From the IMG/VR virus record IMGVR_UViG_3300036781_000147, positions 1 to 52,803 of that record: 52,803 bases of DNA. The stretch is one strand, 5' to 3'. Below are positions 1 through 52,803 of this stretch, piece after piece. The position numbers and the translations under genes are program-made. Positions within the stretch are counted from its first letter, which is position 1, and each line of letters starts with the position of its first letter. Under the pieces are notes generated by a model, which worked only from the letters and a program-made list of their open reading frames with translations, searched no databases and was not told the origin of the DNA. Source of the stretch: a virus. Taxonomy: Duplodnaviria > Caudoviricetes.

Positions 1-135
1 CGGGTTTTTGCCGTTCCCAAAACTGCTCCCAAAACTACCCCCGTGCCTTCCAAACCAGGACAGAAACGGACATCTTGAAGGGGGTCAGCGAGGGGTGGAT
101 AACGAGAAGGTAACGGTAGTGAGTTGTCGTCCTTG
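1..135. repeat. Partial right arm of junction palindrome (inverted repeat of 52598-52732)
   Basis: 1-135 is the reverse complement of 52598-52732 with one mismatch; 1-116 matches 28563-28678 with 4 substitutions. Confidence 0.97.
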
Positions 136-139
136 TTGG

Positions 140-168
140 TTGCACGGTCGCCCCCGGTTCTGTAGGTT
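140..168 (+). promoter_or_regulatory. Sigma70/HrdB-type promoter
   Basis: TTGCAC-N17-TAGGTT immediately outside the repeat arm, followed by GGGAGAG RBS and ATG 199. Confidence 0.7.
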
Positions 169-198
169 AATGGCAACACCAAGTGACAGGGAGAGAGC

Positions 199-435
199 AT
201 GCAGCAGACAAGGTTTAAGAAGTGGCGTTGCGTCTATGAGCCGGACCGGGTTGTCCTGTCGATCAGCCGGAAGAAGTGGGACTTCGAGATCGTTCGGAAT
301 CGTCGCTCCCCCATCTGGGTGGTCTACGGGCGCCAGACAGGGGAACTCATCGTCAATGAGTTGGCGGAGTCCGAGTTGGAAGCGAAGCGCATTGCGGAGC
401 GTGTCCTGCTCGCGGCCGGTAGGGACGGATCATGA
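199..435 (+). CDS. Hypothetical protein (small W-x-F family)
   Basis: ORF with strong RBS (AGGGAGAG); ATGA overlap with next gene. Confidence 0.8.
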   Translation: MQQTRFKKWRCVYEPDRVVLSISRKKWDFEIVRNRRSPIWVVYGRQTGELIVNELAESELEAKRIAERVLLAAGRDGS

Positions 436-669
436 AGTGGTCCAAGCCGTACTCGCCCAACGGAGTTGAGACCGTGTGCGAGGGCAAGGCGCCCGCGTGG
501 ACGTTCTGGGCGAAGCACGTTCCTGGGACCAGGGGGTGGACCCTCTGGTATGAGTCGACCATCCCCACCGTGGGTCTGCTCTGGTACGTCAAGGCGAAGA
601 ACTTCACTGAGGTGGAGCAGCTGGCCGACACAATGGTCCGCACGGGGGGAGGCTCCCGGCCGTGGATGA
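432..669 (+). CDS. Hypothetical protein; natural stop at 667-669 reached only if the G6 run at 644-649 is read as G5
   Basis: ATGA-coupled start; frame-0 continuation crosses a hairpin (702-727) and a TTA codon (741), so that stretch looks non-coding. Confidence 0.55.
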
Positions 670-791
670 ACTGGAAGCAACCGAGCGATGAAGCCCGTGT
701 GCCCCCGATGCGAACGTTGCGTCGGGGACACAGTCATGTGTTACGATGCTACCTAGAGTCAGAGATCACTTCTACCCCGAGAGGTATGGCC

Positions 792-1316
792 ATGGATGCC
801 ACGACTTACCTGGACGCCGTGAGTGTGGCGTCTGCCAATCTTCACCAAGAGGACGACCGGTTCACCCAGGCGACGGACAGGCTCCGCAGTCTCATCCTCG
901 CCGTGCGTCACGTCCCTGGTGTTGCCGTCCGTGAAATGGCTACGGCCATCGACCGGGACCGCAACTACATCGACTCCGTCACGTCCACCTACCAGGGCTC
1001 CCCTGCCGTCCTCCCTGAGCCTGAGGAGGGGCAGGACAAAGCACAGTACAAAGAACTACTCCTTGGCCTTCTGACGGCCGCGCAGACGGAACAGGATACC
1101 GCGTACGGAGAGGCGAAGATCGCCCGTGTGGTGAGGGACAGGGCCATCGTGGAAGCCTACAAGGCGGACGTCAGAGGTCGCCCCCTGGGCCCGTCCGCCA
1201 TCGGAGCGGCAGCGCACATCGACCGCAACCACGTCTCCCGGATCGTGAAGAACGCGGGCGTCAAGCCCCGCCACCGCTCGAACATCGCCAACCAGTACAG
1301 CCGTAAGGCAGCCTGA
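792..1316 (+). CDS. Putative DNA-binding regulator with two HTH-like repeats
   Basis: GAGGT RBS at 781-785; internal repeats VREMATAIDRDRNYI and PSAIGAAAHIDRNHVSRIV. Confidence 0.7.
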   Translation: MDATTYLDAVSVASANLHQEDDRFTQATDRLRSLILAVRHVPGVAVREMATAIDRDRNYIDSVTSTYQGSPAVLPEPEEGQDKAQYKELLLGLLTAAQTEQDTAYGEAKIARVVRDRAIVEAYKADVRGRPLGPSAIGAAAHIDRNHVSRIVKNAGVKPRHRSNIANQYSRKAA

Positions 1317-1903
1317 TGGGGGCCGCACCTTCCCTCCCTGCCGCACCGGTCGTCCACCCCCACCCCGTCCGGGTAGTGGGGGTGGACCCGTCTTTGACAT
1401 CCACGGGCGTGAGCGACGGGCGCCGCACTCAGGTCGTGTCCTCCGCGTACAAGGGCGAGGACCGACTCAACGATCTGGTCGACCAGCTGATCCCGTTCAT
1501 TGAGTCTGCCGACCTTGTGGTCATGGAGGCGCCCGCGTGGTCTCGTCAGGGACAGGCGCACCATGAGGACCTGACGGGGCTCAGGGTGATGCTCCGCTGC
1601 CTCATGACTCGTCGGCTGACCCCTTTCACCCTCGTCACCCCCAGCAACCTGAAGCGGGCTGTCACAGGCAACGGGTCGGCCGTCAAGCAGACGATGGTCG
1701 ACCACCTGGACCACATGTACGGGCTCGGGCTGTCGGAGTTCAAGGTGTCCCACGGACGCTACGACCGGGCCGACGCGCTGGGTCTGTCGGCCATGGGCTA
1801 CCAGGGACTGCACCAACCGTTGCAGCTGCTGCCCGACTCGCGTGGTCTATTGCAGTCGGCGGTCGACGTCGTGCAATGGCCAACCCTGGCAGTCCGAACC
1901 TGA
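1316..1903 (+). CDS. ruvC: RuvC-like Holliday junction resolvase
   Basis: VVGVDPSLTSTG, LVVMEAP, GNGSAVKQTM and DRADA acidic motifs. Confidence 0.9.
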   Translation: MGAAPSLPAAPVVHPHPVRVVGVDPSLTSTGVSDGRRTQVVSSAYKGEDRLNDLVDQLIPFIESADLVVMEAPAWSRQGQAHHEDLTGLRVMLRCLMTRRLTPFTLVTPSNLKRAVTGNGSAVKQTMVDHLDHMYGLGLSEFKVSHGRYDRADALGLSAMGYQGLHQPLQLLPDSRGLLQSAVDVVQWPTLAVRT

Positions 1904-1951
1904 CGGTCCCAGCGCTGGTCAGAGCCCGTTGCATGTCTGCAACGGGCTCTG

Positions 1952-1980
1952 TTGCGCCTACTGTGCAACTCATGTACAGT
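1952..1980 (+). promoter_or_regulatory. Promoter overlapping GTTGCG-N7-TGCAAC operator
   Basis: TTGCGC-N17-TACAGT. Confidence 0.65.
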
Positions 1981-2017
1981 CCTCTGTGTGGGGCCGACCG
2001 GTCCCGTAGGGAGAGAC

Positions 2018-2194
2018 ATGAACAAGATCGTTGTACTCACAAACGTGACCACCGTCGTCACGGTGACCCTGGCCATCCTCACGCTCTTCGGCATTCTGGT
2101 CCTGCCGACCCTGGTGTACGTGGCGTTCGTCCTCATCAGCACGGGCAACGTCATGCTGCAGCTCTCCGAGATTCAGCGAAGGAACAAGCAGTGA
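2018..2194 (+). CDS. Small membrane protein
   Basis: AGGGAGAG RBS; two hydrophobic segments. Confidence 0.7.
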   Translation: MNKIVVLTNVTTVVTVTLAILTLFGILVLPTLVYVAFVLISTGNVMLQLSEIQRRNKQ

Positions 2195-2385
2195 TGGGCG
2201 CCGTCGCTGGTCGCATCGCGGGCCGGACGATGGTCGTCCTCGGAGCGATGGCGGCGCTGCACACGGTGCCCCTTCCCTGGGTGCTCAGCTCCGGCGTGCC
2301 GAGCGGCATCTTCGTACTGCTGACCGTCAGGGCATGTGAGGTCGCCGATGAGCGAGCGGCGGAGGCGTCCCGTGTCGGTGCGTAG
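2194..2385 (+). CDS. Small membrane protein
   Basis: TGATG coupling; hydrophobic. Confidence 0.6.
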   Translation: MGAVAGRIAGRTMVVLGAMAALHTVPLPWVLSSGVPSGIFVLLTVRACEVADERAAEASRVGA

Positions 2386-2578
2386 CAAAGACGTCAGGAA
2401 GCTGCTCGCCACCCTGGAGGACCACGGCTGTACGGTCGTCCTGGGGCGGGGCAGCCACTACCGGGTGACGCGACCGGGCTACCCCAAACCGGTCTTCTTC
2501 TCGTCCACCCCGAGTGACCCGAGGGCGCTGGACAACATGATCAGCGATGCACGCAAGTACCTGGGCGTCCGCCTCTGA
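2378..2578 (+). CDS. HicA-like toxin (dsRBD-fold mRNA interferase family)
   Basis: KDVRKLL..LEDHG...GRGSHYRV...STPSD pattern, ~66 aa. Confidence 0.7.
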   Translation: MRSKDVRKLLATLEDHGCTVVLGRGSHYRVTRPGYPKPVFFSSTPSDPRALDNMISDARKYLGVRL

Positions 2579-2622
2579 TTCTCGTGATGCAGGGACCACT
2601 CGCGACACGGCTCACAAAGGAG

Positions 2623-2814
2623 ATGACCACGGCCATGACGGACCGGGAACGGATCATCAACGCCCTCCGCAACATCGCCCCGGGACATCCCACGGGCCGC
2701 ATCTGGGGCCGCTCCCGGGACGCGACGCCCCTTCAGGCGCAGGAGGGCAACGTCTGGGCAGGCGACGTGGAAGACCTCGCTGACCTGATTCTCTCCGCTC
2801 TCCATCCCGAGTGA
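2623..2814 (+). CDS. Hypothetical protein
   Basis: ORF with AAGGAG RBS; start uncertain (2623/2635). Confidence 0.6.
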   Translation: MTTAMTDRERIINALRNIAPGHPTGRIWGRSRDATPLQAQEGNVWAGDVEDLADLILSALHPE

Positions 2815-2867
2815 CTCGCGGGCAACAGCCCCTGCAACGGCTGACGCACAAACCGTTGCAGGGGCTG

Positions 2868-2896
2868 TTGCATAGGTGCAGCAACACGTGTACAGT
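2868..2896 (+). promoter_or_regulatory. Promoter overlapping GTTGCA-N7-AGCAAC operator, within a hairpin
   Basis: TTGCAT-N17-TACAGT; CCAACCAGGGAGAG leader follows. Confidence 0.7.
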
Positions 2897-2934
2897 CATC
2901 CTCGCCAGCACAGCCGACCAACCAGGGAGAGATC

Positions 2935-3252
2935 ATGCCGGGATACCGACCTGCCAACCGGGGCAACCGGACACCCAACCGGGTGGGCACCGTCGTCAGC
3001 CGCCGCCTGCGGGCGGCCGGGGTGAACGTCAGCCCCTCTGCCCGCAAGTACCGCTGCCCGGGGATCTTCGTGTCCACGATGGGCAGCTACACGAGCATCA
3101 TGATTGACCTTCTCAACGACGCTCAGAACGACGCTGCGGCGGATGACATCCTGTCCGTGATCCGCGACATGGTCCAGGTGGTTGACCCTTACCTGTCCGG
3201 CCGGGAGAACAGCGGGGACCCGCTGTACGTACGGTTCGACTACAAGGTCTGA
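2935..3252 (+). CDS. Hypothetical protein
   Basis: Strong RBS, own promoter. Confidence 0.75.
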   Translation: MPGYRPANRGNRTPNRVGTVVSRRLRAAGVNVSPSARKYRCPGIFVSTMGSYTSIMIDLLNDAQNDAAADDILSVIRDMVQVVDPYLSGRENSGDPLYVRFDYKV

Positions 3253-3351
3253 GACAGTGCGCCACCCCGCCGTCCCTGACGGACCATCCGTTGCAGGGGC
3301 TGTTGCATGCAACGGCTGCAACAGCCTGGTTGAAATGCTTGGTGCAAGGTC

Positions 3352-3381
3352 TTGCATCACCAATGCATCTGTGGGTATGAT
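3352..3381 (+). promoter_or_regulatory. Promoter for the spd/tra-like genes
   Basis: TTGCAT-N18-TATGAT with TTGCA-N7-TGCAT. Confidence 0.6.
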
Positions 3382-3459
3382 GCTTATGCAGCACAGGGGG
3401 AGTGGCCCGGCGGATCAGACCCTGACCACTCCCCACCAAACGAGAGAGGATACGACGTC

Positions 3460-3795
3460 ATGGCGAACGGCAACAGCAAGTCGGTGAACCTGAGCACGCG
3501 GGGCACGATGGCTGTTGCAGCCGTTGCGGCGTCCCTCGTCGTGATCGGCAGCCTGGGTCACCCGGTCTCTGCGGTCGGCCTCGCTGCGGCCCTGTTCTAC
3601 CTGATTCACAAGGGCCACGTAACCGGCTCCCGTCGTCGCAGCACTCGCAAGAACGGCAAGGTCCTTTGGGTCCTCGGATGGTCCATGGTCGCTGCTGCAC
3701 CTCTGCTGGCCACCAACGGATGGGCCAACCCGATCATCGGCCTCGCCATTGCGGCGAGTCTCGCAACGGTCCTGCTGATGACCCGCAACGTGTGA
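3460..3795 (+). CDS. Small 4-TM membrane protein, Spd (spread)-like
   Basis: Four hydrophobic helices with a basic loop; directly upstream of the conjugal transfer membrane protein. Confidence 0.65.
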   Translation: MANGNSKSVNLSTRGTMAVAAVAASLVVIGSLGHPVSAVGLAAALFYLIHKGHVTGSRRRSTRKNGKVLWVLGWSMVAAAPLLATNGWANPIIGLAIAASLATVLLMTRNV

Positions 3796-3853
3796 CTGCA
3801 ACACCCGACGCACCATCCCGCAACACCACATCTGACCTGGGAAGGAACCTGCA

Positions 3854-4846
3854 ATGGACCGAACCGACACGATGGGCAAGGGACAGATTTTCGTTCTTGC
3901 CGTCGCCACGATCCCGATGGCGGCCGTGGGCATCGCAGGTGCCTGGGCCACCTACCACAACCTCAACGGCGTTCTGCACAACGCGGCGTCGTCCATGGGC
4001 CTCGTCGCTGCTGGTGAAGGTGCCACCTTCATCTGTGCCCTGGTGGCCCTCTCCCTCACCCTGATGGGCCAGCACACGCCAACCGTGGTGCGCTCCGCCC
4101 TGTGGCTCCTGCCCATGCTGGCGGCAGGGGTCGGCGTCGTTCTCGCCCCCGACACAAACCACGTGGTCATCATGGGTGTCACTCCCATGGCCATGACTGC
4201 GGCGGGTGAGGGCGCCGCTCTCGTCGCCCGCCGGGTAGTCGCTTACCGAACCGGTGTCGACCTTGAGCAGATGCGTCGTACGGGCCTTCTGGTCTGGCAT
4301 GCCAACCGGGCACAGAACGGCAACTCCCTGGCCCGCCTCGTCTCCCGCCTCGCCGTGTGGCGGATCACCAAGGCTGTGGCCAGCACGGATGCGTCTCTCG
4401 TTGCTCAGGTCCGGGACACCGCCGTATTCCGCATCCACGAGAGCGCGGACGTGAACCTGTCCGCGATCCTGGGTGGAACGGCTCGTGGCCCCAAGGAGCT
4501 GTCTGCACGGGCCGCTGAGAGCCTCGCGTCCCTTCCCCCGGCTCCTGTAGCCACCCCGACTGCTGAGGCCGTCACAGAGCCGCTCACGGCTTCCGACGAC
4601 GAGCCGGAGGACGACGGCTACAGCTTCATCACCGACGTGCTGGGCGAGGCTGCCGACAACATCGAGTCAGACCCAGACCCCATCCTCCTCACCGCGAGCG
4701 AGGCGGCTGCCCAGAAGGGTGTCTCGGTCAACACGATCCGCTCGTGGAAGAGTCGGGGTCAGCTGGTGGAGCACAGCAAGGACGCGAACGGGCGCTCCCT
4801 GTTCACCGCGTTCGCCGTCTCCGCCGCCCCGACCAAGGACAGCTGA
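3854..4846 (+). CDS. Streptomyces plasmid-type conjugal transfer/spread membrane protein (SpdB/TraA-like) with C-terminal HTH
   Basis: N-terminal TMs with AAGEGAT, LTLMGQHTP, TPMAMTAAGEG..VARRVV motifs recalled from Streptomyces plasmid transfer proteins; C-terminal LTASEAAAQKGVSVNTIRSWKSRG HTH. Confidence 0.75.
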   Translation: MDRTDTMGKGQIFVLAVATIPMAAVGIAGAWATYHNLNGVLHNAASSMGLVAAGEGATFICALVALSLTLMGQHTPTVVRSALWLLPMLAAGVGVVLAPDTNHVVIMGVTPMAMTAAGEGAALVARRVVAYRTGVDLEQMRRTGLLVWHANRAQNGNSLARLVSRLAVWRITKAVASTDASLVAQVRDTAVFRIHESADVNLSAILGGTARGPKELSARAAESLASLPPAPVATPTAEAVTEPLTASDDEPEDDGYSFITDVLGEAADNIESDPDPILLTASEAAAQKGVSVNTIRSWKSRGQLVEHSKDANGRSLFTAFAVSAAPTKDS

Positions 4847-4887
4847 GCGGGAGCGAGGGGCCCGGCCGCTTCGGTGGCTGGGCCCCT

Positions 4888-4916
4888 TTGCATGTGGTCT
4901 GCAACTCGACTACAGT
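4888..4916 (+). promoter_or_regulatory. Promoter overlapping TTGCA-N7-TGCAAC operator
   Basis: TTGCAT-N17-TACAGT; CCAACCAGGGAGAG leader. Confidence 0.7.
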
Positions 4917-4945
4917 AGGTCTCACCAGCCAACCAGGGAGAGCTC

Positions 4946-5119
4946 ATGTACGTGATCGTGAACCAGGTCAACGGAGTGACGGCCTGGGGGCCGTACGACA
5001 ACGAGGATGACGCGTAGCGCCAGTTCGACCGGATGGGCTTGGACGATCTGGACTACGACGTGCAGGATGCGTGCTCCCGCCACCCGGACATGCCCCGCTC
5101 GAACTGTCCTCACCATTGA
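4946..5119 (+). pseudogene. Small gene interrupted by in-frame TAG (5015-5017)
   Basis: MYVIVNQVNGVTAWGPYDNEDDA*RQFDRMGLDDLDYDVQDACSRHPDMPRSNCPHH*; own promoter, RBS and downstream hairpin. Confidence 0.6.
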
Positions 5120-5135
5120 TCTACACAGAGTGATC

Positions 5136-5165
5136 GCAACCCCCGTGCTTAGGTGCGGGGGTTGC
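5136..5165 (+). terminator. Intrinsic terminator-like hairpin
   Basis: GCAACCCCCG...CGGGGGTTGC stem followed by TT. Confidence 0.6.
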
Positions 5166-5212
5166 TTCCGTTCCACCCCCGCGTACCCGACCCTGTACGA
5201 GGGAGATCACTT

Positions 5213-5328
5213 GTGGACGGCAGAGCCCCCTTCCGACCCCCGTCCACTGGCTGAGAATGTGGATCAAGTAGGGCGAAGTGGACGCACGTCAACCCCTCTG
5301 GACGAGCAATGGACGATCTCTGTGGACG
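5213..5328. repeat. (G)TGGACG short-repeat cluster upstream of traB (candidate clt or operator)
   Basis: Copies at 5213, 5241 (rc), 5278, 5298, 5309, 5322 plus variants at 5259 and 5287 (rc). Confidence 0.65.
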
Positions 5329-5407
5329 GGGTTCCCGACATGGTATGATGATGTTGCACCGTATGTATCACTCACAGCCGACGACCACTCACAGTGAGGA
5401 GAAGGAC

Positions 5408-7450
5408 GTGCCGGACAACGACACCATCCATCTGATCACCACCTTGCCCATCAACGAGCCAGACGTCCCGCCCCCGTCCATGGGCGAGCGAGGCCGCGCC
5501 GTAGCCGACCGCGTCCGCACCGCGCTGGACACGGCAGGCCTGCCGTTCGTCTTCCTGGCTGAGCCGTGGAAGCGGAAGAGCGACCGCAGGAAGTCTCTCC
5601 GCACCTCCGCCAACCGGGACGCCATGAGGGAGGCGAACATCGCTCTACGGGCCGCTCACGCACAGCTGCGCAACGACCAGGCGGCGCACGAGCGTGCCGC
5701 CCGCGATTCCGAGCGGGGCAAGAACCTGCCCAAGTGGTTCGACCAGGGGGTCCTGAACAACGGCCTCCTCAACCGCGAGCGTGCGTCAGCCCGACGAGTG
5801 GTCCGGGACAGCCGGGCCCTGGTGAAGGACGCGGAACAGGACGCCCGCGCCGCGAGGAAGAACTACCCGCAGACGCTGCGCCGTCTCGCAACGAAGATCC
5901 ACCTGTCCGCGTTCGCCACCTCGTCGGTGATCGACCTCGTCTCGGGTGGATCACCGCTGGGCCACGCTCTCGTTGCAGGGTCTGTTGCAGCCATTGCATG
6001 CAACACTATTGCGGTCCCGCTCGGTCTGCGTCACCTCCGCAATGCAACAGAGCCTGCAATGCCTGCAACAGAGCCCGACGTGTTGCAGCCGACGCAGGAG
6101 GAAGCCGAGCTGTTGCAGCGGCTGGAGCCGCTCACGTTCGCCTCCCTGGCGGAGGAGAGGAACATGGCCGACGTCGTCTGTGCCGGGGGCAACCTCACCG
6201 ACTCCGGGATTCAGGCAAAGCTGACATTGCAGGGGACGATGGACCTCGCGACGCTGAAGCGCCGCGAAGCTCACCTGCGTGCCGTACTGCGGCTCAAAGA
6301 GGGGACCCGGCTGGAGCTGAGAGACGGGTCCACCGGTGGTCACGCACGGCTCACCCTGCGGACCCGCTCCAAGTCGGACAGCGTGACTCTCACTGGGTGG
6401 CAGCCGGGCGACGCGTGGGGGGTCAACACGGTCACAGGTGAGTCGTTCTCCGTGCTACTCGATCGGCACATGTTGATCGCCGGGACGACTGGGTCCGGAA
6501 AGTCGTGGTCCGCTCGCCCTCTCATGGCGGAAGCGAGTGCCCGTGACGATCACCGTCTGATCGTCCTCGACATGAAGCGGATTGAGGCACGGTTGTGGTC
6601 CCACCGGGCCCGTATCGCCATCACCGCTGAGGAGATTGACGAGGTACTGGCGGAGCTGGTGGACGAGATGTACGAGCGGCTGGACTTGATCCCGCGCGGT
6701 CGTGACACAGTGGAGATCTCTCCGGCCATGCCTCGGATCATTGTGTTCGTGGACGAGGGTGGCGAGCTGATCTCTGAGTCGAAGCGGGCCCGCTACGACG
6801 AGGAGGGCAAGGCGTACAAGATGACTTCTATCTTGGAGAGTCTGATCACTCTCTCTCGCCTCGCTCGTGCGGCGGGTATTGTTCTCATCTGGGCGACCCA
6901 GAAACCGTCCCTATCCGGCAGCACTCCGGGACTGGACACTTCGATCAGTCCGAACCTCACCCGCCGGGTGGGGCTCACGACGGACAACGAAACGGAGTCG
7001 AGCGTCGTCTTCTCTCCCGAGATGGTCAGCAACGGGTGGAAGGCCCACCAGCTTCCGCTGCATGGGTGGGCTCTGATCAAGGACGACGTGACCTCCCGGC
7101 CGGACCGGTGCCGTCTGCGGGCCATCAGCCCTCAGCAAGTCGTGGACCTGCCCGCCGGGCAGGAGTGGCACCGTGACAGCGGGCGCCCCAGCGACCCGTG
7201 GGGCCACGGGTCGGCGACGGACATCGAAGCTCGGCAGGCGATCGAAGATCCTCAGCCGGTACGTATGTCCGCTGAGGAGCGGGACAAGCAGGTGTACGTG
7301 GCACTGGTGGCTGACCCGTGCGTCTCGCTCTCGTCTCTGGCCAAGCAGTTGGGGACGGGGAAGTCCACGATCTCCAACGCGCTGTCCCGTCTGGAAGCCG
7401 GGGGACTGGTGACTAAGGACGCTGACGACTGCTGGAACCCGGTCGGCTGA
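5408..7450 (+). CDS. traB: TraB-like FtsK/SpoIIIE conjugative DNA translocase
   Basis: Two N-terminal TM segments, HMLIAGTTGSGKS Walker A, IIVFVDEGGE Walker B, LARAAGIVLIWATQKP, C-terminal winged helix (SLSSLAKQLGTGKSTISNALSRLEAGGLV). Confidence 0.9.
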   Translation: MPDNDTIHLITTLPINEPDVPPPSMGERGRAVADRVRTALDTAGLPFVFLAEPWKRKSDRRKSLRTSANRDAMREANIALRAAHAQLRNDQAAHERAARDSERGKNLPKWFDQGVLNNGLLNRERASARRVVRDSRALVKDAEQDARAARKNYPQTLRRLATKIHLSAFATSSVIDLVSGGSPLGHALVAGSVAAIACNTIAVPLGLRHLRNATEPAMPATEPDVLQPTQEEAELLQRLEPLTFASLAEERNMADVVCAGGNLTDSGIQAKLTLQGTMDLATLKRREAHLRAVLRLKEGTRLELRDGSTGGHARLTLRTRSKSDSVTLTGWQPGDAWGVNTVTGESFSVLLDRHMLIAGTTGSGKSWSARPLMAEASARDDHRLIVLDMKRIEARLWSHRARIAITAEEIDEVLAELVDEMYERLDLIPRGRDTVEISPAMPRIIVFVDEGGELISESKRARYDEEGKAYKMTSILESLITLSRLARAAGIVLIWATQKPSLSGSTPGLDTSISPNLTRRVGLTTDNETESSVVFSPEMVSNGWKAHQLPLHGWALIKDDVTSRPDRCRLRAISPQQVVDLPAGQEWHRDSGRPSDPWGHGSATDIEARQAIEDPQPVRMSAEERDKQVYVALVADPCVSLSSLAKQLGTGKSTISNALSRLEAGGLVTKDADDCWNPVG

Positions 7451-7461
7451 CCGCCCCCCGA

Positions 7462-7508
7462 CAGAGCCCCGTGCAGAGGTTGCACGGGGCTCTGCTCTGT
7501 GCCATACT
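7462..7508 (+). promoter_or_regulatory. Combined terminator hairpin / promoter
   Basis: 14-bp stem with GAGGT loop; TTGCAC-N17-CATACT. Confidence 0.7.
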
Positions 7509-7542
7509 CGTGATGCACCGAACACCAAGGAATCGAGGGGAC

Positions 7543-7734
7543 ATGGCAACAGGGAAGTACGCAATCGGGGACGTCGTCCAGCACGTCCTGTCACTGCGCA
7601 TCGGAACGATCGAGGAGGTGGCCGACGATCGGTTTGACACCTACGGAGTCAGCTTCGCTGACGGCGTCCGGCAGATACAGCCCATTAACCTCGTGCTGGT
7701 CATGCGGGCCAAGGAGGCGAATGAGTGTGGCTGA
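7543..7734 (+). CDS. Small SH3/KOW-like hypothetical protein
   Basis: YAIGDVVQH...IGTIEEV...YGVSF pattern; GAGGGG RBS. Confidence 0.7.
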   Translation: MATGKYAIGDVVQHVLSLRIGTIEEVADDRFDTYGVSFADGVRQIQPINLVLVMRAKEANECG

Positions 7735-8137
7735 GTACCGCAACTCACGGCGAGACATCAAGCGGATGCTGTCCGAGGTCAAGGACGGTGACGAGGTGTG
7801 GGTGATTCGTCGCAACAAGATCACTTACCCGGGCGCCCCGCATCAGTACGCGTGGGGGTACGACGTCAAGGAACTGAGAAGCTTCGGTGGCTACAAGCTG
7901 TACGTCGACCACACCCTCACGCTGGAAGCTCTGCTCACCGAGTGCGGCACGATCTACACCTCCAAGCCTGCGGGCGTCTGGGACATCTCCGAGCCTCTGC
8001 CCAACGTGGCCGACCCGAACGAGGGCCACAAGGGCGCCCGTCAGCTGAACGACCGGGAGCTGGACCGCCTGGGCCGCGAGGAGAAGCGCATACGCGAGGA
8101 GCGGCGCAACCAGCGTCGCGGGTTCCGCCGGATCTAG
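7721..8137 (+). CDS. Hypothetical protein
   Basis: AAGGAGG RBS; GC3-biased ORF. Confidence 0.75.
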   Translation: MSVAEYRNSRRDIKRMLSEVKDGDEVWVIRRNKITYPGAPHQYAWGYDVKELRSFGGYKLYVDHTLTLEALLTECGTIYTSKPAGVWDISEPLPNVADPNEGHKGARQLNDRELDRLGREEKRIREERRNQRRGFRRI

Positions 8138-8146
8138 GGAGAGATC

Positions 8147-8434
8147 ATGAACAAGCGCACCGCCGCGCTTGGGGCAGCTGCCCTCGCGGCTGCCGTCACG
8201 CTTACCGCGTGCACAGGGATGGACGATCGGAGCGTCCATGGAACGGTGAAGGACAAGTCGGAGCACTACTACTCGGGCGTCACAGCTGGCAAGGTGCACA
8301 CGTCCGGCCACTGGGAACGGTACGTGTACGTGGAGGATGCTGGGCGTGAGGTACGTGTCCAGGTCTCCAGCCAGGCGTACGACCGGTGCTACCGGGGCAG
8401 CTCGTACCCGCACTGCCTGGACGTCAAGCGTTGA
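8147..8434 (+). CDS. Lipoprotein
   Basis: Signal peptide with LTAC lipobox; AGGGAGAG RBS. Confidence 0.8.
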   Translation: MNKRTAALGAAALAAAVTLTACTGMDDRSVHGTVKDKSEHYYSGVTAGKVHTSGHWERYVYVEDAGREVRVQVSSQAYDRCYRGSSYPHCLDVKR

Positions 8435-8445
8435 CCTGGTTTGTA

Positions 8446-8494
8446 CAGAAGGACCTGTGCAGAGGTTGCACGGGTCCTTCTGCTGTGCCATGAT
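8446..8494 (+). promoter_or_regulatory. Combined terminator hairpin / promoter
   Basis: Stem with same GTGCA-GAGGT-TGCAC core as 7462; TTGCAC-N17-CATGAT. Confidence 0.7.
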
Positions 8495-8524
8495 GGGTGT
8501 AGCACCTACCACTAAGGAGAGGTC

Positions 8525-9062
8525 ATGAGTGAGTTCAAGCGGGGCCAGGCAGTCCAGCACGAGGACGGGACGCGGGGAGTTGTAGAGTTCCGTGGCAGCG
8601 ACGAGTACTACGGAGTTCGCTGGGCGGAGACCCGCCTCACCCACGTCGCTGGGTACATCGTCGTGATCCACGGGGGTTCCCTCACCGAGGCCGCGCCGTA
8701 CATGCCCCTGCAGACCCTGCTGGAGCGCAAGGACGAGGAGGCCGAGGCGGCAGAGCGGCTCATCGATTCCGTGACGTTCCGGGACGGGGCGGGCCAGGTG
8801 ATCGAAGAGCACGATCTGACTACGGGCGATCTGTGGGCCGACGCCGATGAGGAAGCCGTGAGCGTGCCTGGGGCAGCCCAGGAAGCCATCACAGGCTCGG
8901 GTGACGGGGGATGGACCGTCCTCGTGCCGGACGTTTTCTCTGAAGGTGTATGGACCGTCATCGCTTCCTTCCCCCCTGCGTTGCTCCGCCGATGCGGTCG
9001 CGGAGTTGCTGAGGAATGGCATCCTCCGGGTGGACAGCTCGGGCGGCATCGTCCAGTCGTAG
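8525..9062 (+). CDS. Hypothetical protein; natural end (TAG 9060-9062) reached only via +1 shift at the C6 run 8971-8976
   Basis: AAGGAGAGG RBS; the +1 frame reads LRCSADAVAELLRNGILRVDSSGGIVQS* with GC3 bias, ending just before a terminator. Confidence 0.6.
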
Positions 9063-9073
9063 TCCGTACAGCA

Positions 9074-9110
9074 GGAAGCCCCGACCATGTACATATCGGT
9101 CGGGGCTTCC
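9074..9110. terminator. Hairpin between convergent genes
   Basis: GGAAGCCCCGACC...GGTCGGGGCTTCC 13-bp stem. Confidence 0.7.
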
Positions 9111-9127
9111 TCGTACCCAAGGCGAGA

Positions 9128-9574
9128 TCAGTAAAGCACACGAAGAACCTCACGCTCGGTGCGCTTCGGGTCGTCGTTCCAGTGGGCGATGTTCGGCTGG
9201 CTCGGACCGTAGACCCTGTGGATACGGACCATGAGCTCCTCTGCCGCCTCACCCGCGACCTTGCTGTTGGCGGCTGCCCGGTCGATGGCTTCCAGCGCGC
9301 AGACGGCGCCGGTATCCGGGTTGGTCCTGCCACCCCTGAACCAACCCAGTTCGTTGATCAGCTCACGGGCCAGGGTGAGGGTCGTGGCAGCAGTCGTCCC
9401 GGTGTGCAGGGGGATCGGCTGGCGGTGCGGGAACGTGATCATGTCGTCCACTTCCACAGTGGAGATGTCCACAGAGCTGTTGCCGAGCCGGACGTCCATG
9501 GCGATGTGTGCCAGGGCCAGACGGGTGTCGATGTCCATGTGGGTGGATGTGTTGGTCTTGCTGCGTGTATTCAT
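9128..9574 (-). CDS. DUF6197-like hypothetical protein
   Basis: INELGWFRG...GAVCALEAI...IAHWNDDPKRTEREVLRVL motif. Confidence 0.75.
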   Translation of the reverse strand: MNTRSKTNTSTHMDIDTRLALAHIAMDVRLGNSSVDISTVEVDDMITFPHRQPIPLHTGTTAATTLTLARELINELGWFRGGRTNPDTGAVCALEAIDRAAANSKVAGEAAEELMVRIHRVYGPSQPNIAHWNDDPKRTEREVLRVLY

Positions 9575-9757
9575 GCCCCTACCATACCCGTTGCATCACG
9601 TGCAAGGCAACTCGGTGACATACGAAAGGCGGGGCCCGCCGTAGCGAACCCCGCCTTCCTGCACCTTGCCCACCTGCCGGAACCGAGAGAGGGACGACCC
9701 CAAGCCTACCAGCGCGGCCCGATACCCTGGGATCACGGAACAGAGAGGACGTACACC

Positions 9758-10213
9758 ATGACGAACGTAGCGGAGGAAGCTTCGGCCGCCGACCGCCGCG
9801 ACCGCGCGCTGAAGCTGCGAATCCGTGGCGCGCACTGGAACGAGATCGCCAAGCGGTGCGGGTACCCGTCCCCGGGTGCCGCCCTGAAGGATGTGGGCGA
9901 GGCCCTGATCGACTCTGCCCGGCGGGCGGAGGAGTCGGCCGACCAGCTCAGGGCGACCCTCATGCTCAGCTACCAGGCACTCACAGGCGAGGCGTGGGAT
10001 GTCATCGACGGAGCGAGCAGCGATGCTCCGCCGTACGACCCTGAGGGCGGCTCTGCACCGGACGAGCGCATGGTGAAGCTCCGCGCCATCGATGAGGTGC
10101 GCCGCCTGACAGAGGCGCAGTCCAAGCTGTCCGGCCTGGACAAGCAGCGCGAGGTAACTGAGACACCACTTCGGGTAGAGATCGTCGGCGTGGACCCTGA
10201 GGACATCGTGTGA
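9758..10213 (+). CDS. terS: Terminase small subunit
   Basis: HTH (ALKLRIRGAHWNEIAKRCGY), SKLSGLD motif, overlaps TerL start. Confidence 0.8.
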   Translation: MTNVAEEASAADRRDRALKLRIRGAHWNEIAKRCGYPSPGAALKDVGEALIDSARRAEESADQLRATLMLSYQALTGEAWDVIDGASSDAPPYDPEGGSAPDERMVKLRAIDEVRRLTEAQSKLSGLDKQREVTETPLRVEIVGVDPEDIV

Positions 10214-11589
10214 ACGACGTCCAGGTCATCACCCGCTACGAGCCACGCGGGGCCGCAGTAGACCTCCTGACGGCCCGGGACTCCGAGGTAGTGGCTTCGG
10301 GCCCGGCGGGCACGGGGAAGACGCTGGCGGCCTTGTGGAAGGCTCACATCACGTCGATGAAGGTCCCTCGCTGCACAAGCCTCATCCTCCGCCAGACGCA
10401 CGCCTCGTTGACCGCATCGACACTGGCCACGTTCGAGAACCAGGTGGCAGGCTCAGCTCTGCTGGACGGCACGGTGAAGTGGTTCGGTGGCTCGGGTAGG
10501 AAGCCTCCGGCCTACGAGTACAGCAACGGCAGTACGATCATCGTCGGAGGGCTCGACTCGCCGGGGAAGTTCCTGTCCATGGACGTGAACCGGATCTATG
10601 TGGACGAGGCGTCACAGATCAGCCTCACCGCGTTCGAGACTCTCCTCACCCGTCTGCGCGGCCGGGCGGACACCTACCGGCAAATCGTGCTGATGACCAA
10701 CCCGGACCATCCTGCCCACTGGATCAACGAGCGGGCGGCTGAGGGGAAGCTCCGCATGATCAAGTCGTTGCACCGGGACAACCCGTACCTGATCAACCGG
10801 GACGGGTCTCCGACCGACGTCGGGACTGACTACCTGGGACGGCTCGACGCTCTGACCGGGGTTCGCCGGTTGCGCTACCGAGACGGGGTATGGGCGGCGG
10901 CTGAAGGTCAGGTGTTCGACGAGTGGACCGATGCCGCCAACCTGGTCGACCCCCACGACATCCCGGCCGACTGGCGCACCGTGTGGTCCATCGACTTCGG
11001 CTACAGCAACCCGTTCGTCTGGCAGCAATGGCGCATCGACCATGACGGCCGGGCGTACCTGACCCACGAGATCAGCCGGACACAGCGGCTCGTGGAGGAC
11101 CACGCGCGGGACATCCTCGCCCTCATGTCCGCGAACGGGTGGGCGCGGCCGGAAGCGATTATCTGTGACCACGATGCGGAGGGACGGGCCACGCTGGAGA
11201 GGCACCTCGGCATGGCCACCCTGGCTGCCCGCAAGAACGTCACAGCGGGCGTGCAGCACGTGCAGAACCGCATCCGCCCGGCGGGCGACGGACGGCCCCG
11301 GCTGCTCGTGCTGAGGGACAGTCTGATGCGTACGGACCCGAACGCGGCCACGGACAAGCGGCCCCGGGGGTTCGCGGCGGAGGTGGGTGGATACGTTTGG
11401 GCGATGGAGCGGGGCACCGACGGCAACCCGAAGGAAGTGCCGCTCAAGCTGCACGACCACTCCATGGACGCGGCTCGCTACCTGGTGATGTACCTGGACG
11501 GGGTTGCACCCCGCCGGACCCACAACCCGGCCAAGGCACAGGTGGGTGGAGCGACTTCCAGTAAGTGGGGCACCGCAGTCGGCCGGTAG
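10210..11589 (+). CDS. terL: Terminase large subunit (PBSX-like)
   Basis: SGPAGTGKT Walker A, IYVDEA Walker B, MTNP motif, SIDFGYSNP and DHSMDAARY nuclease motifs. Confidence 0.95.
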   Translation: MNDVQVITRYEPRGAAVDLLTARDSEVVASGPAGTGKTLAALWKAHITSMKVPRCTSLILRQTHASLTASTLATFENQVAGSALLDGTVKWFGGSGRKPPAYEYSNGSTIIVGGLDSPGKFLSMDVNRIYVDEASQISLTAFETLLTRLRGRADTYRQIVLMTNPDHPAHWINERAAEGKLRMIKSLHRDNPYLINRDGSPTDVGTDYLGRLDALTGVRRLRYRDGVWAAAEGQVFDEWTDAANLVDPHDIPADWRTVWSIDFGYSNPFVWQQWRIDHDGRAYLTHEISRTQRLVEDHARDILALMSANGWARPEAIICDHDAEGRATLERHLGMATLAARKNVTAGVQHVQNRIRPAGDGRPRLLVLRDSLMRTDPNAATDKRPRGFAAEVGGYVWAMERGTDGNPKEVPLKLHDHSMDAARYLVMYLDGVAPRRTHNPAKAQVGGATSSKWGTAVGR

Positions 11590-11624
11590 GTGCTACAGTG
11601 GAGTTGCACCGACCAACCGAGGAG
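11590..11624 (+). repeat. 35-bp direct repeat copy 1 (-10 + GTTGCAC + RBS)
   Basis: GTGCTACAGTGGAGTTGCACCGACCAACCGAGGAG identical to 12456-12490. Confidence 0.95.
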
Positions 11625-11629
11625 AAGTC

Positions 11630-12376
11630 ATGACGTTCACAGCAGGAGACAAGGTCAACCACCCCGACTACGGCACTGGTGAGGTTCTGTACGGGCCCTA
11701 CACGGGTCTCATCGTCCGCACCGCCTATCTGGTCCAGTTCAGCGACGGCAGGGGTGTTGTGGTGTCGGCTGCCAAGCTCGCCGCGCTGCCCGCTTTCGCT
11801 GTGGGTGACAAGGTCACGTTCGACAACGGCACCCTGGTCACCGTCGCTTACGGCCCCTACAGAGTCCGGGAGGCCGGGGAGGATCGCTGGTTCGTGGTCC
11901 GCCACGCCAACGGGACTGAGCACACCGCGACGTCGAACCGGCTTACCCCCGTCACCACGTCCGCCCCGCTCGCTGTCGACGACAAGATCCGCATCCTCAA
12001 GGACTGGCACGACTTTGCCAACGTCAAGACTGGTGACGTCCTCACGGTGAGCAGTATCAACACGAACCGTGGAGAGTTCCACACGAACGCTCCCGCACTA
12101 CGTGACGGGGACTTCTGGGTCTTCGACTTCTCCGCCGAAGGCCACGGATGGGAGCGCGTCAGCGCCGACACCTACACCTACAACGGCAAGACCTTCGACC
12201 TGTCCAAGGACGTCTACGACAGCAGCGGCGACGCCTGGTCCTTCACGGGCGAGTACGGGGACGGCTACCCGCTGATGACGTGCACTGCCGAGACTGCCGG
12301 AGAAGACGACGGCTACGCCAACTGGACGTTCAAGCGTCTGTTCAACTACTACGGCGGAAAACTCACCCAGCGCTAA
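11630..12376 (+). CDS. phiSA1p31-related protein with tandem SH3-like repeats
   Basis: Three (F/L)x(A/V)(G/D)DK(V/I) repeat starts; C-terminal YTYNGKTFDLS..YDSSGDAWSF domain. Confidence 0.75.
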   Translation: MTFTAGDKVNHPDYGTGEVLYGPYTGLIVRTAYLVQFSDGRGVVVSAAKLAALPAFAVGDKVTFDNGTLVTVAYGPYRVREAGEDRWFVVRHANGTEHTATSNRLTPVTTSAPLAVDDKIRILKDWHDFANVKTGDVLTVSSINTNRGEFHTNAPALRDGDFWVFDFSAEGHGWERVSADTYTYNGKTFDLSKDVYDSSGDAWSFTGEYGDGYPLMTCTAETAGEDDGYANWTFKRLFNYYGGKLTQR

Positions 12377-12387
12377 CCACAACTCCA

Positions 12388-12422
12388 CCCCGGGTCAATT
12401 TCCAGTGAATTGACCCGGGGTT
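12388..12422 (+). terminator. Intrinsic terminator
   Basis: CCCCGGGTCAATT...AATTGACCCGGGG stem followed by a T-rich tract. Confidence 0.7.
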
Positions 12423-12455
12423 CTGTGTTGTTTGGATACGAGTGACCTCGGGCAT

Positions 12456-12490
12456 GTGCTACAGTGGAGTTGCACCGACCAACCGAGGAG
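12456..12490 (+). repeat. 35-bp direct repeat copy 2
   Basis: Identical to 11590-11624. Confidence 0.95.
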
Positions 12491-12495
12491 GAGAC

Positions 12496-12732
12496 GTGAG
12501 CGCACGAGACTGGCTGTACGCACGACTGACTGGCGCACTGATCGATCCTTCGCGTGTGGATGCGGGGATTGACGTCTACCGCGACGAGATCCTGCGGGAG
12601 GCTGCGGAGCGCATTCGGACTGAGTTGGCGGACAAGGTCAGCGAACCCCGCGCCGGAGAGGTCTGGACTATCACTACCAGCTACCTGGCAGCCCACGCCG
12701 CAGATCTGATCGACCCGGGGGTGAAGTCGTGA
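12496..12732 (+). CDS. Hypothetical protein
   Basis: GAGGAGG RBS; EILREAAERIR...AADLIDP motif typical of Streptomyces phage small genes. Confidence 0.75.
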   Translation: MSARDWLYARLTGALIDPSRVDAGIDVYRDEILREAAERIRTELADKVSEPRAGEVWTITTSYLAAHAADLIDPGVKS

Positions 12733-12950
12733 GCGCTGAGGAAATTAAGGCAGTCGTGGGGCCGACGGACGGGCGTCTGATGCAGCATCTCCACGCGAAT
12801 ACGTCGACCGTCCTCCTGCCGTCAGATGAGATCCGCCAGGAGACAGCGCGTGCCTATCCCCGAGTGCTCGCAGAGCGTGGCCAGTCCTATGCGGCTGGCT
12901 GGCTCGCTGCACGCAACCACATCGCTGAGCAATTGGAGGGGCTGTCATGA
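12729..12950 (+). CDS. Hypothetical protein
   Basis: GTGA/ATGA coupled on both sides. Confidence 0.65.
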   Translation: MSAEEIKAVVGPTDGRLMQHLHANTSTVLLPSDEIRQETARAYPRVLAERGQSYAAGWLAARNHIAEQLEGLS

Positions 12951-13402
12951 GCGACGAGCGACGCGAGCGGTACGCCACAGCCATAGACGAGACATTCGTA
13001 TACTCGACCGACTTTGACGCCGAAAAGGCGGCGGACGCTGTCATGGCCGTTGCCGACGCAGAGCGCGAAAGCATGCACACGCAGCACTGCATGGAAGCGG
13101 GCGAGGAAGTGGCACGGCTCACCGCTGAGAACGCCCGTCTGCGCGCTGAGATCGGCACCGAAGTTGGCGGCATCAGTTCCGGTATGCATGCCGACGTGGC
13201 AGAGGCACAGTCAGCGTGGGAGGACGAGTGCAACGAGAACGCACGCCTGCGCGCTGAGCTGGAGTCGCTGCGCGGCGAATGGACCGAGCAAGTAGCCGTC
13301 GTAGTGCCTGGCGCTGGCTGGGTTCGTGCTGGCGCCATAGAGGTGCGCACCGTACTCAGCGATCCGGTAGGCGTGTTCCACGTGCGCATGGCTCCGCGCT
13401 GA
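12947..13402 (+). CDS. Hypothetical coiled-coil protein
   Basis: RRERYA...ADAVMAVADAE motif; ENARLRAE repeated twice. Confidence 0.75.
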   Translation: MSDERRERYATAIDETFVYSTDFDAEKAADAVMAVADAERESMHTQHCMEAGEEVARLTAENARLRAEIGTEVGGISSGMHADVAEAQSAWEDECNENARLRAELESLRGEWTEQVAVVVPGAGWVRAGAIEVRTVLSDPVGVFHVRMAPR

Positions 13403-13803
13403 TGCGGCCAAGCTGGGATGAATACGGTCTCATCCTCGCGCACGCTGCTGCCACTCGCGCTGACTGCCTGAGAGCCCAAGTAGGGGCAGCCATTCTGAAT
13501 GCCCGACACGAGACAATCGGAACGGGTTTCAATGGTGCCCCTGCTGGGGTTCCCGGTTGTGCGTCGGCAGGCGCATGTCCGAGGGGCCAGCTCAGTTACG
13601 AGGAATGTCCTGCCAATTCGGATTACAGCGACTGTATCGCTGACCATGCAGAGCGGAACGCAATCCGCCATTGCCGCACCGGTGATCTTCCCGGAGCCAC
13701 GCTCTACACAACTCGCGCGCCCTGCCCATCCTGCACAACCCTGATTCGCGCTGCAGGCATTGCGCGCGTAGTCACACCTGAAGGAGAGATCAATGCAGGT
13801 TGA
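13402..13803 (+). CDS. dCMP deaminase
   Basis: RPSWDEY, VGAAI, GFNG, HAERNAI, PCPSC zinc motifs. Confidence 0.93.
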
Positions 13804-14485
13804 TGTTCTGGCAGCCACAGAGATGACCACCGCACCGCTCGCAGAGGCGTACGGGTTCAACGTGTGGGGGAACGGATCGGTAACTGGCGCTGACGCTCTC
13901 GCGGAGAGTGGGGGCCGTATCTGCTACAAGTCCTTCAACCGGCCCAACCCCGCCACAGCGGCGAACGCCGACTACCTGGCCAACATCCTCCGTCAGCAGC
14001 ACTACAGCGTTTTGGAGCACGCCAGCGTCACCTTCCTCGTCCGCGACGTCTCCCGTGCTCTGCTCACCGAGCTTGAGCGTCACCGCTTCCTGTCCTTCAG
14101 CGTGGTATCCCAGCGGTACGTGGACTACAGCGACACCACCCCCGTCATCCCTCCAGCCATCAAGAGCACGGACTTCCCCGAGGGGCTGGTCCGTGAGGCG
14201 TACGACCACGCCGCGTACGTGTACGCATCGCTGGTGGACAACCTCCTGATGTCCGGTCTCAGCCGCAAGCAGGCTCGTGAGGCTGCCCGCGCTGTCCTGC
14301 CCAACTGTGCCCCCGTCGATATGGTCGTGACGGGCAACCTCCGGGCGTGGCGGGACGTCGTCGGCAAGCGGCACCACGAGGCGGCTGACGCTGAGATCAG
14401 GGAGTTCGCTGGCCTGGTCCTGGACCACCTGCGAGAGGTCGCGCCCAACTCCGTACAGGACATCCCCAAGGAGCCGATGTCGTGA
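13793..14485 (+). CDS. thyX: FAD-dependent thymidylate synthase
   Basis: [46 protein letters not shown]. Confidence 0.97.
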
Positions 14486-14724
14486 ACGCACGAGACGAGC
14501 TGTTCGCCATGTCCACGAGCGCCAAGGCGTACCCGGCGGACGAGGTGGAGGAATCCATCGACACCTTCCGTCACGACGTCCTGCGAGAGGCGGAGCTGAC
14601 CGAGGCGGACAAGGACACTCTTCGCTTCGCCCTGGACGAGGCGTACCGGGAGATGGTCAACCGGGCCACGTTCACCGATCAGGACCGGAGGGGTCTGGAG
14701 AGGCTGAAGACGCGGTTCGCCTGA
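14482..14724 (+). CDS. Hypothetical protein
   Basis: GTGA coupled; GC3 bias. Confidence 0.7.
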
Positions 14725-14778
14725 CACACAGGAGGGGACCTACCGATCACTCGGTAGGTCCCCTTCCTCGTTGCTCGT

Positions 14779-14979
14779 CTACAAGATCCCCACGATCTCT
14801 GCCGCCCGGTCCTTGCACTGCGTGGGGGTGGCCCACAGTTCCCGGGTGGGGCTCTCGCCCTTCTTCCAGAAACTGAGCATCCACTGCCCGCCGGGCGTCC
14901 GCTGGGCGATGAAAGTCCATGGGCCGAACGTCGCGATGTCGCCCCGGCCGCCTGAGTAGTTCTGCCGCTTCCAGCGCAT
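14779..14979 (-). CDS. Hypothetical protein (small W-x-F family)
   Basis: CAGGGAG RBS, own -10 (TAGTGT) followed by GTTGCACC; shared hairpin at ~14731-14767. Confidence 0.7.
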   Translation of the reverse strand: MRWKRQNYSGGRGDIATFGPWTFIAQRTPGGQWMLSFWKKGESPTRELWATPTQCKDRAAEIVGIL

Positions 14980-15050
14980 GATGTCTCCCTGCCTCACTCG
15001 TTGATTGGTGCAACACTATCATCTCACCTGGTCACAGGTACCGTGGGGGC

Positions 15051-15374
15051 ATGCAGCAGACTGTGTACTTCTACGGCGTGATGGTCAGCGTGGACAGCAC
15101 CTCCACGGGCGACACCTTCACGGAGTCCCGACTCATCATCGACACCCTGGCCCAGGTGGACCATGAGGACATCTACGCGGGCGTGCAGTCCGCACATGAC
15201 ATGTGGCTGTATGTACGCTCGTCGTTCGCCGTCGCCCCCGACGCGCGCAAGCGAGCGAGGCTGAAGGACGACCTGACCCAGGACAAGATCGACTACCTGA
15301 ACAACCTCATCACCGAGCGGAGGTACACGCTCGACTTCGGGCCCAGCTGGGTGAGCACCTCCATGGACGTCTGA
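15051..15374 (+). CDS. Hypothetical protein
   Basis: GC3-biased ORF. Confidence 0.7.
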   Translation: MQQTVYFYGVMVSVDSTSTGDTFTESRLIIDTLAQVDHEDIYAGVQSAHDMWLYVRSSFAVAPDARKRARLKDDLTQDKIDYLNNLITERRYTLDFGPSWVSTSMDV

Positions 15375-15426
15375 GCCGCACCGATACACTGGGGGTCATA
15401 CCGGAACCGAAGGGACGTCGCACCGC

Positions 15427-15765
15427 ATGATCAACCTTATGACCCTGGGTGCCCTGGGGTTCGCTGCCTACCGTGGGACACAGCTGATCGTGCACGACTC
15501 GATCCTGGACGGCGCCCGCGAGAAGATGGAACTGTGGCACGCCAGGAAGTTCACCTCTAAGCCGCGCACCTTCATCCGTGACCTCCTCGGGTGCACCTAC
15601 TGCACGGGCTTCCACCTGTCGTGGATTGCCGTCCTGGCCTACCTGCTGGCGTCCGGCACGTGGGGTGATGCACCCTCCCTCGTTCACGGGATCGAGGTGT
15701 TCTCTGTGGCGGGCATTCAAGCCCTACTGAACCGGTGGGACGACTCCCGAGGAGGGGCCAGCTGA
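15427..15765 (+). CDS. DUF1360-like membrane protein
   Basis: YRGTQLIVHDSI and LLGCTYCTGFHLS motifs; typical position before portal. Confidence 0.8.
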   Translation: MINLMTLGALGFAAYRGTQLIVHDSILDGAREKMELWHARKFTSKPRTFIRDLLGCTYCTGFHLSWIAVLAYLLASGTWGDAPSLVHGIEVFSVAGIQALLNRWDDSRGGAS

Positions 15766-17474
15766 TGGCCGCCATCACCAACATCGTGGCAGCCGTGACT
15801 CGGAAGCTGTCGGGAAAGAACCGGAACACGGGCGGCACTGGCCGCACCACCGGGTGGCAGATCCTCGCCATGGATCTCGCGGAGGAAGTGCCCGAGGTGG
15901 GCGCGTACGCCGACTGGGTCAGCAACTCCTCTGCCGGGGCTACCCTGTTCGCGGGCCGCCGCCTGCCGGACGGTTCGATCCAGCGTGCGCCCGCCGGGAC
16001 CCGAGCGGCCGACCTCGTCGCCTCCATGGCGGGCGGACCCGACGGGCAGTCGCAACTGCTGTCCGACTTCGCGTGGAACCTGGCTGTGACGGGTGAGGCG
16101 TTCCTCGTCATCCAACCGGACACTCAGTCCGATTCCTTCGTGGATGATCAGTGGCACGTCCTCTCGATCGAGGAGGTTTCCGTCAAGCGGGGCGGCGCGG
16201 AAGCCACCATCGATGGGGGCAAGATCGAGATTCCCGAGTATGACGCCGACAACCCACCGGAAGACGACGAGCCCATCCTGATCCGGGTGTGGCGCCCCTC
16301 GAAGCGGCGCCGCCAAGACGCGATCTCTCCCGTCCGTTCCTCCATCACCGTGCTGGAAGAGCTGCGGCTGCTGAACGCGGCCGTCGCAGCGATCACTCGT
16401 TCCCGCATTACCGGTCGCGGTGTCCTCCTCGTCCCTGCCGGGGCATCCTTCCCCGGCACGCCTGGGCAGGCGGGGGCCGATGAGACTCTGCTCGACACCT
16501 TCATCGAAGTAGCGTCCACCGCCATCCGAGAACCGGATAGTGCCGCCGCCACCGTACCTGTGGTAATCGAGGTTCCGGGTGACCTGATCGGCGGAGTGAA
16601 GTGGCTCAGCTTCGAGTCCGGCTACGACGACATGCTGATGAGACTCCGCGACGAGGCCATCCGCCGGTTCGCGGCCGGAGTCGACATTCCGGCTGAGGTG
16701 CTCCTCGGACTCGGGGACTCGAACCACTGGAACGCATGGCAGATCCAGGCCGAAGCGATCAAGCAGGGGATCGAGCCCGCACTGAAGATCGTGGCCAACG
16801 CGCTCACGGTCGGATGGCTCCAGCCCCTGCTGAGCAGTGAAGGGTACGATGACGCCAGCCAGTGGCTGGTCTGGTACGACACCTCGTCCCTACGCTCGTC
16901 GTCCAATAAGGCGGCGTCCGCCATCGACGCGTTCGACAAGGGCATCATCGGTGCCCCGGCCGCCCGTCGGGAATTGGGTTTTGAGGAAGCCGATGCCCCC
17001 GCACCTACCTCCGCACCTTCAGCCACATCCTCCGAGGAAAGGACCACCGACGTGCCTGTGTCAGAGTCTCAGACACCCCCGCTGCAGCCCAGCATCTCTA
17101 TGGCGGCGAGCGGGAACCCGGCCCTGTATGAGGCGCTGGACGGGCTCGTGTGGACCGCGCTGACGACAGCCGGACATCGTCTCCGTCTCACCCCCGCCGT
17201 GCCGCGTCCGGAGCGCGGGTCGGCCCGCATGCTGCCCATGGCACGCACGCATGAGTCCTTCCCTGTCCCCGACGCCGGGAAGATCGACGGGTGGAAGCTG
17301 CTGGACGGAGCATGGGACCGAGTGGGAGAGATCGCACAGCGTACCGGCGCCGATGCCGAGACGATCACCGCAGCCCTGGACACGTATGTGCGGGGGCTGC
17401 TCCTCACCGGTGGCACCTACAGCTACGAGCGGCTCGGTGACGCGCTGTTCACGATGGATGGGGTCGCCGCATGA
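15765..17474 (+). CDS. Portal protein
   Basis: Synteny; RDEAIRRFAAGVDIPAEVLLG..NHWNAW motif of actinophage portals. Confidence 0.88.
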   Translation: MAAITNIVAAVTRKLSGKNRNTGGTGRTTGWQILAMDLAEEVPEVGAYADWVSNSSAGATLFAGRRLPDGSIQRAPAGTRAADLVASMAGGPDGQSQLLSDFAWNLAVTGEAFLVIQPDTQSDSFVDDQWHVLSIEEVSVKRGGAEATIDGGKIEIPEYDADNPPEDDEPILIRVWRPSKRRRQDAISPVRSSITVLEELRLLNAAVAAITRSRITGRGVLLVPAGASFPGTPGQAGADETLLDTFIEVASTAIREPDSAAATVPVVIEVPGDLIGGVKWLSFESGYDDMLMRLRDEAIRRFAAGVDIPAEVLLGLGDSNHWNAWQIQAEAIKQGIEPALKIVANALTVGWLQPLLSSEGYDDASQWLVWYDTSSLRSSSNKAASAIDAFDKGIIGAPAARRELGFEEADAPAPTSAPSATSSEERTTDVPVSESQTPPLQPSISMAASGNPALYEALDGLVWTALTTAGHRLRLTPAVPRPERGSARMLPMARTHESFPVPDAGKIDGWKLLDGAWDRVGEIAQRTGADAETITAALDTYVRGLLLTGGTYSYERLGDALFTMDGVAA

Positions 17475-20400
17475 TGACACCCGAGGAAGCAGACCAGGCA
17501 CTGAGGGACAATGAGGCGTCCCTCCATGACTTGATCGCGCCCGCCCTGAACCAGACGGCAGACGACTTCGTGGACGCCCTGGACGACGCGACAGAGATCG
17601 TCGCTGCCCGCTACTCCGTCAGCTCCATTCGGAGCCTGTGGAACCGCCACGTGCCCTCCCTGATGGACCGCATTCGCACGCAAGGGAGCGACGCCGGGAC
17701 CCGGCAGGCGGCTGCCCTGGACGCTGAGCTGCCGGACGGCTGGGATGACGAACTGGCCGATGTGCTCGCCCAGACGGAACAGCTTCTCAGCGACGTCGGG
17801 GACGACCTGAGCCGGGAGGCGAACCGGGTACTGGCTGAGGGGCTGAACGAGGGGGACGACGTCGACCAGCTGCGGGAGCGGCTCAAAGCCGCGTTCGCCA
17901 CGGATGGCCCCTACCTGGGCCCCGGGAGGGCAGACCGCATCGCGGCAACGGAAGCCACCCGTGCATGGAACAGCGCCTCCCTCGCTGCTGCACGGGCACT
18001 GACGGGCCCCGAGCGGCCTCTCGTCAAGCAGTGGGTCTCCCGGCACGACGACCGGGTGCGCGTCGCTCACGCGGACGCTGACGCCCAGCTGCAGCTACTG
18101 GACGACCCCTTCTCCGTGGGTGGGGTCGACATGCTCTACCCGGGAGATCCTGCCGCCCCGGCCGACCTGACGATCAACTGCAGGTGCGTCATGATGGTGC
18201 AGAGTGCATCGACCGAGAGGACTGCCAGCATGGCCGACGGGGACGACTACCAGAGCGATTTGCGGGGCCCGCTTCGGGACTACTGGATTCACGGGGAAGG
18301 GTCTGCCAAGATTGGCTGGGGCACTCCCGGATCGTTCACCCGGTGCGTTGCTGAGCTTGACAAGTATTTCCCCGAAGATCCTGAGGGGCTGTGCGCCAAC
18401 CTCTACCATGAGGCAACCGGTCGGTGGCCCGGCCAGCAGAACGCGACTGAGACGCTTGCCGAGGACGGCGAGGTCATTCCCGTGGGCGGGCCACCCATCG
18501 TTACATGGGGTACTCCAACCCCGGCGGCTCTGGCGTACACCGACCAGCAGACCGGGGATGGCCGCCTGTTCGCTGAAGGGTCCCTCACGTGGGACGACGG
18601 TCCGTGGCCACTCGGGTTCGTGGACAAGGCGACTGAGGGCCACGCGGGCAGTGAACTGGCAGGCGCCATCTACGCCATGCGCATGGAAGGGAACCGGTTG
18701 GCGGCGGCCGGGGTGCTGTACCTCACGCGGGATGCCGGTCTTGAGTCGGCTCAGCTCCTCGCCCAGGGAGCCCCGCTCGGGGTGAGCGTCGATCTGGACA
18801 ACGTCCATGTGGAGTTCGTGGATACACAGGGGCGCATCGACGAGGGAGACCTGCCGGAGGACACGCCGGACCCCGTCACCTACAGGGCCGAGCTGCTCAC
18901 CGCTTCGGTGACCCGGCTGGACGACGGCAGGTGGGTAGTGGAGGGGCGCACGGCATCAGACTGGCGGGCGTCCGGGACGCTGCTCGCCTCGTCGGAGCGG
19001 AGCGAGAACCTCACGTTCGTCACCGACGAGAAGTGTCACGTCCCCGCACCCCACCTGGAGCTGTCCGCTGCTGCTGGGGACGCCGACCCGCTGGGTGGCC
19101 AGGTGCTGGCGGAGCAGGGTCCGAGTGACGTACTGATGCGCATCACCTCTGCTCGGGTGCGTGGCGCCACGCTGGTGACGATCCCCGCCTACGTCGACGC
19201 GTGCATCCACCTGGACAACCCGCAGGACGTTCCCATGCCGGGTGTCCCGGTGGATGCCACAGCCAGCGCCGCTACCAACGATTACGATCGGGTGGTGCGT
19301 CACGTGCGGAAGTCGCTCGTGCCTGTCACCCCTGGGGACGCCGCCCGCTTCCTGGGGTTGCCGGTCCACGTGGTCCGCCGTCACCTGGCCACTGCCGCCA
19401 AGGAAGGGAAGATCATGAGGATTACCCGGGGTACGTACGTCGCCCCTGTCGACGAGATGGCAGCCGCTGCGAGCGGCGCCACAGACCTGCCCATCGCGGG
19501 CCGCGATGTCGAGTGGGACGGACAGGCCGCCCAGACGAACGTGATCAGCTGGGCCGATGGGGACGCGGGCAAGCTGGGACAGGCGTTCTTCTACCACGAG
19601 GACGGCCAGCCGGGAGACAACGCCACTGCGTACAAGCTCGGTTTCGCGGACGTCGTGGACGGCACGCTGACCATCATCCCCCGTGGCGTGTTCGCGGCGG
19701 CTGCCGCCCTGCAGGGCTCCCGTGGCGGGGTAGACATCCCGGCGGACCAGGTCGACGCTGTACGGGCCAAGGTCACGACGGTCTACAACCGTATGGCCGA
19801 CCAGTTCAACGATCCGTCGATCGTGCCTCCGTGGAACCAGTCGGCCGCTGAGACGGACGACATGGACGCCAGCGGGTATGAGGAGATTGAGGAGCTGGCA
19901 GCGTCGGCGTGGGACGCCATGAAGGATCTTCCGCCCATGCCCGCCGCCTGGTTTCGCGAGCCTACGGCGGATGAGCTTCCGGCTGGTGGACCGGGTGTCA
20001 ACTACGCGTCTGGCCGGATCTTCGGCTGGGTGGCTCAGGCGGGTGAGGCACACGCCGGGTACGCGAAGAAAGTGACCATCGAGGGGCTCGGCAAGATCGA
20101 CACGAGCCACTTCCTGAGGCAGCGCTTCGAGCTGGACGACGGCTCCACCGTCAAGGCAGGCGCCTTCACCATGGACGTCGGTCACCACCGCGACGGGGCG
20201 GAGTGCGAGACGTCGGCCTGCCAGTTCGACTCGACACGGACCGTGGCGGGCATCGTCACCGTAGGTATGAACGAGCGGGGGCTCTGGTTCTCCGGCGCCG
20301 CTTCCCCCTGGGTGAGTGAGGTCGACCGCCGGGTCTTCCTCGCCTGCCAGCCGAGCTATCACATGAAGCGGGGGAATGGTGGGCAGTGGCAGCTGCGGGC

Positions 20401-20722
20401 TGTCTTGAGCGTCCCTGTCCCGGGACACTCTTCCCCGCTGACCGCTTCCATGGTCTCCATGGTCGATCGTGCCAACATGGCGCTCACTGCGTCTGCCCGG
20501 CTCACGGAGCTGACCCAGATGGAGGCCGAGGCGCCGCAGGAATCCGCTGCGCCGGAGCTGGACTACACCAAGCTGGCCGATGAGATCGTGGCGTCCATGG
20601 CCCGGGCGGAGCAGCGTAAGGCGGACGAGGCAGCGGAGCTGCAGTCCCTGCTCGAACTGGCGGCCAGCATCGATGATCCCGAGGGATACGATGTAGTTGA
20701 CACCGGAACCAAGGAGGAGTGA
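17471..20722 (+). CDS. MuF-like minor capsid / capsid maturation protease fusion
   Basis: KQWVSRHDDRVRVAH...INCRC (Mu gpF); TGDGRLF, GVSVDLD, GATLVTIPAY protease motifs; extra inserted domains. Confidence 0.85.
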   Translation: MMTPEEADQALRDNEASLHDLIAPALNQTADDFVDALDDATEIVAARYSVSSIRSLWNRHVPSLMDRIRTQGSDAGTRQAAALDAELPDGWDDELADVLAQTEQLLSDVGDDLSREANRVLAEGLNEGDDVDQLRERLKAAFATDGPYLGPGRADRIAATEATRAWNSASLAAARALTGPERPLVKQWVSRHDDRVRVAHADADAQLQLLDDPFSVGGVDMLYPGDPAAPADLTINCRCVMMVQSASTERTASMADGDDYQSDLRGPLRDYWIHGEGSAKIGWGTPGSFTRCVAELDKYFPEDPEGLCANLYHEATGRWPGQQNATETLAEDGEVIPVGGPPIVTWGTPTPAALAYTDQQTGDGRLFAEGSLTWDDGPWPLGFVDKATEGHAGSELAGAIYAMRMEGNRLAAAGVLYLTRDAGLESAQLLAQGAPLGVSVDLDNVHVEFVDTQGRIDEGDLPEDTPDPVTYRAELLTASVTRLDDGRWVVEGRTASDWRASGTLLASSERSENLTFVTDEKCHVPAPHLELSAAAGDADPLGGQVLAEQGPSDVLMRITSARVRGATLVTIPAYVDACIHLDNPQDVPMPGVPVDATASAATNDYDRVVRHVRKSLVPVTPGDAARFLGLPVHVVRRHLATAAKEGKIMRITRGTYVAPVDEMAAAASGATDLPIAGRDVEWDGQAAQTNVISWADGDAGKLGQAFFYHEDGQPGDNATAYKLGFADVVDGTLTIIPRGVFAAAAALQGSRGGVDIPADQVDAVRAKVTTVYNRMADQFNDPSIVPPWNQSAAETDDMDASGYEEIEELAASAWDAMKDLPPMPAAWFREPTADELPAGGPGVNYASGRIFGWVAQAGEAHAGYAKKVTIEGLGKIDTSHFLRQRFELDDGSTVKAGAFTMDVGHHRDGAECETSACQFDSTRTVAGIVTVGMNERGLWFSGAASPWVSEVDRRVFLACQPSYHMKRGNGGQWQLRAVLSVPVPGHSSPLTASMVSMVDRANMALTASARLTELTQMEAEAPQESAAPELDYTKLADEIVASMARAEQRKADEAAELQSLLELAASIDDPEGYDVVDTGTKEE

Positions 20723-20726
20723 CCAC

Positions 20727-20918
20727 GTGGCGTGTGCATGCAAGGGCCGTAACGCGGCCGGGGCCCGGTCTGCGTCCGTACGTCAGCCGGTCGGTACATA
20801 CCGGGTGACGGTCAACGGCCGTCAAGTGTATGAGTCGACCAGCGAGGCGGCGGCCCGGGAGGTGGCGAGCGGGTTCAACAACCCGACGATCCTGGCCCCA
20901 GGCGAACAGGCAGCTTGA
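20727..20918 (+). CDS. Small conserved virion-region protein (MACACK)
   Basis: GGAGGAG RBS; MACAC start typical between protease and capsid genes. Confidence 0.75.
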   Translation: MACACKGRNAAGARSASVRQPVGTYRVTVNGRQVYESTSEAAAREVASGFNNPTILAPGEQAA

Positions 20919-20972
20919 CAATCCTGGATTGACCCGTCCTTCATCGGCGCTATCATGGTCGTACATGACGTG

Positions 20973-20988
20973 CTGGCGGTAGGCCGGG
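20973..20988 (+). promoter_or_regulatory. Late-leader motif CTGGYGGTAGGCCGGG copy 1
   Basis: Also at 25808 and 30500. Confidence 0.75.
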
Positions 20989-21022
20989 TCAATCCTCTAC
21001 CCAGAGAAATGGACTAGCACGC

Positions 21023-22717
21023 ATGGCACACTACAAGCTTCCTGAGAGCGTTACTGCTCTGTCGGATGACGAGCTGGTTGAGAACCTTCAGGCAGCCGTC
21101 CGGTCCTTCAGCGCCACCTCCAAGGCCGACGTCGTCGGTCCCGACACGCTGCCCGCTCTGCGTGAGCTGAAGGCCGCGATCGAGACTCTCAAGGAAGAGC
21201 AGACCTCTCGCACTGAGGCGGCCGAGGCTGCCGCCAACGAGATCGACAAGCTCACCGCTGAGGTGTTCGGGGAGGACGAGACCACCGAGGAGAGAAGCGA
21301 GGGGAAGGCGCCTGAGGCGGCGGAGTCGGCCACTGAGGTTGTCGCGCCGACCGCCGTCCAGACCGCCGACGAGGTAGCCGCGTCCGCCGGGATCAACGTC
21401 CGCCGCTCCACGCTCAACCTGGCAGCCGTACGTGCCCGCCAGTCCCAGGCGTCCCAGTCGCTGAGCAAGTACCTGGCACCGGAGACCCCGGACGGTATTG
21501 AGATTGTCGCGTCCGTCGACGTCCCTGGCTTCCGTCCCGGTCAGGAGTTCAGCCTGTCCGAGGTGACTGAGGGCGTCATGCGGCGCGCGTCGTCGCTGCA
21601 GACCGCTGGCGGTGGAACGGGCCTCGTCGCGTCCTACCGCCTGCCGTTCCCGGCAGAGCTTCAGGTCAACGACTCCTCGTCGGCGCCCGAGGGCAGCCTT
21701 GCGGTGATGAAGGCGGCCGACCAGCGGCGCCTTCCCGGCAACGGCGACCTTGTCGCGTCGGGCGGCTGGTGTGCTCCGTCCGAAACGGTCTACGCGATCA
21801 CTGACATCGCGTGCCCCGACATGCTGTGGGACCTCCCGGAGATCCAGCTCACGCGTGGTGGCCTGAGGTTCTTCCGCACCCCGGCCCTGGACGTCAACGC
21901 CCTGACGTGGATTCACACGGAACAGGACGACATCGCAGGCAACACCAAGCCGTGTTTCACCATCCCCTGCCCGGACCCGATCGACACGCGGGCTCAGGCT
22001 CAGGGTGTCTGCCTTGAGTCGGGCATCCTCACGCAGCGGTTCTTCCCTGAGCTCATCGACTGGTACGTCCGCAACTCCATGGTCGCCCATGAGATTCGGC
22101 TCAAGACGGCCATGTACGACCAGGCCCGTACGGCTGCCACAGCGGTCACCATGCCCGCCACGTTCGCTTCCTTCTCCGCCGTGTTCGATGCGGTGGCGCT
22201 GCAGGCGGCGGACATGATCGAGCGCTACAACCTGTGTGACTCGACTCAGCTCGAAGTCGTCTTCCCCTGGTGGGTGCGGAACATGTTCCTCGCGGACATC
22301 GCCCGTCACGAGGACGTCAGCCCGACGGAGCTGGACCCGGCTGTCATCACCGCCGCGTTCGCCCGCCTGGGTGTCTCGGTGCAGTTCGCTCGTGGTCTCG
22401 CCCCGGCGGTCGGTACCGACATCGGTGACGCCACCCCGGCCACCGTGTGGCCCGCCACGGTTGAGTTCATGATCTACCCGTCCGGCAACTTCCAGCTGGC
22501 GCGCGGCCCGGAGATCAACCTCGGTGTCATCATCGACTCCGTCACCGTGGCGACCAACGATCAGAAGATGTTCTCTGAGGAAGCGGTCGCGCTCATCGAC
22601 CGTCTTGGTCTCGCCCGCGTCGTCACCGTCCCGGTCTGTGCTGACGGTTCAGTCGGTGCTCGCACCACGTACACCTGCACCGCTCCTGAGGACGAAGGTG
22701 GTACCGGCGGCGCGTGA
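21023..22717 (+). CDS. Major capsid protein (with N-terminal scaffold-like region)
   Basis: LVASGGWCAPSETVY...LPEIQLTRGGL motif; acidic coiled-coil N-terminus. Confidence 0.92.
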   Translation: MAHYKLPESVTALSDDELVENLQAAVRSFSATSKADVVGPDTLPALRELKAAIETLKEEQTSRTEAAEAAANEIDKLTAEVFGEDETTEERSEGKAPEAAESATEVVAPTAVQTADEVAASAGINVRRSTLNLAAVRARQSQASQSLSKYLAPETPDGIEIVASVDVPGFRPGQEFSLSEVTEGVMRRASSLQTAGGGTGLVASYRLPFPAELQVNDSSSAPEGSLAVMKAADQRRLPGNGDLVASGGWCAPSETVYAITDIACPDMLWDLPEIQLTRGGLRFFRTPALDVNALTWIHTEQDDIAGNTKPCFTIPCPDPIDTRAQAQGVCLESGILTQRFFPELIDWYVRNSMVAHEIRLKTAMYDQARTAATAVTMPATFASFSAVFDAVALQAADMIERYNLCDSTQLEVVFPWWVRNMFLADIARHEDVSPTELDPAVITAAFARLGVSVQFARGLAPAVGTDIGDATPATVWPATVEFMIYPSGNFQLARGPEINLGVIIDSVTVATNDQKMFSEEAVALIDRLGLARVVTVPVCADGSVGARTTYTCTAPEDEGGTGGA

Positions 22718-22741
22718 TCTGCTCCGCAACACTGGGTAGGT

Positions 22742-22774
22742 AGAGACCCGTCCGCTACGGCGGGCGGGTCTCTC
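22742..22774 (+). terminator. Terminator after major capsid gene
   Basis: AGAGACCCG(T/C)CCG stem-loop. Confidence 0.65.
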
Positions 22775-22829
22775 GCCGTTCCTGGCCCATAGACTTGGGC
22801 CGACACCACCTACACGAGAGGCGGACACT

Positions 22830-23678
22830 GTGCCCGCAACCGGACTGAGGGCACTCGTTGCCCCGATCGTCAGTGAGCCGTCCCCGCACGGCTTGCTTGG
22901 CGGCTGCATCGACGTGGTGCAGGCCGCCGACGTCCATGAGCTGAACGGCACCGACATGATGTCTCTGTCGTGCTCAGGGGCAAACATCTGGCAGGACTGC
23001 CCAGACCCTGCCTTCCCCAACCCGGACACCAAGGTGTTCGAGCGTCCCGACACATGCTCGTTCGAGCCGATCACTGTCTACGCGGGCGTGACCTGTTCGA
23101 CGTTCGGCCTCACCTTTGAGGAGGGGCAGAGCCGGGCCATGGACCAGCTGGCCATGGGTGAGCAGCGGGCGCTCGAAGGGTTCTTCCTGACCCGCTTCCT
23201 CCAGCCCACGGTCGACACCAATAGCACCGACCTCACCCCGGCGGCAGGGGCTCTGTCGGTCGCTCAGGGGGTGGCGGTGCTGGAGATGTGGCTCGCTGCC
23301 AACTTCGGCGGTGCTGGCGTCCTGCACGCACCTGCGGGCCTGGGAGCGCTGCTCTCGTACTTCCAGACGGTCGACTTCGTTACGGCCGCCACGCCGCACC
23401 CGACGACGCTGGCGGGCAACTGCGTCATCCTCGGTGCCGGGTACGACCCGTCGACGGGGCCGGACGGGACGACGGCCACTGCAGCTGGCGAGACGTGGAT
23501 CTACATCACCCCGGCCATGAGGATTCGTCGTGACCTGCCGTTCCTGCCCGTCACGAACGAGGGGTCGTCGCTGCGCTCGGTGACCAACGACCGGTTCGCA
23601 CTCGCGGAGACGACGTTCACCCCCGAGGTCTCGTGCTGCATCGCGGCGGCGGTGCGTGTCTCCCTGGCGGCATGTTGA
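22830..23678 (+). CDS. Second capsid protein (minor capsid / pentamer-type)
   Basis: Synteny; PHGLL, FEPITVYAG, EQRALE, GVLHAP, GAGYD motifs. Confidence 0.7.
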   Translation: MPATGLRALVAPIVSEPSPHGLLGGCIDVVQAADVHELNGTDMMSLSCSGANIWQDCPDPAFPNPDTKVFERPDTCSFEPITVYAGVTCSTFGLTFEEGQSRAMDQLAMGEQRALEGFFLTRFLQPTVDTNSTDLTPAAGALSVAQGVAVLEMWLAANFGGAGVLHAPAGLGALLSYFQTVDFVTAATPHPTTLAGNCVILGAGYDPSTGPDGTTATAAGETWIYITPAMRIRRDLPFLPVTNEGSSLRSVTNDRFALAETTFTPEVSCCIAAAVRVSLAAC

Positions 23679-24010
23679 TGAGCATCCTTCACGTGCACGT
23701 GGAACCGGCCAGGGGGCAGCGCCGCGACTTCGCCCGCTGGTGCCTGGCTCAGACACCCCAGCTGCACACGGCATCGTCCACGGGGACGAACGTCCCGGTC
23801 GCCCTGTACCCGAGCGTGCCGCCTGAGCTACTGGCGGGCGCGTACGTGGACGGCTACCTCATCCCCGAGGTAGTTCCCCAGTCTGCTTCTCCCGAGCCCG
23901 CAGAGGGCAGCACAGCGGTTCCTGACGCCGACCCCGCACAGAGCGTGTCTGTCACCAAGGCTCCTCGCAAGCGGGCTGCAAGGAAGACCATCCCGAAGGA
24001 AGAGTCATGA
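23678..24010 (+). CDS. Hypothetical virion-region protein
   Basis: TGATG coupling; PRKRAARK C-terminus. Confidence 0.75.
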   Translation: MSILHVHVEPARGQRRDFARWCLAQTPQLHTASSTGTNVPVALYPSVPPELLAGAYVDGYLIPEVVPQSASPEPAEGSTAVPDADPAQSVSVTKAPRKRAARKTIPKEES

Positions 24011-24597
24011 CCTCACCCGTCGACCCTGGATTCGACCCTCAGCCGTGCAGCACTGGAGGTGGGGGCGGAGAGGTCACCATCGGTGACCAGCCGATCGACG
24101 TCAACGTCGTCTCGGGTGGAGGTGGCGGAGGTGACGTGACCGTAGTCAACGACTCAGACAACCCGATTCCGGTTACCGGCACCGTCACAGCCACTGTGCC
24201 CAACCCGCTCCCGGTAAGCGGCACCGTGACGGCGAACGTGCCGAACCCCCTACCCGTCACCGGTACCGTCACGGCCACAGTCCCGAACCCGCTGCCAGTC
24301 ACGGTCAACGGAACGGTGACAGCCGTCATCGACACGGCGTCCCCGAGCCTGATCACTTCCACGTTCGAGTATTCGGATGCGGAGGGAACCGTCGTGGTGG
24401 ACCAGGGCGCTCGGTCGGTGACGGCCTACGTGATGACCGGTCCGGTGAGCCTCGACATCAGTGGAACCGCATCGACCATTCCGACAGGCATGACCGTCAC
24501 GTGGAGCGTGGAGGACCCGTCCGAGGAACTGACCGACGTGTTCACGTTCTCGAATGCGGGAACGGCCGTTTTCGGTGTAGCGACAACCAGGGGCTAA
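24007..24597 (+). CDS. Structural protein with 14-aa repeats
   Basis: (P/D)NP(L/I)PV(T/S)GTVTA(T/N)V x4. Confidence 0.8.
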   Translation: MTSPVDPGFDPQPCSTGGGGGEVTIGDQPIDVNVVSGGGGGGDVTVVNDSDNPIPVTGTVTATVPNPLPVSGTVTANVPNPLPVTGTVTATVPNPLPVTVNGTVTAVIDTASPSLITSTFEYSDAEGTVVVDQGARSVTAYVMTGPVSLDISGTASTIPTGMTVTWSVEDPSEELTDVFTFSNAGTAVFGVATTRG

Positions 24598-24669
24598 CCC
24601 GGAGTAACAGCCTACGATGGACAGAGGTGGGGCATATGCCCCACCTCTGATCTGTTTGTGGGGGCGAGC

Positions 24670-25353
24670 ATGACCGCTCGTGGCTTCATCGTCACGTCCA
24701 TACCGAACAACCTCCTCTTGCCGGACCCGGTGACTCAGCTGAACCGGCAGTACACGCTCAACGTGCCAGGCGCACCGTTCAACGTCAACGACGACCCGGT
24801 CACCTGGACTGCAGTCGGACCCAGCTCCACTCCGTTCGTGGACCTGGACGGCAACGTCGTCTCGTCGCTGACGGTCGACGCAACACAGTCCATCTGGATC
24901 ATCTCTGACGGGGTCCACTGGGTGTCTCAGCCTGCACCCACGGGTGGGACGCGCACAGTAGGGCCTACAGGTCCTGCTGGACCGACAGGAGCGACGGGCG
25001 CCACCGGTCCAGCCGGACCGCAGGGTCCTCAGGGCGAACAGGGAGCGACCGGAGCGCAGGGACCGTCAGGTATCAGCCGGTCCTTTTGGGCGGGCACAGG
25101 AGTTACAGACGTGAGTGGGAATGTCACGTTCACCTTTCCCACGCCGTTCGCGTCGGTGCCCGTGGTGGCTCACTCGCTGCAGACCACGCTCGATGACACG
25201 ACCGAGTGCAAGGTGACATCCGTCTCGGCAACCTCGGTGACCTACAACGCGCGCCGGTCTCCCGCCGTGACGCTGCTCGGGATCTCCATCCTGTCCGCCC
25301 CTCAGGCAGCAGTAGGCGTGACGGTCAACGTCATCGCCACTGTGGCTGGGTAG
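24670..25353 (+). CDS. Collagen-like fibre protein with C-terminal receptor/lectin-like domain
   Basis: 12 G-X-Y triplets (24961-25068); VTFTFPTPFASVPVV motif. Confidence 0.8.
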   Translation: MTARGFIVTSIPNNLLLPDPVTQLNRQYTLNVPGAPFNVNDDPVTWTAVGPSSTPFVDLDGNVVSSLTVDATQSIWIISDGVHWVSQPAPTGGTRTVGPTGPAGPTGATGATGPAGPQGPQGEQGATGAQGPSGISRSFWAGTGVTDVSGNVTFTFPTPFASVPVVAHSLQTTLDDTTECKVTSVSATSVTYNARRSPAVTLLGISILSAPQAAVGVTVNVIATVAG

Positions 25354-25433
25354 CTGCATGCGTGTGGCCCGGCGGCTTCCACGTAGGTGGAGATCGCCGG
25401 GCCACTGAAGGGTTGTTCGAACCCAGTGAGACC

Positions 25434-25721
25434 TTACCACTTCCAGCGGGCTGCAACGCGTGACTTGGCCCACATGGCGTACAGGATGTTCCCAATACCG
25501 CCCGTGGTAAGGGCGAGGAGGGCGTGGACCTTCACCGACTGGCGCCGCACCTGGTAGTTGTAGCCGTAGCCCTGGGGGCTCACAGGTTGTACGGGCGCCA
25601 TAGGAGGGGTGGTACCTGTAGGAACGGCGTAGTACTTCCCGTCCGGGTACAGAGCCCACTGCACGTTGGGGTTTGCCGTCCGCTCAGTGGCGGGCGTCCA
25701 GTCGATCCGTGGCGAAGTCAT
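25434..25721 (-). CDS. Antisense membrane protein (moron)
   Basis: DW..A...PNVQW..DGKYY, Pro-rich linker, HALLALTTGGIGNILY TM. Confidence 0.7.
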   Translation of the reverse strand: MTSPRIDWTPATERTANPNVQWALYPDGKYYAVPTGTTPPMAPVQPVSPQGYGYNYQVRRQSVKVHALLALTTGGIGNILYAMWAKSRVAARWKW

Positions 25722-25807
25722 GCCACCAGTATGCACCCACCCCAGGGCATGCGGCGCATGATACCCCGTCGCGTATGCTAAGGAGTGCCCAGATAGGGCA
25801 CGTGTCG

Positions 25808-25823
25808 CTGGTGGTAGGCCGGG
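25808..25823 (+). promoter_or_regulatory. Late-leader motif copy 2
   Basis: CTGGTGGTAGGCCGGG upstream of major tail gene. Confidence 0.75.
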
Positions 25824-25851
25824 CAGCAAGAGGAACCGGGGAAGGATTCCT

Positions 25852-26613
25852 ATGAGCTGTCTGCTCGTTGCTGGCCCGTCAACTATCCGGGTCACCCTGC
25901 TTGACGGGTGCGGCGCCCCCGTCGTCGGGGATGAGAACGCGTTCGTTGCGTCGTGCTTCACCTCCATCGCCATGAACTCCGACACAGACACCGTGGACGA
26001 CACGATCTACCGGGACGGCACCGGGTCCGTCTGTGCGATCAAGCGAGGCTGCACTACGCTGCTCGGCTACACCGTGGAAGCCAACCTCAACGGTGTCACC
26101 CCGGGCCTGGTGTCCCTGATGACGGGCAACCCGGTCGTCGCGGGTACGGACGGAGAAGCTATCGGCTACGACGACTGTGCGATCCAGTGCAACCACGGCT
26201 TTGCCCTGGAGGTCTGGAACGAGGTCATCGGTGACGCGTGTGCGGACGGTGAGGTCACGTACATGTACACGCTCCTGCCGTGGGTCACGGGCGGATATGT
26301 CACGGACCTTGAGCTCGGCACCGATGCCCTCGCCTTCCAGGTGACGGGCACCACGCGTGCCGGGGGCAACTGGGGTGTCGGCCCGTGGAACGTGCAGGGC
26401 GACCCGGCCGCGCCGATGCTCACCCCGCTGGGTGCGTCCTGCCACCGCAGGATCATGTCCACCAACGTCGCGCCGCCCGAGGCATCGTGTGACCCGGTGG
26501 AGGTCCCGGCTCCGACCGGTGGCGGTGAGGGCCTCGTGGCCAACACGTTCGCCAAGACGACCGGGGGCACCAAGACGGCTGACGTCAAGGAGCCTGCAAC
26601 GTCTGCTGCGTAG
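25852..26613 (+). CDS. Major tail protein
   Basis: IRVTLLDGCGAP, FALEVW, YTLLPW, NWGVGPWNV motifs; synteny. Confidence 0.85.
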   Translation: MSCLLVAGPSTIRVTLLDGCGAPVVGDENAFVASCFTSIAMNSDTDTVDDTIYRDGTGSVCAIKRGCTTLLGYTVEANLNGVTPGLVSLMTGNPVVAGTDGEAIGYDDCAIQCNHGFALEVWNEVIGDACADGEVTYMYTLLPWVTGGYVTDLELGTDALAFQVTGTTRAGGNWGVGPWNVQGDPAAPMLTPLGASCHRRIMSTNVAPPEASCDPVEVPAPTGGGEGLVANTFAKTTGGTKTADVKEPATSAA

Positions 26614-26711
26614 TCCCGCAACGCCTGCCCACCCGTGCAACAGGGTCCCGCAACGACTGTTGCGGGACCCTGTTCGTACCTGCATCACCTGCAACAGAGA
26701 GGGAACCGACC

Positions 26712-27557
26712 ATGTCACTGACTGCCGGGACGTGTGACCCGTGGCCCGTGGACGAGACGTGCATGAAGCTGCCCGCCGGGACTGACCCGGCCACGATCAC
26801 CAAGTGGTCCCAGGTGGCTACCGACTATCTATTCATGATGACGGGGCGGCGCATCGGCCCGTCCTGCCCGTCCACGGTGAGGCCCTGTCGCAAGCAGTGC
26901 TGGGACGCCTGGGCGCCGCTGTTCGGCATCTGGCCCGCCGGGTACAACGGCTCCCCGTGGATTCCTTACGTGGACACCAGTGGCCAGATGCGCAACGCGT
27001 CGCTGTGCGGGTGTGGTCCACGAGGCTGCCACTGCGGGGGCGAGCTGTGCGAGATCGAACTGTCCGGCCCCGTCTACGACGTCATCGAGGTGAAGGTCGA
27101 CGGGGTGGTGCTGGACCCGTCGACGTACAACATCCTGGACGGTCGGTTCCTGGTGCGCCGCACGGACGACGTGGACGACGACGGCAACGGGCTGTGTTGG
27201 CCGACGTGCCAGGACATGAGCCTGCCGGACACGGAGGAAGGTACCTTCAGCGTCACCTACCGCACAGGGCTGGAAGTTCCTCAGCTGGCCGTGCAGGCAG
27301 TCTCCGCACTCACTGCCCACTTCATCAGGGGGTGCGACGGGTGCGGCTGTGGAGCGGGCACACAGCAGAACCTAGCGAGGCTACAGCGCCAGGGAGTAGA
27401 GCTGGACTTCGCCGACCCGACCGTGCTGTTTACGGACGGTAGGACGGGTATTGACATCGTGGACTTCGCGATCAAGGCACTCAACCCGGGTGCGCTCCCC
27501 CGGGCGATGAGGGTGCTCAGCCCTGACAGCCCCCGTCGTCCCCGGCTGTGGGGGTGA
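26712..27557 (+). CDS. Head-to-tail adaptor
   Basis: CDPWP, TGRRIG..TVRPC, WPTCQD, TGIDIVD..INP-type motifs. Confidence 0.8.
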   Translation: MSLTAGTCDPWPVDETCMKLPAGTDPATITKWSQVATDYLFMMTGRRIGPSCPSTVRPCRKQCWDAWAPLFGIWPAGYNGSPWIPYVDTSGQMRNASLCGCGPRGCHCGGELCEIELSGPVYDVIEVKVDGVVLDPSTYNILDGRFLVRRTDDVDDDGNGLCWPTCQDMSLPDTEEGTFSVTYRTGLEVPQLAVQAVSALTAHFIRGCDGCGCGAGTQQNLARLQRQGVELDFADPTVLFTDGRTGIDIVDFAIKALNPGALPRAMRVLSPDSPRRPRLWG

Positions 27558-27561
27558 GGAC

Positions 27562-28134
27562 ATGGCAGCGTTGAACGTGCTCGCCGACGCGAGTGAGGCA
27601 CTCCTCGCATGCGTGTGTGAGGCCCTGGACGATATCCCCACGACGCTGCCCGGCATGGCCGGGTGCCCGTGCCGCTCAGGTGTGGTGCCCGGCAATGAGA
27701 TCGCCTGGGACGGATGCGATACCGGGTGCGCCCCGCTGGACGAGGGGAAGTGGTCGGGGCAGCTGGCCGTGAAGACGAACCGGATCTTCGCGTCCGACTT
27801 CGGCAACTTCCCCAGGGAAGCGGCGGTAGTGGCCGACCTGAACGGCTGCAAGGCCACCCCGGTCATGGCGGCGGAACTGGTGGTGTCGGTGATCCGGTGT
27901 GCGCCGATCGGTGACGGGCAGTGCCCGCCGACCGTGGACGAACTGGCAGCTACCGCTCGGCAACAGAACGTAGACATGGTGGCTGTGCGAAAGGGCATCC
28001 TGTGCTGTCTCGCTGGTACAGACCCCACCCGACCCCGTGGCCGGAGGTTCTCCCTGGGCGGCAGCACCACGATAGGGCCACAAGGCGGCTGTGTTGGCTT
28101 TGAGCAGACCGTGACAGTGGATCTGGGATACTGA
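27562..28134 (+). CDS. Tail completion/terminator-like protein
   Basis: GQLAV, VIRCAP, GPQGGCVG motifs; synteny. Confidence 0.75.
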   Translation: MAALNVLADASEALLACVCEALDDIPTTLPGMAGCPCRSGVVPGNEIAWDGCDTGCAPLDEGKWSGQLAVKTNRIFASDFGNFPREAAVVADLNGCKATPVMAAELVVSVIRCAPIGDGQCPPTVDELAATARQQNVDMVAVRKGILCCLAGTDPTRPRGRRFSLGGSTTIGPQGGCVGFEQTVTVDLGY

Positions 28135-28141
28135 GCCACTG

Positions 28142-28181
28142 AGCCCCTGTGCGTCCGTGAGAGCGGCGCACAGGGGTTTTC
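28142..28181 (+). terminator. Intrinsic terminator
   Basis: CCCCTGTGCG...CGCACAGGGG followed by TTTT. Confidence 0.75.
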
Positions 28182-28215
28182 TGTACCTACTACAGAGCTG
28201 ACGTGTCTCGATTCA

Positions 28216-28678
28216 CCGTTACCTTCTCGTTATCTACCCCTCGCTGACCCCCTTCAGGATGTCCGTTTCTGCCCTGGTTTGGAAGGCACGGGGGTAGTTT
28301 TGGGAGCAGTTTTGGGAACGGCAAAAACCTGCTCTGACCTGGGAGAACAGGTGAGGCGGGGGTAGTTTTTCGGGGGAACCCACTCCAAATTCCTACAGTG
28401 AATAGGAAATGGCGATCATGAAACTACCTCTTCTCATGTGCACGCGCGCGTACGCGTAAGAAGTACACCCTGTCAAGATCAACAAATCTCGTTCACTGTA
28501 GGAATTTGGAGTGGGTTCCCCCGAAAAACTACCCCCGCCTCACCTGTTCTCCCAGGTCAGAGCAGGTTTTTGCCGTTCCCAAAACTGCTCCCAAAACTAC
28601 CCCCGTGCCTTCCAAACCAGGGCAGAAACGGACATCCTGAAGGGGGTCAGCGAGGGGTAGATAACGAGAAGGTAACGG
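28216..28678. repeat. Giant palindrome: 187-bp arms (28216-28402, 28492-28678) around an 89-bp spacer
   Basis: Arms are reverse complements on direct reading; internal GGGGGTAGTTTT and GTTTTGGGA sub-repeats. Confidence 0.97.
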
Positions 28679-28734
28679 CATCTGTGATCTACCGTGGGGC
28701 ATGGAAACTCTGTACGGCCGTGAGAGGGGCTCAC

Positions 28735-29115
28735 ATGCCTGCCCGGGTAAACTTGGACGCGTCACGGCTGGAACGCGCCTTGGGGGCCAACGGTGGCCTT
28801 GGTGCCCGCCTTCTGCAGCGTCGGGCCCAGCGGGTGAGGGAACTGGCCCAGCAGTACTCCGCCGCCAACGGCTCCATTGCGGCGGGCATCCGGGTGGGAC
28901 CGGTGGTCAACAAGTCGATCAAGGTCACGTCAACCAACCCCCACACCCGATACGTCAACGACGGCACCCGGCCGCACACGATCCGCCCTCGCCGTCCCGG
29001 TGGCGTGCTCGCCTTTCAGGTCGGCGGCCGGACCGTCTTTGCCCGGCTGGTCCATCACCCCGGGTTCCGGGGGACCCACTTCCTGGAACGTGCGCTGCGT
29101 GACGCCAGGGTGTAG
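28735..29115 (+). CDS. HK97 gp10-like tail-associated protein
   Basis: YVNDGTRPHTIRP...VHHPG..GTHFLERAL motif. Confidence 0.85.
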   Translation: MPARVNLDASRLERALGANGGLGARLLQRRAQRVRELAQQYSAANGSIAAGIRVGPVVNKSIKVTSTNPHTRYVNDGTRPHTIRPRRPGGVLAFQVGGRTVFARLVHHPGFRGTHFLERALRDARV

Positions 29116-29147
29116 GCTGGTTGCACATCAGTGACCAGGGAGCACAT

Positions 29148-29609
29148 ATGCATGAGTACGTGACGTCGACCAGCTGGTACGGCGACGGCGTGTGGGAGGG
29201 CACCGACGTGTACGTGCTGGCCCGCAACGAGGACGAGGCATACGCCAAGGTTGCCGATCAGATGCGCCGCCGATACGGCGTGACCCGCTTCGACGTCGGG
29301 TCGATTGTGGTCATCCCACCCGTCACCCGAGAGCGCATCGTGGAGAACGTCCAGTTCGTTGAGAAGGCTGGGTGGACGGCGGCCCTCTACATCGCAGATC
29401 CCTACCTGGCCTTGAACCCCTCGAAGGTCTTCTGCCGGGACGACGACCGGATAGAGATCCTGGCAGAGGCCATCCGTTCCGTACGGAACCAGGGGAACGA
29501 CATCTCCGGGTGGATCATCACCAGTGGCGCCGACCGGATCTGCGTGGAGCAGACCAGGGCTGCCGCGTCCCTGCGCATCCGCACCATGCTCCCCATCCTG
29601 CTGAGGTAA
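29148..29609 (+). CDS. Hypothetical protein (moron in tail operon)
   Basis: CAGGGAG RBS with -10 TAGGCT and GTTGCAC, as in early genes. Confidence 0.7.
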   Translation: MHEYVTSTSWYGDGVWEGTDVYVLARNEDEAYAKVADQMRRRYGVTRFDVGSIVVIPPVTRERIVENVQFVEKAGWTAALYIADPYLALNPSKVFCRDDDRIEILAEAIRSVRNQGNDISGWIITSGADRICVEQTRAAASLRIRTMLPILLR

Positions 29610-29746
29610 CCTCACCTCGTAGGCCGAGGTCCCTCACTCAGCCCCGGTCTGCTCCGCCCCGGTAGCTATGCTGCGTGTCCCTGCTGCCGGGGCGGACCCA
29701 TGTCCCGGGTATGGTGAGCTGGACACACAACGGAAGGACACGCAGC

Positions 29747-30106
29747 ATGGCCACCAAGTCATTCTCGATCAACACCACGCCTCATGTCGCCGCGATCGGT
29801 GACGACCTGAAGTTCTCGTTCGTCCCCGAGGTTGTGGGCGCCACGTTCCTTGAGGCGTACCAGGACCTGCGTGAGGTCCAGCAGCGAGTCAAGGGCAAGT
29901 CGGAGGAAGACCAGACTGCCGAGGACGCGCGTGCCGCCAGTGAGGCGCTCAAGGAGATGCTCGCCCACTTCCTCACCGAGGACAGCAAGCAGGCGTTCGC
30001 TGACAACCCTCTGCCCGACCGGGTGTACGTGGAGCTGTTCGAGTGGCTGGCTGAGATCTACGGCGCCTCTGGCAGCCAGGGAAACGGCGGTGGTGGGCAG
30101 TCCTGA
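29747..30106 (+). CDS. Tail assembly chaperone (gpG-like)
   Basis: Position before tape measure; slippery G GGA AAC near 3' end. Confidence 0.85.
   Translation: MATKSFSINTTPHVAAIGDDLKFSFVPEVVGATFLEAYQDLREVQQRVKGKSEEDQTAEDARAASEALKEMLAHFLTEDSKQAFADNPLPDRVYVELFEWLAEIYGASGSQGNGGGGQS
30079..30085 (+). other. Programmed -1 frameshift site (G GGA AAC)
   Basis: X XXY YYZ in chaperone frame; -1 frame open to TGA 30445-30447. Confidence 0.85.
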
Positions 30107-30447
30107 ACCTGTGCTCCGCAGTCGTTGACGACTGGGACGCATGGTTCGGAACGCTCACTCTCAGGGGAGTCGACCCCCGTACCTGGGATCTGCATCAGGT
30201 GCTGTCCGGGTTCGAGGCGTCGGTCCGCGAGTCGGCCAAGGATGAAGCTGACTGGCAGCGCATCAGGGCGATGATCTACTCGGAGCCACCCGAGGTGGCG
30301 GCGCAACGGCGGGCGGAGCAGCGTGCAACGGCTGCAACGGGGGCTGCAACACCCAGCGCGCCACCTGGGCGGGGCGGCATCAGCATGGCCCAGATGCAGG
30401 CACTCATCGCGCAGGCGTCGGCTGAGGAAGCCATCTACGGTGGGTGA
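30085..30447 (+). CDS. Tail assembly chaperone, frameshifted extension (gpGT-like)
   Basis: RRWWAVLNLCSAVVDDWDAWFG..GVDP...; no independent RBS/start. Confidence 0.8.
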   Translation, partial: RRWWAVLNLCSAVVDDWDAWFGTLTLRGVDPRTWDLHQVLSGFEASVRESAKDEADWQRIRAMIYSEPPEVAAQRRAEQRATAATGAATPSAPPGRGGISMAQMQALIAQASAEEAIYGG

Positions 30448-30499
30448 CAGAGGGGCTGCCTACGGGTGGCCCCTCTCCCCGTAGACTTAAAGCAGCCGA

Positions 30500-30515
30500 C
30501 TGGCGGTAGGCCGGG
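30500..30515 (+). promoter_or_regulatory. Late-leader motif copy 3
   Basis: CTGGCGGTAGGCCGGG downstream of TAGACT, upstream of tape measure. Confidence 0.75.
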
Positions 30516-30542
30516 CGATATCCACTGGAAGGGATGCGCCCC

Positions 30543-33500
30543 ATGGCTGAGGATCTTGGTGATGCGGAAGTCACCATCACCTTGGACGACTCGTCGGTCA
30601 ATGCTGCCGTCAACCGGTTGGCCGACCGACTGGAGTCCGCCCTTGACCGGGCGTCCCGGGACGCTGGTCTGCGCATGCAGCGCAACATCAGCCGGGCCGT
30701 CAACCGGATCTCCCCGGTAACGATCCGAGTCACAGCCGACGTCAGCCGCTTTCAGACCAGCATCTCCGCGCTGCGCAACCTGCCGGACCTGAGTGTGCCC
30801 GTCGTCCCGGAGATCGACCGGGAGCGCTTCCGTGCGGAGGTGCTGGCCGTGTTGGACGGGATTGAGGTGTCCGTCCGGGTGGTGCCTGACCTCAGCGGGT
30901 TCGACGAGCGCATCCGTGCCCACCGTCCGCCCTCCGTCAACGTGCCCGTCAACGGGGACACGCGCGGCTTCACCCGGTCCCTCTCGACCCTGGGCAAGGT
31001 GGCGGGGGAGGTCGGCAAGCTCGGTGGCCTCGCGCTGGGCATCGGCGCCGTGGGCGCGTCAGCCATCACCGCGACCAACAGCATCGTGTCGTTCATCGGT
31101 GCCCTCGCCCCGGCCGCTGGAATCCTCGCTGCGGGCCCGGCAGCGGTGGCAGGGTACGCGACTGCTCTGGGCACCTTGAAGCTTGCCACGATGGGCGTCA
31201 GTGACGCGTTCGGGTCTGCCCTGACCGACGACAGTAAGAAGTTCCAGAAGGTCCTGGAGGGTCTCTCCCCGGCCGTGCGGAAGGCGGCGCTGGAGGTACG
31301 GGCGCTCAAACCCGCGTTCGACGAACTGCGCAACTCTGTGCAGTCGTCGTTCTTCGGCGCCTTCTCCGGTGAGATCACCAAGGTGGCCAACGCCCTGAAG
31401 GGCCCACTGAAGTCTGCCATGGTCGACATCGCGGGCAACTTCGGTGACGTGGTCAGCCAGGTGGCGCAGTTCGTCCGTGGAGCCGGTGGCGTCAAGGACG
31501 TGACCAACATCCTCAAGGGAACCACAGCTGCGACAGCTGATCTGGACAAGGCGACCTTGCCCGTGGCCAAGGGGTTCCTTGACCTCGCGGGGAACATCTC
31601 CGCTGCGTTCGGCACCCGTGTGAACGCAGCGCTGACCAAGGTCGGCAACACGTTCGGCGACTTCCTGATCAAGATCGCCAACAACGGCCAGGCGGTCGAC
31701 TGGGTCAACGGCGCCGTGACCGTGTTCAAGCAGCTGGGCTCCATCGTCTCTAACGTGGGCAGCATCATCGCGTCGGTCTTCCGTGCGGCGAACGCGGTGG
31801 GCGGCGGTCTGCTGAACAACATCATCGCCATCACGGACAGCCTCTCCGCGTTCGCCAAGTCGGCGGCCGGACAGTCGGCCATCAGTAATATCTTCACCAC
31901 CCTGGCTACGGCGGCTCGGGCGATCGGCCCCATCCTGACCAATGTGATCAAGCAGCTGGGCGGCCTTGCCCCGTCCCTCACCTTGGCCTTTACAGCCATC
32001 GGCCCCGCCATCAACCAGCTGGTGACCGCGCTCGGGGGCGCCCTGAAGAACGCGCTGCCCGGTGTAGTCGCGATCTTCCAGCAGCTGAGCAAGGCCGTGT
32101 CCATCCTCGCCACGTCGGGCGCGTTGGAAGCGGTCGGCCACGGACTGAGTCTGATCCTCACCGCCGTCGCCCCGCTGATCCCCCCGCTGGTCAACCTGGG
32201 TACGACGATCATCATCGGACTCGCTCCGGTGCTGTCCACGCTCGCGACCGCCCTGGGCGCCGTCGTGCAGGCCATCACCCCGGTCGTGGACGCCGTCTCC
32301 AGTGCACTGCTGCCCATCCTGGCGCCGCTCACCGACGCACTCAACTCGGTCATCACCGCGCTCGGCCCGGTTATCCCCGCGATCGGCACTCAGCTGGCCC
32401 AGGCAGTGATCGCGCTGACCCCCTCCCTGGTGACCATGTCCCAGGCCATCGGCAACCTGGTGGTCGCTCTCGCCCCGCTGCTGCCCCAGCTGATCAACCA
32501 GCTTCTGCCGAGCCTGCCTCTGATCACGAACAACTTCGTGCAGCTGATCACCGCGCTCACCCCGCTCGTCCCTCAGATCTCCCAGTTGCTCATCTCGTTG
32601 GCTCCTCTCATCTCGGACCTCATCGAGATCGCAGGTCCGATCATCACCGTGGCCACCGCGTTCGATTCCTGGGTGGTGATCAACGGGCTCGTCCCCATCA
32701 TCGGCGGTCTGGTCAGCGCGCTGAACCGGGCTCTGCAGTCCTTCACGGAGATCATCATCGGCGCACAGACGCTGGCGTCCAACGTGCGCAGTTCCTTCTC
32801 CGGCCTCGCCACAGGGGCTATCTCCTCGGTGACCGTGATGGTCACCCGGGTGTCACAGCTGTGGACCCAGGTCAAGGCGTTCGTCATCGGCGCCGTGACG
32901 TCCATGGTCTCCACAGCTGTGTCCACCCTGTCCGGCCTGCCGGGGCGGGCCCGCTCCGCCATCAGCGGGCTGACGGGAACGGTGGGCTCGGTCGTGTCCT
33001 CGGCTGCCAGCCGGGCCGTGAGCGACGCGCGCTCCCTGGTCAGCCGGACCGCTTCCACCCTCGGGTCACTTACCAGCCGAGCCCGTTCCGCGCTGGGCAA
33101 TGTGGGTGGTGCACTGGTGGGTGCGGGCCGCTCCCTGGTGGCCGGGTTCGCGAGCGGTATCCGGGCCGCAGCGGGCGGTGTCGCATCGGCTGCCCGCAAC
33201 ATGGTCTCCAACGCGATCAGCGCCGCACGCTCCGCCCTGCACATCGGCTCCCCGTCCCGGCTGTTCATTCAGTTCGGTAAGTGGACGGGGCAGGGACTCT
33301 CCATCGGCCTGGACGCCATGCAGGGGCTCGTCGCCCGCTCCGCCACGTCTCTGGTGAATCCGGTCGTGGCGGCGGGCAGTGCGGCGGCACGGGGCATGCT
33401 GAGCCCTCAGCAGAGGTTGTCCTCCACCATGGCGGGCGGCACGTCCCGTACGACGTCTGCCACTACCCCCCTGCCGCAGGGTACGGGTCGGACGACCAAC

Positions 33501-33611
33501 GACCAGCGGACATCAATGATCAACAACTTCAACATCACGGGACTCGGCAACCCGGAGCAGACCGCCCGCAGCGTGGTCAACCAGCTGATGGCCACGGTCG
33601 CCCTGCCGTAA
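30543..33611 (+). CDS. Tape measure protein
   Basis: ~1020 aa Ala/Gly/Leu-rich helical repeats; LHIGSPSRLF motif. Confidence 0.93.
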   Translation: MAEDLGDAEVTITLDDSSVNAAVNRLADRLESALDRASRDAGLRMQRNISRAVNRISPVTIRVTADVSRFQTSISALRNLPDLSVPVVPEIDRERFRAEVLAVLDGIEVSVRVVPDLSGFDERIRAHRPPSVNVPVNGDTRGFTRSLSTLGKVAGEVGKLGGLALGIGAVGASAITATNSIVSFIGALAPAAGILAAGPAAVAGYATALGTLKLATMGVSDAFGSALTDDSKKFQKVLEGLSPAVRKAALEVRALKPAFDELRNSVQSSFFGAFSGEITKVANALKGPLKSAMVDIAGNFGDVVSQVAQFVRGAGGVKDVTNILKGTTAATADLDKATLPVAKGFLDLAGNISAAFGTRVNAALTKVGNTFGDFLIKIANNGQAVDWVNGAVTVFKQLGSIVSNVGSIIASVFRAANAVGGGLLNNIIAITDSLSAFAKSAAGQSAISNIFTTLATAARAIGPILTNVIKQLGGLAPSLTLAFTAIGPAINQLVTALGGALKNALPGVVAIFQQLSKAVSILATSGALEAVGHGLSLILTAVAPLIPPLVNLGTTIIIGLAPVLSTLATALGAVVQAITPVVDAVSSALLPILAPLTDALNSVITALGPVIPAIGTQLAQAVIALTPSLVTMSQAIGNLVVALAPLLPQLINQLLPSLPLITNNFVQLITALTPLVPQISQLLISLAPLISDLIEIAGPIITVATAFDSWVVINGLVPIIGGLVSALNRALQSFTEIIIGAQTLASNVRSSFSGLATGAISSVTVMVTRVSQLWTQVKAFVIGAVTSMVSTAVSTLSGLPGRARSAISGLTGTVGSVVSSAASRAVSDARSLVSRTASTLGSLTSRARSALGNVGGALVGAGRSLVAGFASGIRAAAGGVASAARNMVSNAISAARSALHIGSPSRLFIQFGKWTGQGLSIGLDAMQGLVARSATSLVNPVVAAGSAAARGMLSPQQRLSSTMAGGTSRTTSATTPLPQGTGRTTNDQRTSMINNFNITGLGNPEQTARSVVNQLMATVALP

Positions 33612-33642
33612 GCTGGCCCTACCGCACCGAGGAAGGGACCGC

Positions 33643-35595
33643 ATGCTCAACGACTACCTTGCCGTGGGAGACAACGAGGTGGCAAACCATGCCCGCCTCG
33701 CCACCTACATGAACGCGCTGGGGTCCCCGTTCGACTCAGGTTCGGCTATCTGCAAGTGCGACACGCTGACGGCTGAGATCCTGGGCGACGCGCCGTACAC
33801 CCTGCCGGACGACCCCGACAACCCGGCTCCCTGGTACGACCCGAACGTCCCGGAGTCAGGTCAGTTCCTCGGGGTGATGATCCTGACCGTAGACGGCGAT
33901 TCCACCTACCCGCAGAGCCGCACCGTGTCCACCTCGGTCGGGGGTGTCGGCTCCCTCGGGCCCACCCGTACCGACCCTCGTCCGATGACCTTCACCGCAC
34001 TGCTGCTGGGCACCACGTGTTGCGCCGTTGCGTACGGATACCAGTGGCTGACGCAGGCGTTGCAGCCCGCTGATGCGGACTGCAACGGCCAGTGCGCCTA
34101 CCGCTACAGCTGTTGCCCTGACGAGGGGCAGACAGCGGACCAGTTCAACGCGGCCTACCGCCGCACCTACCGCCGCGTAGCGCTCACCAGCGGGCCGGAC
34201 ATCACCGCGCGGCACGGCAACGGCGGATGCGGGCAGGGCGGCGCCGGATGTGGCATGAATGCCGACATCGTCACTGTGGAGTTCGGTCTGACCGCCGGGT
34301 CCCCCTGGGCGTGGGGCGACGAGCAACCTCTGCTCGATATCTCCCTGCCCACGGACGACGATGAAGACTGCCTCGTCTGGTGCCTGCCCAACTCGACTGA
34401 CCCCGAGTGCATCGAAGCGGGGCCGTGCCATGGCGGCAACTGCCCGCCGGTCGGTGAGCCGTGCACCGACAGCCACTGCAACTACCCGGACCCTCCGGTT
34501 CCCGGGTCGGCGTCGTCGTGCTTCTGCATCCCGCTCGCGGCCAACCGGGCGTGCTTCGATCTTGACCTGTCCACCCGGCCGCGAGCGGTGCCCTCCGCCC
34601 TGGTGATGGAGTTCTTCTCCGGCACGTACGACCTGCGCAACGCAACGATCAGTTTCTACAAGCGGTCCTCTGCCTATGACCCCACGACTGAGGGGGTGTT
34701 CGCTGACCAGTTCGAGCGGTCGCAGACCTCCGGTTGGGGCACGTCGGACAGTGGTCTGCCCTGGACTAACACAGGCGGCACGGCCGTCAACTTCAGCGTG
34801 AGCGGTGGCCAGGGCCATCACCGCCAGTCGCCCGCCGCCGTACTGCGTGAATCGTCTGTGCCGTTCGTCCAGCAGGACATCGACATCTACTACGACATGT
34901 CGTTCGACGCGTGGCCGACCACCGGCAACCTCTACGCTGCTGCCTCGCCCCGCTGGGCCGACACGGACAACAACTACGACGTGACGCTGCAGATCGACCC
35001 CCTGGGCAATGTCCAGTACTACCCGACGATCAACGTGGGTGGGGTGCAGCAGGACCCGGCGGGGTTCGTGCACATCCTGGACGGCACGCCTCCTCCCGGC
35101 ACCACCTTCCGGGTGCACTGGCAGGTGACGGGGAACGACTTCGCCGTGTCCGTGTGGGACATCCGCACGTGTGAGCCGACCGAGCCCGTCTTCACCTTCA
35201 CCGACGATCAGGTCCCCGTGAGTGCGGGCATCGCCGTGAAGTCCTTCTCTGACTCCGACATTGTGCCCCACGTCGATTTCGACAACATCCACACCAACAG
35301 TGACGCTGCCCTCACGTGTGATCAGATCAGCGAGTTGGCCGACCCGTGGCTGCAGTACAATGTCAACTTCCTGAGGGACAACTCGACTCTCACCCTGGAC
35401 GGACAGGTGGGCCGGGCCATGCAGGAATGCGGCGGGGTGTGCTCTCCGTCCACCTACGTGTTCGGGTACGAGGGTTCGCCGCCGCAGTGGCCCGTGCTGC
35501 CCTCCGAGCCCATCTGTGTGTGCGTGGAGACCAACGCCCTGGTGACCCCCTCGGAGAACGCGACCCTTTCCATCCGCACCTCGGGGAGGTACTGA
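33643..35595 (+). CDS. Minor tail (distal tail-like) protein with beta-rich insertion
   Basis: YLAVGDNEVANHAR, APWYDP motifs; follows tape measure. Confidence 0.8.
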   Translation: MLNDYLAVGDNEVANHARLATYMNALGSPFDSGSAICKCDTLTAEILGDAPYTLPDDPDNPAPWYDPNVPESGQFLGVMILTVDGDSTYPQSRTVSTSVGGVGSLGPTRTDPRPMTFTALLLGTTCCAVAYGYQWLTQALQPADADCNGQCAYRYSCCPDEGQTADQFNAAYRRTYRRVALTSGPDITARHGNGGCGQGGAGCGMNADIVTVEFGLTAGSPWAWGDEQPLLDISLPTDDDEDCLVWCLPNSTDPECIEAGPCHGGNCPPVGEPCTDSHCNYPDPPVPGSASSCFCIPLAANRACFDLDLSTRPRAVPSALVMEFFSGTYDLRNATISFYKRSSAYDPTTEGVFADQFERSQTSGWGTSDSGLPWTNTGGTAVNFSVSGGQGHHRQSPAAVLRESSVPFVQQDIDIYYDMSFDAWPTTGNLYAAASPRWADTDNNYDVTLQIDPLGNVQYYPTINVGGVQQDPAGFVHILDGTPPPGTTFRVHWQVTGNDFAVSVWDIRTCEPTEPVFTFTDDQVPVSAGIAVKSFSDSDIVPHVDFDNIHTNSDAALTCDQISELADPWLQYNVNFLRDNSTLTLDGQVGRAMQECGGVCSPSTYVFGYEGSPPQWPVLPSEPICVCVETNALVTPSENATLSIRTSGRY

Positions 35596-36629
35596 TGACG
35601 CTCGGGTGTGATGCTGACTACCGGGCGTCTGTCGTGGACGCGGGCGGCGCCGTTGTGGTCAACCTGGAGGTCATCACCAAACTGGAGTTCTTCCGGTTGA
35701 TCAACGATTCTTCCACGGCGTCTGTGACGTCCACGTTCGACCCGGACTGCTGTGCGCAGGTGGGCGACGTCCGTTCATGGCGCCATTGGCTGGTGATCTA
35801 CCGCAACGCTGACTTCATGTGGGCGGGTCCCATCCTCACCTGCGAGTGGTCGCAGGGCCAGGTGGAGATCATGGCGTCGGACATCACGTCCATCATGGCC
35901 CGCCGGGTGCCGCACACAGCCCGCTCGTTCGCCGGGGCGGACACGATGGACGTGGCCCACTTCCTGATCAACGACGCCTTCAACGTGGCTGACCCGCCGT
36001 ACACGATCGAGACCCCCGATGGGGCCAGGGGAGCTGTGGCCACGGTCGACTACGAGATTGGTTTCGGTCAGACGCTCGATCACCTCAAGACGCTGACGGA
36101 GAACAACGGGATCGACTTCACGGCGGTGGGCTCCACGATCTACCTACTGCCCGACGCGTGGGAGTCTCCGGTCGGCGCTCTCACCGATGCCGACTTCCCC
36201 CAGGGCCTCAACGTGGCGGAGGACGGCACCGCGTTCGCCACCCGGTGGGTGGTGTTCGGCTCCGACGACTCCGGCGCCATGGGAGAGGCAGGCGGCCCTC
36301 ACCCGTTCTACGGTCTGGTGGAGAGGTTCGTCCAGGACACGAGCATCACCACCAACGAGGCTGCCACGATCGCGGCCCGCTCGCGGTTGAACACGTCTCT
36401 GCCGCTCCCCCTGTACATCGATACGCAGGACGTCACTCTGTCCTCGGACTCCGCCGTCAACCTGGCCACCTTGATCCCGGGGTGGACGCTGGACGTGTCG
36501 ACTGTGACGACGTGCCGGGACGTGACCGAACGACTGAAGATCATCGGGTTGGATGTGTCGGCCGATGAGAACGGCGAGTCGATCAAGGTTCAAGTCGGCC
36601 CGCTCACCACTGGAATGGAGGCAGCCTGA
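35595..36629 (+). CDS. Minor tail (hub-like) protein
   Basis: WRHWLVIYRN...WAGPI, GIDFTAVG motifs. Confidence 0.8.
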   Translation: MTLGCDADYRASVVDAGGAVVVNLEVITKLEFFRLINDSSTASVTSTFDPDCCAQVGDVRSWRHWLVIYRNADFMWAGPILTCEWSQGQVEIMASDITSIMARRVPHTARSFAGADTMDVAHFLINDAFNVADPPYTIETPDGARGAVATVDYEIGFGQTLDHLKTLTENNGIDFTAVGSTIYLLPDAWESPVGALTDADFPQGLNVAEDGTAFATRWVVFGSDDSGAMGEAGGPHPFYGLVERFVQDTSITTNEAATIAARSRLNTSLPLPLYIDTQDVTLSSDSAVNLATLIPGWTLDVSTVTTCRDVTERLKIIGLDVSADENGESIKVQVGPLTTGMEAA

Positions 36630-37078
36630 TGGCAGTGCGTGGACCTAGCTCACGCCGTATCCCCGGCAACCCCGTGGGCGGCATGCTGCGGGAGTTGAAG
36701 CGGAGCGCCGCTCGTGCACAGTCCACCCGGGCATCGTCCGGCACCGAGGCGGGCCCCGACCCGTCCCCGGCCAGGCACGGCCGCAACGGACGGGACGGCA
36801 AGGACGCCACGGTGTCCGCGACGGTCGTCACCACAGACGACCAGGGAACGGCTTCCTGGGGGTTCTCACAGCCGTTCGAGGTGCCCCCGGTGGTGGTGGC
36901 CACCGCTGTACTCCCGAGCGCTCTGGTGCCCTTCACAGTAGCTCTGCTGGACGTCTCCGAGGAGAGTGTCGCCGTCGTCACGTCTCCGGCTACCGCCGAC
37001 GTGGCAGTCCACCTGATTGCCGTACCCGGGTCGGGAGATATCGTGGTGACACCGGAACCCGACCCGAACGAGGGATGA
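36629..37078 (+). CDS. Minor tail protein
   Basis: TGATG coupling; FSQPFEVPPVV fibre-type motif. Confidence 0.7.
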   Translation: MAVRGPSSRRIPGNPVGGMLRELKRSAARAQSTRASSGTEAGPDPSPARHGRNGRDGKDATVSATVVTTDDQGTASWGFSQPFEVPPVVVATAVLPSALVPFTVALLDVSEESVAVVTSPATADVAVHLIAVPGSGDIVVTPEPDPNEG

Positions 37079-37081
37079 TCA

Positions 37082-37798
37082 ATGGCGCGTGCATGTGTGT
37101 GTGACGACTACTTCACCGTGGACGACGCGGGGCAGCTCTGCATGATCCCCGGGTCGCTCGGCCTCCGCTCCACCCTGTCCTACCCTCCGGGTACGTACAA
37201 CTTTAACAAGACCGACTACCCGTGGCTGGCTTCCATTGTCGTGGAGGTGCAGGCGGGTGGAGGTGGCAGCGGTGGCGCCGACGCGAACACAAATGAGTTG
37301 ATCGTCCGCCCTGGTGGCGGAGGTGGCGGATACTCGCGCTCACGGTTCACGAATGCCGACCTGGGCGCCACATCGATCATTGTCGTGGGTGCAGCAGGCA
37401 GCGCGGGCTCCCCCACGGTCGACGGTGGTGGCGGTGGTAACTCCTCCTTCGCCGGAGTCGTCACGGCCAACGGTGGCGTAGGTGGCGCAACGTCCCTGTC
37501 GTCCGGCACCTCTGTGGCCTCCGTCCAGGGAGCGACTGCCGCCGCCGTGGGTGTGGGCGACTTCGCCATCGGCGGCAGCTACGGCGGAAGTGCAGTTCGC
37601 ATGTCCGGCACGGTCGCGATCGCGGGGTTTGGCGGTGACTCTCAGATGGGTCATGGAGGGCTCGGTCGTACGTCCCCCGGCAATGGCGTGGTGTCAACCG
37701 GTTACGGAGCCGGTGCGGGTGGAGCACTGTCGACAGGCGACCCCTTCCAGGGAGCGGCGGGCGGGGAGGGACGCGTGCTTATCCACCTGTTCGGCTGA
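37082..37798 (+). CDS. Glycine-rich tail protein
   Basis: AGGGGSGG, GGGGGGYS, GGNSSF repeats. Confidence 0.8.
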   Translation: MARACVCDDYFTVDDAGQLCMIPGSLGLRSTLSYPPGTYNFNKTDYPWLASIVVEVQAGGGGSGGADANTNELIVRPGGGGGGYSRSRFTNADLGATSIIVVGAAGSAGSPTVDGGGGGNSSFAGVVTANGGVGGATSLSSGTSVASVQGATAAAVGVGDFAIGGSYGGSAVRMSGTVAIAGFGGDSQMGHGGLGRTSPGNGVVSTGYGAGAGGALSTGDPFQGAAGGEGRVLIHLFG

Positions 37799-37912
37799 GG
37801 TATAGTGGCTACACGGCAACGAGCATCCGCTCGGTGTGGTATGTCCAGTGGTGGATACTGGCCCCGGTTCGCGTGCAAGCGACCGGGGCCATCCTCATAC
37901 CAGGGAGTGAAC

Positions 37913-38092
37913 ATGTCGGGATTCAACGTCGCCCACACGTCCGACGCAGACCTCATGCAGTCCGTGCAGCTGGCCAAGGAGGGGGCTCGTGAGGCGAAAG
38001 CCAGGGGCAACCAGAAGCAGTACGAGCAGTGGCACGCGGAGATCGATTCCATGGTGGCGGAAATCCGGCGTCGCGGGCTGACCAGCTACTGA
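37913..38092 (+). CDS. Hypothetical protein (moron)
   Basis: CAGGGAG RBS; flanked by hairpins. Confidence 0.65.
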   Translation: MSGFNVAHTSDADLMQSVQLAKEGAREAKARGNQKQYEQWHAEIDSMVAEIRRRGLTSY

Positions 38093-38133
38093 TACTCTGG
38101 GCTACGGCATCGCACGGGGAGTCCACGCCCCAA

Positions 38134-38175
38134 GAAGGGACCCCTGCCGGGGAGACAACCGGCAGGGGTCCCTTC
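38134..38175 (+). terminator. Terminator hairpin
   Basis: GAAGGGACCCCTGCCGG...CCGGCAGGGGTCCCTTC. Confidence 0.7.
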
Positions 38176-38356
38176 GTATGTTCGCAGAACCTGGGGTAAG
38201 GATCATCAGGTCATGTCGGACACGGGCTGTGACGATCGTCGTAGGATGGGGTTGTGGAGATCCTGTGATGTTGGATGCGGGACCGACCATCTGTTCTACT
38301 GCTGTCCCGAAGACCGAGACAGCAACGGTCCGCACCTACCCCTGAAAGGACATGCT

Positions 38357-39355
38357 TTGGCAGACGGTATCTACGGCATAGACGTGTCCGGCTACCAGGC
38401 CGCTCACTACCCGACTACGGTCGGTGGCCACCCGGTGGACTTCGCCTTTGTCAAGGCGACGGAGGCCACCAGCTACGTCAACCCGAACATGGTCGCTCAG
38501 GCCGCTTTCACGCGGGCCAACGGCGACGTGCTGGGGTTCTACCACTTCCTGCACTCGGGCAACGTGCAGGCCCAGGCGGAGTACTTCGTTACCAAGGCCG
38601 CCAGCCAAGAGGGAGACGTCCTCGCGTGCGACTGGGAGATGGGCGGGGTATCCGGCGCCGACAAGGACGCGTTCCTGAAGGCCGTGAAGAAGCTGCGTCC
38701 GACCCACCGCGTGGGGTTGTACTGCGACGCGAACCACTGGCTGAATGTCGACAAAACCAGCTACGTCGGTGACTTCCTGTGGCTGGCTAACTACAACAAC
38801 AAGCCTGCTACGTCCGGCGTGCAGCACGCCGTACAGATCCACCAGTACACCTCCACGCCCGTGGACTCGAACTACGCGTCTGCCTGGGGCACCAAGGCAG
38901 CCATGCGCAAGTGGGCTGAAGGGCTGATCACCGGCTCGACACCCAGCACCTCCACCCCGAGTACGACAGACGAGGAGATCGACGTGACCCAAGCTGAGCT
39001 GGAAGCTGCCTTCCGCAAGATCCTCATGGAGAAGGACGGCGTCTATCCGGCGCCGAAGGACGCGGCCGACTACGACCCGACGCCCGGTTCGCCCGGCAAC
39101 GGCTGGTCCGGAGTGACCTGGTACCGGGACGTCGACACACGCATCCGTCAGATGCCGGAGAAGACGGCGGAGGCCGTGTGGTCGTACAAGATCGACAACC
39201 CGGCTCGCCCCGACGCGGACGGCAACCCGGCCCAGACCCCCGCCTCCAGCTTCCAGCGGAGCGAGGACAGCCACTACGACGCGCTGGCCGCTCGTCTGGC
39301 CACGCTCGAAGCGAAGCTCGATCAGCTCATCGCGGCTCTGCCCGCCAAGGGCTGA
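38357..39355 (+). CDS. Endolysin, GH25 muramidase
   Basis: GIDVSGYQ, FVKATE, GFYHF, CDWE, QYTS motifs; GAAAGGA RBS with TTG start. Confidence 0.93.
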   Translation: MADGIYGIDVSGYQAAHYPTTVGGHPVDFAFVKATEATSYVNPNMVAQAAFTRANGDVLGFYHFLHSGNVQAQAEYFVTKAASQEGDVLACDWEMGGVSGADKDAFLKAVKKLRPTHRVGLYCDANHWLNVDKTSYVGDFLWLANYNNKPATSGVQHAVQIHQYTSTPVDSNYASAWGTKAAMRKWAEGLITGSTPSTSTPSTTDEEIDVTQAELEAAFRKILMEKDGVYPAPKDAADYDPTPGSPGNGWSGVTWYRDVDTRIRQMPEKTAEAVWSYKIDNPARPDADGNPAQTPASSFQRSEDSHYDALAARLATLEAKLDQLIAALPAKG

Positions 39356-39456
39356 CACAGACTGGTCGGGCAGAGCGTGTACCCCTGAACACTCTCTGCC
39401 CGACCGACGCACCACCTTACCGGGAACCTCCTGATCACTGCGAAGGAAGACACGCC

Positions 39457-39714
39457 ATGAAGTACCTGAAGTCTCTCGTAGAGCTGGTGGTGCTCACGTA
39501 CGCCACCTCGTTCCTTGGCCTGCTGATGGCGGACGGGTTCGACCTGACCAACGTGAGCAGCCTCAAGGTTGCGGGCATCTCCGCCCTGCCCGCCGCGCTG
39601 GCCGTCCTGTACGGAGCGCTGTCCAAGCTGCTCGGCAACTCCGACAGTGCCGTCGTCGTGGACACCCGGAGCGACGTAGCCGACGTCGACCCGTCTATCT
39701 CCACCAACAGCTGA
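39457..39714 (+). CDS. Holin
   Basis: Two TMs, follows endolysin. Confidence 0.8.
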   Translation: MKYLKSLVELVVLTYATSFLGLLMADGFDLTNVSSLKVAGISALPAALAVLYGALSKLLGNSDSAVVVDTRSDVADVDPSISTNS

Positions 39715-39746
39715 GCCACCTTCCACCTACCGAACCGGGGGAACAG

Positions 39747-40007
39747 ATGTCCGACGGCGAATCATCCATGAACGTTGCGGCTGAGCTTGCCGTCCTACGT
39801 GGTGAGGTTAGGTTGGGTCTCTCGCGCATCGAGGGCCAGCTGAACCTGCTTGTCCAGTCTCAGGCCCAGACGGGCAAGGACATAGACGACCTGGACAAGC
39901 GTGTCACTCAGTTGGAGGCCCGTCGTTGGCCTCTCGGTCCCATCGCGGCCGTGAGTGGCGTGGTGAGTGCGGTCATTGCGGCACTCGCCATTGTGGTTCA
40001 TGTCTGA
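39747..40007 (+). CDS. Lysis-cassette membrane protein (coiled coil + C-terminal TM)
   Basis: RVTQLEARRWP followed by TM. Confidence 0.75.
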   Translation: MSDGESSMNVAAELAVLRGEVRLGLSRIEGQLNLLVQSQAQTGKDIDDLDKRVTQLEARRWPLGPIAAVSGVVSAVIAALAIVVHV

Positions 40008-40021
40008 CCCCTGCAGACAGC

Positions 40022-40056
40022 AGAGAGCCCCTCACACGACCGGTGAGGGGCTCTCT
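40022..40056. terminator. Bidirectional terminator between convergent arms
   Basis: AGAGAGCCCCTCAC...GTGAGGGGCTCTCT. Confidence 0.75.
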
Positions 40057-40060
40057 CGTT

Positions 40061-40153
40061 TCAGCTGTCCCGTTTCGGCTGCTGCGGGATGGTGGGACGC
40101 GGCCCCTCGCTGGGGTGTGGCTGGCGGGGCTGGGGGATGGTCGGTGTGCGCAT
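40061..40153 (-). CDS. 30-aa proline-rich peptide
   Basis: GAGGAGAG RBS; MRTPTIPQPRQPHPSEGPRPTIPQQPKRDS. Confidence 0.5.
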   Translation of the reverse strand: MRTPTIPQPRQPHPSEGPRPTIPQQPKRDS

Positions 40154-40166
40154 AGTCTCTCCTCAC

Positions 40167-40403
40167 TCAGGTCCGGATACGGCCACAGGTGCAGCACTGG
40201 AGGACGAACAGATGAGCTACCCAGTCATTGACGTAGGCATGCCTATCACCCGGACACTCGGCTCGAACCGGGCCACCTATGGCTGGTTGCCCGAGGCTGG
40301 CCGCTGCCCGGTCGATGACTCCGCGACTGGCGTTGGTCACCCAGTGGCTCAGCTCCGCCGTGACCACCTTACGGAACATGATCTGTTGCTCTGTCTCACT
40401 CAT
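40167..40403 (-). CDS. Hypothetical protein with C-terminal Cys/His cluster
   Basis: GAGGAAG RBS; C..H...CCTC. Confidence 0.6.
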   Translation of the reverse strand: MSETEQQIMFRKVVTAELSHWVTNASRGVIDRAAASLGQPAIGGPVRAECPGDRHAYVNDWVAHLFVLQCCTCGRIRT

Positions 40404-40411
40404 GATCTTCC

Positions 40412-40684
40412 TCAGATTTCGACGGGCTGGTATCCCTCGGCACGGGCGGCAGCAATGCCTTCCAGGTGGCCTGCTATGGCGGCCGGGTCCTCCTGCATGT
40501 CGAGCCAAAGAGCCAGGCTGTAGGCGCCGCCACGAGCCATCCTGCGTGCTTGGGTGAACTGCTCCATGAAGCGCTGGCGGTCCCGGTACTCATCGATGGC
40601 CAGCACCCGTACCCGGGCCGTCTGCCCCGTGTCGGTGGGCAACCGGTCGCGGTCGTCCCCTTGGTAGACGTATCGGTCGCTCAC
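40412..40684 (-). CDS. Hypothetical protein
   Basis: GTGA coupling, GGAG RBS. Confidence 0.65.
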   Translation of the reverse strand: MSDRYVYQGDDRDRLPTDTGQTARVRVLAIDEYRDRQRFMEQFTQARRMARGGAYSLALWLDMQEDPAAIAGHLEGIAAARAEGYQPVEI

Positions 40685-41010
40685 TGCTCCACCCATTTCA
40701 GGCGACGGACCAGCCAACCGGCTTCCGTCATGCCGTGGTCGTTGAGCAGGTTGATCGCATCGTCCAGTGCTTCCTGACGGACGGATGCGATCTTCAGGTG
40801 CTGATCGAGCTTCATCAGGCGTGCCTCGACTTGCTCCGCGTCCTGGGCCAGCTTGTCGATCTGAGCCTGTACGGATGATTCCTTGCGTGTCCGATGTGCC
40901 CGCTCCATCTCCGACCGCATCGTCTCGGACGCCCGGAGCTCCGCCTCTCGCTCCCCCGACTCGCTCAGCATGTCCCATGCCTTCAGTCGTTCCTCCCGGC
41001 CCCACTTCAT
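40681..41010 (-). CDS. Coiled-coil hypothetical protein
   Basis: GAGGGG RBS; downstream of degenerate cassette promoter at 41051. Confidence 0.75.
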   Translation of the reverse strand: MKWGREERLKAWDMLSESGEREAELRASETMRSEMERAHRTRKESSVQAQIDKLAQDAEQVEARLMKLDQHLKIASVRQEALDDAINLLNDHGMTEAGWLVRRLKWVEQ

Positions 41011-41050
41011 GCTGTGTCCCCTCTGCTCGGTGAGTGCTGTACGGCAGACG

Positions 41051-41083
41051 CTACAGGGGTTGCACCCACATCACAACCCCTGT
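41051..41083. repeat. Degenerate copy of cassette palindrome/promoter
   Basis: CTACAGGGGTTGCAC-CCACA-TCACAACCCCTGT. Confidence 0.8.
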
Positions 41084-41089
41084 TCCTCG

Positions 41090-41641
41090 TCAGCTGGCGA
41101 CCTTGAGGGAACGGCTGTTGCACGCGGCGCAGTACTGCACGAGGCGGGCGGACAGACGGCCGTGAGTGGTCATGTCGTGGCCGTTGATGCAGCGCTCCGT
41201 CATGGGCCGCATGCCGGTCAGAGACCGCAGCTGGGAGCGGAGCTCAGCCCGCATGGGATCGTCCACCAGGTGGCGGCCCTTCACGCACCTGCTCTCGTCG
41301 CAGTCGGCCTTGACCATGCCGACCGGGGGCCGCTCATACATGGCCTCAAAGACCAGCCGACGCACTCCGTACTCCTTCCCCCGGTGACGGACCAGAGGCA
41401 CGCCGAAGCGGCCTGTACGCCCGCTCCACAGCACGTGACCGTCCTGGTGGACCATGTGGTCAAGGAGTTTGTCAGAGAGGCTTGACGCGTTGCTCAGAGG
41501 CGCCACGCCCAGCATCCTGCGAACGCGGGCAACGGCACTCACCGCAGCGTGCACCTCCGCAGCGGTCCGCTTGTCGGACCAGCCTTTCAGGATGAGTTGC
41601 TCGATACGGGCGTGCTTCGGGTGTCGATAGTTCGTGTCCAT
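41090..41641 (-). CDS. HTH + degenerate HNH-endonuclease-like + Zn-finger protein
   Basis: N-terminal HTH; GHVLWSG...RRLVF...ADCDESRCVKGRHL; CINGH...CAAC. Confidence 0.7.
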   Translation of the reverse strand: MDTNYRHPKHARIEQLILKGWSDKRTAAEVHAAVSAVARVRRMLGVAPLSNASSLSDKLLDHMVHQDGHVLWSGRTGRFGVPLVRHRGKEYGVRRLVFEAMYERPPVGMVKADCDESRCVKGRHLVDDPMRAELRSQLRSLTGMRPMTERCINGHDMTTHGRLSARLVQYCAACNSRSLKVAS

Positions 41642-41756
41642 GAGTATCACCCTACCCGCACATGCACCCGGCACACAACACCGCACCCCCTGGCCCAGGG
41701 AGTGGCCAGGGGGTGCGGTGGAGCACGACAGCTCTTGTTACCGGTGTAACTCTACC

Positions 41757-42032
41757 TCACGTTTGCGCCATGCGGCGCATTACCCGCTGCGACCGCGCTG
41801 TACGGCGCTCTGCCGGGGTGAGGCCGCCCCACACGCCGTACGACTCCTTGCGGTCCTGGGCTGCCGCGAGGCAGGCAGTCATGACCGGACAGGCATGGCA
41901 GGTGGCGCGGGCAGCGTCGATCGCCTCGTGGTCCTCGTCGGCGGGGAACATGTTCGGGGAGCCCAGCTTGGAGCACTCAGCATCCAGCTTCCAGTCGTGG
42001 GTGTCCGGGAAGCGGAAGTCAGTGGCGGTCAT
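41757..42032 (-). CDS. whiB: WhiB-family transcription factor
   Basis: W...AEC, CHACPVMTAC, GVWGGLTPAER. Confidence 0.95.
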   Translation of the reverse strand: MTATDFRFPDTHDWKLDAECSKLGSPNMFPADEDHEAIDAARATCHACPVMTACLAAAQDRKESYGVWGGLTPAERRTARSQRVMRRMAQT

Positions 42033-42088
42033 CGTGTCTCCTTCGTGACGGAGAGGGACCATTTCGATCCCTTTCCAGCGGGTGTGGA

Positions 42089-42442
42089 TCAGGCGGACAG
42101 GTGGGCGAGCATGGTGGCCTTGGCAACGACGAACCGGGCGGCACGGGGGTTGTAGGCGTGCAGTGCGGTGAGCACCTGGGTCCGGTGGTAGCGGTAGGCG
42201 ACTCGCTTGTGAGAGCCCTTCGGAAGCTTGCCCTTGGCGGTGCGAGTGACCAACACGCGTCGGCAGTCGCTTCCCTGCTGCTTGGCCTTGGCCCGCAGAG
42301 CGCCGCCGATGCCGGATGCCGTGTTGGCGTCCAGTCCGGCCGTGATCGCGTGCGACGCCATAGTGTGCGCCTTACGGGCAGAGCGTCGGGCAGCCTCACG
42401 GGTGCGGACCGTGTTGCGGATCTGTCGGGCCTTGGCGTTCAT
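42089..42442 (-). CDS. Basic hypothetical protein (cassette 1)
   Basis: CAGGGAG RBS; own cassette promoter. Confidence 0.75.
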   Translation of the reverse strand: MNAKARQIRNTVRTREAARRSARKAHTMASHAITAGLDANTASGIGGALRAKAKQQGSDCRRVLVTRTAKGKLPKGSHKRVAYRYHRTQVLTALHAYNPRAARFVVAKATMLAHLSA

Positions 42443-42476
42443 CGTGTCTCCCTGGTCTGTCGTGCTGACAAGAGAA

Positions 42477-42524
42477 ACACTACAGGGGTTGCACCAACAG
42501 TGCAACCCCTGTAGGTCAAGCTGG
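42477..42524 (-). promoter_or_regulatory. Cassette repeat 1: 35-bp palindrome containing TTGCAC-N17-TAGTGT promoter
   Basis: CTACAGGGGTTGCAC-CAACA-GTGCAACCCCTGTAG. Confidence 0.85.
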
Positions 42525-42533
42525 AACTTCGGA

Positions 42534-42893
42534 TCAGCGCTGGGCCCACCGGAGCTCAGCGGCTACGAGTGCAGCGTCCCACGTCTCCTGCCTGTCCTGG
42601 ACCGACTGGGCCTTGAACAGTGCCTCACGAACCTCCCACGAAGCGGAAGGGACCAGTTCACCCACAACTCTCATCGCGTCGACCCCACCGTACGGCGTGT
42701 CGTACCGGCTCAGTTCTGTGACCGGGACCCCCAGACGGTGTAGCACGTGGCCGACCACACAGCTCGGAGCGCCGTCACGGACGTACTGGCAGTTGCCCTC
42801 TGCGTCGCTCTCATACACGTAGTTGGGCCGTTCAGCCACGACGTTGTGCAGGGTCAACATGATCTTCTCGTCGCTCGCGTAGACGTGCTTCAC
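42534..42893 (-). CDS. Hypothetical protein (cassette 2), paralog of 42983-43360
   Basis: SDEK..ERP.YVYES...C.YV.DGAPSCV.GHVL.RLGV...AQ..QD...W. Confidence 0.85.
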   Translation of the reverse strand: MKHVYASDEKIMLTLHNVVAERPNYVYESDAEGNCQYVRDGAPSCVVGHVLHRLGVPVTELSRYDTPYGGVDAMRVVGELVPSASWEVREALFKAQSVQDRQETWDAALVAAELRWAQR

Positions 42894-42897
42894 GGTC

Positions 42898-42974
42898 TCT
42901 CCCTGGTTGGTGGTCTGTCGATAGAGACACTACAGGGGTTGCACCAACAGTGCAACCCCTGTAGGTCAAGCTGG
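42898..42974 (-). promoter_or_regulatory. Cassette repeat 2
   Basis: Palindrome 42930-42964 plus leader/RBS near-identical to 43365-43432. Confidence 0.85.
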
Positions 42975-42982
42975 TCCGCGTA

Positions 42983-43360
42983 CTACTTCGCGAACTGATC
43001 CATGTAACGAGTCGCCATGCCCAGCGAGTGGGTCCAGTCGTAGCCCTGGTCCTGGCTAACCTGGGCCTCACGAAGTGCGCTCGCCATGTCATCGCTCACC
43101 CCGTCCAGCGTCTTACCTACGACCTCGTCAGCACCCGACCCGCCGCCGTTGTCGAACCGGGCCAGGGTGTCCAGCGAGACACCCAGCCGGGACAACACGT
43201 GTCCAATCACGCAGCTCGGGGCGCCGTCCTGGACGTACAGACAGACGGTGTCGCCCTCCGCGTCCTCCATACCGCTCTCGTACACGTAGTCGGGCCGCTC
43301 CGACACGACCTCGGACAGCATGGCCATGACCTTCTCGTCACTGGTCCCGATCTTCCGCAT
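42983..43360 (-). CDS. Hypothetical protein (cassette 3), paralog of 42534-42893
   Basis: Shared motifs as above. Confidence 0.85.
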   Translation of the reverse strand: MRKIGTSDEKVMAMLSEVVSERPDYVYESGMEDAEGDTVCLYVQDGAPSCVIGHVLSRLGVSLDTLARFDNGGGSGADEVVGKTLDGVSDDMASALREAQVSQDQGYDWTHSLGMATRYMDQFAK

Positions 43361-43364
43361 GACC

Positions 43365-43432
43365 TCTCCCTGGTTGGTGGTCTGTCAATAGAGACACTAC
43401 AGGGGTTGCACCAACCGTGCAACCCCTGTAGG
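43365..43432 (-). promoter_or_regulatory. Cassette repeat 3
   Basis: Palindrome 43397-43431 plus CCAACCAGGGAGAG leader. Confidence 0.85.
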
Positions 43433-43436
43433 CGAA

Positions 43437-43643
43437 TCAGTCGAGCATCTTCCTCACGCTGTCCAACCGCACCTTCGCGATGCCCACAGAGCGCACCAGC
43501 TGTTGCCCCCGAGGACACGGCCGGTCGTCGGTGCAGGCGGAGCAGTAGTGGCCGTGGGCAACCGACTTGCTGCGGAGTCCTTCCAGCACCATGGCCCGGT
43601 GCTCGATGATCCCCTCGATGCGGTCCCTGTTCAGCTGATCCAT
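43437..43643 (-). CDS. Small Zn-binding protein
   Basis: HYCSAC...PCPRG motif; CAGGGAGAGG RBS. Confidence 0.75.
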   Translation of the reverse strand: MDQLNRDRIEGIIEHRAMVLEGLRSKSVAHGHYCSACTDDRPCPRGQQLVRSVGIAKVRLDSVRKMLD

Positions 43644-43770
43644 GATCTGTCCTCTCCCTGGGGTGTAGCAACAGCATACAGCAATGAGCCCCGTGCAACT
43701 AGTGCACGGGGCTCATGAACTACCAATCACCTACTGCTCACGTATGGACTGCGTCCATTCTGAGCAAAGC

Positions 43771-44211
43771 TCAGGCCCAGGGGTCGTCAGCCTTGGTGGG
43801 CTCAGTCGCTGCAGCGATCACGCCGTTGGCGAGGAACTCCTTGGCCTGCTTCACCTGGTCCTCGGACGGGGGCAGGATGATGAACGGAGGCTTCTGGTTC
43901 TTCTTCGCCTCACCGAGGCCGAGGACACCCAGCAGCGGGCGGCCGTTGGGGTGGGTCGGGGACTTCACCCGCGACTTCAGGGCGCCGATGAGACCACCCT
44001 GCAAGAGCTGAGCACTGGCGAACTCCTCGCCCGTGTCGATGTTGACGATGTCCGTCACCACAGCGTCCTTGTTGCCGAACGTGGTGACAACCGGGTCGGT
44101 CTCCTTGTCACGGTAGGAGACGGGGCGGAACAGCAGAAGCGCTCCGATGCTCTCCTTCGGAGAGAAGTACTCACCGGTGAACTCAGTTGCGACGTCGAAC
44201 TCTTCGGACAT
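43771..44211 (-). CDS. Putative ssDNA-binding protein
   Basis: Follows exonuclease; beta-rich; acidic/aromatic tail (DDPWA). Confidence 0.6.
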   Translation of the reverse strand: MSEEFDVATEFTGEYFSPKESIGALLLFRPVSYRDKETDPVVTTFGNKDAVVTDIVNIDTGEEFASAQLLQGGLIGALKSRVKSPTHPNGRPLLGVLGLGEAKKNQKPPFIILPPSEDQVKQAKEFLANGVIAAATEPTKADDPWA

Positions 44212-44325
44212 TTCTTCTCCGATGCTTGCTGCGAGAGGTGGGACAAATGCCCCGGTCGTTCTGAGTACAGCTTACCACCTGCGTGAGGGGCTGTGTCAAC
44301 AGCGACACAGCCCCTCGTTGGTTGA

Positions 44326-45369
44326 TCAAGCAGGCAGCTCTGAGGCCAGACGACGAGCCACGCCTACGAGGTATGACGACCACTCGTCTGATGCCTTGGC
44401 AGCCCTCATGACCGCCTTCAGACCAGCCACGTCCGGCGCCGCGTTTAGGCGTTCCTCCCAGCGGATGTCACTGTTGTCCTGCTGAGTGGCAGGCGTCGTC
44501 AGCTGGGGGCGGTAGACACCCGGAGCCCGCTTGATCTTCTGCGAGTCACGTACCGCACAGGCAAGGTCCAGCCGGGCCCGCCCCGCCTCAAGGTCAGCCG
44601 TGAGGATCTCCACCTCGTGGGAGTGGCTGTTGCTCGGCATGTGGATGACCAGGCCCACGTGGTGGTCCACCCGGGGAGCCGGGATGTAGTGGCTCACCCC
44701 GTCGTACAGGCCCGTGCTCGCGCAGCCGTCCTCGTAGGCCGCGAGCTGCGCTTCGATCTTGTCGTACCCGAAGTCCATGGACTCCCCGGTCTTGACATCA
44801 GCCAGGATGTAGTCGCCTGTGGCGGTGCGGTAGATCCTGTCGAACGTGCCGCCCACGTTGTACCGTACGGAGACCGTACGACGCTCGATCAGCTCGGGGA
44901 GTGCCGTCAGCCCGTGAGCGTCCAGCGCTTCCTGATACGCCTTGATCACCGGGTGGAAGGGAGCCGGGATACGGTTCAGGTCGTGGTACTCGTCCCACAG
45001 CTCAGTGGCCTTGTGGACGTTGGTGCCCCGGCCCGACTTGGCGTTGCCGCCGCCCGCGTCGAAAGCACGATCGACGATCTTGTTCATAGCCTTCTTGTCC
45101 TCGCGCACGTCCATCATGGACGCTTCCTCGCCCAGCTCCGGGCGGATGGCGAGACCCTTCAGGACCACTCGGTTCTTCCACAGCTCAAGGTTGAAGCGGT
45201 CTGACCCCTTCTCTGTCAAGGTCGTCACCCGCTGCCACGCCGTACGGCTGCCGGTCACGGGGTGGGGCATCAGATAGCGGCCCCACTGATCCCGCTTCGG
45301 CTGTGCCTTCCATGCCGGTTCCCCGGTCGGGATCGTCGGCTCACTGCCCGCCACGTCGAACTCTGTCAC
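44326..45369 (-). CDS. PD-(D/E)xK (Cas4/RecE-like) exonuclease
   Basis: RDQWGRY, RVTT, GTNVH, GTFDRI, DVKTG, QLAAY motifs. Confidence 0.88.
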   Translation of the reverse strand: MTEFDVAGSEPTIPTGEPAWKAQPKRDQWGRYLMPHPVTGSRTAWQRVTTLTEKGSDRFNLELWKNRVVLKGLAIRPELGEEASMMDVREDKKAMNKIVDRAFDAGGGNAKSGRGTNVHKATELWDEYHDLNRIPAPFHPVIKAYQEALDAHGLTALPELIERRTVSVRYNVGGTFDRIYRTATGDYILADVKTGESMDFGYDKIEAQLAAYEDGCASTGLYDGVSHYIPAPRVDHHVGLVIHMPSNSHSHEVEILTADLEAGRARLDLACAVRDSQKIKRAPGVYRPQLTTPATQQDNSDIRWEERLNAAPDVAGLKAVMRAAKASDEWSSYLVGVARRLASELPA

Positions 45370-45439
45370 GATGGGACTCCCAGCTACTCGCGCGTCGGCC
45401 GTGTGCCTCTATGACGCGATGATGAAACCAGGATACATC

Positions 45440-45631
45440 ATGGGTCACCAGCAGTACATCTCCGTAGCCGAGGCAGCGTGGCGCCTCAACCTGACCGAAG
45501 CGGAAGTAATGCGGCTCATCGCTACCGGCCTACTGGATCGCTACCGATACAGAGGGCTGTACGTACGCGTGAGGGCCGACCAGGTGGAGGAGCTCCGCCC
45601 GATCGGCCCTCAGCTACTGCGGCTAGCCTGA
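45440..45631 (+). CDS. Excisionase-like HTH DNA-binding protein
   Basis: ISVAEAAWRLNLTEAEVMRLIATGLL...RVRADQVE. Confidence 0.75.
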   Translation: MGHQQYISVAEAAWRLNLTEAEVMRLIATGLLDRYRYRGLYVRVRADQVEELRPIGPQLLRLA

Positions 45632-45636
45632 GCCCC

Positions 45637-47487
45637 TCAGGACGTCAGGGAAAGGTCGTCGTACTGCTCGCCGTAGCACGACGCCCAGTGCTCCCCCACG
45701 CGCGAGCAACCGAACGTGATGCGCACCCCGTGGAAGTCGAACGCCATAGAATCAGCAATCTTCTGGGCAACCTCCTGAGCGTTCTTACGGGGGATGCTCA
45801 GAACGATCTCGTCATGCACGATCACCCTCACGCGGCGGCGAATCTCCGGGGGAAGCTTCAGGATCGCCTCCGCCATGATGTCTCGGGTGGTCGACTGGCC
45901 GAGTCCGGCCGTCGCCTGGGTGTAGGCACGAGCCCGCTCGACACGCACCCGACGCCCATACGGGTTCACCAGTACCCGGTAGGGGTCATCCACGGGGACG
46001 ATCTGCCCGTAGGGCACCACGCCCGCCCGAGCCCGTACGTCCTCCTTCCACTGGGCGAGGATGGGGAATCCAGTCTTCATCCCCTGGTCGAACTGCATGG
46101 CGACGGCAAGCGGCACGTTGTGGTTGCGCACCATCGTGTTGGGGGACATGCCGTAGTTCCAGCCGTGCCCGAACACCTTGGCCCGGTCACGGTACTCACA
46201 GTCGCAGCGTCCGTCGTTGCGGTCCATCTCGGAGCGACATTCGGGGCGTTGGAAGACGCGCCACGCCACCTCGCTGTGCAGGTCCACGCCAGGGCCGAAC
46301 AGGGCCATATAGTCGGGATCCTGACACATGGCAGCAACCGCCCGAGCGTCGACCTGATCGGCGTCGATGGCCACGAGCACCTCGTCCGGCGAGTCGGACA
46401 TGATCATGCCCCTCTCGACTGCCTTACCGGACCGCTTGCCCAGCACGGTCAAGCCGGGGTCCTTCAGTGACCACCTGCCGGAATTCTGCTCCGGAGTGAT
46501 ACGGGGGTGGACCTTCCCGTCGTGAGTCCACTTGATCACTGACCCGTACACGGTCCGCTCCCCGTTGAGAGCCTTGATCGTCTGGATGATTCGTACAGCC
46601 TCATCATTCTTGCCCGTCAGGTTGCCGATCATCTCGTCCAAGACATCCTTGCCCATGGCGAGAGAGCCGTCCTTGCTGTGGGGCCAGTGAGTCTCAAGAG
46701 TCGACTCCTTCACGCCCACATCCACCAGTGCGCGGTGGAAGGCGGCTTTCCCTGCCATCGTCGTGTGGGGTTTCTTCCCCTCGGACGGCATGCCGTAGCG
46801 CTCGGTCAGCAGGGCCTTGCCCGCTTCGATGCGGGCCTGCCCTTCCTGGAAGCGGCGCAGCGTGTAGTCCATGTTGACACGGGCGCCCTCGATCGAAGTG
46901 CGGCCCATGGCGGCAGCCACCTGATGCTCACGGCGCAGGTATGCCTTGTCGGCGGCCGTGAAGTCGGCGTTCACCCGGGCCCGCTGACCGAGGTACGTAC
47001 CCTCGCTCGCCTCTACGTCGTGGGTCAGGTAGAGCTGGTAGTCCGGGTGGTCCAGGGGGATTCGGTCGTAGCCCTTGTACTTGCGCTTCAGCTTGTCCAG
47101 CTCGTCACTCTTGGACGGGGCGCCGTAGCGAGGGGCTACGTTGGCCAGCTTGTAGTAGCCGGTCGGCTGTGCGCCACGGGCCGCGACCGGGTCTACGTGG
47201 CGCTCTACGATCAGGGTGTCCCACGACTTGGCCACGAGCCGTTCGTAGTCGGCCCCCGCGTGGACAGCGAGAGCAATCAGGTCGTAATCCACGATGTTGT
47301 GGCCCGTGATCACGTCGGCGTCGTACAGCTCCGCCAGCAGACGGGAGACGTCGGTAGAGATGACGACTTTCCCCGAGCCGAGCTCGGTCCAGCCGCACAG
47401 GCGGATGTACCCCTGAGCGTCGTAGGACTGGTAGCTGAACAGCTCGTCGGCGCTGCCCGCCTCAATGTCGAACACGATCGTCTTCAC
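45637..47487 (-). CDS. polA: Family A DNA polymerase with 3'-5' exonuclease
   Basis: VFDIE, GHNIVDYD, HDV exo motifs; SGRWS, DADQVDAR, RDRAKVFGHGWNYG, VHDEI. Confidence 0.95.
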   Translation of the reverse strand: MKTIVFDIEAGSADELFSYQSYDAQGYIRLCGWTELGSGKVVISTDVSRLLAELYDADVITGHNIVDYDLIALAVHAGADYERLVAKSWDTLIVERHVDPVAARGAQPTGYYKLANVAPRYGAPSKSDELDKLKRKYKGYDRIPLDHPDYQLYLTHDVEASEGTYLGQRARVNADFTAADKAYLRREHQVAAAMGRTSIEGARVNMDYTLRRFQEGQARIEAGKALLTERYGMPSEGKKPHTTMAGKAAFHRALVDVGVKESTLETHWPHSKDGSLAMGKDVLDEMIGNLTGKNDEAVRIIQTIKALNGERTVYGSVIKWTHDGKVHPRITPEQNSGRWSLKDPGLTVLGKRSGKAVERGMIMSDSPDEVLVAIDADQVDARAVAAMCQDPDYMALFGPGVDLHSEVAWRVFQRPECRSEMDRNDGRCDCEYRDRAKVFGHGWNYGMSPNTMVRNHNVPLAVAMQFDQGMKTGFPILAQWKEDVRARAGVVPYGQIVPVDDPYRVLVNPYGRRVRVERARAYTQATAGLGQSTTRDIMAEAILKLPPEIRRRVRVIVHDEIVLSIPRKNAQEVAQKIADSMAFDFHGVRITFGCSRVGEHWASCYGEQYDDLSLTS

Positions 47488-47606
47488 ATTGATCCCTTCC
47501 GGTGATTGGGTGGTCCGCTCGATGGCGGATACCGGGTGTGTGGAGATGGTACAACGCGGATCAGGGCCGACGCAACTAGGCGTCAGCCCTGATCAGGTGG
47601 TGCGGT

Positions 47607-47819
47607 TCAGCGAGTGAGGGAGGCTCGGACGACCTCGCCCCGCTGGGTGAGCGTGAACCCCTCGTGCTCCCGGTTGTACGTGAGCCGATCGACAAGACCA
47701 AGGTCAATCAACTTCAGCAGGGTCGACAGCTTGGTCGCTCCCTGGTAGCGGCCGAACACCTTTCGTGTGTCCTGGATTGCTTCGATGATCTCAGGGGTGA
47801 GGTGAGAGGCCATGGTCAC
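47607..47819 (-). CDS. Small winged-helix-like hypothetical protein
   Basis: LLKLIDLGLV...FTLTQRG; GTGA overlap with upstream gene. Confidence 0.65.
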   Translation of the reverse strand: MTMASHLTPEIIEAIQDTRKVFGRYQGATKLSTLLKLIDLGLVDRLTYNREHEGFTLTQRGEVVRASLTR

Positions 47820-47947
47820 TTCCTGTCATTGTCGCGGTTGGCTTCCTGGCGGCGCTTACCGGCGCTCGACTTGCGCGCGTTACCGGTAGGGTTCTGGCCC
47901 ACCATGTCCCGGCCACTGTCCGGTTCGATCTTCTTCGGCTTGCCCAT
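47816..47947 (-). CDS. 43-aa basic hypothetical protein
   Basis: GAGGTAGGA RBS; below ORF-track cutoff. Confidence 0.55.
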   Translation of the reverse strand: MGKPKKIEPDSGRDMVGQNPTGNARKSSAGKRRQEANRDNDRK

Positions 47948-47959
47948 CGGTCCTACCTC

Positions 47960-48127
47960 TCAGTCCTGGTAGACGTCTCCGAGAGACACGTACGGGGTGA
48001 CTGTGGACCCGAGCCACCCGTAGCGGATCTCGTCGGCAGCGTTCTGAAGCTCCCCGACCGCGCCTTCCGGGTCCTCTTCGAACGCCAGCATCACGCGCTC
48101 TACCATCAGTGCTGCTCGCTCGTCCAT
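47960..48127 (-). CDS. 55-aa acidic hypothetical protein
   Basis: CAGGGA RBS; upstream TTGACA-N18-CATGAT promoter. Confidence 0.6.
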   Translation of the reverse strand: MDERAALMVERVMLAFEEDPEGAVGELQNAADEIRYGWLGSTVTPYVSLGDVYQD

Positions 48128-48192
48128 GTCTTATCCCTGTTCGGTGGTGATGCATTCATCATGCACCACCACCGCAGAGACTGTCAAGTTCC

Positions 48193-50466
48193 TCAGGCGA
48201 ACGGGTCACTGTCGGCGAACGGGTCGGGTGCGTCGAACCCGTCCTTCAGCGCGTCCATGTACGTGAGGCCCTGTACGGGCGTCAGACGCTCGATCACAGG
48301 CTCGGTGGCCACGGGTACCGGCTCCACGCTCAAAGGCGCCACAGAGGCTGCCTGAGCCGTTTCAGCGGGCATCTGCGGCTCGGGGACGGCAGGAAGCTTT
48401 GGCACTCCCCACGCGTCATCCATGTCGAGAACTCCAGACTCCTCAATCGGGTCCGGCTCGATGTCTTCCTGGTGCTCGTCGCCCGTGGTGATGACCACAT
48501 TGAAGGCGAGCGCCTTGTCCTTGGTCTTGCACAAGACTAGGTTCCCGGCGTTGTGCAGACGGGCGTAGAAGTTGTTCCGGCCGATGCGGATGTTCTGGTC
48601 CTTGGACCACTGGTTGAAGGCGTCGTAGACGGCCTTCCGGTTGGTGACCTTGTCGGCCGGACCCACCCGGTCCGCTTCGGCGTCGGTGAAGCGGAGCATC
48701 TCCCCCGCGAACTGAGCCACCAAGTCCGACTTGCGAGCGAACTTCTGCATGGTCTCAGCGTCCGAGGGACGGTACCCGCCACGGGCCAGGAACCTCTGGT
48801 ACGCCCTCACCCACCGGGTGAGAATCCCCGGCAGCTCCGCGTCCATGCGGACTTCGAGGGTCTTGTCCTCATGGCCCGCGAAGGAGTTGGGGAACTCGAA
48901 CGGCTTGATCCGCTCCACGTACGCGGCCGACTCCTCGTTGACCGTGGGCACCTCGTTGGCGGAGAAGGCCATCATCGCCTGGTTGGTGAAGCTGAACGGC
49001 TGCTTCCCCTTGCGCTCCGCTTCGATCGGGTCATCACCCGTGATCATCTTCCAGGCGGATAGGTCCTTCACGTGGCGGGAAGAGAGGTCGGCCGACACGT
49101 TGAGCATCTTGCCGTACAGGTTCGCGGACATGAACCGGTTCTCGCTGAGCTGGTGGAGGGACATCGCGCTGTGGTTCTCGTGGCCCGCGATCTTCGCCAG
49201 AATCCGCAGCATGGTCGACTTGCCGGAACGGGACGGGCCGAAGACGAACAGGGCCTTGGACGCGGTCCGGCTCGGGTCCAGCATCGTCCCGACCGTCTCC
49301 TCCAAGTCATCGATCATGTCGTCCAGGGCCGCATCGTCCATGCCCGGCCGACGCAGTGACTTGTGCAGCCACTCAAGGTAGAGCGGAGTCGCCACGTCGG
49401 GATCGTAGGGAATCGGGCTTTGCGCGGTGGACAGGTACTTCTGGTCGTGGGGCAGCATGCGGCCGGTTCTCAGGTCCACCATGCCGTTCGCACAGTTGAA
49501 CAGCGCGACTCCCTGGCGGTCGACCATCTCCATGCCGTCGTCGGAGAGCTGCTGACGAGCGTGAGCCTCCATCTGTTCCATGCGGCTGTGGGTGTAGCCG
49601 TTGCCGAGCATGCGGGTACAGGCGTACTGGAACGCCATGGGGTTCACCCGGAACGCGCCCCGTTCGTAGAACAGGATGTCGTGGTTCTGAGCGATGGCAC
49701 ACGGGTTGGCCTCGATCATGGCGATGGCAGCATCCTGCGCACTGAACTCCACAGGCGCCCCGGCCGCCTTGAAGAACCTGTCCGCGTCGCCCACGCTCGC
49801 ACGCTTGCGGGCTGGACGACGGGGGAGCTTCGGACCTGCCTTGGCAAGCCAGGTCCGAAGCGCATTGCCCCGCGCCTCGTCATTGTCGAACATGGCGAGC
49901 GCATCGTCCAGCCCCTGCTTACCCTGACCGATGGTCTTGACGATGCTGACCTCGTTGGCGTTGGACAGGTGCAGCCGCTCGCGCAGCTCGTCAGCCGCCT
50001 CCCAGACGTCGCGATTCGTGGACACGTCGGCGTCCAGCAGCAGGAAGGCGTCCCGTCCGTCCACGACGGACAGGTCAGCGTGGACGTACCCCCGGCAACC
50101 GGACATGCCGTAGACGGCGTACTCGGCAGGCGCGTGGGAAGCGGCAGCGTACTGCTGCTTGGTGCCCTCCACGATGATCACCTTGGTGCAGTTCTCGTTG
50201 TCCCTCACCCGGTTAAAGCCGACCTTGGACCCCTTGGGGAAGAGGTACTTGATCAGTCGGCCGTCGTCGTCCTTGGACGGGTTATCGGGCCGCAGCTGCA
50301 TCACGGGCTGTTCGCGGCCGTCGTCCCAGGGGAAGAGAAGACCGGTCTTTCCACGGCTGGTGTACTCAGCGATTCCGCTGGTGGCGATGACACCCGGCGT
50401 GATGGCGGAGTCGGTCAGCAACCGCAGGTGCGCCTCACTCAGAGTGCATTGCGTGGTAGGGTTCAT
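48193..50466 (-). CDS. DNA primase / SF3 helicase (TOPRIM-like + D5/P4-type)
   Basis: IIVEGTKQ, LLDAD, GLDD; NCANGMVDL; FGPSRSGKST; KMITGDD. Confidence 0.92.
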   Translation of the reverse strand: MNPTTQCTLSEAHLRLLTDSAITPGVIATSGIAEYTSRGKTGLLFPWDDGREQPVMQLRPDNPSKDDDGRLIKYLFPKGSKVGFNRVRDNENCTKVIIVEGTKQQYAAASHAPAEYAVYGMSGCRGYVHADLSVVDGRDAFLLLDADVSTNRDVWEAADELRERLHLSNANEVSIVKTIGQGKQGLDDALAMFDNDEARGNALRTWLAKAGPKLPRRPARKRASVGDADRFFKAAGAPVEFSAQDAAIAMIEANPCAIAQNHDILFYERGAFRVNPMAFQYACTRMLGNGYTHSRMEQMEAHARQQLSDDGMEMVDRQGVALFNCANGMVDLRTGRMLPHDQKYLSTAQSPIPYDPDVATPLYLEWLHKSLRRPGMDDAALDDMIDDLEETVGTMLDPSRTASKALFVFGPSRSGKSTMLRILAKIAGHENHSAMSLHQLSENRFMSANLYGKMLNVSADLSSRHVKDLSAWKMITGDDPIEAERKGKQPFSFTNQAMMAFSANEVPTVNEESAAYVERIKPFEFPNSFAGHEDKTLEVRMDAELPGILTRWVRAYQRFLARGGYRPSDAETMQKFARKSDLVAQFAGEMLRFTDAEADRVGPADKVTNRKAVYDAFNQWSKDQNIRIGRNNFYARLHNAGNLVLCKTKDKALAFNVVITTGDEHQEDIEPDPIEESGVLDMDDAWGVPKLPAVPEPQMPAETAQAASVAPLSVEPVPVATEPVIERLTPVQGLTYMDALKDGFDAPDPFADSDPFA

Positions 50467-50711
50467 GTCGTTCCTTCCATTTCTTAGCGGGTGTGGCGGG
50501 GCTCGGAGGCTCGGGGTGATCGTCCCGAGCCTCTTTCCTTTTTCCGTGTGGGTCTGACCGTAGACCCTATCTCACCCGATGTGCAACTTTGGATCACTAC
50601 AGCTGGTTGTGGCGGGACGTACACGCTCACGTGGGCCGGGTCCTCAAGTCGGGTGCCGGGCGGCGGTGCCAGCGTACCCCCTCCGCCGGGTGGACGGAGG
50701 GGGAGGGCCTG

Positions 50712-52535
50712 TCACGAGTTGACGTACGAGCCGAAGCGGTGGTCCAGCACCCGGCTCACCTTCGCCGCTGCGATGCAGTCGCTCGCCTCGCCCTTGCGCA
50801 TCGGCTCGGTAGGCCGGGACCCGAAGCGGGCGAGGATGGTCAGCTGCGCCTCGCTGGCAGGCTTGCGGCGCCATGAGGCACTCCGGCTGCCGTACTGGTA
50901 CCCCGCCTCGTCAGCGACGCGCTCAAGGGCTTCTACGGCTTCCTCTACGGAAACCGCCCCGTCGTCCAGCCGGGTTACCGGAGCGGTCGGGTACATGCCG
51001 TCCACGCGGCCCTGGAAGAACCCGCCGTCCGGCGCAGGCAGGAGGAACACGTGAGTCTCCGTGCCAATGGGAAGGAAGCGAATCCCGGCGTGCGTGGTCG
51101 CCCAGGCGTGCCGGGAGGCGTCCACCTTCTTCGCCAGGATGTTGACTTCCAGCAGGTCCGCCGCGTCGATCACCAGCTCCTCAGGTTCGACCACGTCACC
51201 CGCGAAGCACTCGCACCCCACAGCGCACTGGCACGGCTGCTCCTCCTCCACGCTCGGGACGATCTCGCAGTCACACGGGCACATGCCCGAGCCGACGCAC
51301 TCACAGACGCGCAGCGCCGGACACTCGTGGTTGCCGACACAGTCACATCCGCACTGGCGCATACCGCACTTGCACTGGCCACCTGAACAGCCACAGAGAA
51401 GGCACTCGCAGCGGCAGCTGGACGTGCAGTTGTCGGCCAGGTCATTGACGCCCGCGAGCGAGTGCTTCAACGACGCGCCCGCCACGTCCAGGACCACACA
51501 GTCGTCCTTGGACGGGTGGAGCCTCAGCCCCCGGCCGACCATTTGGATCATCAGTCCCGGGTTGATCGTGGGGCGGCCGACCAGAACGCATGACGTATGG
51601 GGCTGGTCCCACCCCTCCGTGGCGACCATGCAGTTCACCAGGACGGTGGTCTGACCCGAGGCGTACCGGTCGTACACGGCGGAGCGCTCTGCCGACTTCA
51701 TTGAGCCGACCACATACTCCGCACTCACGCCAGCCTCGTTGAACGCGTCGGTCATGCGCCTCGTCGTGTCAACATTCGGCATGAACGCCACCGTGGGCCG
51801 ACCAGCCGCGTGTGCTTGGTGCTGCTGGACGATCAAGCTGAACGCGTTCGCCTTGACCAGCATGGTGGCGATGTCGCCCGTGTTCAGGTCACCTGCCGTC
51901 ACGCGCGCCTGGTCCACGCTGAAGCCGGGGACGACCGCGCTGTAGGCGCGAGGCGGGACCAGGAAGCCTTGGGAGATCATCCACTCGATCTCCTTGGTGT
52001 AGGCCACTCGCTGCCACACCTCGGGCAGGCCACCCTGCATCCTGTTGAGCGTGGCGGTAAAGCCGACCACGGGGGTGCCCCCGTCCTCCATGGCGCCGTA
52101 GTGGCGGAGGATGTCCATGTACGACTTGGACGCGGCATGGTGGCACTCGTCCACGATGATCAGCCCGACGCGATCCAGCGCGGTCCGTCGCTTCTCCCGG
52201 GCCAAGGTCTGCACCGACGCCACGACGACATCGCAGAACTGCTGGTCCTTGCGGCCTCGGGACGCCTTGACGACGCACACCCATAGGCCGGGGTTCTGCA
52301 GCTTCACCCGGGCGGCAGCCTGATCAAGCAACTCCTCACGGTGGGCGAGGATGAGGATTCGCTTCCCCTGGGCCTTGAGCCGCTCGATGTGGCGGCCCAC
52401 CAGGGCGGAGAACACGGTCGTCTTGCCCGCCCCCACGGGGAGGATGCAGACGGGTCGGTTGAACCCCTCATCCCACAGGGACTCGATGGCGGTGATCGCC
52501 TCGTTCTGGTACGGGCGCAAGGTCACGGCAGGCAC
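50712..52535 (-). CDS. SF2 DEAD/DEAH-box helicase with Cys-rich insertion
   Basis: LRPYQ, PVGAGKT, DECHH, GFTAT, TEGWD, QMVGRGLR; AGGAAGGA RBS, GTG start. Confidence 0.93.
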   Translation of the reverse strand: MPAVTLRPYQNEAITAIESLWDEGFNRPVCILPVGAGKTTVFSALVGRHIERLKAQGKRILILAHREELLDQAAARVKLQNPGLWVCVVKASRGRKDQQFCDVVVASVQTLAREKRRTALDRVGLIIVDECHHAASKSYMDILRHYGAMEDGGTPVVGFTATLNRMQGGLPEVWQRVAYTKEIEWMISQGFLVPPRAYSAVVPGFSVDQARVTAGDLNTGDIATMLVKANAFSLIVQQHQAHAAGRPTVAFMPNVDTTRRMTDAFNEAGVSAEYVVGSMKSAERSAVYDRYASGQTTVLVNCMVATEGWDQPHTSCVLVGRPTINPGLMIQMVGRGLRLHPSKDDCVVLDVAGASLKHSLAGVNDLADNCTSSCRCECLLCGCSGGQCKCGMRQCGCDCVGNHECPALRVCECVGSGMCPCDCEIVPSVEEEQPCQCAVGCECFAGDVVEPEELVIDAADLLEVNILAKKVDASRHAWATTHAGIRFLPIGTETHVFLLPAPDGGFFQGRVDGMYPTAPVTRLDDGAVSVEEAVEALERVADEAGYQYGSRSASWRRKPASEAQLTILARFGSRPTEPMRKGEASDCIAAAKVSRVLDHRFGSYVNS

Positions 52536-52571
52536 GGGTACGTCCTTCCTGGTCACAGCGGGTGAGAGGCC

Positions 52572-52600
52572 AGTATAGCAACAGCCCCGCACTAGGTCAA
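52572..52600 (-). promoter_or_regulatory. Strong leftward promoter of replication arm
   Basis: TTGACC-N17-TATACT; -35 overlaps outer edge of the repeat arm. Confidence 0.8.
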
Positions 52601-52803
52601 GGACAACAACTCACTACCGTTACCTTCTCGTTATCCACCCCTCGCTGACCCCCTTCAAGATGTCCGTTTCTGTCCTGGTTTGGAAGGCACGGGGGTAGTT
52701 TTGGGAGCAGTTTTGGGAACGGCAAAAACCCGCTCTGACCTGGGAGAACAGGTGAGGCGGGGGTAGTTTTTCGGGGGAACCCACTCCAAATTCCTACAGT
52801 GAA
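52598..52803. repeat. Left arm of junction palindrome
   Basis: 52617-52803 is a direct repeat of 28216-28402 with 4 substitutions; contig ends exactly where the spacer would begin. Confidence 0.97.

Follow-up and report, generated by a model that had tools for sequence, protein, structure and literature searches.

Plasmids of Streptomyces provide described counterparts of the phage locus analyzed here. In pSVH1, a membrane-associated FtsK-like hexamer, TraB, is combined with DNA-binding integral membrane Spd proteins such as SpdB2, a logic that resembles the one proposed below. TraB is described as reading 8-bp repeats via helix 3 of its C-terminal winged helix (PMC4447253, PMC4170104, PMC3583192), and the clt sites of Streptomyces plasmids are reported to be arrays of 5-9 bp repeats beside or within tra (PMC3583192); the same source quotes the pIJ101 clt pentamer as G[C/A]AAC. 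Tra (KilA) of pIJ101 from S. lividans (NC_001387, 3897-5843) consists of an N-terminal helical region, a membrane segment, an FtsK motor with a TQKP motif, and a C-terminal winged HTH. Transfer and particle genes also occur together: the plasmid-phages pZL12/phiZL12 and pFP4, like the pZL12-like pSLE1, are single replicons that encode phage particles as well as an FtsK-type transfer region, and pZL12 and pFP4 are described as conjugating and also forming particles (PMC4170104). For Spd homologues carried by phages, a role in 'spreading of phage DNA' has already been suggested (PMC4447253), and we found no experiments on any member of the phage family discussed here in the searchable literature.

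Module architecture

The window, i.e., the whole 52,803-nucleotide stretch analyzed (IMGVR_UViG_3300036781_000147; 52.8 kb, GC 65%), is a near-complete tailed-phage genome. Genes for terminase, portal, MuF-like head protein, major head, head-tail adaptor, major tail, tape measure, minor tail, and endolysin were detected beside a full replication gene set. This terminase-to-endolysin series and a CheckV completeness estimate of 88% bear out the preliminary description of a complete virion-encoding phage. Six-frame scans of the window revealed no integrase, resolvase, or GntR/Kor repressor, and no partition protein was found among 46 ORFs scanned with Pfam. The window resembles the plasmid-phages in combining particle and transfer genes, yet the latter are about 85-90 kb in size and carry ParAB, integrases (PMC4487206), and a GntR regulator, which the window lacks. 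All three genes of the module at 3460-7450 lie on the plus strand where the preliminary description had placed them, and a lipoprotein gene follows:

3460-3795, + strand: small membrane protein, 111 aa (hydropathy, phrog_20083)
3854-4846, + strand: Spd-like membrane protein, 330 aa (Pfam, phrog, hydropathy, plasmid matches)
5408-7450, + strand: tra, pIJ101-type dsDNA translocase (Pfam, alignment, model, trees)
8147-8434: small lipoprotein with weak Cor-like similarity, just 3' of the module

The longest tra ORF (5309-7450) encodes 713 aa and gene callers start at 5363; alignment with relatives and an GGAGAAGGA ribosome-binding site indicate that the true start is likely GTG 5408, yielding 680 aa. 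From its N terminus, Tra consists of coiled-coil helices, a membrane segment at nt 5966-6022, the FtsK alpha/beta motor, and, at 7271-7441, a winged HTH. Pfam FtsK_SpoIIIE matches with 35 bits (cut-off 24), two winged HTH families, HTH_24 and TrmB, score above their cut-offs at Tra residues 657-704, and the columns of the Walker A (GTTGSGKS, 6482-6505), Walker B (VFVDEG, 6743-6760), and TQKP motifs are invariant across 20 relatives. Of the intact FtsK/SpoIIIE ATPase proposed earlier, the motor and the C-terminal winged helix are thus confirmed; in place of several N-terminal TM segments, hydropathy gives only one strong hydrophobic segment ahead of the motor, with a second helix before it in an AlphaFold model. 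In Foldseek searches, this model matched best to TcpA, the coupling protein of pCW3, and to the motor domain of FtsK (E 5e-14 to 1e-12). The likeness to FtsK/SpoIIIE and TcpA, also apparent from profile matches to PDB sequences, is a common motor fold and is confined to that domain at about 20% identity, whereas outside the motor, in its N-terminal half and winged helix, the protein is Tra-type.

The 330-aa protein begins with a four-TM domain (residues 1-215) of distant likeness to DUF2637; a linker rich in Pro and Ala joins this domain to an excisionase/MerR-type HTH at the C terminus (278-318). Its TM segments, three strong and one weaker by hydropathy, fall within residues 12-122. Pfam MerR hits the HTH with E 7.9e-5, short of the curated cut-off, HTH_17 and MerR_1 match 7/7 members of the family, and phrog_16651 matches the protein at E 4e-112. 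Fifteen Streptomyces phage records match at full length, and 35 Streptomyces or Kitasatospora plasmids match the N-terminal ~200 residues at 38-43% identity, including RefSeq 'conjugal transfer protein' entries and the pZL12-like pSLE1 (41.8% identity, E 6e-30), whose homologue lies within a GntR-headed transfer region. All three plasmid contexts inspected place the homologue within a GntR-headed string of small spd/tra-type genes, in agreement with the proposal of a plasmid-type transfer membrane protein with HTH. The small protein, whose ORF is open from TTG 3352, has four hydrophobic segments, two of them strong and two weaker (up to four helices), and matches phrog_20083 (E 1.1e-7). Salete gp68, in the same position and also 111 aa long, gives a weak BLASTP match (E 8e-4 over 33 aa). 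With no tblastn match in plasmids, the small protein is specific to the window's phage family, and neither module membrane protein resembles SpdA, SpdB, or KilB of pIJ101. The expected accompaniment by Spd proteins is supported for the membrane/HTH protein as a plasmid-type partner and not for the small one.

Relatives and origin of the module

Phage and pIJ101 Tra share the same order of parts and align collinearly along 650 residues, with 36% identity and an E of 8e-116. Two trees group the phage Tra proteins into a single clade (SH-like/SH-aLRT support 99-100) inside a 27-row group (support 99) of pIJ101-type plasmid Tra, the other rows being pIJ101, an S. silaceus plasmid, the 'tra protein' of Streptomyces sp. 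SPB78, and similar proteins. The window Tra has a long branch (0.72 vs about 0.2 for its neighbours), and its nearest relative is Xkcd426. Both the end-to-end alignment and the nesting support the earlier assignment to a Streptomyces Tra/TraB architecture rather than a generic FtsK, and Tra groups with plasmid transfer proteins, not with non-conjugative FtsK-like ATPases. pSVH1 TraB represents another subfamily, as the NCBIfam plasmid_TraB equivalog scores the window Tra at 25 bits, its cut-off being 800. We consider it highly probable that the module pairs a Tra of the pIJ101 type with a membrane protein of plasmid type. The transfer gene may have been captured from a small pIJ101-type plasmid by an ancestor of these phages, and the group has retained it alongside the Spd-like, DUF2637-like plasmid-type membrane protein and the small membrane protein. 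pIJ101 has a divergently encoded GntR repressor, KorA, and the window phage has none.

A survey of related phages, as the preliminary description had suggested, showed that the module is common to cluster BG/Woodruffvirus phages (TP1604, YDN12, Salete gp71/gp69, Xkcd426, Geonosis, and Mischief19 gp79/gp77) and IMG/VR loci. It is thus already present in GenBank phages, with database labels 'FtsK-like DNA translocase' and 'hypothetical protein'. BG and window proteins are 44-45% (Tra) and 47-54% (membrane protein, full length) identical, and the shared gene order is RuvC ... HicA-like ... membrane/HTH ... tra ... terS/terL, with the RuvC-like resolvase gene upstream of tra in the window. The membrane/HTH gene precedes tra in 7/7 IMG/VR loci holding at least 2 kb of upstream sequence and in Salete, Xkcd426, and Mischief19. 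Likewise, tra is directly upstream of terS-like and terL genes in 12/12 IMG/VR loci that extend past tra and show TerL; L022, which also extends about 10 kb past tra, shows neither. The window differs from BG phages (GC 69%, 56.5-64.5 kb) in GC content, size, and heptamer, shares no nucleotide-level similarity with them, and is unique in its recognition helix. We regard this soil phage as a distant relative of the cluster BG/Woodruffvirus phages of Streptomyces and probably as a virulent siphophage of a mycelial actinomycete; the cultured relative Geonosis is described as virulent, with quick culture collapse (PMC11536984).

Candidate cis-acting sites

The DNA around and within the module contains several repeats and signal-like elements:

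2841-2873, + strand: 33-nt element containing GTTGCAGGGGCTGTTGCAT (repeat D7)
4856-4887, + strand: GC-rich hairpin (I21), terminator-like, no T run, after the membrane/HTH gene
4887-4916, + strand: promoter-like TTGCAT-N17-TACAGT, read from sequence
5213-5328, + strand: GTGGACG array with three direct, one inverted, and one degenerate copy
5972-6118, both orientations: GTTGC/GCAAC cluster in tra, seven pentamers (six TGTTGCA heptamers)
7462-7494, + strand: perfect 14-bp hairpin (I10), terminator-like, 12 nt past the tra stop codon

Two of these, the heptamer array and the GTTGC cluster, are candidate cis sites that are new here. Four of the window's 38 GTGGACG copies fall within 116 bp upstream of tra. 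A TATGAT -10 box follows at 5342-5347, and the last copy of the array overlaps its -35 position. Relatives have another heptamer in the same place, and it switches together with the Tra recognition helix. Helix SKSVVKRRLDQME is associated with GGAACGG in clear arrays at 5/6 loci (TP1604, YDN12, L009, L013, and Xkcd426), the sixth, L015, showing one GAGAACGG copy in 114 nt of upstream sequence. Helix HKQT(V/A)KRSLDRLA is associated with GTGACGG at 4/4 loci, i.e., with 4-5 exact copies in L014, several (by eye) in L017, mainly a shorter core, TTGTGAC, in L019, and one copy within 39 nt in L018. The window-only helix GKSTISNALSRLE is paired with GTGGACG, even though Xkcd426 is the nearest Tra relative. 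This covariation amounts to only two independent switches, with relatedness not fully controlled. Because the heptamer changes whenever the recognition helix changes, the array is the best candidate docking site; the membrane protein keeps its HTH almost invariant across the same phages, so that this HTH cannot account for the changing heptamers. On these sequence comparisons, the GTGGACG array is a candidate site for the Tra winged helix that could act as operator, loading site, or both; given its overlap with the tra promoter region, it may be only an autoregulatory operator.

The GTTGC cluster inside tra is the densest 7-mer cluster of the entire window, with TGTTGCA occurring 17 times against 4.2 expected. 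None of 2000 synonymous recodings reached it, and rare codons spell it (GCA accounts for 6/9 Ala codons vs 10% in the window's genes), suggesting a candidate cis-acting site held against codon bias. In pIJ101, the clt pentamer is clustered where clt is known to lie, near korB (5 copies/150 bp), and it also clusters within phage tra genes; the window's candidate repeats thus differ in location from pIJ101 clt, lying upstream of and inside tra. GTTGCA also occurs in promoter-like intergenic elements and in clusters in an unrelated gene (33643-35595), and the motif may therefore have no connection with Tra.

Among the other elements, the hairpin at 4856-4887 was not listed by a terminator scan requiring a T run, and the hairpin behind tra has a second copy at 8446-8482. 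TTGCAT-N17-TACAGT recurs at 2868-2896 and TTGCAT-N18-TATGAT is found at 3352-3381; a consensus promoter scan of 2700-8600 returned 0 sites, the TTGCAT elements scoring under threshold. The GTTGCAGGGGCTGTTGCAT element has a 91% identical copy at 3276-3308, there extended to a palindrome (3290-3326, I2), and both copies are intergenic and ahead of module genes.

Proposed function and alternatives

The best explanation overall, which we favour tentatively as falling somewhat short of an even chance, is that a captured pIJ101-type Tra spreads phage DNA within the infected mycelium. Tra would be made late in a rightward transcription unit and, by analogy to pSVH1 TraB and FtsK, assemble as a membrane-anchored ring, while its C-terminal winged helix, as the covariation suggests, would recognize short repeats in the phage's own DNA. 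The motor could then pump replicated dsDNA of the phage through hyphal cross-walls into neighbouring compartments, and perhaps also into touching hyphae, with the four-TM/HTH protein forming a channel or tethering the DNA, the kind of role proposed for SpdB2. That moving phage DNA between compartments is the job of Tra is a possibility we hold with slightly greater reserve. A virulent phage has little time from DNA replication to lysis, which counts against spread, as do the missing GntR/Kor repressor, the dissimilarity of both membrane proteins to pIJ101 SpdA, SpdB, and KilB, the single strong hydrophobic segment, and the long Tra branch.

The preliminary description had envisaged a dual infection/conjugation lifestyle that bypasses receptor-based resistance. 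In its full form, naked phage DNA would pass by conjugation from an infected mycelium to a separate recipient one. The homology evidence is the same as for mycelial spread, pIJ101 Tra and clt are reported to be enough for intermycelial transfer (PMC3583192), and the double nature of pZL12 and pFP4 offers a precedent. However, the scans above found no integrase, resolvase, repressor, or partition protein, without which a donor could not persist, and with the virulence of Geonosis a dual lifestyle fits poorly; we consider it improbable, and spread inside the infected mycelium is the more economical reading. Interference with other mobile elements, by exclusion of superinfecting phages or resident conjugative plasmids or by hijacking of plasmid clt sites, is very unlikely: the lipoprotein with weak Cor-like similarity would speak for it, but PADLOC defence families gave no match beyond generic P-loop similarity, and virulent phages form no lysogens that would need protection.

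Two further alternatives leave Tra without a role in intercellular transfer. Tra and its membrane partners might take over the host by arresting growth or disturbing septation or chromosome segregation. Streptomyces plasmid transfer and spread genes are described as slowing the growth of recipients, visible in the form of pocks (PMC4447253), the phage lacks the GntR repressor by which plasmids keep tra in check, phage ftsK genes are currently read as 'manipulation of cellular development' (PMC10117723), and a WhiB-like regulator is encoded at 41757-42062. Killing would need neither an intact winged helix that co-switches with phage repeats nor ATPase motifs conserved family-wide, and we judge this explanation unlikely. 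A role in phage DNA metabolism, in which the translocase resolves or segregates concatemers or feeds them to packaging and the repeats are pac-type or replication sites, appears distinctly unlikely. The position of tra directly upstream of terS-like/terL in the TerL-showing loci and the upstream RuvC-like gene point in its direction; BG genomes are circularly permuted, implying headful packaging from a pac site (PMC5511901), and repeat clusters in a gene near terminase would suit pac. Against it, Tra retains, over its full length, the N-terminal half near the membrane that typifies conjugative Tra, is accompanied by a plasmid-type membrane protein, and nests with plasmid transfer proteins instead of chromosomal FtsK or terminases, and a complete terminase is already encoded.

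Since cultured Streptomyces griseus phages carry the module, the idea of mycelial spread is testable. If it is true, infection would reach past the compartment entered by the virion.

A conjugation-type gene module in a tailed phage

The window, 52,803 bases long, comprises an entire IMG/VR virus record that is classed as linear, has a GC content of about 65%, and is estimated by CheckV to be 88% complete. Pfam and PHROGs scans identified a rightward block encoding the terminase large subunit (TerL), ThyX, portal, a MuF-like head morphogenesis protein, and major head and major tail proteins, along with a head-tail adaptor, tape measure, minor tail proteins, and a GH25 endolysin. A leftward block contains genes for a WhiB-like regulator, HNH endonuclease, exonuclease, family A DNA polymerase, D5-type primase, and SNF2-type helicase. 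At the left end, a further rightward block carries a RuvC-like resolvase, a HicA-like protein, and the module of interest, whose three genes lie exactly where the preliminary description had placed them. ARAGORN found no tRNA genes in the window.

Features of the module and its surroundings
3460-3795, + strand: small membrane protein, 111 aa, with up to four hydrophobic helices (hydropathy)
3854-4846, + strand: membrane/HTH protein, 330 aa, with four hydrophobic segments in the first 125 residues, a Pro/Ala-rich linker, and a C-terminal helix-turn-helix (HTH)
5309-7450, + strand: tra, FtsK-type ATPase, longest ORF, likely start GTG 5408 (Pfam, alignment of relatives)
5972-6118, inside tra: GTTGC/GCAAC cluster, candidate cis site
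10210-11589, rightward block: terminase large subunit (Pfam and PHROGs scans)

The likely start of tra was assigned to GTG 5408 because the aligned relatives begin at this position with the consensus MxDxFDTP and because a TATGAT -10-like box (5342-5347) and a ribosome-binding site, GGAGAAGGA, fall inside the longer ORF. The Tra protein matches PF01580 (FtsK/SpoIIIE) with 35 bits against a cut-off of 24, and its Walker A (GTTGSGKS) and Walker B (VFVDEG) motifs occupy invariant alignment columns. A C-terminal winged helix at residues 657-704 scores above the cut-offs of both HTH_24 (23.0 vs 21.9) and TrmB (26.0 vs 25.6). An AlphaFold2 model made from 20 relatives (mean pLDDT 73.6) contains long helices in its N-terminal part, a pair of helices at 190-240, an alpha/beta motor, and, at the C-terminus, a winged domain of three helices and a beta wing modeled with a pLDDT of about 90. 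In Foldseek, this model came closest to TcpA, a conjugation coupling protein, and to FtsK motor domains. One strong hydrophobic segment and a second helix in the model may provide N-terminal membrane anchoring.

Tra belongs to the pIJ101 subfamily

A tblastn search of PLSDB with Tra hit 262 plasmid records, with 80% or more of the protein covered in 7. The Streptomyces plasmid pIJ101 and small plasmids from Streptomyces ranked best, with 36-38% identity. BLASTP aligned residues 66-706 with residues 18-634 of the pIJ101 transfer protein (237/650 identical, E 8e-116), so that the likeness spans the N-terminal half and the winged helix and not the motor alone. The family is small, with 68 cluster representatives at E values up to 1e-30 among 1.84 billion. 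A word-index search returned 111 relatives with scores in two tiers: the first comprises about 77 proteins at 487-609 bits, among them those of YDN12, Abt2graduatex2, and Xkcd426, and some of its contigs measure 52-70 kb. The second runs from 348 bits down, comes from contigs only a few kb long, and has plasmid proteins and a 'tra protein' among its members.

The phylogeny suggested in the preliminary description was inferred in two ways, with FastTree from 104 rows (three plasmid proteins, 20 proteins of the first tier, and every second-tier or representative protein with 550 aa or more) and as a quick IQ-TREE tree from 46 rows hand-picked to represent each clade; both were rooted with outer family members and not with FtsK. 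First-tier phage Tra proteins form one clade in both trees (20/20 and 9/9 rows, support 99-100). The best named match of the sister clade is the translocase of Mischief19, a further phage with the module (41% identity, 89% coverage), and this clade's unnamed rows are of possible phage origin. Together, the two clades nest with a support of 99 in a group whose other members are pIJ101-type proteins. The NCBIfam equivalog for plasmid TraB, NF041214, scored 25.4 bits with Tra, in the P-loop region only, vs a curated cut-off of 800. Since pIJ101 Tra likewise lacks a match, NF041214 defines another subfamily, and the window protein classifies by sequence as a pIJ101-type Tra, not as TraB in this narrow sense. 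The earlier label "TraB" thus holds for the conjugative Tra family, given the full-length collinearity with pIJ101 and the nesting, and fails for the NF041214 subfamily.

One of two membrane proteins has plasmid relatives

The N-terminal 200 residues of the membrane/HTH protein matched 35 plasmid records (34 Streptomyces, 1 Kitasatospora) at 38-43% identity, none of the alignments reaching into the HTH. Some of these homologues are annotated in RefSeq as 'conjugal transfer protein', one of which gave a BLASTP E value of 2e-31 with the window protein. In each of the three contexts inspected among the 35, a divergent GntR regulator heads a run of small genes that includes the homologue, and a large ATPase follows in two of them. 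One of the three is pSLE1, which its authors describe as syntenic with the plasmid-phage pZL12 (PMC4487206). The HTH of the window's protein stays below Pfam cut-offs; HTH_17 and MerR_1 match all seven family members. DUF2637 (PF10935) matches one of seven phage family members (E 4.8e-5) and not the window's own copy.

For the small membrane protein no match was found in plasmids, and neither membrane protein resembles pIJ101 SpdB, KilB, or SpdA (BLASTP E 0.18-0.74). The term Spd module is therefore fair, by homology and context only, for one of the two, the membrane/HTH protein. A complex prediction for Tra 55-290 with residues 1-215 of the membrane/HTH protein, using an alignment for each, gave a score of 0.00 (mark 0.32) and is uninformative either way.

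The module is conserved across a phage group

Among GenBank phages, Tra matched 165 records, and in 12 the match covers 80% or more of the protein; Xkcd426, Salete, and Abt2graduatex2, among the matches listed at this coverage, are Streptomyces phages of Woodruffvirus (cluster BG). The other matches cover the P-loop region only and include Bacillus phages and Mycobacterium cluster J phages. The membrane/HTH protein matched 15 phage records, all from Streptomyces phages and all at full length. At the nucleotide level, megablast of window positions 3300-7500 returned no phage match. An IMG/VR scan with the single Tra protein yielded no relatives, and an alignment-based scan yielded 16 loci. The membrane/HTH gene precedes tra in all seven loci whose contigs hold 2 kb or more ahead of tra. 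Of the 16 loci, all 12 that extend past tra and show TerL have a terS-like gene and terL after tra. Three loci end directly after tra, and one, L022, continues for about 10 kb without a terS-like gene or terL. The same neighborhood occurs in Salete, Xkcd426, and Mischief19, the last with tra inverted, and close relatives of the module are present in the cultured S. griseus phages TP1604, YDN12, and Geonosis. The proposed survey of related phages thus located the module across BG phages, Mischief19, and IMG/VR loci, and marks it as an old, fixed part of this phage group. A BG module gene is already deposited under the name 'FtsK-like DNA translocase', and the cluster BG announcement does not mention the module (PMC5511901).

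Several neighboring features were recorded alongside. The HicA-like protein at 2336-2578 matches Pfam below the cut-off (E 1.4e-5) and the PADLOC HicA-like profile at E 2e-7; no HicB-like partner was recognized beside it. Salete and 7 of the 16 IMG/VR loci carry such a gene ahead of the module, and Mischief19 annotates a HicA-like toxin there. It is found in 6/6 loci holding at least 4 kb upstream of tra and is missing from locus L016 (2.4 kb upstream). The gene before terL (8525-10213, 562 aa) shares only its last 130-180 residues with relatives and combines a terS-like C-terminus, which PHROGs calls 'RNase E', with a long lineage-specific N-terminal part. L022 (59,862 bp) derives from a more distant phage whose Tra-like gene encodes 648 aa at 33% identity; about 1 kb downstream, at 4140-4460, some twenty TGAGACG/TGGGACG copies are packed into 350 bp in both orientations, which could be another clt- or iteron-type repeat array, clt being a cis-acting transfer locus.

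A heptamer array changes together with the Tra recognition helix

In each lineage, a cluster of one heptamer lies within about 120 bp directly upstream of tra. In the window this heptamer is GTGGACG, with 4 of its 38 copies at 5213-5328; GGAACGG takes its place in TP1604, YDN12, Xkcd426, and the IMG/VR loci L009 and L013, and GTGACGG in loci L014, L017, L018, and L019. The spacers between the copies are conserved. Sorting by the Tra recognition helix gives these three classes again (GKSTISNALSRLE, SKSVVKRRLDQME, and HKQT(V/A)KRSLDRLA), the window's helix being unique among the 38 relatives readable by pattern (39 others did not fit it). Xkcd426 is the window's nearest relative in the tree, yet has the BG helix and the BG heptamer; helix and heptamer therefore switched together twice, once in the window and once in the L014 group. 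Because both elements switch together while the HTH of the membrane protein is almost invariant in these phages (GTVRSW), Tra is a candidate reader of the heptamers; two switches in related genomes are suggestive and do not constitute proof. An autoregulatory site is an equally simple reading, as the last heptamer copy overlaps the -35 position. We did not find this array in print. A KOPS-like polarity of GTGGACG was considered, but its orientation follows the coding strand (19+/7- in rightward genes, 3+/5- in leftward genes) and is hence uninformative.

A second candidate cis site lies inside tra

TGTTGCA occurs 17 times in the window vs 4.2 expected, and GTTGCAG 22 times vs 6.9 expected, 14 of the 22 within 1819-6118. 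The window's densest 7-mer cluster, six TGTTGCA copies in 135 bp in both orientations, is located inside tra. Here the motif spans different reading frames and uses rare codons, with GCA encoding 6/9 Ala vs 10% over the window's genes, and none of 2000 synonymous recodings with the gene's own codon usage reached the observed seven GTTGC/GCAAC in 150 bp. A pre-specified pentamer test was significant in 9/9 phage tra genes (P 0.033 or less) and in Mischief19 (P 0.032), and not significant in tra of pIJ101 or of an S. silaceus plasmid. As a control, the 14 window genes of at least 900 nt were examined: P was 0.000 for tra and for a tail-region gene (33643-35595), 0.023 for the terS-like gene, and 0.27 or more for the remaining 11. 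The tail-region gene has its own GTTGC/GCAAC cluster around 34019-34090 (5 copies per 150 bp; 0/300 synonymous recodings).

The pentamer matches the direct repeat quoted for pIJ101 clt in PMC3583192. In our scan of pIJ101, the sole GTTGC/GCAAC cluster (5 copies in 150 bp) adjoins a gene at the korB position. The motif also occurs within promoter-like TTGCAT-N17-TACAGT elements at 2868-2896 and 4887-4916. A 5-mer is short and recurs in these elements, and the cluster may serve as a Tra loading site, a site for the membrane-protein HTH, a pac site, or a promoter element.

Additional features of the genome

A consensus scan returned no promoter-like sites and did not list our terminator-like hairpins, so our promoter and terminator labels are a reading of recurring motifs alone. 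TTA (bldA) codons are absent from the module and number only two among the called genes, in 432-1316 and 7634-8137. The small ORF 4946-5119 has a good ribosome-binding site and a promoter-like element upstream and reads 23 residues, an in-frame TAG (5015-5017), and 33 further in-frame residues; gene breakage, read-through, or an error in sequencing could account for this. The gene at 8147-8434 encodes 95 aa with a lipoprotein-type signal (LTAC lipobox) and a weak PHROGs match to Cor-type superinfection exclusion (E 1.6e-4). Among the leftward early genes at 41036-43441, three to four intergenic copies of a 30-nt palindrome, ACAGGGGTTGCAC...GTGCAACCCCTGT, look like operators or terminators of that block.

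Between tail genes lies a 463-bp palindromic element (28216-28678; 206-nt arms, 96% complementary, 51-nt loop) with short repeats of the GGGGTAGTTTT type. Blastn against the phage collection returned nothing for this element, which may represent an origin, an assembly fold-back, or a MITE-like insert. Another copy bridges the two record ends (52616-52803 matches 28215-28402 at 98%, and 3-116 matches 28565-28678 at 97%), for which reason the record probably closes into a circle or a permuted genome with about 160 nt missing. Positions 1-135 are the reverse complement of 52598-52732.

Lifestyle and function

Six-frame scans of the 88%-complete record revealed neither a tyrosine integrase nor a resolvase-type recombinase, nor any GntR protein apart from Tra's own winged helix, and Pfam scans of 46 ORFs found no Par protein. 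Because of this incompleteness, the absence of Par, integrase, and GntR is not proven. The combination typical of pZL12-type plasmid-phages, Par or integrase with GntR-controlled transfer genes beside virion genes, was not found in the window. Without integrase, recombinase, and GntR regulator in these scans, the phage looks virulent, as is its cultured relative Geonosis (PMC11536984), although the record may be incomplete.

The hyphae of Streptomyces consist of separate compartments, and to our knowledge the path of a phage infection through the mycelium is poorly understood. The captured plasmid motor could move the phage's own double-stranded DNA across membranes, which in a virulent phage would most plausibly mean DNA movement across hyphal cross-walls during infection. 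A motor long kept intact, a plasmid-type membrane partner, and self-DNA repeats that track the DNA-reading helix make this the most economical reading, which we put forward tentatively and at somewhat less than an even chance. The true conjugation of phage DNA into separate recipients, proposed in the preliminary description as part of a dual infection/conjugation lifestyle, is a rival that draws on the same family membership, and the plasmid-phages pZL12 and pFP4 provide examples that both conjugate and form particles, as cited in PMC4170104. Tra might instead arrest growth or manipulate host development, the field's usual reading of phage ftsK genes (PMC10117723). A role in concatemer processing or packaging would suit the position of tra, which has the RuvC gene on one side and the terminase genes on the other. 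Interference with other mobile elements is a further alternative; a defense-system reading was rejected because PADLOC gave generic P-loop and HTH matches alone.

A wider form of the cross-wall reading is more doubtful, and we consider it rather unlikely as a whole: that a virulent Streptomyces phage lineage (the window, BG, and Mischief19-like phages) domesticated a conjugation motor, evolved its own repeats, and pumps naked replicating genomes into neighboring compartments and touching hyphae, a virion- and receptor-independent spread comparable to the cell-to-cell movement of plant viruses.

Conjugating plasmid-phages and the deposited BG phage genes were already known. New are a virulent non-plasmid phage lineage with a pIJ101-type Tra, the nesting of phage Tra inside a plasmid clade, and two candidate recognition sites, the heptamer array and the GTTGC cluster. 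We found no published link of these phage genes to Tra/TraB in a search that most subscription journals lay outside. If the function proves to be growth arrest or DNA processing, tra would be an ordinary accessory gene of interesting origin. Cultured S. griseus relatives and named candidate binding sites make the question directly testable. Should the captured motor push phage DNA across cross-walls, conjugation machinery would have been recruited by a virus without a plasmid stage, and plaque growth, containment by development, and receptor-based resistance would need to be rethought.

Follow-up and report, generated by a model that had tools for sequence, protein, structure and literature searches.

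Large palindromes in a virus contig related to Woodruffvirus: a candidate family of two-fold symmetric non-coding elements and its possible role as replication origins

Why would a tailed-phage genome carry, on opposite sides, two palindromes with 187-nt arms, the arms of each being identical to one another and slightly different from those of the other copy? This question arose from an earlier note on the window, that is, the whole stretch of 52,803 nt analysed here, which is an entire IMG/VR record (classed "linear", CheckV completeness 88%). The internal palindrome (28216-28678) is real, having 0 arm-versus-arm mismatches in 187 nt and a spacer of 89 nt, with the following parts:

28216..28402, no strand: left arm of the internal palindrome, 187 nt
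28403..28491, no strand: spacer of the internal palindrome, 89 nt, asymmetric
28492..28678, no strand: right arm of the internal palindrome, exact reverse complement of 28216-28402

In a repeat search, pairing reaches 206 nt (96% identity), which leaves 51 nt between the two paired stretches. Folded as single-stranded DNA, 28216-28678 reaches -273.5 kcal/mol, versus -70.1 +/- 4.7 for shuffled sequences (z -43), and none of the 100 shuffles folds as well. The left arm contains short repeats that run in one direction, namely AGTTTT, CGGGGG and TGGGA (three copies each) and GGGGGTAGTTTT (two copies). The first three have no copy on the opposite strand of the same arm, and since the arms are mutually inverted, the two iteron sets of the window oppose each other. 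The arm also has an inner box, CCAAATTCCTACAGT, and the centre of the spacer holds a 10-nt palindrome, ACGCGCGCGT (28442-28451), with an AT-rich zone on either side. The two 50-nt segments of lowest GC in the contig are at 28388 and 28458 (0.38 versus a mean of 0.651), and the lowest 100-nt segment is at 28387 (45%); the spacer and the inner arm ends together make up these segments. The orientation of the spacer in the contig cannot be set by k-mers shorter than the arms. Of the contigs from one public soil-metagenome run, only two pieces match within 27900-29000, namely 28592-28678 and 28649-29000, which break in the arms, and no piece from that run bridges the palindrome.

The second palindrome is found at the ends of the contig:

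52598..52803, no strand: left arm of the junction palindrome, a 187-nt arm (52617-52803) with a 19-nt outer extension
1..135, no strand: outer 116 nt of the right arm of the junction palindrome, with the 19-nt extension

The earlier note described this copy as spanning the contig junction, with 52617-52803 as the left arm and 1-116 as the outer part of the right arm. Both arm parts are indeed at the two ends; however, a copy that spans the junction presupposes circularity. The palindrome is also longer than had been claimed, as 1-135 pairs with 52598-52732, having a single arm-to-arm mismatch (128/52605). The contig stops at the last base of the perfect arm (52803), and the spacer of this copy and the inner 71 nt of its right arm are absent from it. 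These break points could be those at which a de Bruijn graph with k=127 breaks a circular map, the contig start being 128 minus 127. The contig may be short by approximately 160 nt, but not by a gene. The differences between the copies were confirmed to be exactly four, all of them transitions (28235/52636, 28257/52658, 28272/52673 and 28330/52731), and all four are mirrored in the partner arm (28659/97, 28637/75, 28622/60 and 28564/2, respectively).

The earlier note knew of no equivalent in actinophages; this did not hold, as homologous elements were found in all six Woodruffvirus (cluster BG) genomes examined. The whole records were searched, giving six matches each (three places on two strands), and each genome has three homologous quasi-palindromes of 230-395 bp. 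These lie at module boundaries, and one of the three is always in the divergent intergenic region next to the primase gene (6/6 genomes; in YDN12, approximately 350 bp from the primase start). The layout is shared and consists, in each arm, of one-directional iterons followed by a conserved 9-mer and an AT-rich inner zone leading to a GCGCGC centre; the spacer of the window, despite its asymmetry, has this layout too. The 9-mer GCAGGTCAG is present in 18/18 half-elements of YDN12, Xkcd426 and phiSAJS1; its counterpart in the arm of the window is CTGACCTG / ACAGGTGAGG, with ACAGGTGAGG at the aligned position, and the alignment also shows the TA-box and the GCGCGC centre to be common to the window and these three phages. 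The iterons themselves are phage-specific, being GGCAG (three copies) in YDN12 and Xkcd426, GGCAGAA (three) in Abt2graduatex2, TCCCGCG (four) in phiSAJS1 and GCATGC (four; TGCATGC, three) in Mischief19, and opposed iteron sets with their own motifs are found in five relatives as well. In YDN12, five of the ten segments of lowest GC fall in its elements.

The family was defined by an intergenic position, at least two copies per genome, iterons in the arms, a TA-box following CCAAnnTTCC, a GCGCGC centre and the 9-mer GCAGGTCAG (or a close variant of it), and all of these were found in the window (from the alignment of the 18 half-elements with the window arms, the centres and the positions). By these sequence features, the palindromes are members of a family of non-coding cassettes with two-fold symmetry, hitherto unremarked, which the window shares with the Streptomyces phages of Woodruffvirus. 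No published description of the elements was found in the literature outside subscription journals; PMC5511901 does not describe them, and a term search of PMC11536984 finds palindromes, inverted repeats, hairpins and repeats unmentioned. The element had no BLASTN match among 50,697 phage records, and a search of viral contigs with the helicase protein gave no relative. In Rfam, no family reached its gathering score anywhere in the window. The adaptor found eight loci in viral contigs (32-46% identity), none of them (0/8) with a palindrome within 6 kb. The gene upstream of the internal palindrome found two short metagenome contigs (50-54% identity), one of which (L035) ends in a related-looking repeat region, the other being without an element.

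That the palindromes are a selfish foldback or MITE-like mobile element, or an artefact of assembly, is highly improbable. The terminal inverted repeats are long, a possible 2-bp direct repeat (CA...CA, seen by eye and expected in 1 of 16 cases by chance) flanks the internal copy, the position of this copy is one gene off from that in YDN12, and the contig breaks inside the second copy. However, the same three sites are filled in 6/6 relatives, no transposase or recombinase was found in the contig, and a 22-mer of the arm has only two chance matches of 23-24 nt in the genomes of 185,579 species (a 25-mer has none in viral contigs), on which ground a host-borne MITE was rejected. The TA...TA that flanks the junction copy belongs to the palindrome itself. 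Against an artefact, the arm variants are 20-115 nt from unique flanks and so are linked to them by reads, the assembler retained the arm-to-arm mismatch at 128, the flanks of the palindrome neighbour each other in the relatives, and in an independent set of contigs (possibly from the same sample) an 87-nt unitig of the arm has a coverage of 389x versus 250x for the flank.

In the 18 elements of the six relatives, the self-complementarity of the arms is only 64-82%, no better than in the comparison between copies; self-complementarity was judged against between-copy identity because the arms are paralogous and gene conversion would mimic covariation. The earlier note read the mirrored differences as selection for, or copying through, a hairpin or cruciform. 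As the family persists without perfect pairing, selection of a hairpin as a function is unsupported, while copying is the simplest account of arms which match fully inside each copy but differ by 2% from those of the other copy. The perfect arms are peculiar to the lineage of the window, with arm-to-arm template switching as their probable source. In each copy, one arm would have been copied onto the other, and two events, one per copy, would suffice for the mirrored differences; the route could be mismatch correction in an extruded hairpin or, where the nascent strand folds into a hairpin, an intramolecular template switch, and perfect pairing would then be a by-product of arm copying, unnecessary for the function of the element. 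Mutation by template switching at quasipalindromes is described in passages of PMC7202029 and PMC8794818 as perfecting imperfect inverted repeats. Copies within one genome also show concerted evolution, as copies 1 and 3 of Abt2graduatex2 are 100% identical over 292 bp and those of Mischief19 are 90-94% identical.

The internal palindrome had been placed inside the tail operon; it sits instead between two head-tail connector genes, outside the tail operon proper. The genes and signals next to the two palindromes are:

27562..28134, plus strand: gene directly left of the internal palindrome, phrog_810, homologue of YDN12 gp19
28735..29115, plus strand: gene directly right of the internal palindrome, Neck1/tail-completion, phrog_5, in the frame of the ORF 28438-29115
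50712..52592, minus strand: SF2 (ResIII/DEAD) helicase gene, between the primase gene and the junction palindrome
52572..52600, minus strand: sigma-70-type promoter, TTGACC-17-TATACT, 10/12, TG present
140..168, plus strand: candidate rightward promoter, TTGCAC-17-TAGGTT, seen by eye; the consensus scan made no call

A gene call at 28701-29102 was discarded, as tblastn and PHROGs give 28735-29115 in a different frame. After 27562-28134 there is a terminator-like hairpin (28144-28176) with TTTT, recognised by eye while the scan made no call. The promoter at 52572..52600 adjoins the outer end of the junction palindrome and is directed at the helicase gene, whose true start is likely the GTG at 52535, after AGGAAGGA (by eye). 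The candidate at 140..168 is just outside the same palindrome, upstream of an ATG at 199. The right-hand genes in the window begin 57 and 64 nt beyond the elements. In YDN12 and Xkcd426, the homologue of phrog_5 is on the left side of the element, and the homologue of the helicase gene is on the opposite strand and on the opposite side of the element in the six relatives. A constant right-hand neighbour for each element, true in the three annotated relatives, fails in the window. The order of the blocks beside the elements differs among YDN12/Xkcd426, phiSAJS1 and the window, with [MTP-adaptor-gp19-gp20] and [TMP] exchanging places between the first two arrangements and the window having a third. 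Being repeated, the cassettes would also serve as recombination substrates; the comparison shows copies homogenised within a genome and adjoining gene blocks rearranged between phages.

Such positions raise the main alternative, namely that the elements are bidirectional promoter or insulator regions which depend on an activator, e.g., a WhiB-like factor, and head the virion modules and the divergent early region. This is rather unlikely, although several observations agree with it. Repeated intergenic sequences in phages are mostly promoters or operators. The elements are always intergenic and at module starts, with the right-hand genes 0-85 nt away in the three annotated relatives, and reverse-strand genes adjoin their left side in Xkcd426 (gp9) and phiSAJS1 (gp24). 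In the window, the inner box TACAGT has the sequence of the -10 of the early promoters, which read TTGCAT/TTGCGC-17-TACAGT (1975, 2891 and 4911), and of TGC-TACAGT (11594 and 12460). Ahead of the internal copy there is a terminator-like hairpin (by eye), and a WhiB-like factor is encoded:

41760-42062: WhiB-like factor

However, a scan found no sigma-70-like promoter in 27900-29000 or 1-450, the sole site (52600-52572) being outside the 187-nt arms, and canonical promoters flank the junction palindrome, so that the palindrome is not needed as a promoter there. The inner box is without a -35 or a TG and points inwards, which would give promoters face to face approximately 100 bp apart. The aligned box in the six relatives (TATAGA, TATAAG or TATACG) lacks the T of position 6 of a -10 in either direction, which weakens the inner box as a promoter. 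Furthermore, in Abt2graduatex2 a 100% identical sequence heads both an early and a late module, a poor fit with temporal control. The shuffling of the adjoining blocks between phages also speaks for this alternative, as it is described for PeSLs in the portion of PMC2839356 concerned with them.

The reading favoured here, circumstantially, is that of replication origins, which the earlier note had listed as paired origins. It starts from the candidate initiator:

48193..50466, minus strand: primase-helicase with D5_N and DUF5906 (SF3) domains

This protein scores 157 bits against TIGR01613 (P4-family primase; cut-off 108.7). Its only sequence match in the PDB is 7OLA (SaPI5 PriRep5, E 1.5e-8), which is also its best fold match (E 3.7e-17, TM 0.67 on the target). 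In the structural model, a helix-helix-strand-strand unit is predicted at approximately 570-660 (helices 570-580, 582-590, 610-622 and 630-638 and strands in 645-659, pLDDT approximately 75-93), with a disordered tail from 665. According to the relevant passages of PMC9371898, 7OLA is SaPI5 PriRep5; the protein described there is a self-loading SF3 helicase-initiator, whose C-terminal winged helix binds iterons of 5-6 nt, and the SaPI ori, beside rep, has six to twelve iterons, half of them on each side of an AT-rich centre and in opposed orientation. It is therein contained in PCR products of 318-367 bp.

On this analogy, it is tentatively proposed that the elements are protein-binding cassettes and could be multi-copy replication origins of the SaPI/P4 type for the phage primase-helicase, the most likely of the readings considered, though somewhat less likely than not. 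They would act as origins, or as an origin with auxiliary cis sites, as with ori and crr of P4; two primase-helicase hexamers would assemble head to head, one on each of the opposed sets of iterons, and melt the AT-rich middle, by analogy with SaPI PriRep and P4 alpha. The window has at least two opposed iterons on each side, an AT-rich centre between the iteron sets, at the spot of lowest GC, and a candidate initiator of the P4/PriRep family in the same genome. In 6/6 relatives an element is in the gap upstream of the primase gene (in the window the helicase gene intervenes), the remaining copies being 12-28 kb away, and a scan of three other stretches close to replication genes (47450-48250, 50400-50780 and 40300-41100) found no further iteron array. 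Several points count against the origin reading, however. It is unusual for origins to be present two or three times in a genome and for two of these copies to lie among virion genes, and the elements (230-463 bp) exceed the SaPI ori fragments quoted above. The D5-type helicase-primases of poxviruses and ASFV match the fold too, so the fold alone is no proof of an initiator role. The right-hand genes start 0-85 nt past the elements in YDN12, Xkcd426 and phiSAJS1, and 57 and 64 nt past them in the window, for which promoters within the elements would be a simpler explanation. The inner box TACAGT of the window is identical to the -10 of the early promoters, and the model gives no role to the 9-mer or the GCGCGC centre.

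A different protein could read the repeats:

5309..7450, plus strand: FtsK/SpoIIIE-like translocase, with a C-terminal winged helix-turn-helix at residues 657-705

This translocase is an alternative candidate binder, and the elements would then be recognition loci that guide its pumping of DNA, e.g., between hyphal compartments, which is very unlikely. They would be comparable to the clt sites of Streptomyces conjugative plasmids, which TraB binds, or to the polar motifs KOPS and SRS. The protein (713 aa) does have the winged helix-turn-helix. The repeats are short and polar, converge on the centre and, in several phages, are rich in purines (GGCAGAA). Of 50,697 phage records, only 12 contain a full-length homologue (at least 80% cover), Xkcd426 and TP1604, both Woodruffvirus, being among them. 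This co-occurrence carries no weight, however, because the group shares most of its genes, and Mischief19 has three good elements yet only a partial, reverse-strand homologue. Recognition by the translocase also leaves the AT-rich centre without a role.

As for recombination, the window encodes an exonuclease and one enzyme that cuts junctions:

1316..1903, plus strand: RuvC-like Holliday-junction resolvase, the sole junction-cutting enzyme found

The resolvase is a possible actor on extruded palindromes. Under a further alternative, the palindromes extrude as cruciforms or recombine, either inverting the 28-kb and 24-kb arcs into genome isomers or, when cut by RuvC, starting recombination-dependent replication; this is distinctly improbable. 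The two enzymes would be at hand, and the arms of both copies in the window are 98% identical in both relative orientations. In YDN12, the halves of the elements pair as a-b, b'-c and c'-a' (95%, 97% and 87%), so that each segment between elements has an inverted repeat of its own at its ends. How the copies are oriented to one another varies between phages, and, compared with its relatives, the window has the helicase gene inverted across the element. On the other side, gene orientation in the large segments is identical in six sequenced relatives, whose arms (64-82%) are too diverged for efficient homologous exchange, and the spacer of 89 nt (effectively 51 nt) slows the extrusion of a cruciform from duplex DNA. 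That four differences are fixed between the copies and none within them implies that exchange between copies is rarer than exchange within a copy.

No Pfam match to a tyrosine recombinase, serine recombinase or protelomerase was found in the contig: PF00589 and PF00239 gave 0 matches there (positive controls matched in 14 and 12 of 14 genomes), and PF16684 also gave 0. Site-specific recombination of the FLP/FRT or Hin/Gin type was rejected, as was a hairpin telomere, in view of the missing PF16684 match and the non-palindromic spacer of 89 nt. The suggestion of 2-micron/HSV-like inversion sites or resolution sites is not supported, there being no match to a cognate recombinase and inversion requiring the rarer exchange between copies. 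A broader scheme, a self-homogenising multi-origin system in which hairpins or cruciforms would be processed by the RuvC-like resolvase and the exonuclease, starting recombination-dependent replication and reshuffling or flipping blocks, is improbable. If true, a single element of a tailed phage would tie replication initiation to concerted evolution and modular rearrangement, and virions would hold more than one orientation of the spacer or segments.

If the origin reading is true, these would be the first candidate origins for a genus of virulent Streptomyces phages, together with their probable reader protein; it is testable in the cultured relatives YDN12, TP1604 and Geonosis and would be of use for phage-derived replicons. 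The comparison also places a repeated cis element at the break points of gene-block rearrangements in siphoviruses, a concrete substrate on which modular evolution can act beyond the T4 group. One element appears under two regimes, with diverged arms in six relatives versus self-copied perfect 187-nt arms in the window, a contrast which bears on the origin and persistence of long palindromes in bacterial viruses.

The palindromes share with 2-micron FRT, the herpesvirus inverted repeats and the telomeres of N15 and poxviruses large inverted repeats and, with them, a genome split in two arcs. They differ in that the contig has no FLP-like, invertase-like or telomere-resolvase gene (Pfam), the copies are not homogenised with each other and the spacer is long and non-palindromic. 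Bacillus phage SPP1, a headful-packaging siphovirus, likewise has two distant origin-like regions (oriL and oriR), one of them among late genes; however, these are bound by the replisome organiser G38P and are not large palindromes. In satellite phage P4, the alpha primase-helicase binds ori plus crr, so that a P4-family primase-helicase acts at more than one distant cis site with the same iterons, as proposed here; however, crr consists of direct repeats a few kb from ori, whereas the elements described here are 12-28 kb apart and two-fold symmetric.

The arms resemble the cases of quasipalindrome template switching, as described in the passages cited above, in that one arm is copied from the other and mirrored substitutions arise without selection; those cases are short stems, unlike the 187-nt arms of the window. 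PeSLs are portrayed in parts of PMC2839356 and PMC4122927 as promoter-terminator cassettes of T4-type phages that mediate module shuffling. Like them, the elements are small repeated non-coding cassettes bordering gene blocks which are shuffled among related phages. [quoted passage not shown] The internal element is itself a huge stem-loop; it has no T-run, and the scan calls no terminator in it. The SaPI have one origin directly downstream of rep, in contrast with two or three copies of 230-463 bp, two of them among virion genes, with an extra 9-mer and a GCGCGC centre. The plan is nevertheless the same as that given for the SaPI ori in the corresponding part of PMC9371898, with element-specific iterons in two opposed sets around an AT-rich region, and the SaPI primase-SF3 helicase 7OLA is the closest solved relative of the primase of the window in both sequence and fold.

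The palindromic feature is real. In the internal element, the arms 28216-28402 and 28492-28678 are complementary at every one of 187 positions (0 mismatches) and enclose an 89-nt spacer, and the element folded as a single strand gives -273.5 kcal/mol (z = -43 versus shuffles). At the contig ends, 52617-52803 repeats the left arm and 1-116 repeats the right arm over its outer 116 nt; complementarity at this junction extends 19 nt outward (1-135 versus 52598-52732), with one mismatch (128/52605). The internal and junction copies have four differences, all transitions and each mirrored in the partner arm. The base-level description of two such palindromes in the earlier note was correct, except that the second is incomplete in the data, the contig containing neither its spacer nor 71 nt of its right arm.

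The window is a siphovirus genome and a complete IMG/VR virus record of class linear (52,803 bp; CheckV completeness 88%), with these genes:
Plus strand: RuvC-like resolvase, FtsK-like translocase, large terminase, portal, MuF-like protein, major capsid, head-tail adaptor, tape measure, endolysin
Minus strand: exonuclease, family-A DNA polymerase, primase-helicase
50712-52592, minus strand: SF2 helicase (longest ORF starts at 52592)
The helicase start is more likely the GTG at 52535, with AGGAAGGA ahead of it and a TTGACC-17-TATACT promoter upstream. The FtsK/SpoIIIE-like ATPase (5309-7450) ends in a C-terminal winged helix-turn-helix. Of 50,697 phage records, just 12 contain a full-length homologue (cover of 80% or more), and the two phages named among these are Woodruffvirus. 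The closest cultured relatives of the window are the Woodruffvirus (cluster BG) Streptomyces phages YDN12, TP1604, Xkcd426, Abt2graduatex2, Geonosis, phiSAJS1 and Mischief19, with 45-51% amino-acid identity in the primase. Circularly permuted genomes and prolate heads have been reported in this cluster for YDN12, TP1604, Xkcd426 and two others (PMC5511901); Geonosis is a virulent phage according to PMC11536984.

Smaller repeats are also present. A 35-nt hairpin (CTACAGGGGTTGCACC...GCAACCCCTGTAG) occurs in four copies between small leftward genes at 41036-43441, which include two phrog_572 paralogues (42537-42893 and 42986-43360); a direct repeat of 160 nt is located at 42806/43273. The GC-rich hairpin GAGCCCCGTGCA...TGCACGGGGCTC, found three times (7464-7492, 8450-8478 and 43686-43714), is probably a terminator; the one at 8450 lies immediately ahead of the start point of the relatives' records.

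Homologous elements occupy three places per genome in 6/6 relatives examined (self-comparison of YDN12, Xkcd426 and phiSAJS1; whole-record searches of all six):
Place 1: directly upstream of a small gene and the portal gene
Place 2: directly upstream of the minor-tail block
Place 3: a ~600-bp divergent gap adjoining the primase gene
Metagenomic relatives at a greater distance (adaptor identity 32-46%) had no such palindrome within 6 kb, and no published description of these repeats was found in a literature search that reached few subscription journals. YDN12 gp09 (7334-7498) and the annotated gp21 start (19755) fall within the quasi-palindromic elements and are probably over-calls. A metagenome contig (L035) encoding a 54% amino-acid relative of 27562-28134 has, after a Neck1-like gene, a non-coding stretch (1780-2137) containing two direct repeats with GCAGGTCG and the end TACACACATATGCATAGCGCGG; the contig stops inside it, and this looks like a related element likewise breaking assembly.

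When 18 half-elements are aligned to the arms of the window element, and centres and k-mer counts are compared as well, a common plan emerges, which runs from the outside in as repeats, 9-mer, TA box, AT-richer stretch and centre. The outer repeats (3-4, in a single direction) are phage-specific:
Window: AGTTTT, CGGGGG, TGGGA
YDN12/Xkcd426: GGCAG
Abt2graduatex2: GGCAGAA
phiSAJS1: TCCCGCG
Mischief19: GCATGC (TGAGTGAA)
The 9-mer GCAGGTCAG is present in 18/18 halves, its window counterpart being ACAGGTGAGG with inverted CTGACCTG. Inward of it lies a CCAAnnTTCC-TA box, followed by ~40 AT-richer nucleotides and a GCGCGC centre, which in the window has the form ACGCGCGCGT and is exactly central (28442-28451). 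The contig's two 50-nt windows of lowest GC both fall in the inner zone of the window element.

The primase (757 aa) has D5_N and DUF5906 domains and passes the P4-family model TIGR01613; 7OLA is its only PDB sequence match and best fold match (E 3.7e-17; model pLDDT 82). This structure is SaPI5 PriRep5, whose type is described as self-loading SF3 helicase-initiators with a C-terminal winged helix reading 5-6-nt iterons; the SaPI iterons are split equally between the two sides of an AT-rich centre, with opposite directions, and loading of two hexamers at this site has been suggested (PMC9371898). Because the elements share this plan, because one copy always adjoins the replication genes, and because no iteron array was found in three other stretches scanned near those genes, it is tentatively proposed, as the first-ranked of several readings, that the elements may be replication origins or initiator-docking sites. 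However, the multiple copies among virion genes and the large element size fit this poorly, and the 9-mer and centre are left without explanation. Some primase-helicase homologues (1230-1322 aa) carry a fused family-A DNA polymerase domain; others, from genomes of Streptomyces scabiei and S. europaeiscabiei, are annotated as P4-family primases and perhaps belong to prophages or islands.

The main rival, a transcription cassette, is considered rather unlikely. Right-hand genes begin 0-85 nt past the elements in annotated relatives, a WhiB-like factor is encoded in the window, and the inner box TACAGT of the window is identical to the -10 of early promoters in the same genome; however, this box points inward and in the relatives does not resemble a -10, a scan found no sigma-70-like promoter inside the element, and the canonical promoter at the junction copy is located outside the arms. 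A minor reading is recognition by the FtsK-like translocase, which bears a C-terminal wHTH. The early-promoter family on the plus strand (1975, 2891, 4911, 11594, 12460) has TTGCAT/TTGCGC-17-TACAGT at three sites and TGC-TACAGT at two, with a conserved leader CCAACC...GGAG and start codon after four of the five; that at 1975 is followed by GGGAGAG and then ATG, without CCAACC. Seven of nine TACAGT sites are on the plus strand, two of these in the palindromes.

Compared over +/-160 nt in one relative orientation, copies in the same genome match at 75-95%, copies 1 and 3 of Abt2graduatex2 are 100% identical over 292 bp, and the window element gave no BLASTN match against phage records, which together show that evolution is concerted within genomes. 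How the copies are oriented to one another varies between phages, halves pair across segments in YDN12, and the adjoining gene blocks vary in order:
YDN12/Xkcd426: TMP / element / head genes-MTP-adaptor-gp19-gp20 / element / minor tails
phiSAJS1: TMP block and MTP-to-gp20 block swapped
Window: canonical, with the element between the gp19 and gp20 homologues
The elements thus sit at rearrangement break points. The window helicase gene is on the opposite side of the element and on the opposite strand versus the relatives. The displaced tape-measure gene is found between terminase and portal in YDN12 and Xkcd426 and after the head genes in phiSAJS1, which also has the major tail protein, adaptor and two connector genes ahead of the portal; chaperone-like genes remain beside the terminase in all three.

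As ssDNA, each of the 18 elements of the relatives can form a long hairpin (z -7.3 to -28). Their arm-to-arm identity (0.64-0.82) is not above the between-copy arm identity in the poorer orientation (0.64-0.80), so the family shows no sign of pairing itself being maintained, and binding-site symmetry would suffice. Perfect arms occur in the window only, where two arm-to-arm copying events, one in each copy, would yield the mirrored differences; such copying has a known mechanism in the template switching described for quasipalindromes (PMC7202029, PMC8794818). Since the copies keep four fixed differences and the arms of one copy none, between-copy exchange is rarer than within-copy exchange, which speaks against frequent inversion of the arcs. 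Genes for a tyrosine recombinase, a serine recombinase or a telomere resolvase are absent from the window, and recombination or isomerisation sites are a minor reading.

Position 1 equals 128 minus 127, one k=127 overlap ahead of the outermost arm-to-arm difference, and 52803 is the final base of the perfect arm, beyond which two routes into the non-palindromic spacer diverge. This pattern would be a de Bruijn assembler's trace of a circular map broken at a hairpin-loop repeat. Because, in addition, common variants and the 19-nt extension tie both ends to one palindrome, the corresponding divergent gap of the relatives also has an element, and the contig is continuous through the terminase region, where their records start, we infer a circular map with ~160 nt missing. 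A mobile element or artefact is likewise a minor reading. Artefactual arm symmetry is unlikely, as each variant is 20-115 nt away from unique flank, the assembler retained the mismatch at 128, the genes flanking the internal copy adjoin each other in the relatives, and an independent contig set from one public run, weak support since possibly of the same sample, has an arm unitig at 389x versus 250x for the flank.

The element is a putative origin-like cassette with iterons flanking an AT-rich centre; it is palindromic, occurs in several copies and lies at module boundaries. Among described systems, the SaPI and P4 origins come nearest, as does SPP1 oriL/oriR. The PeSL cassettes of T4-type phages, as described in PMC2839356, are also near.
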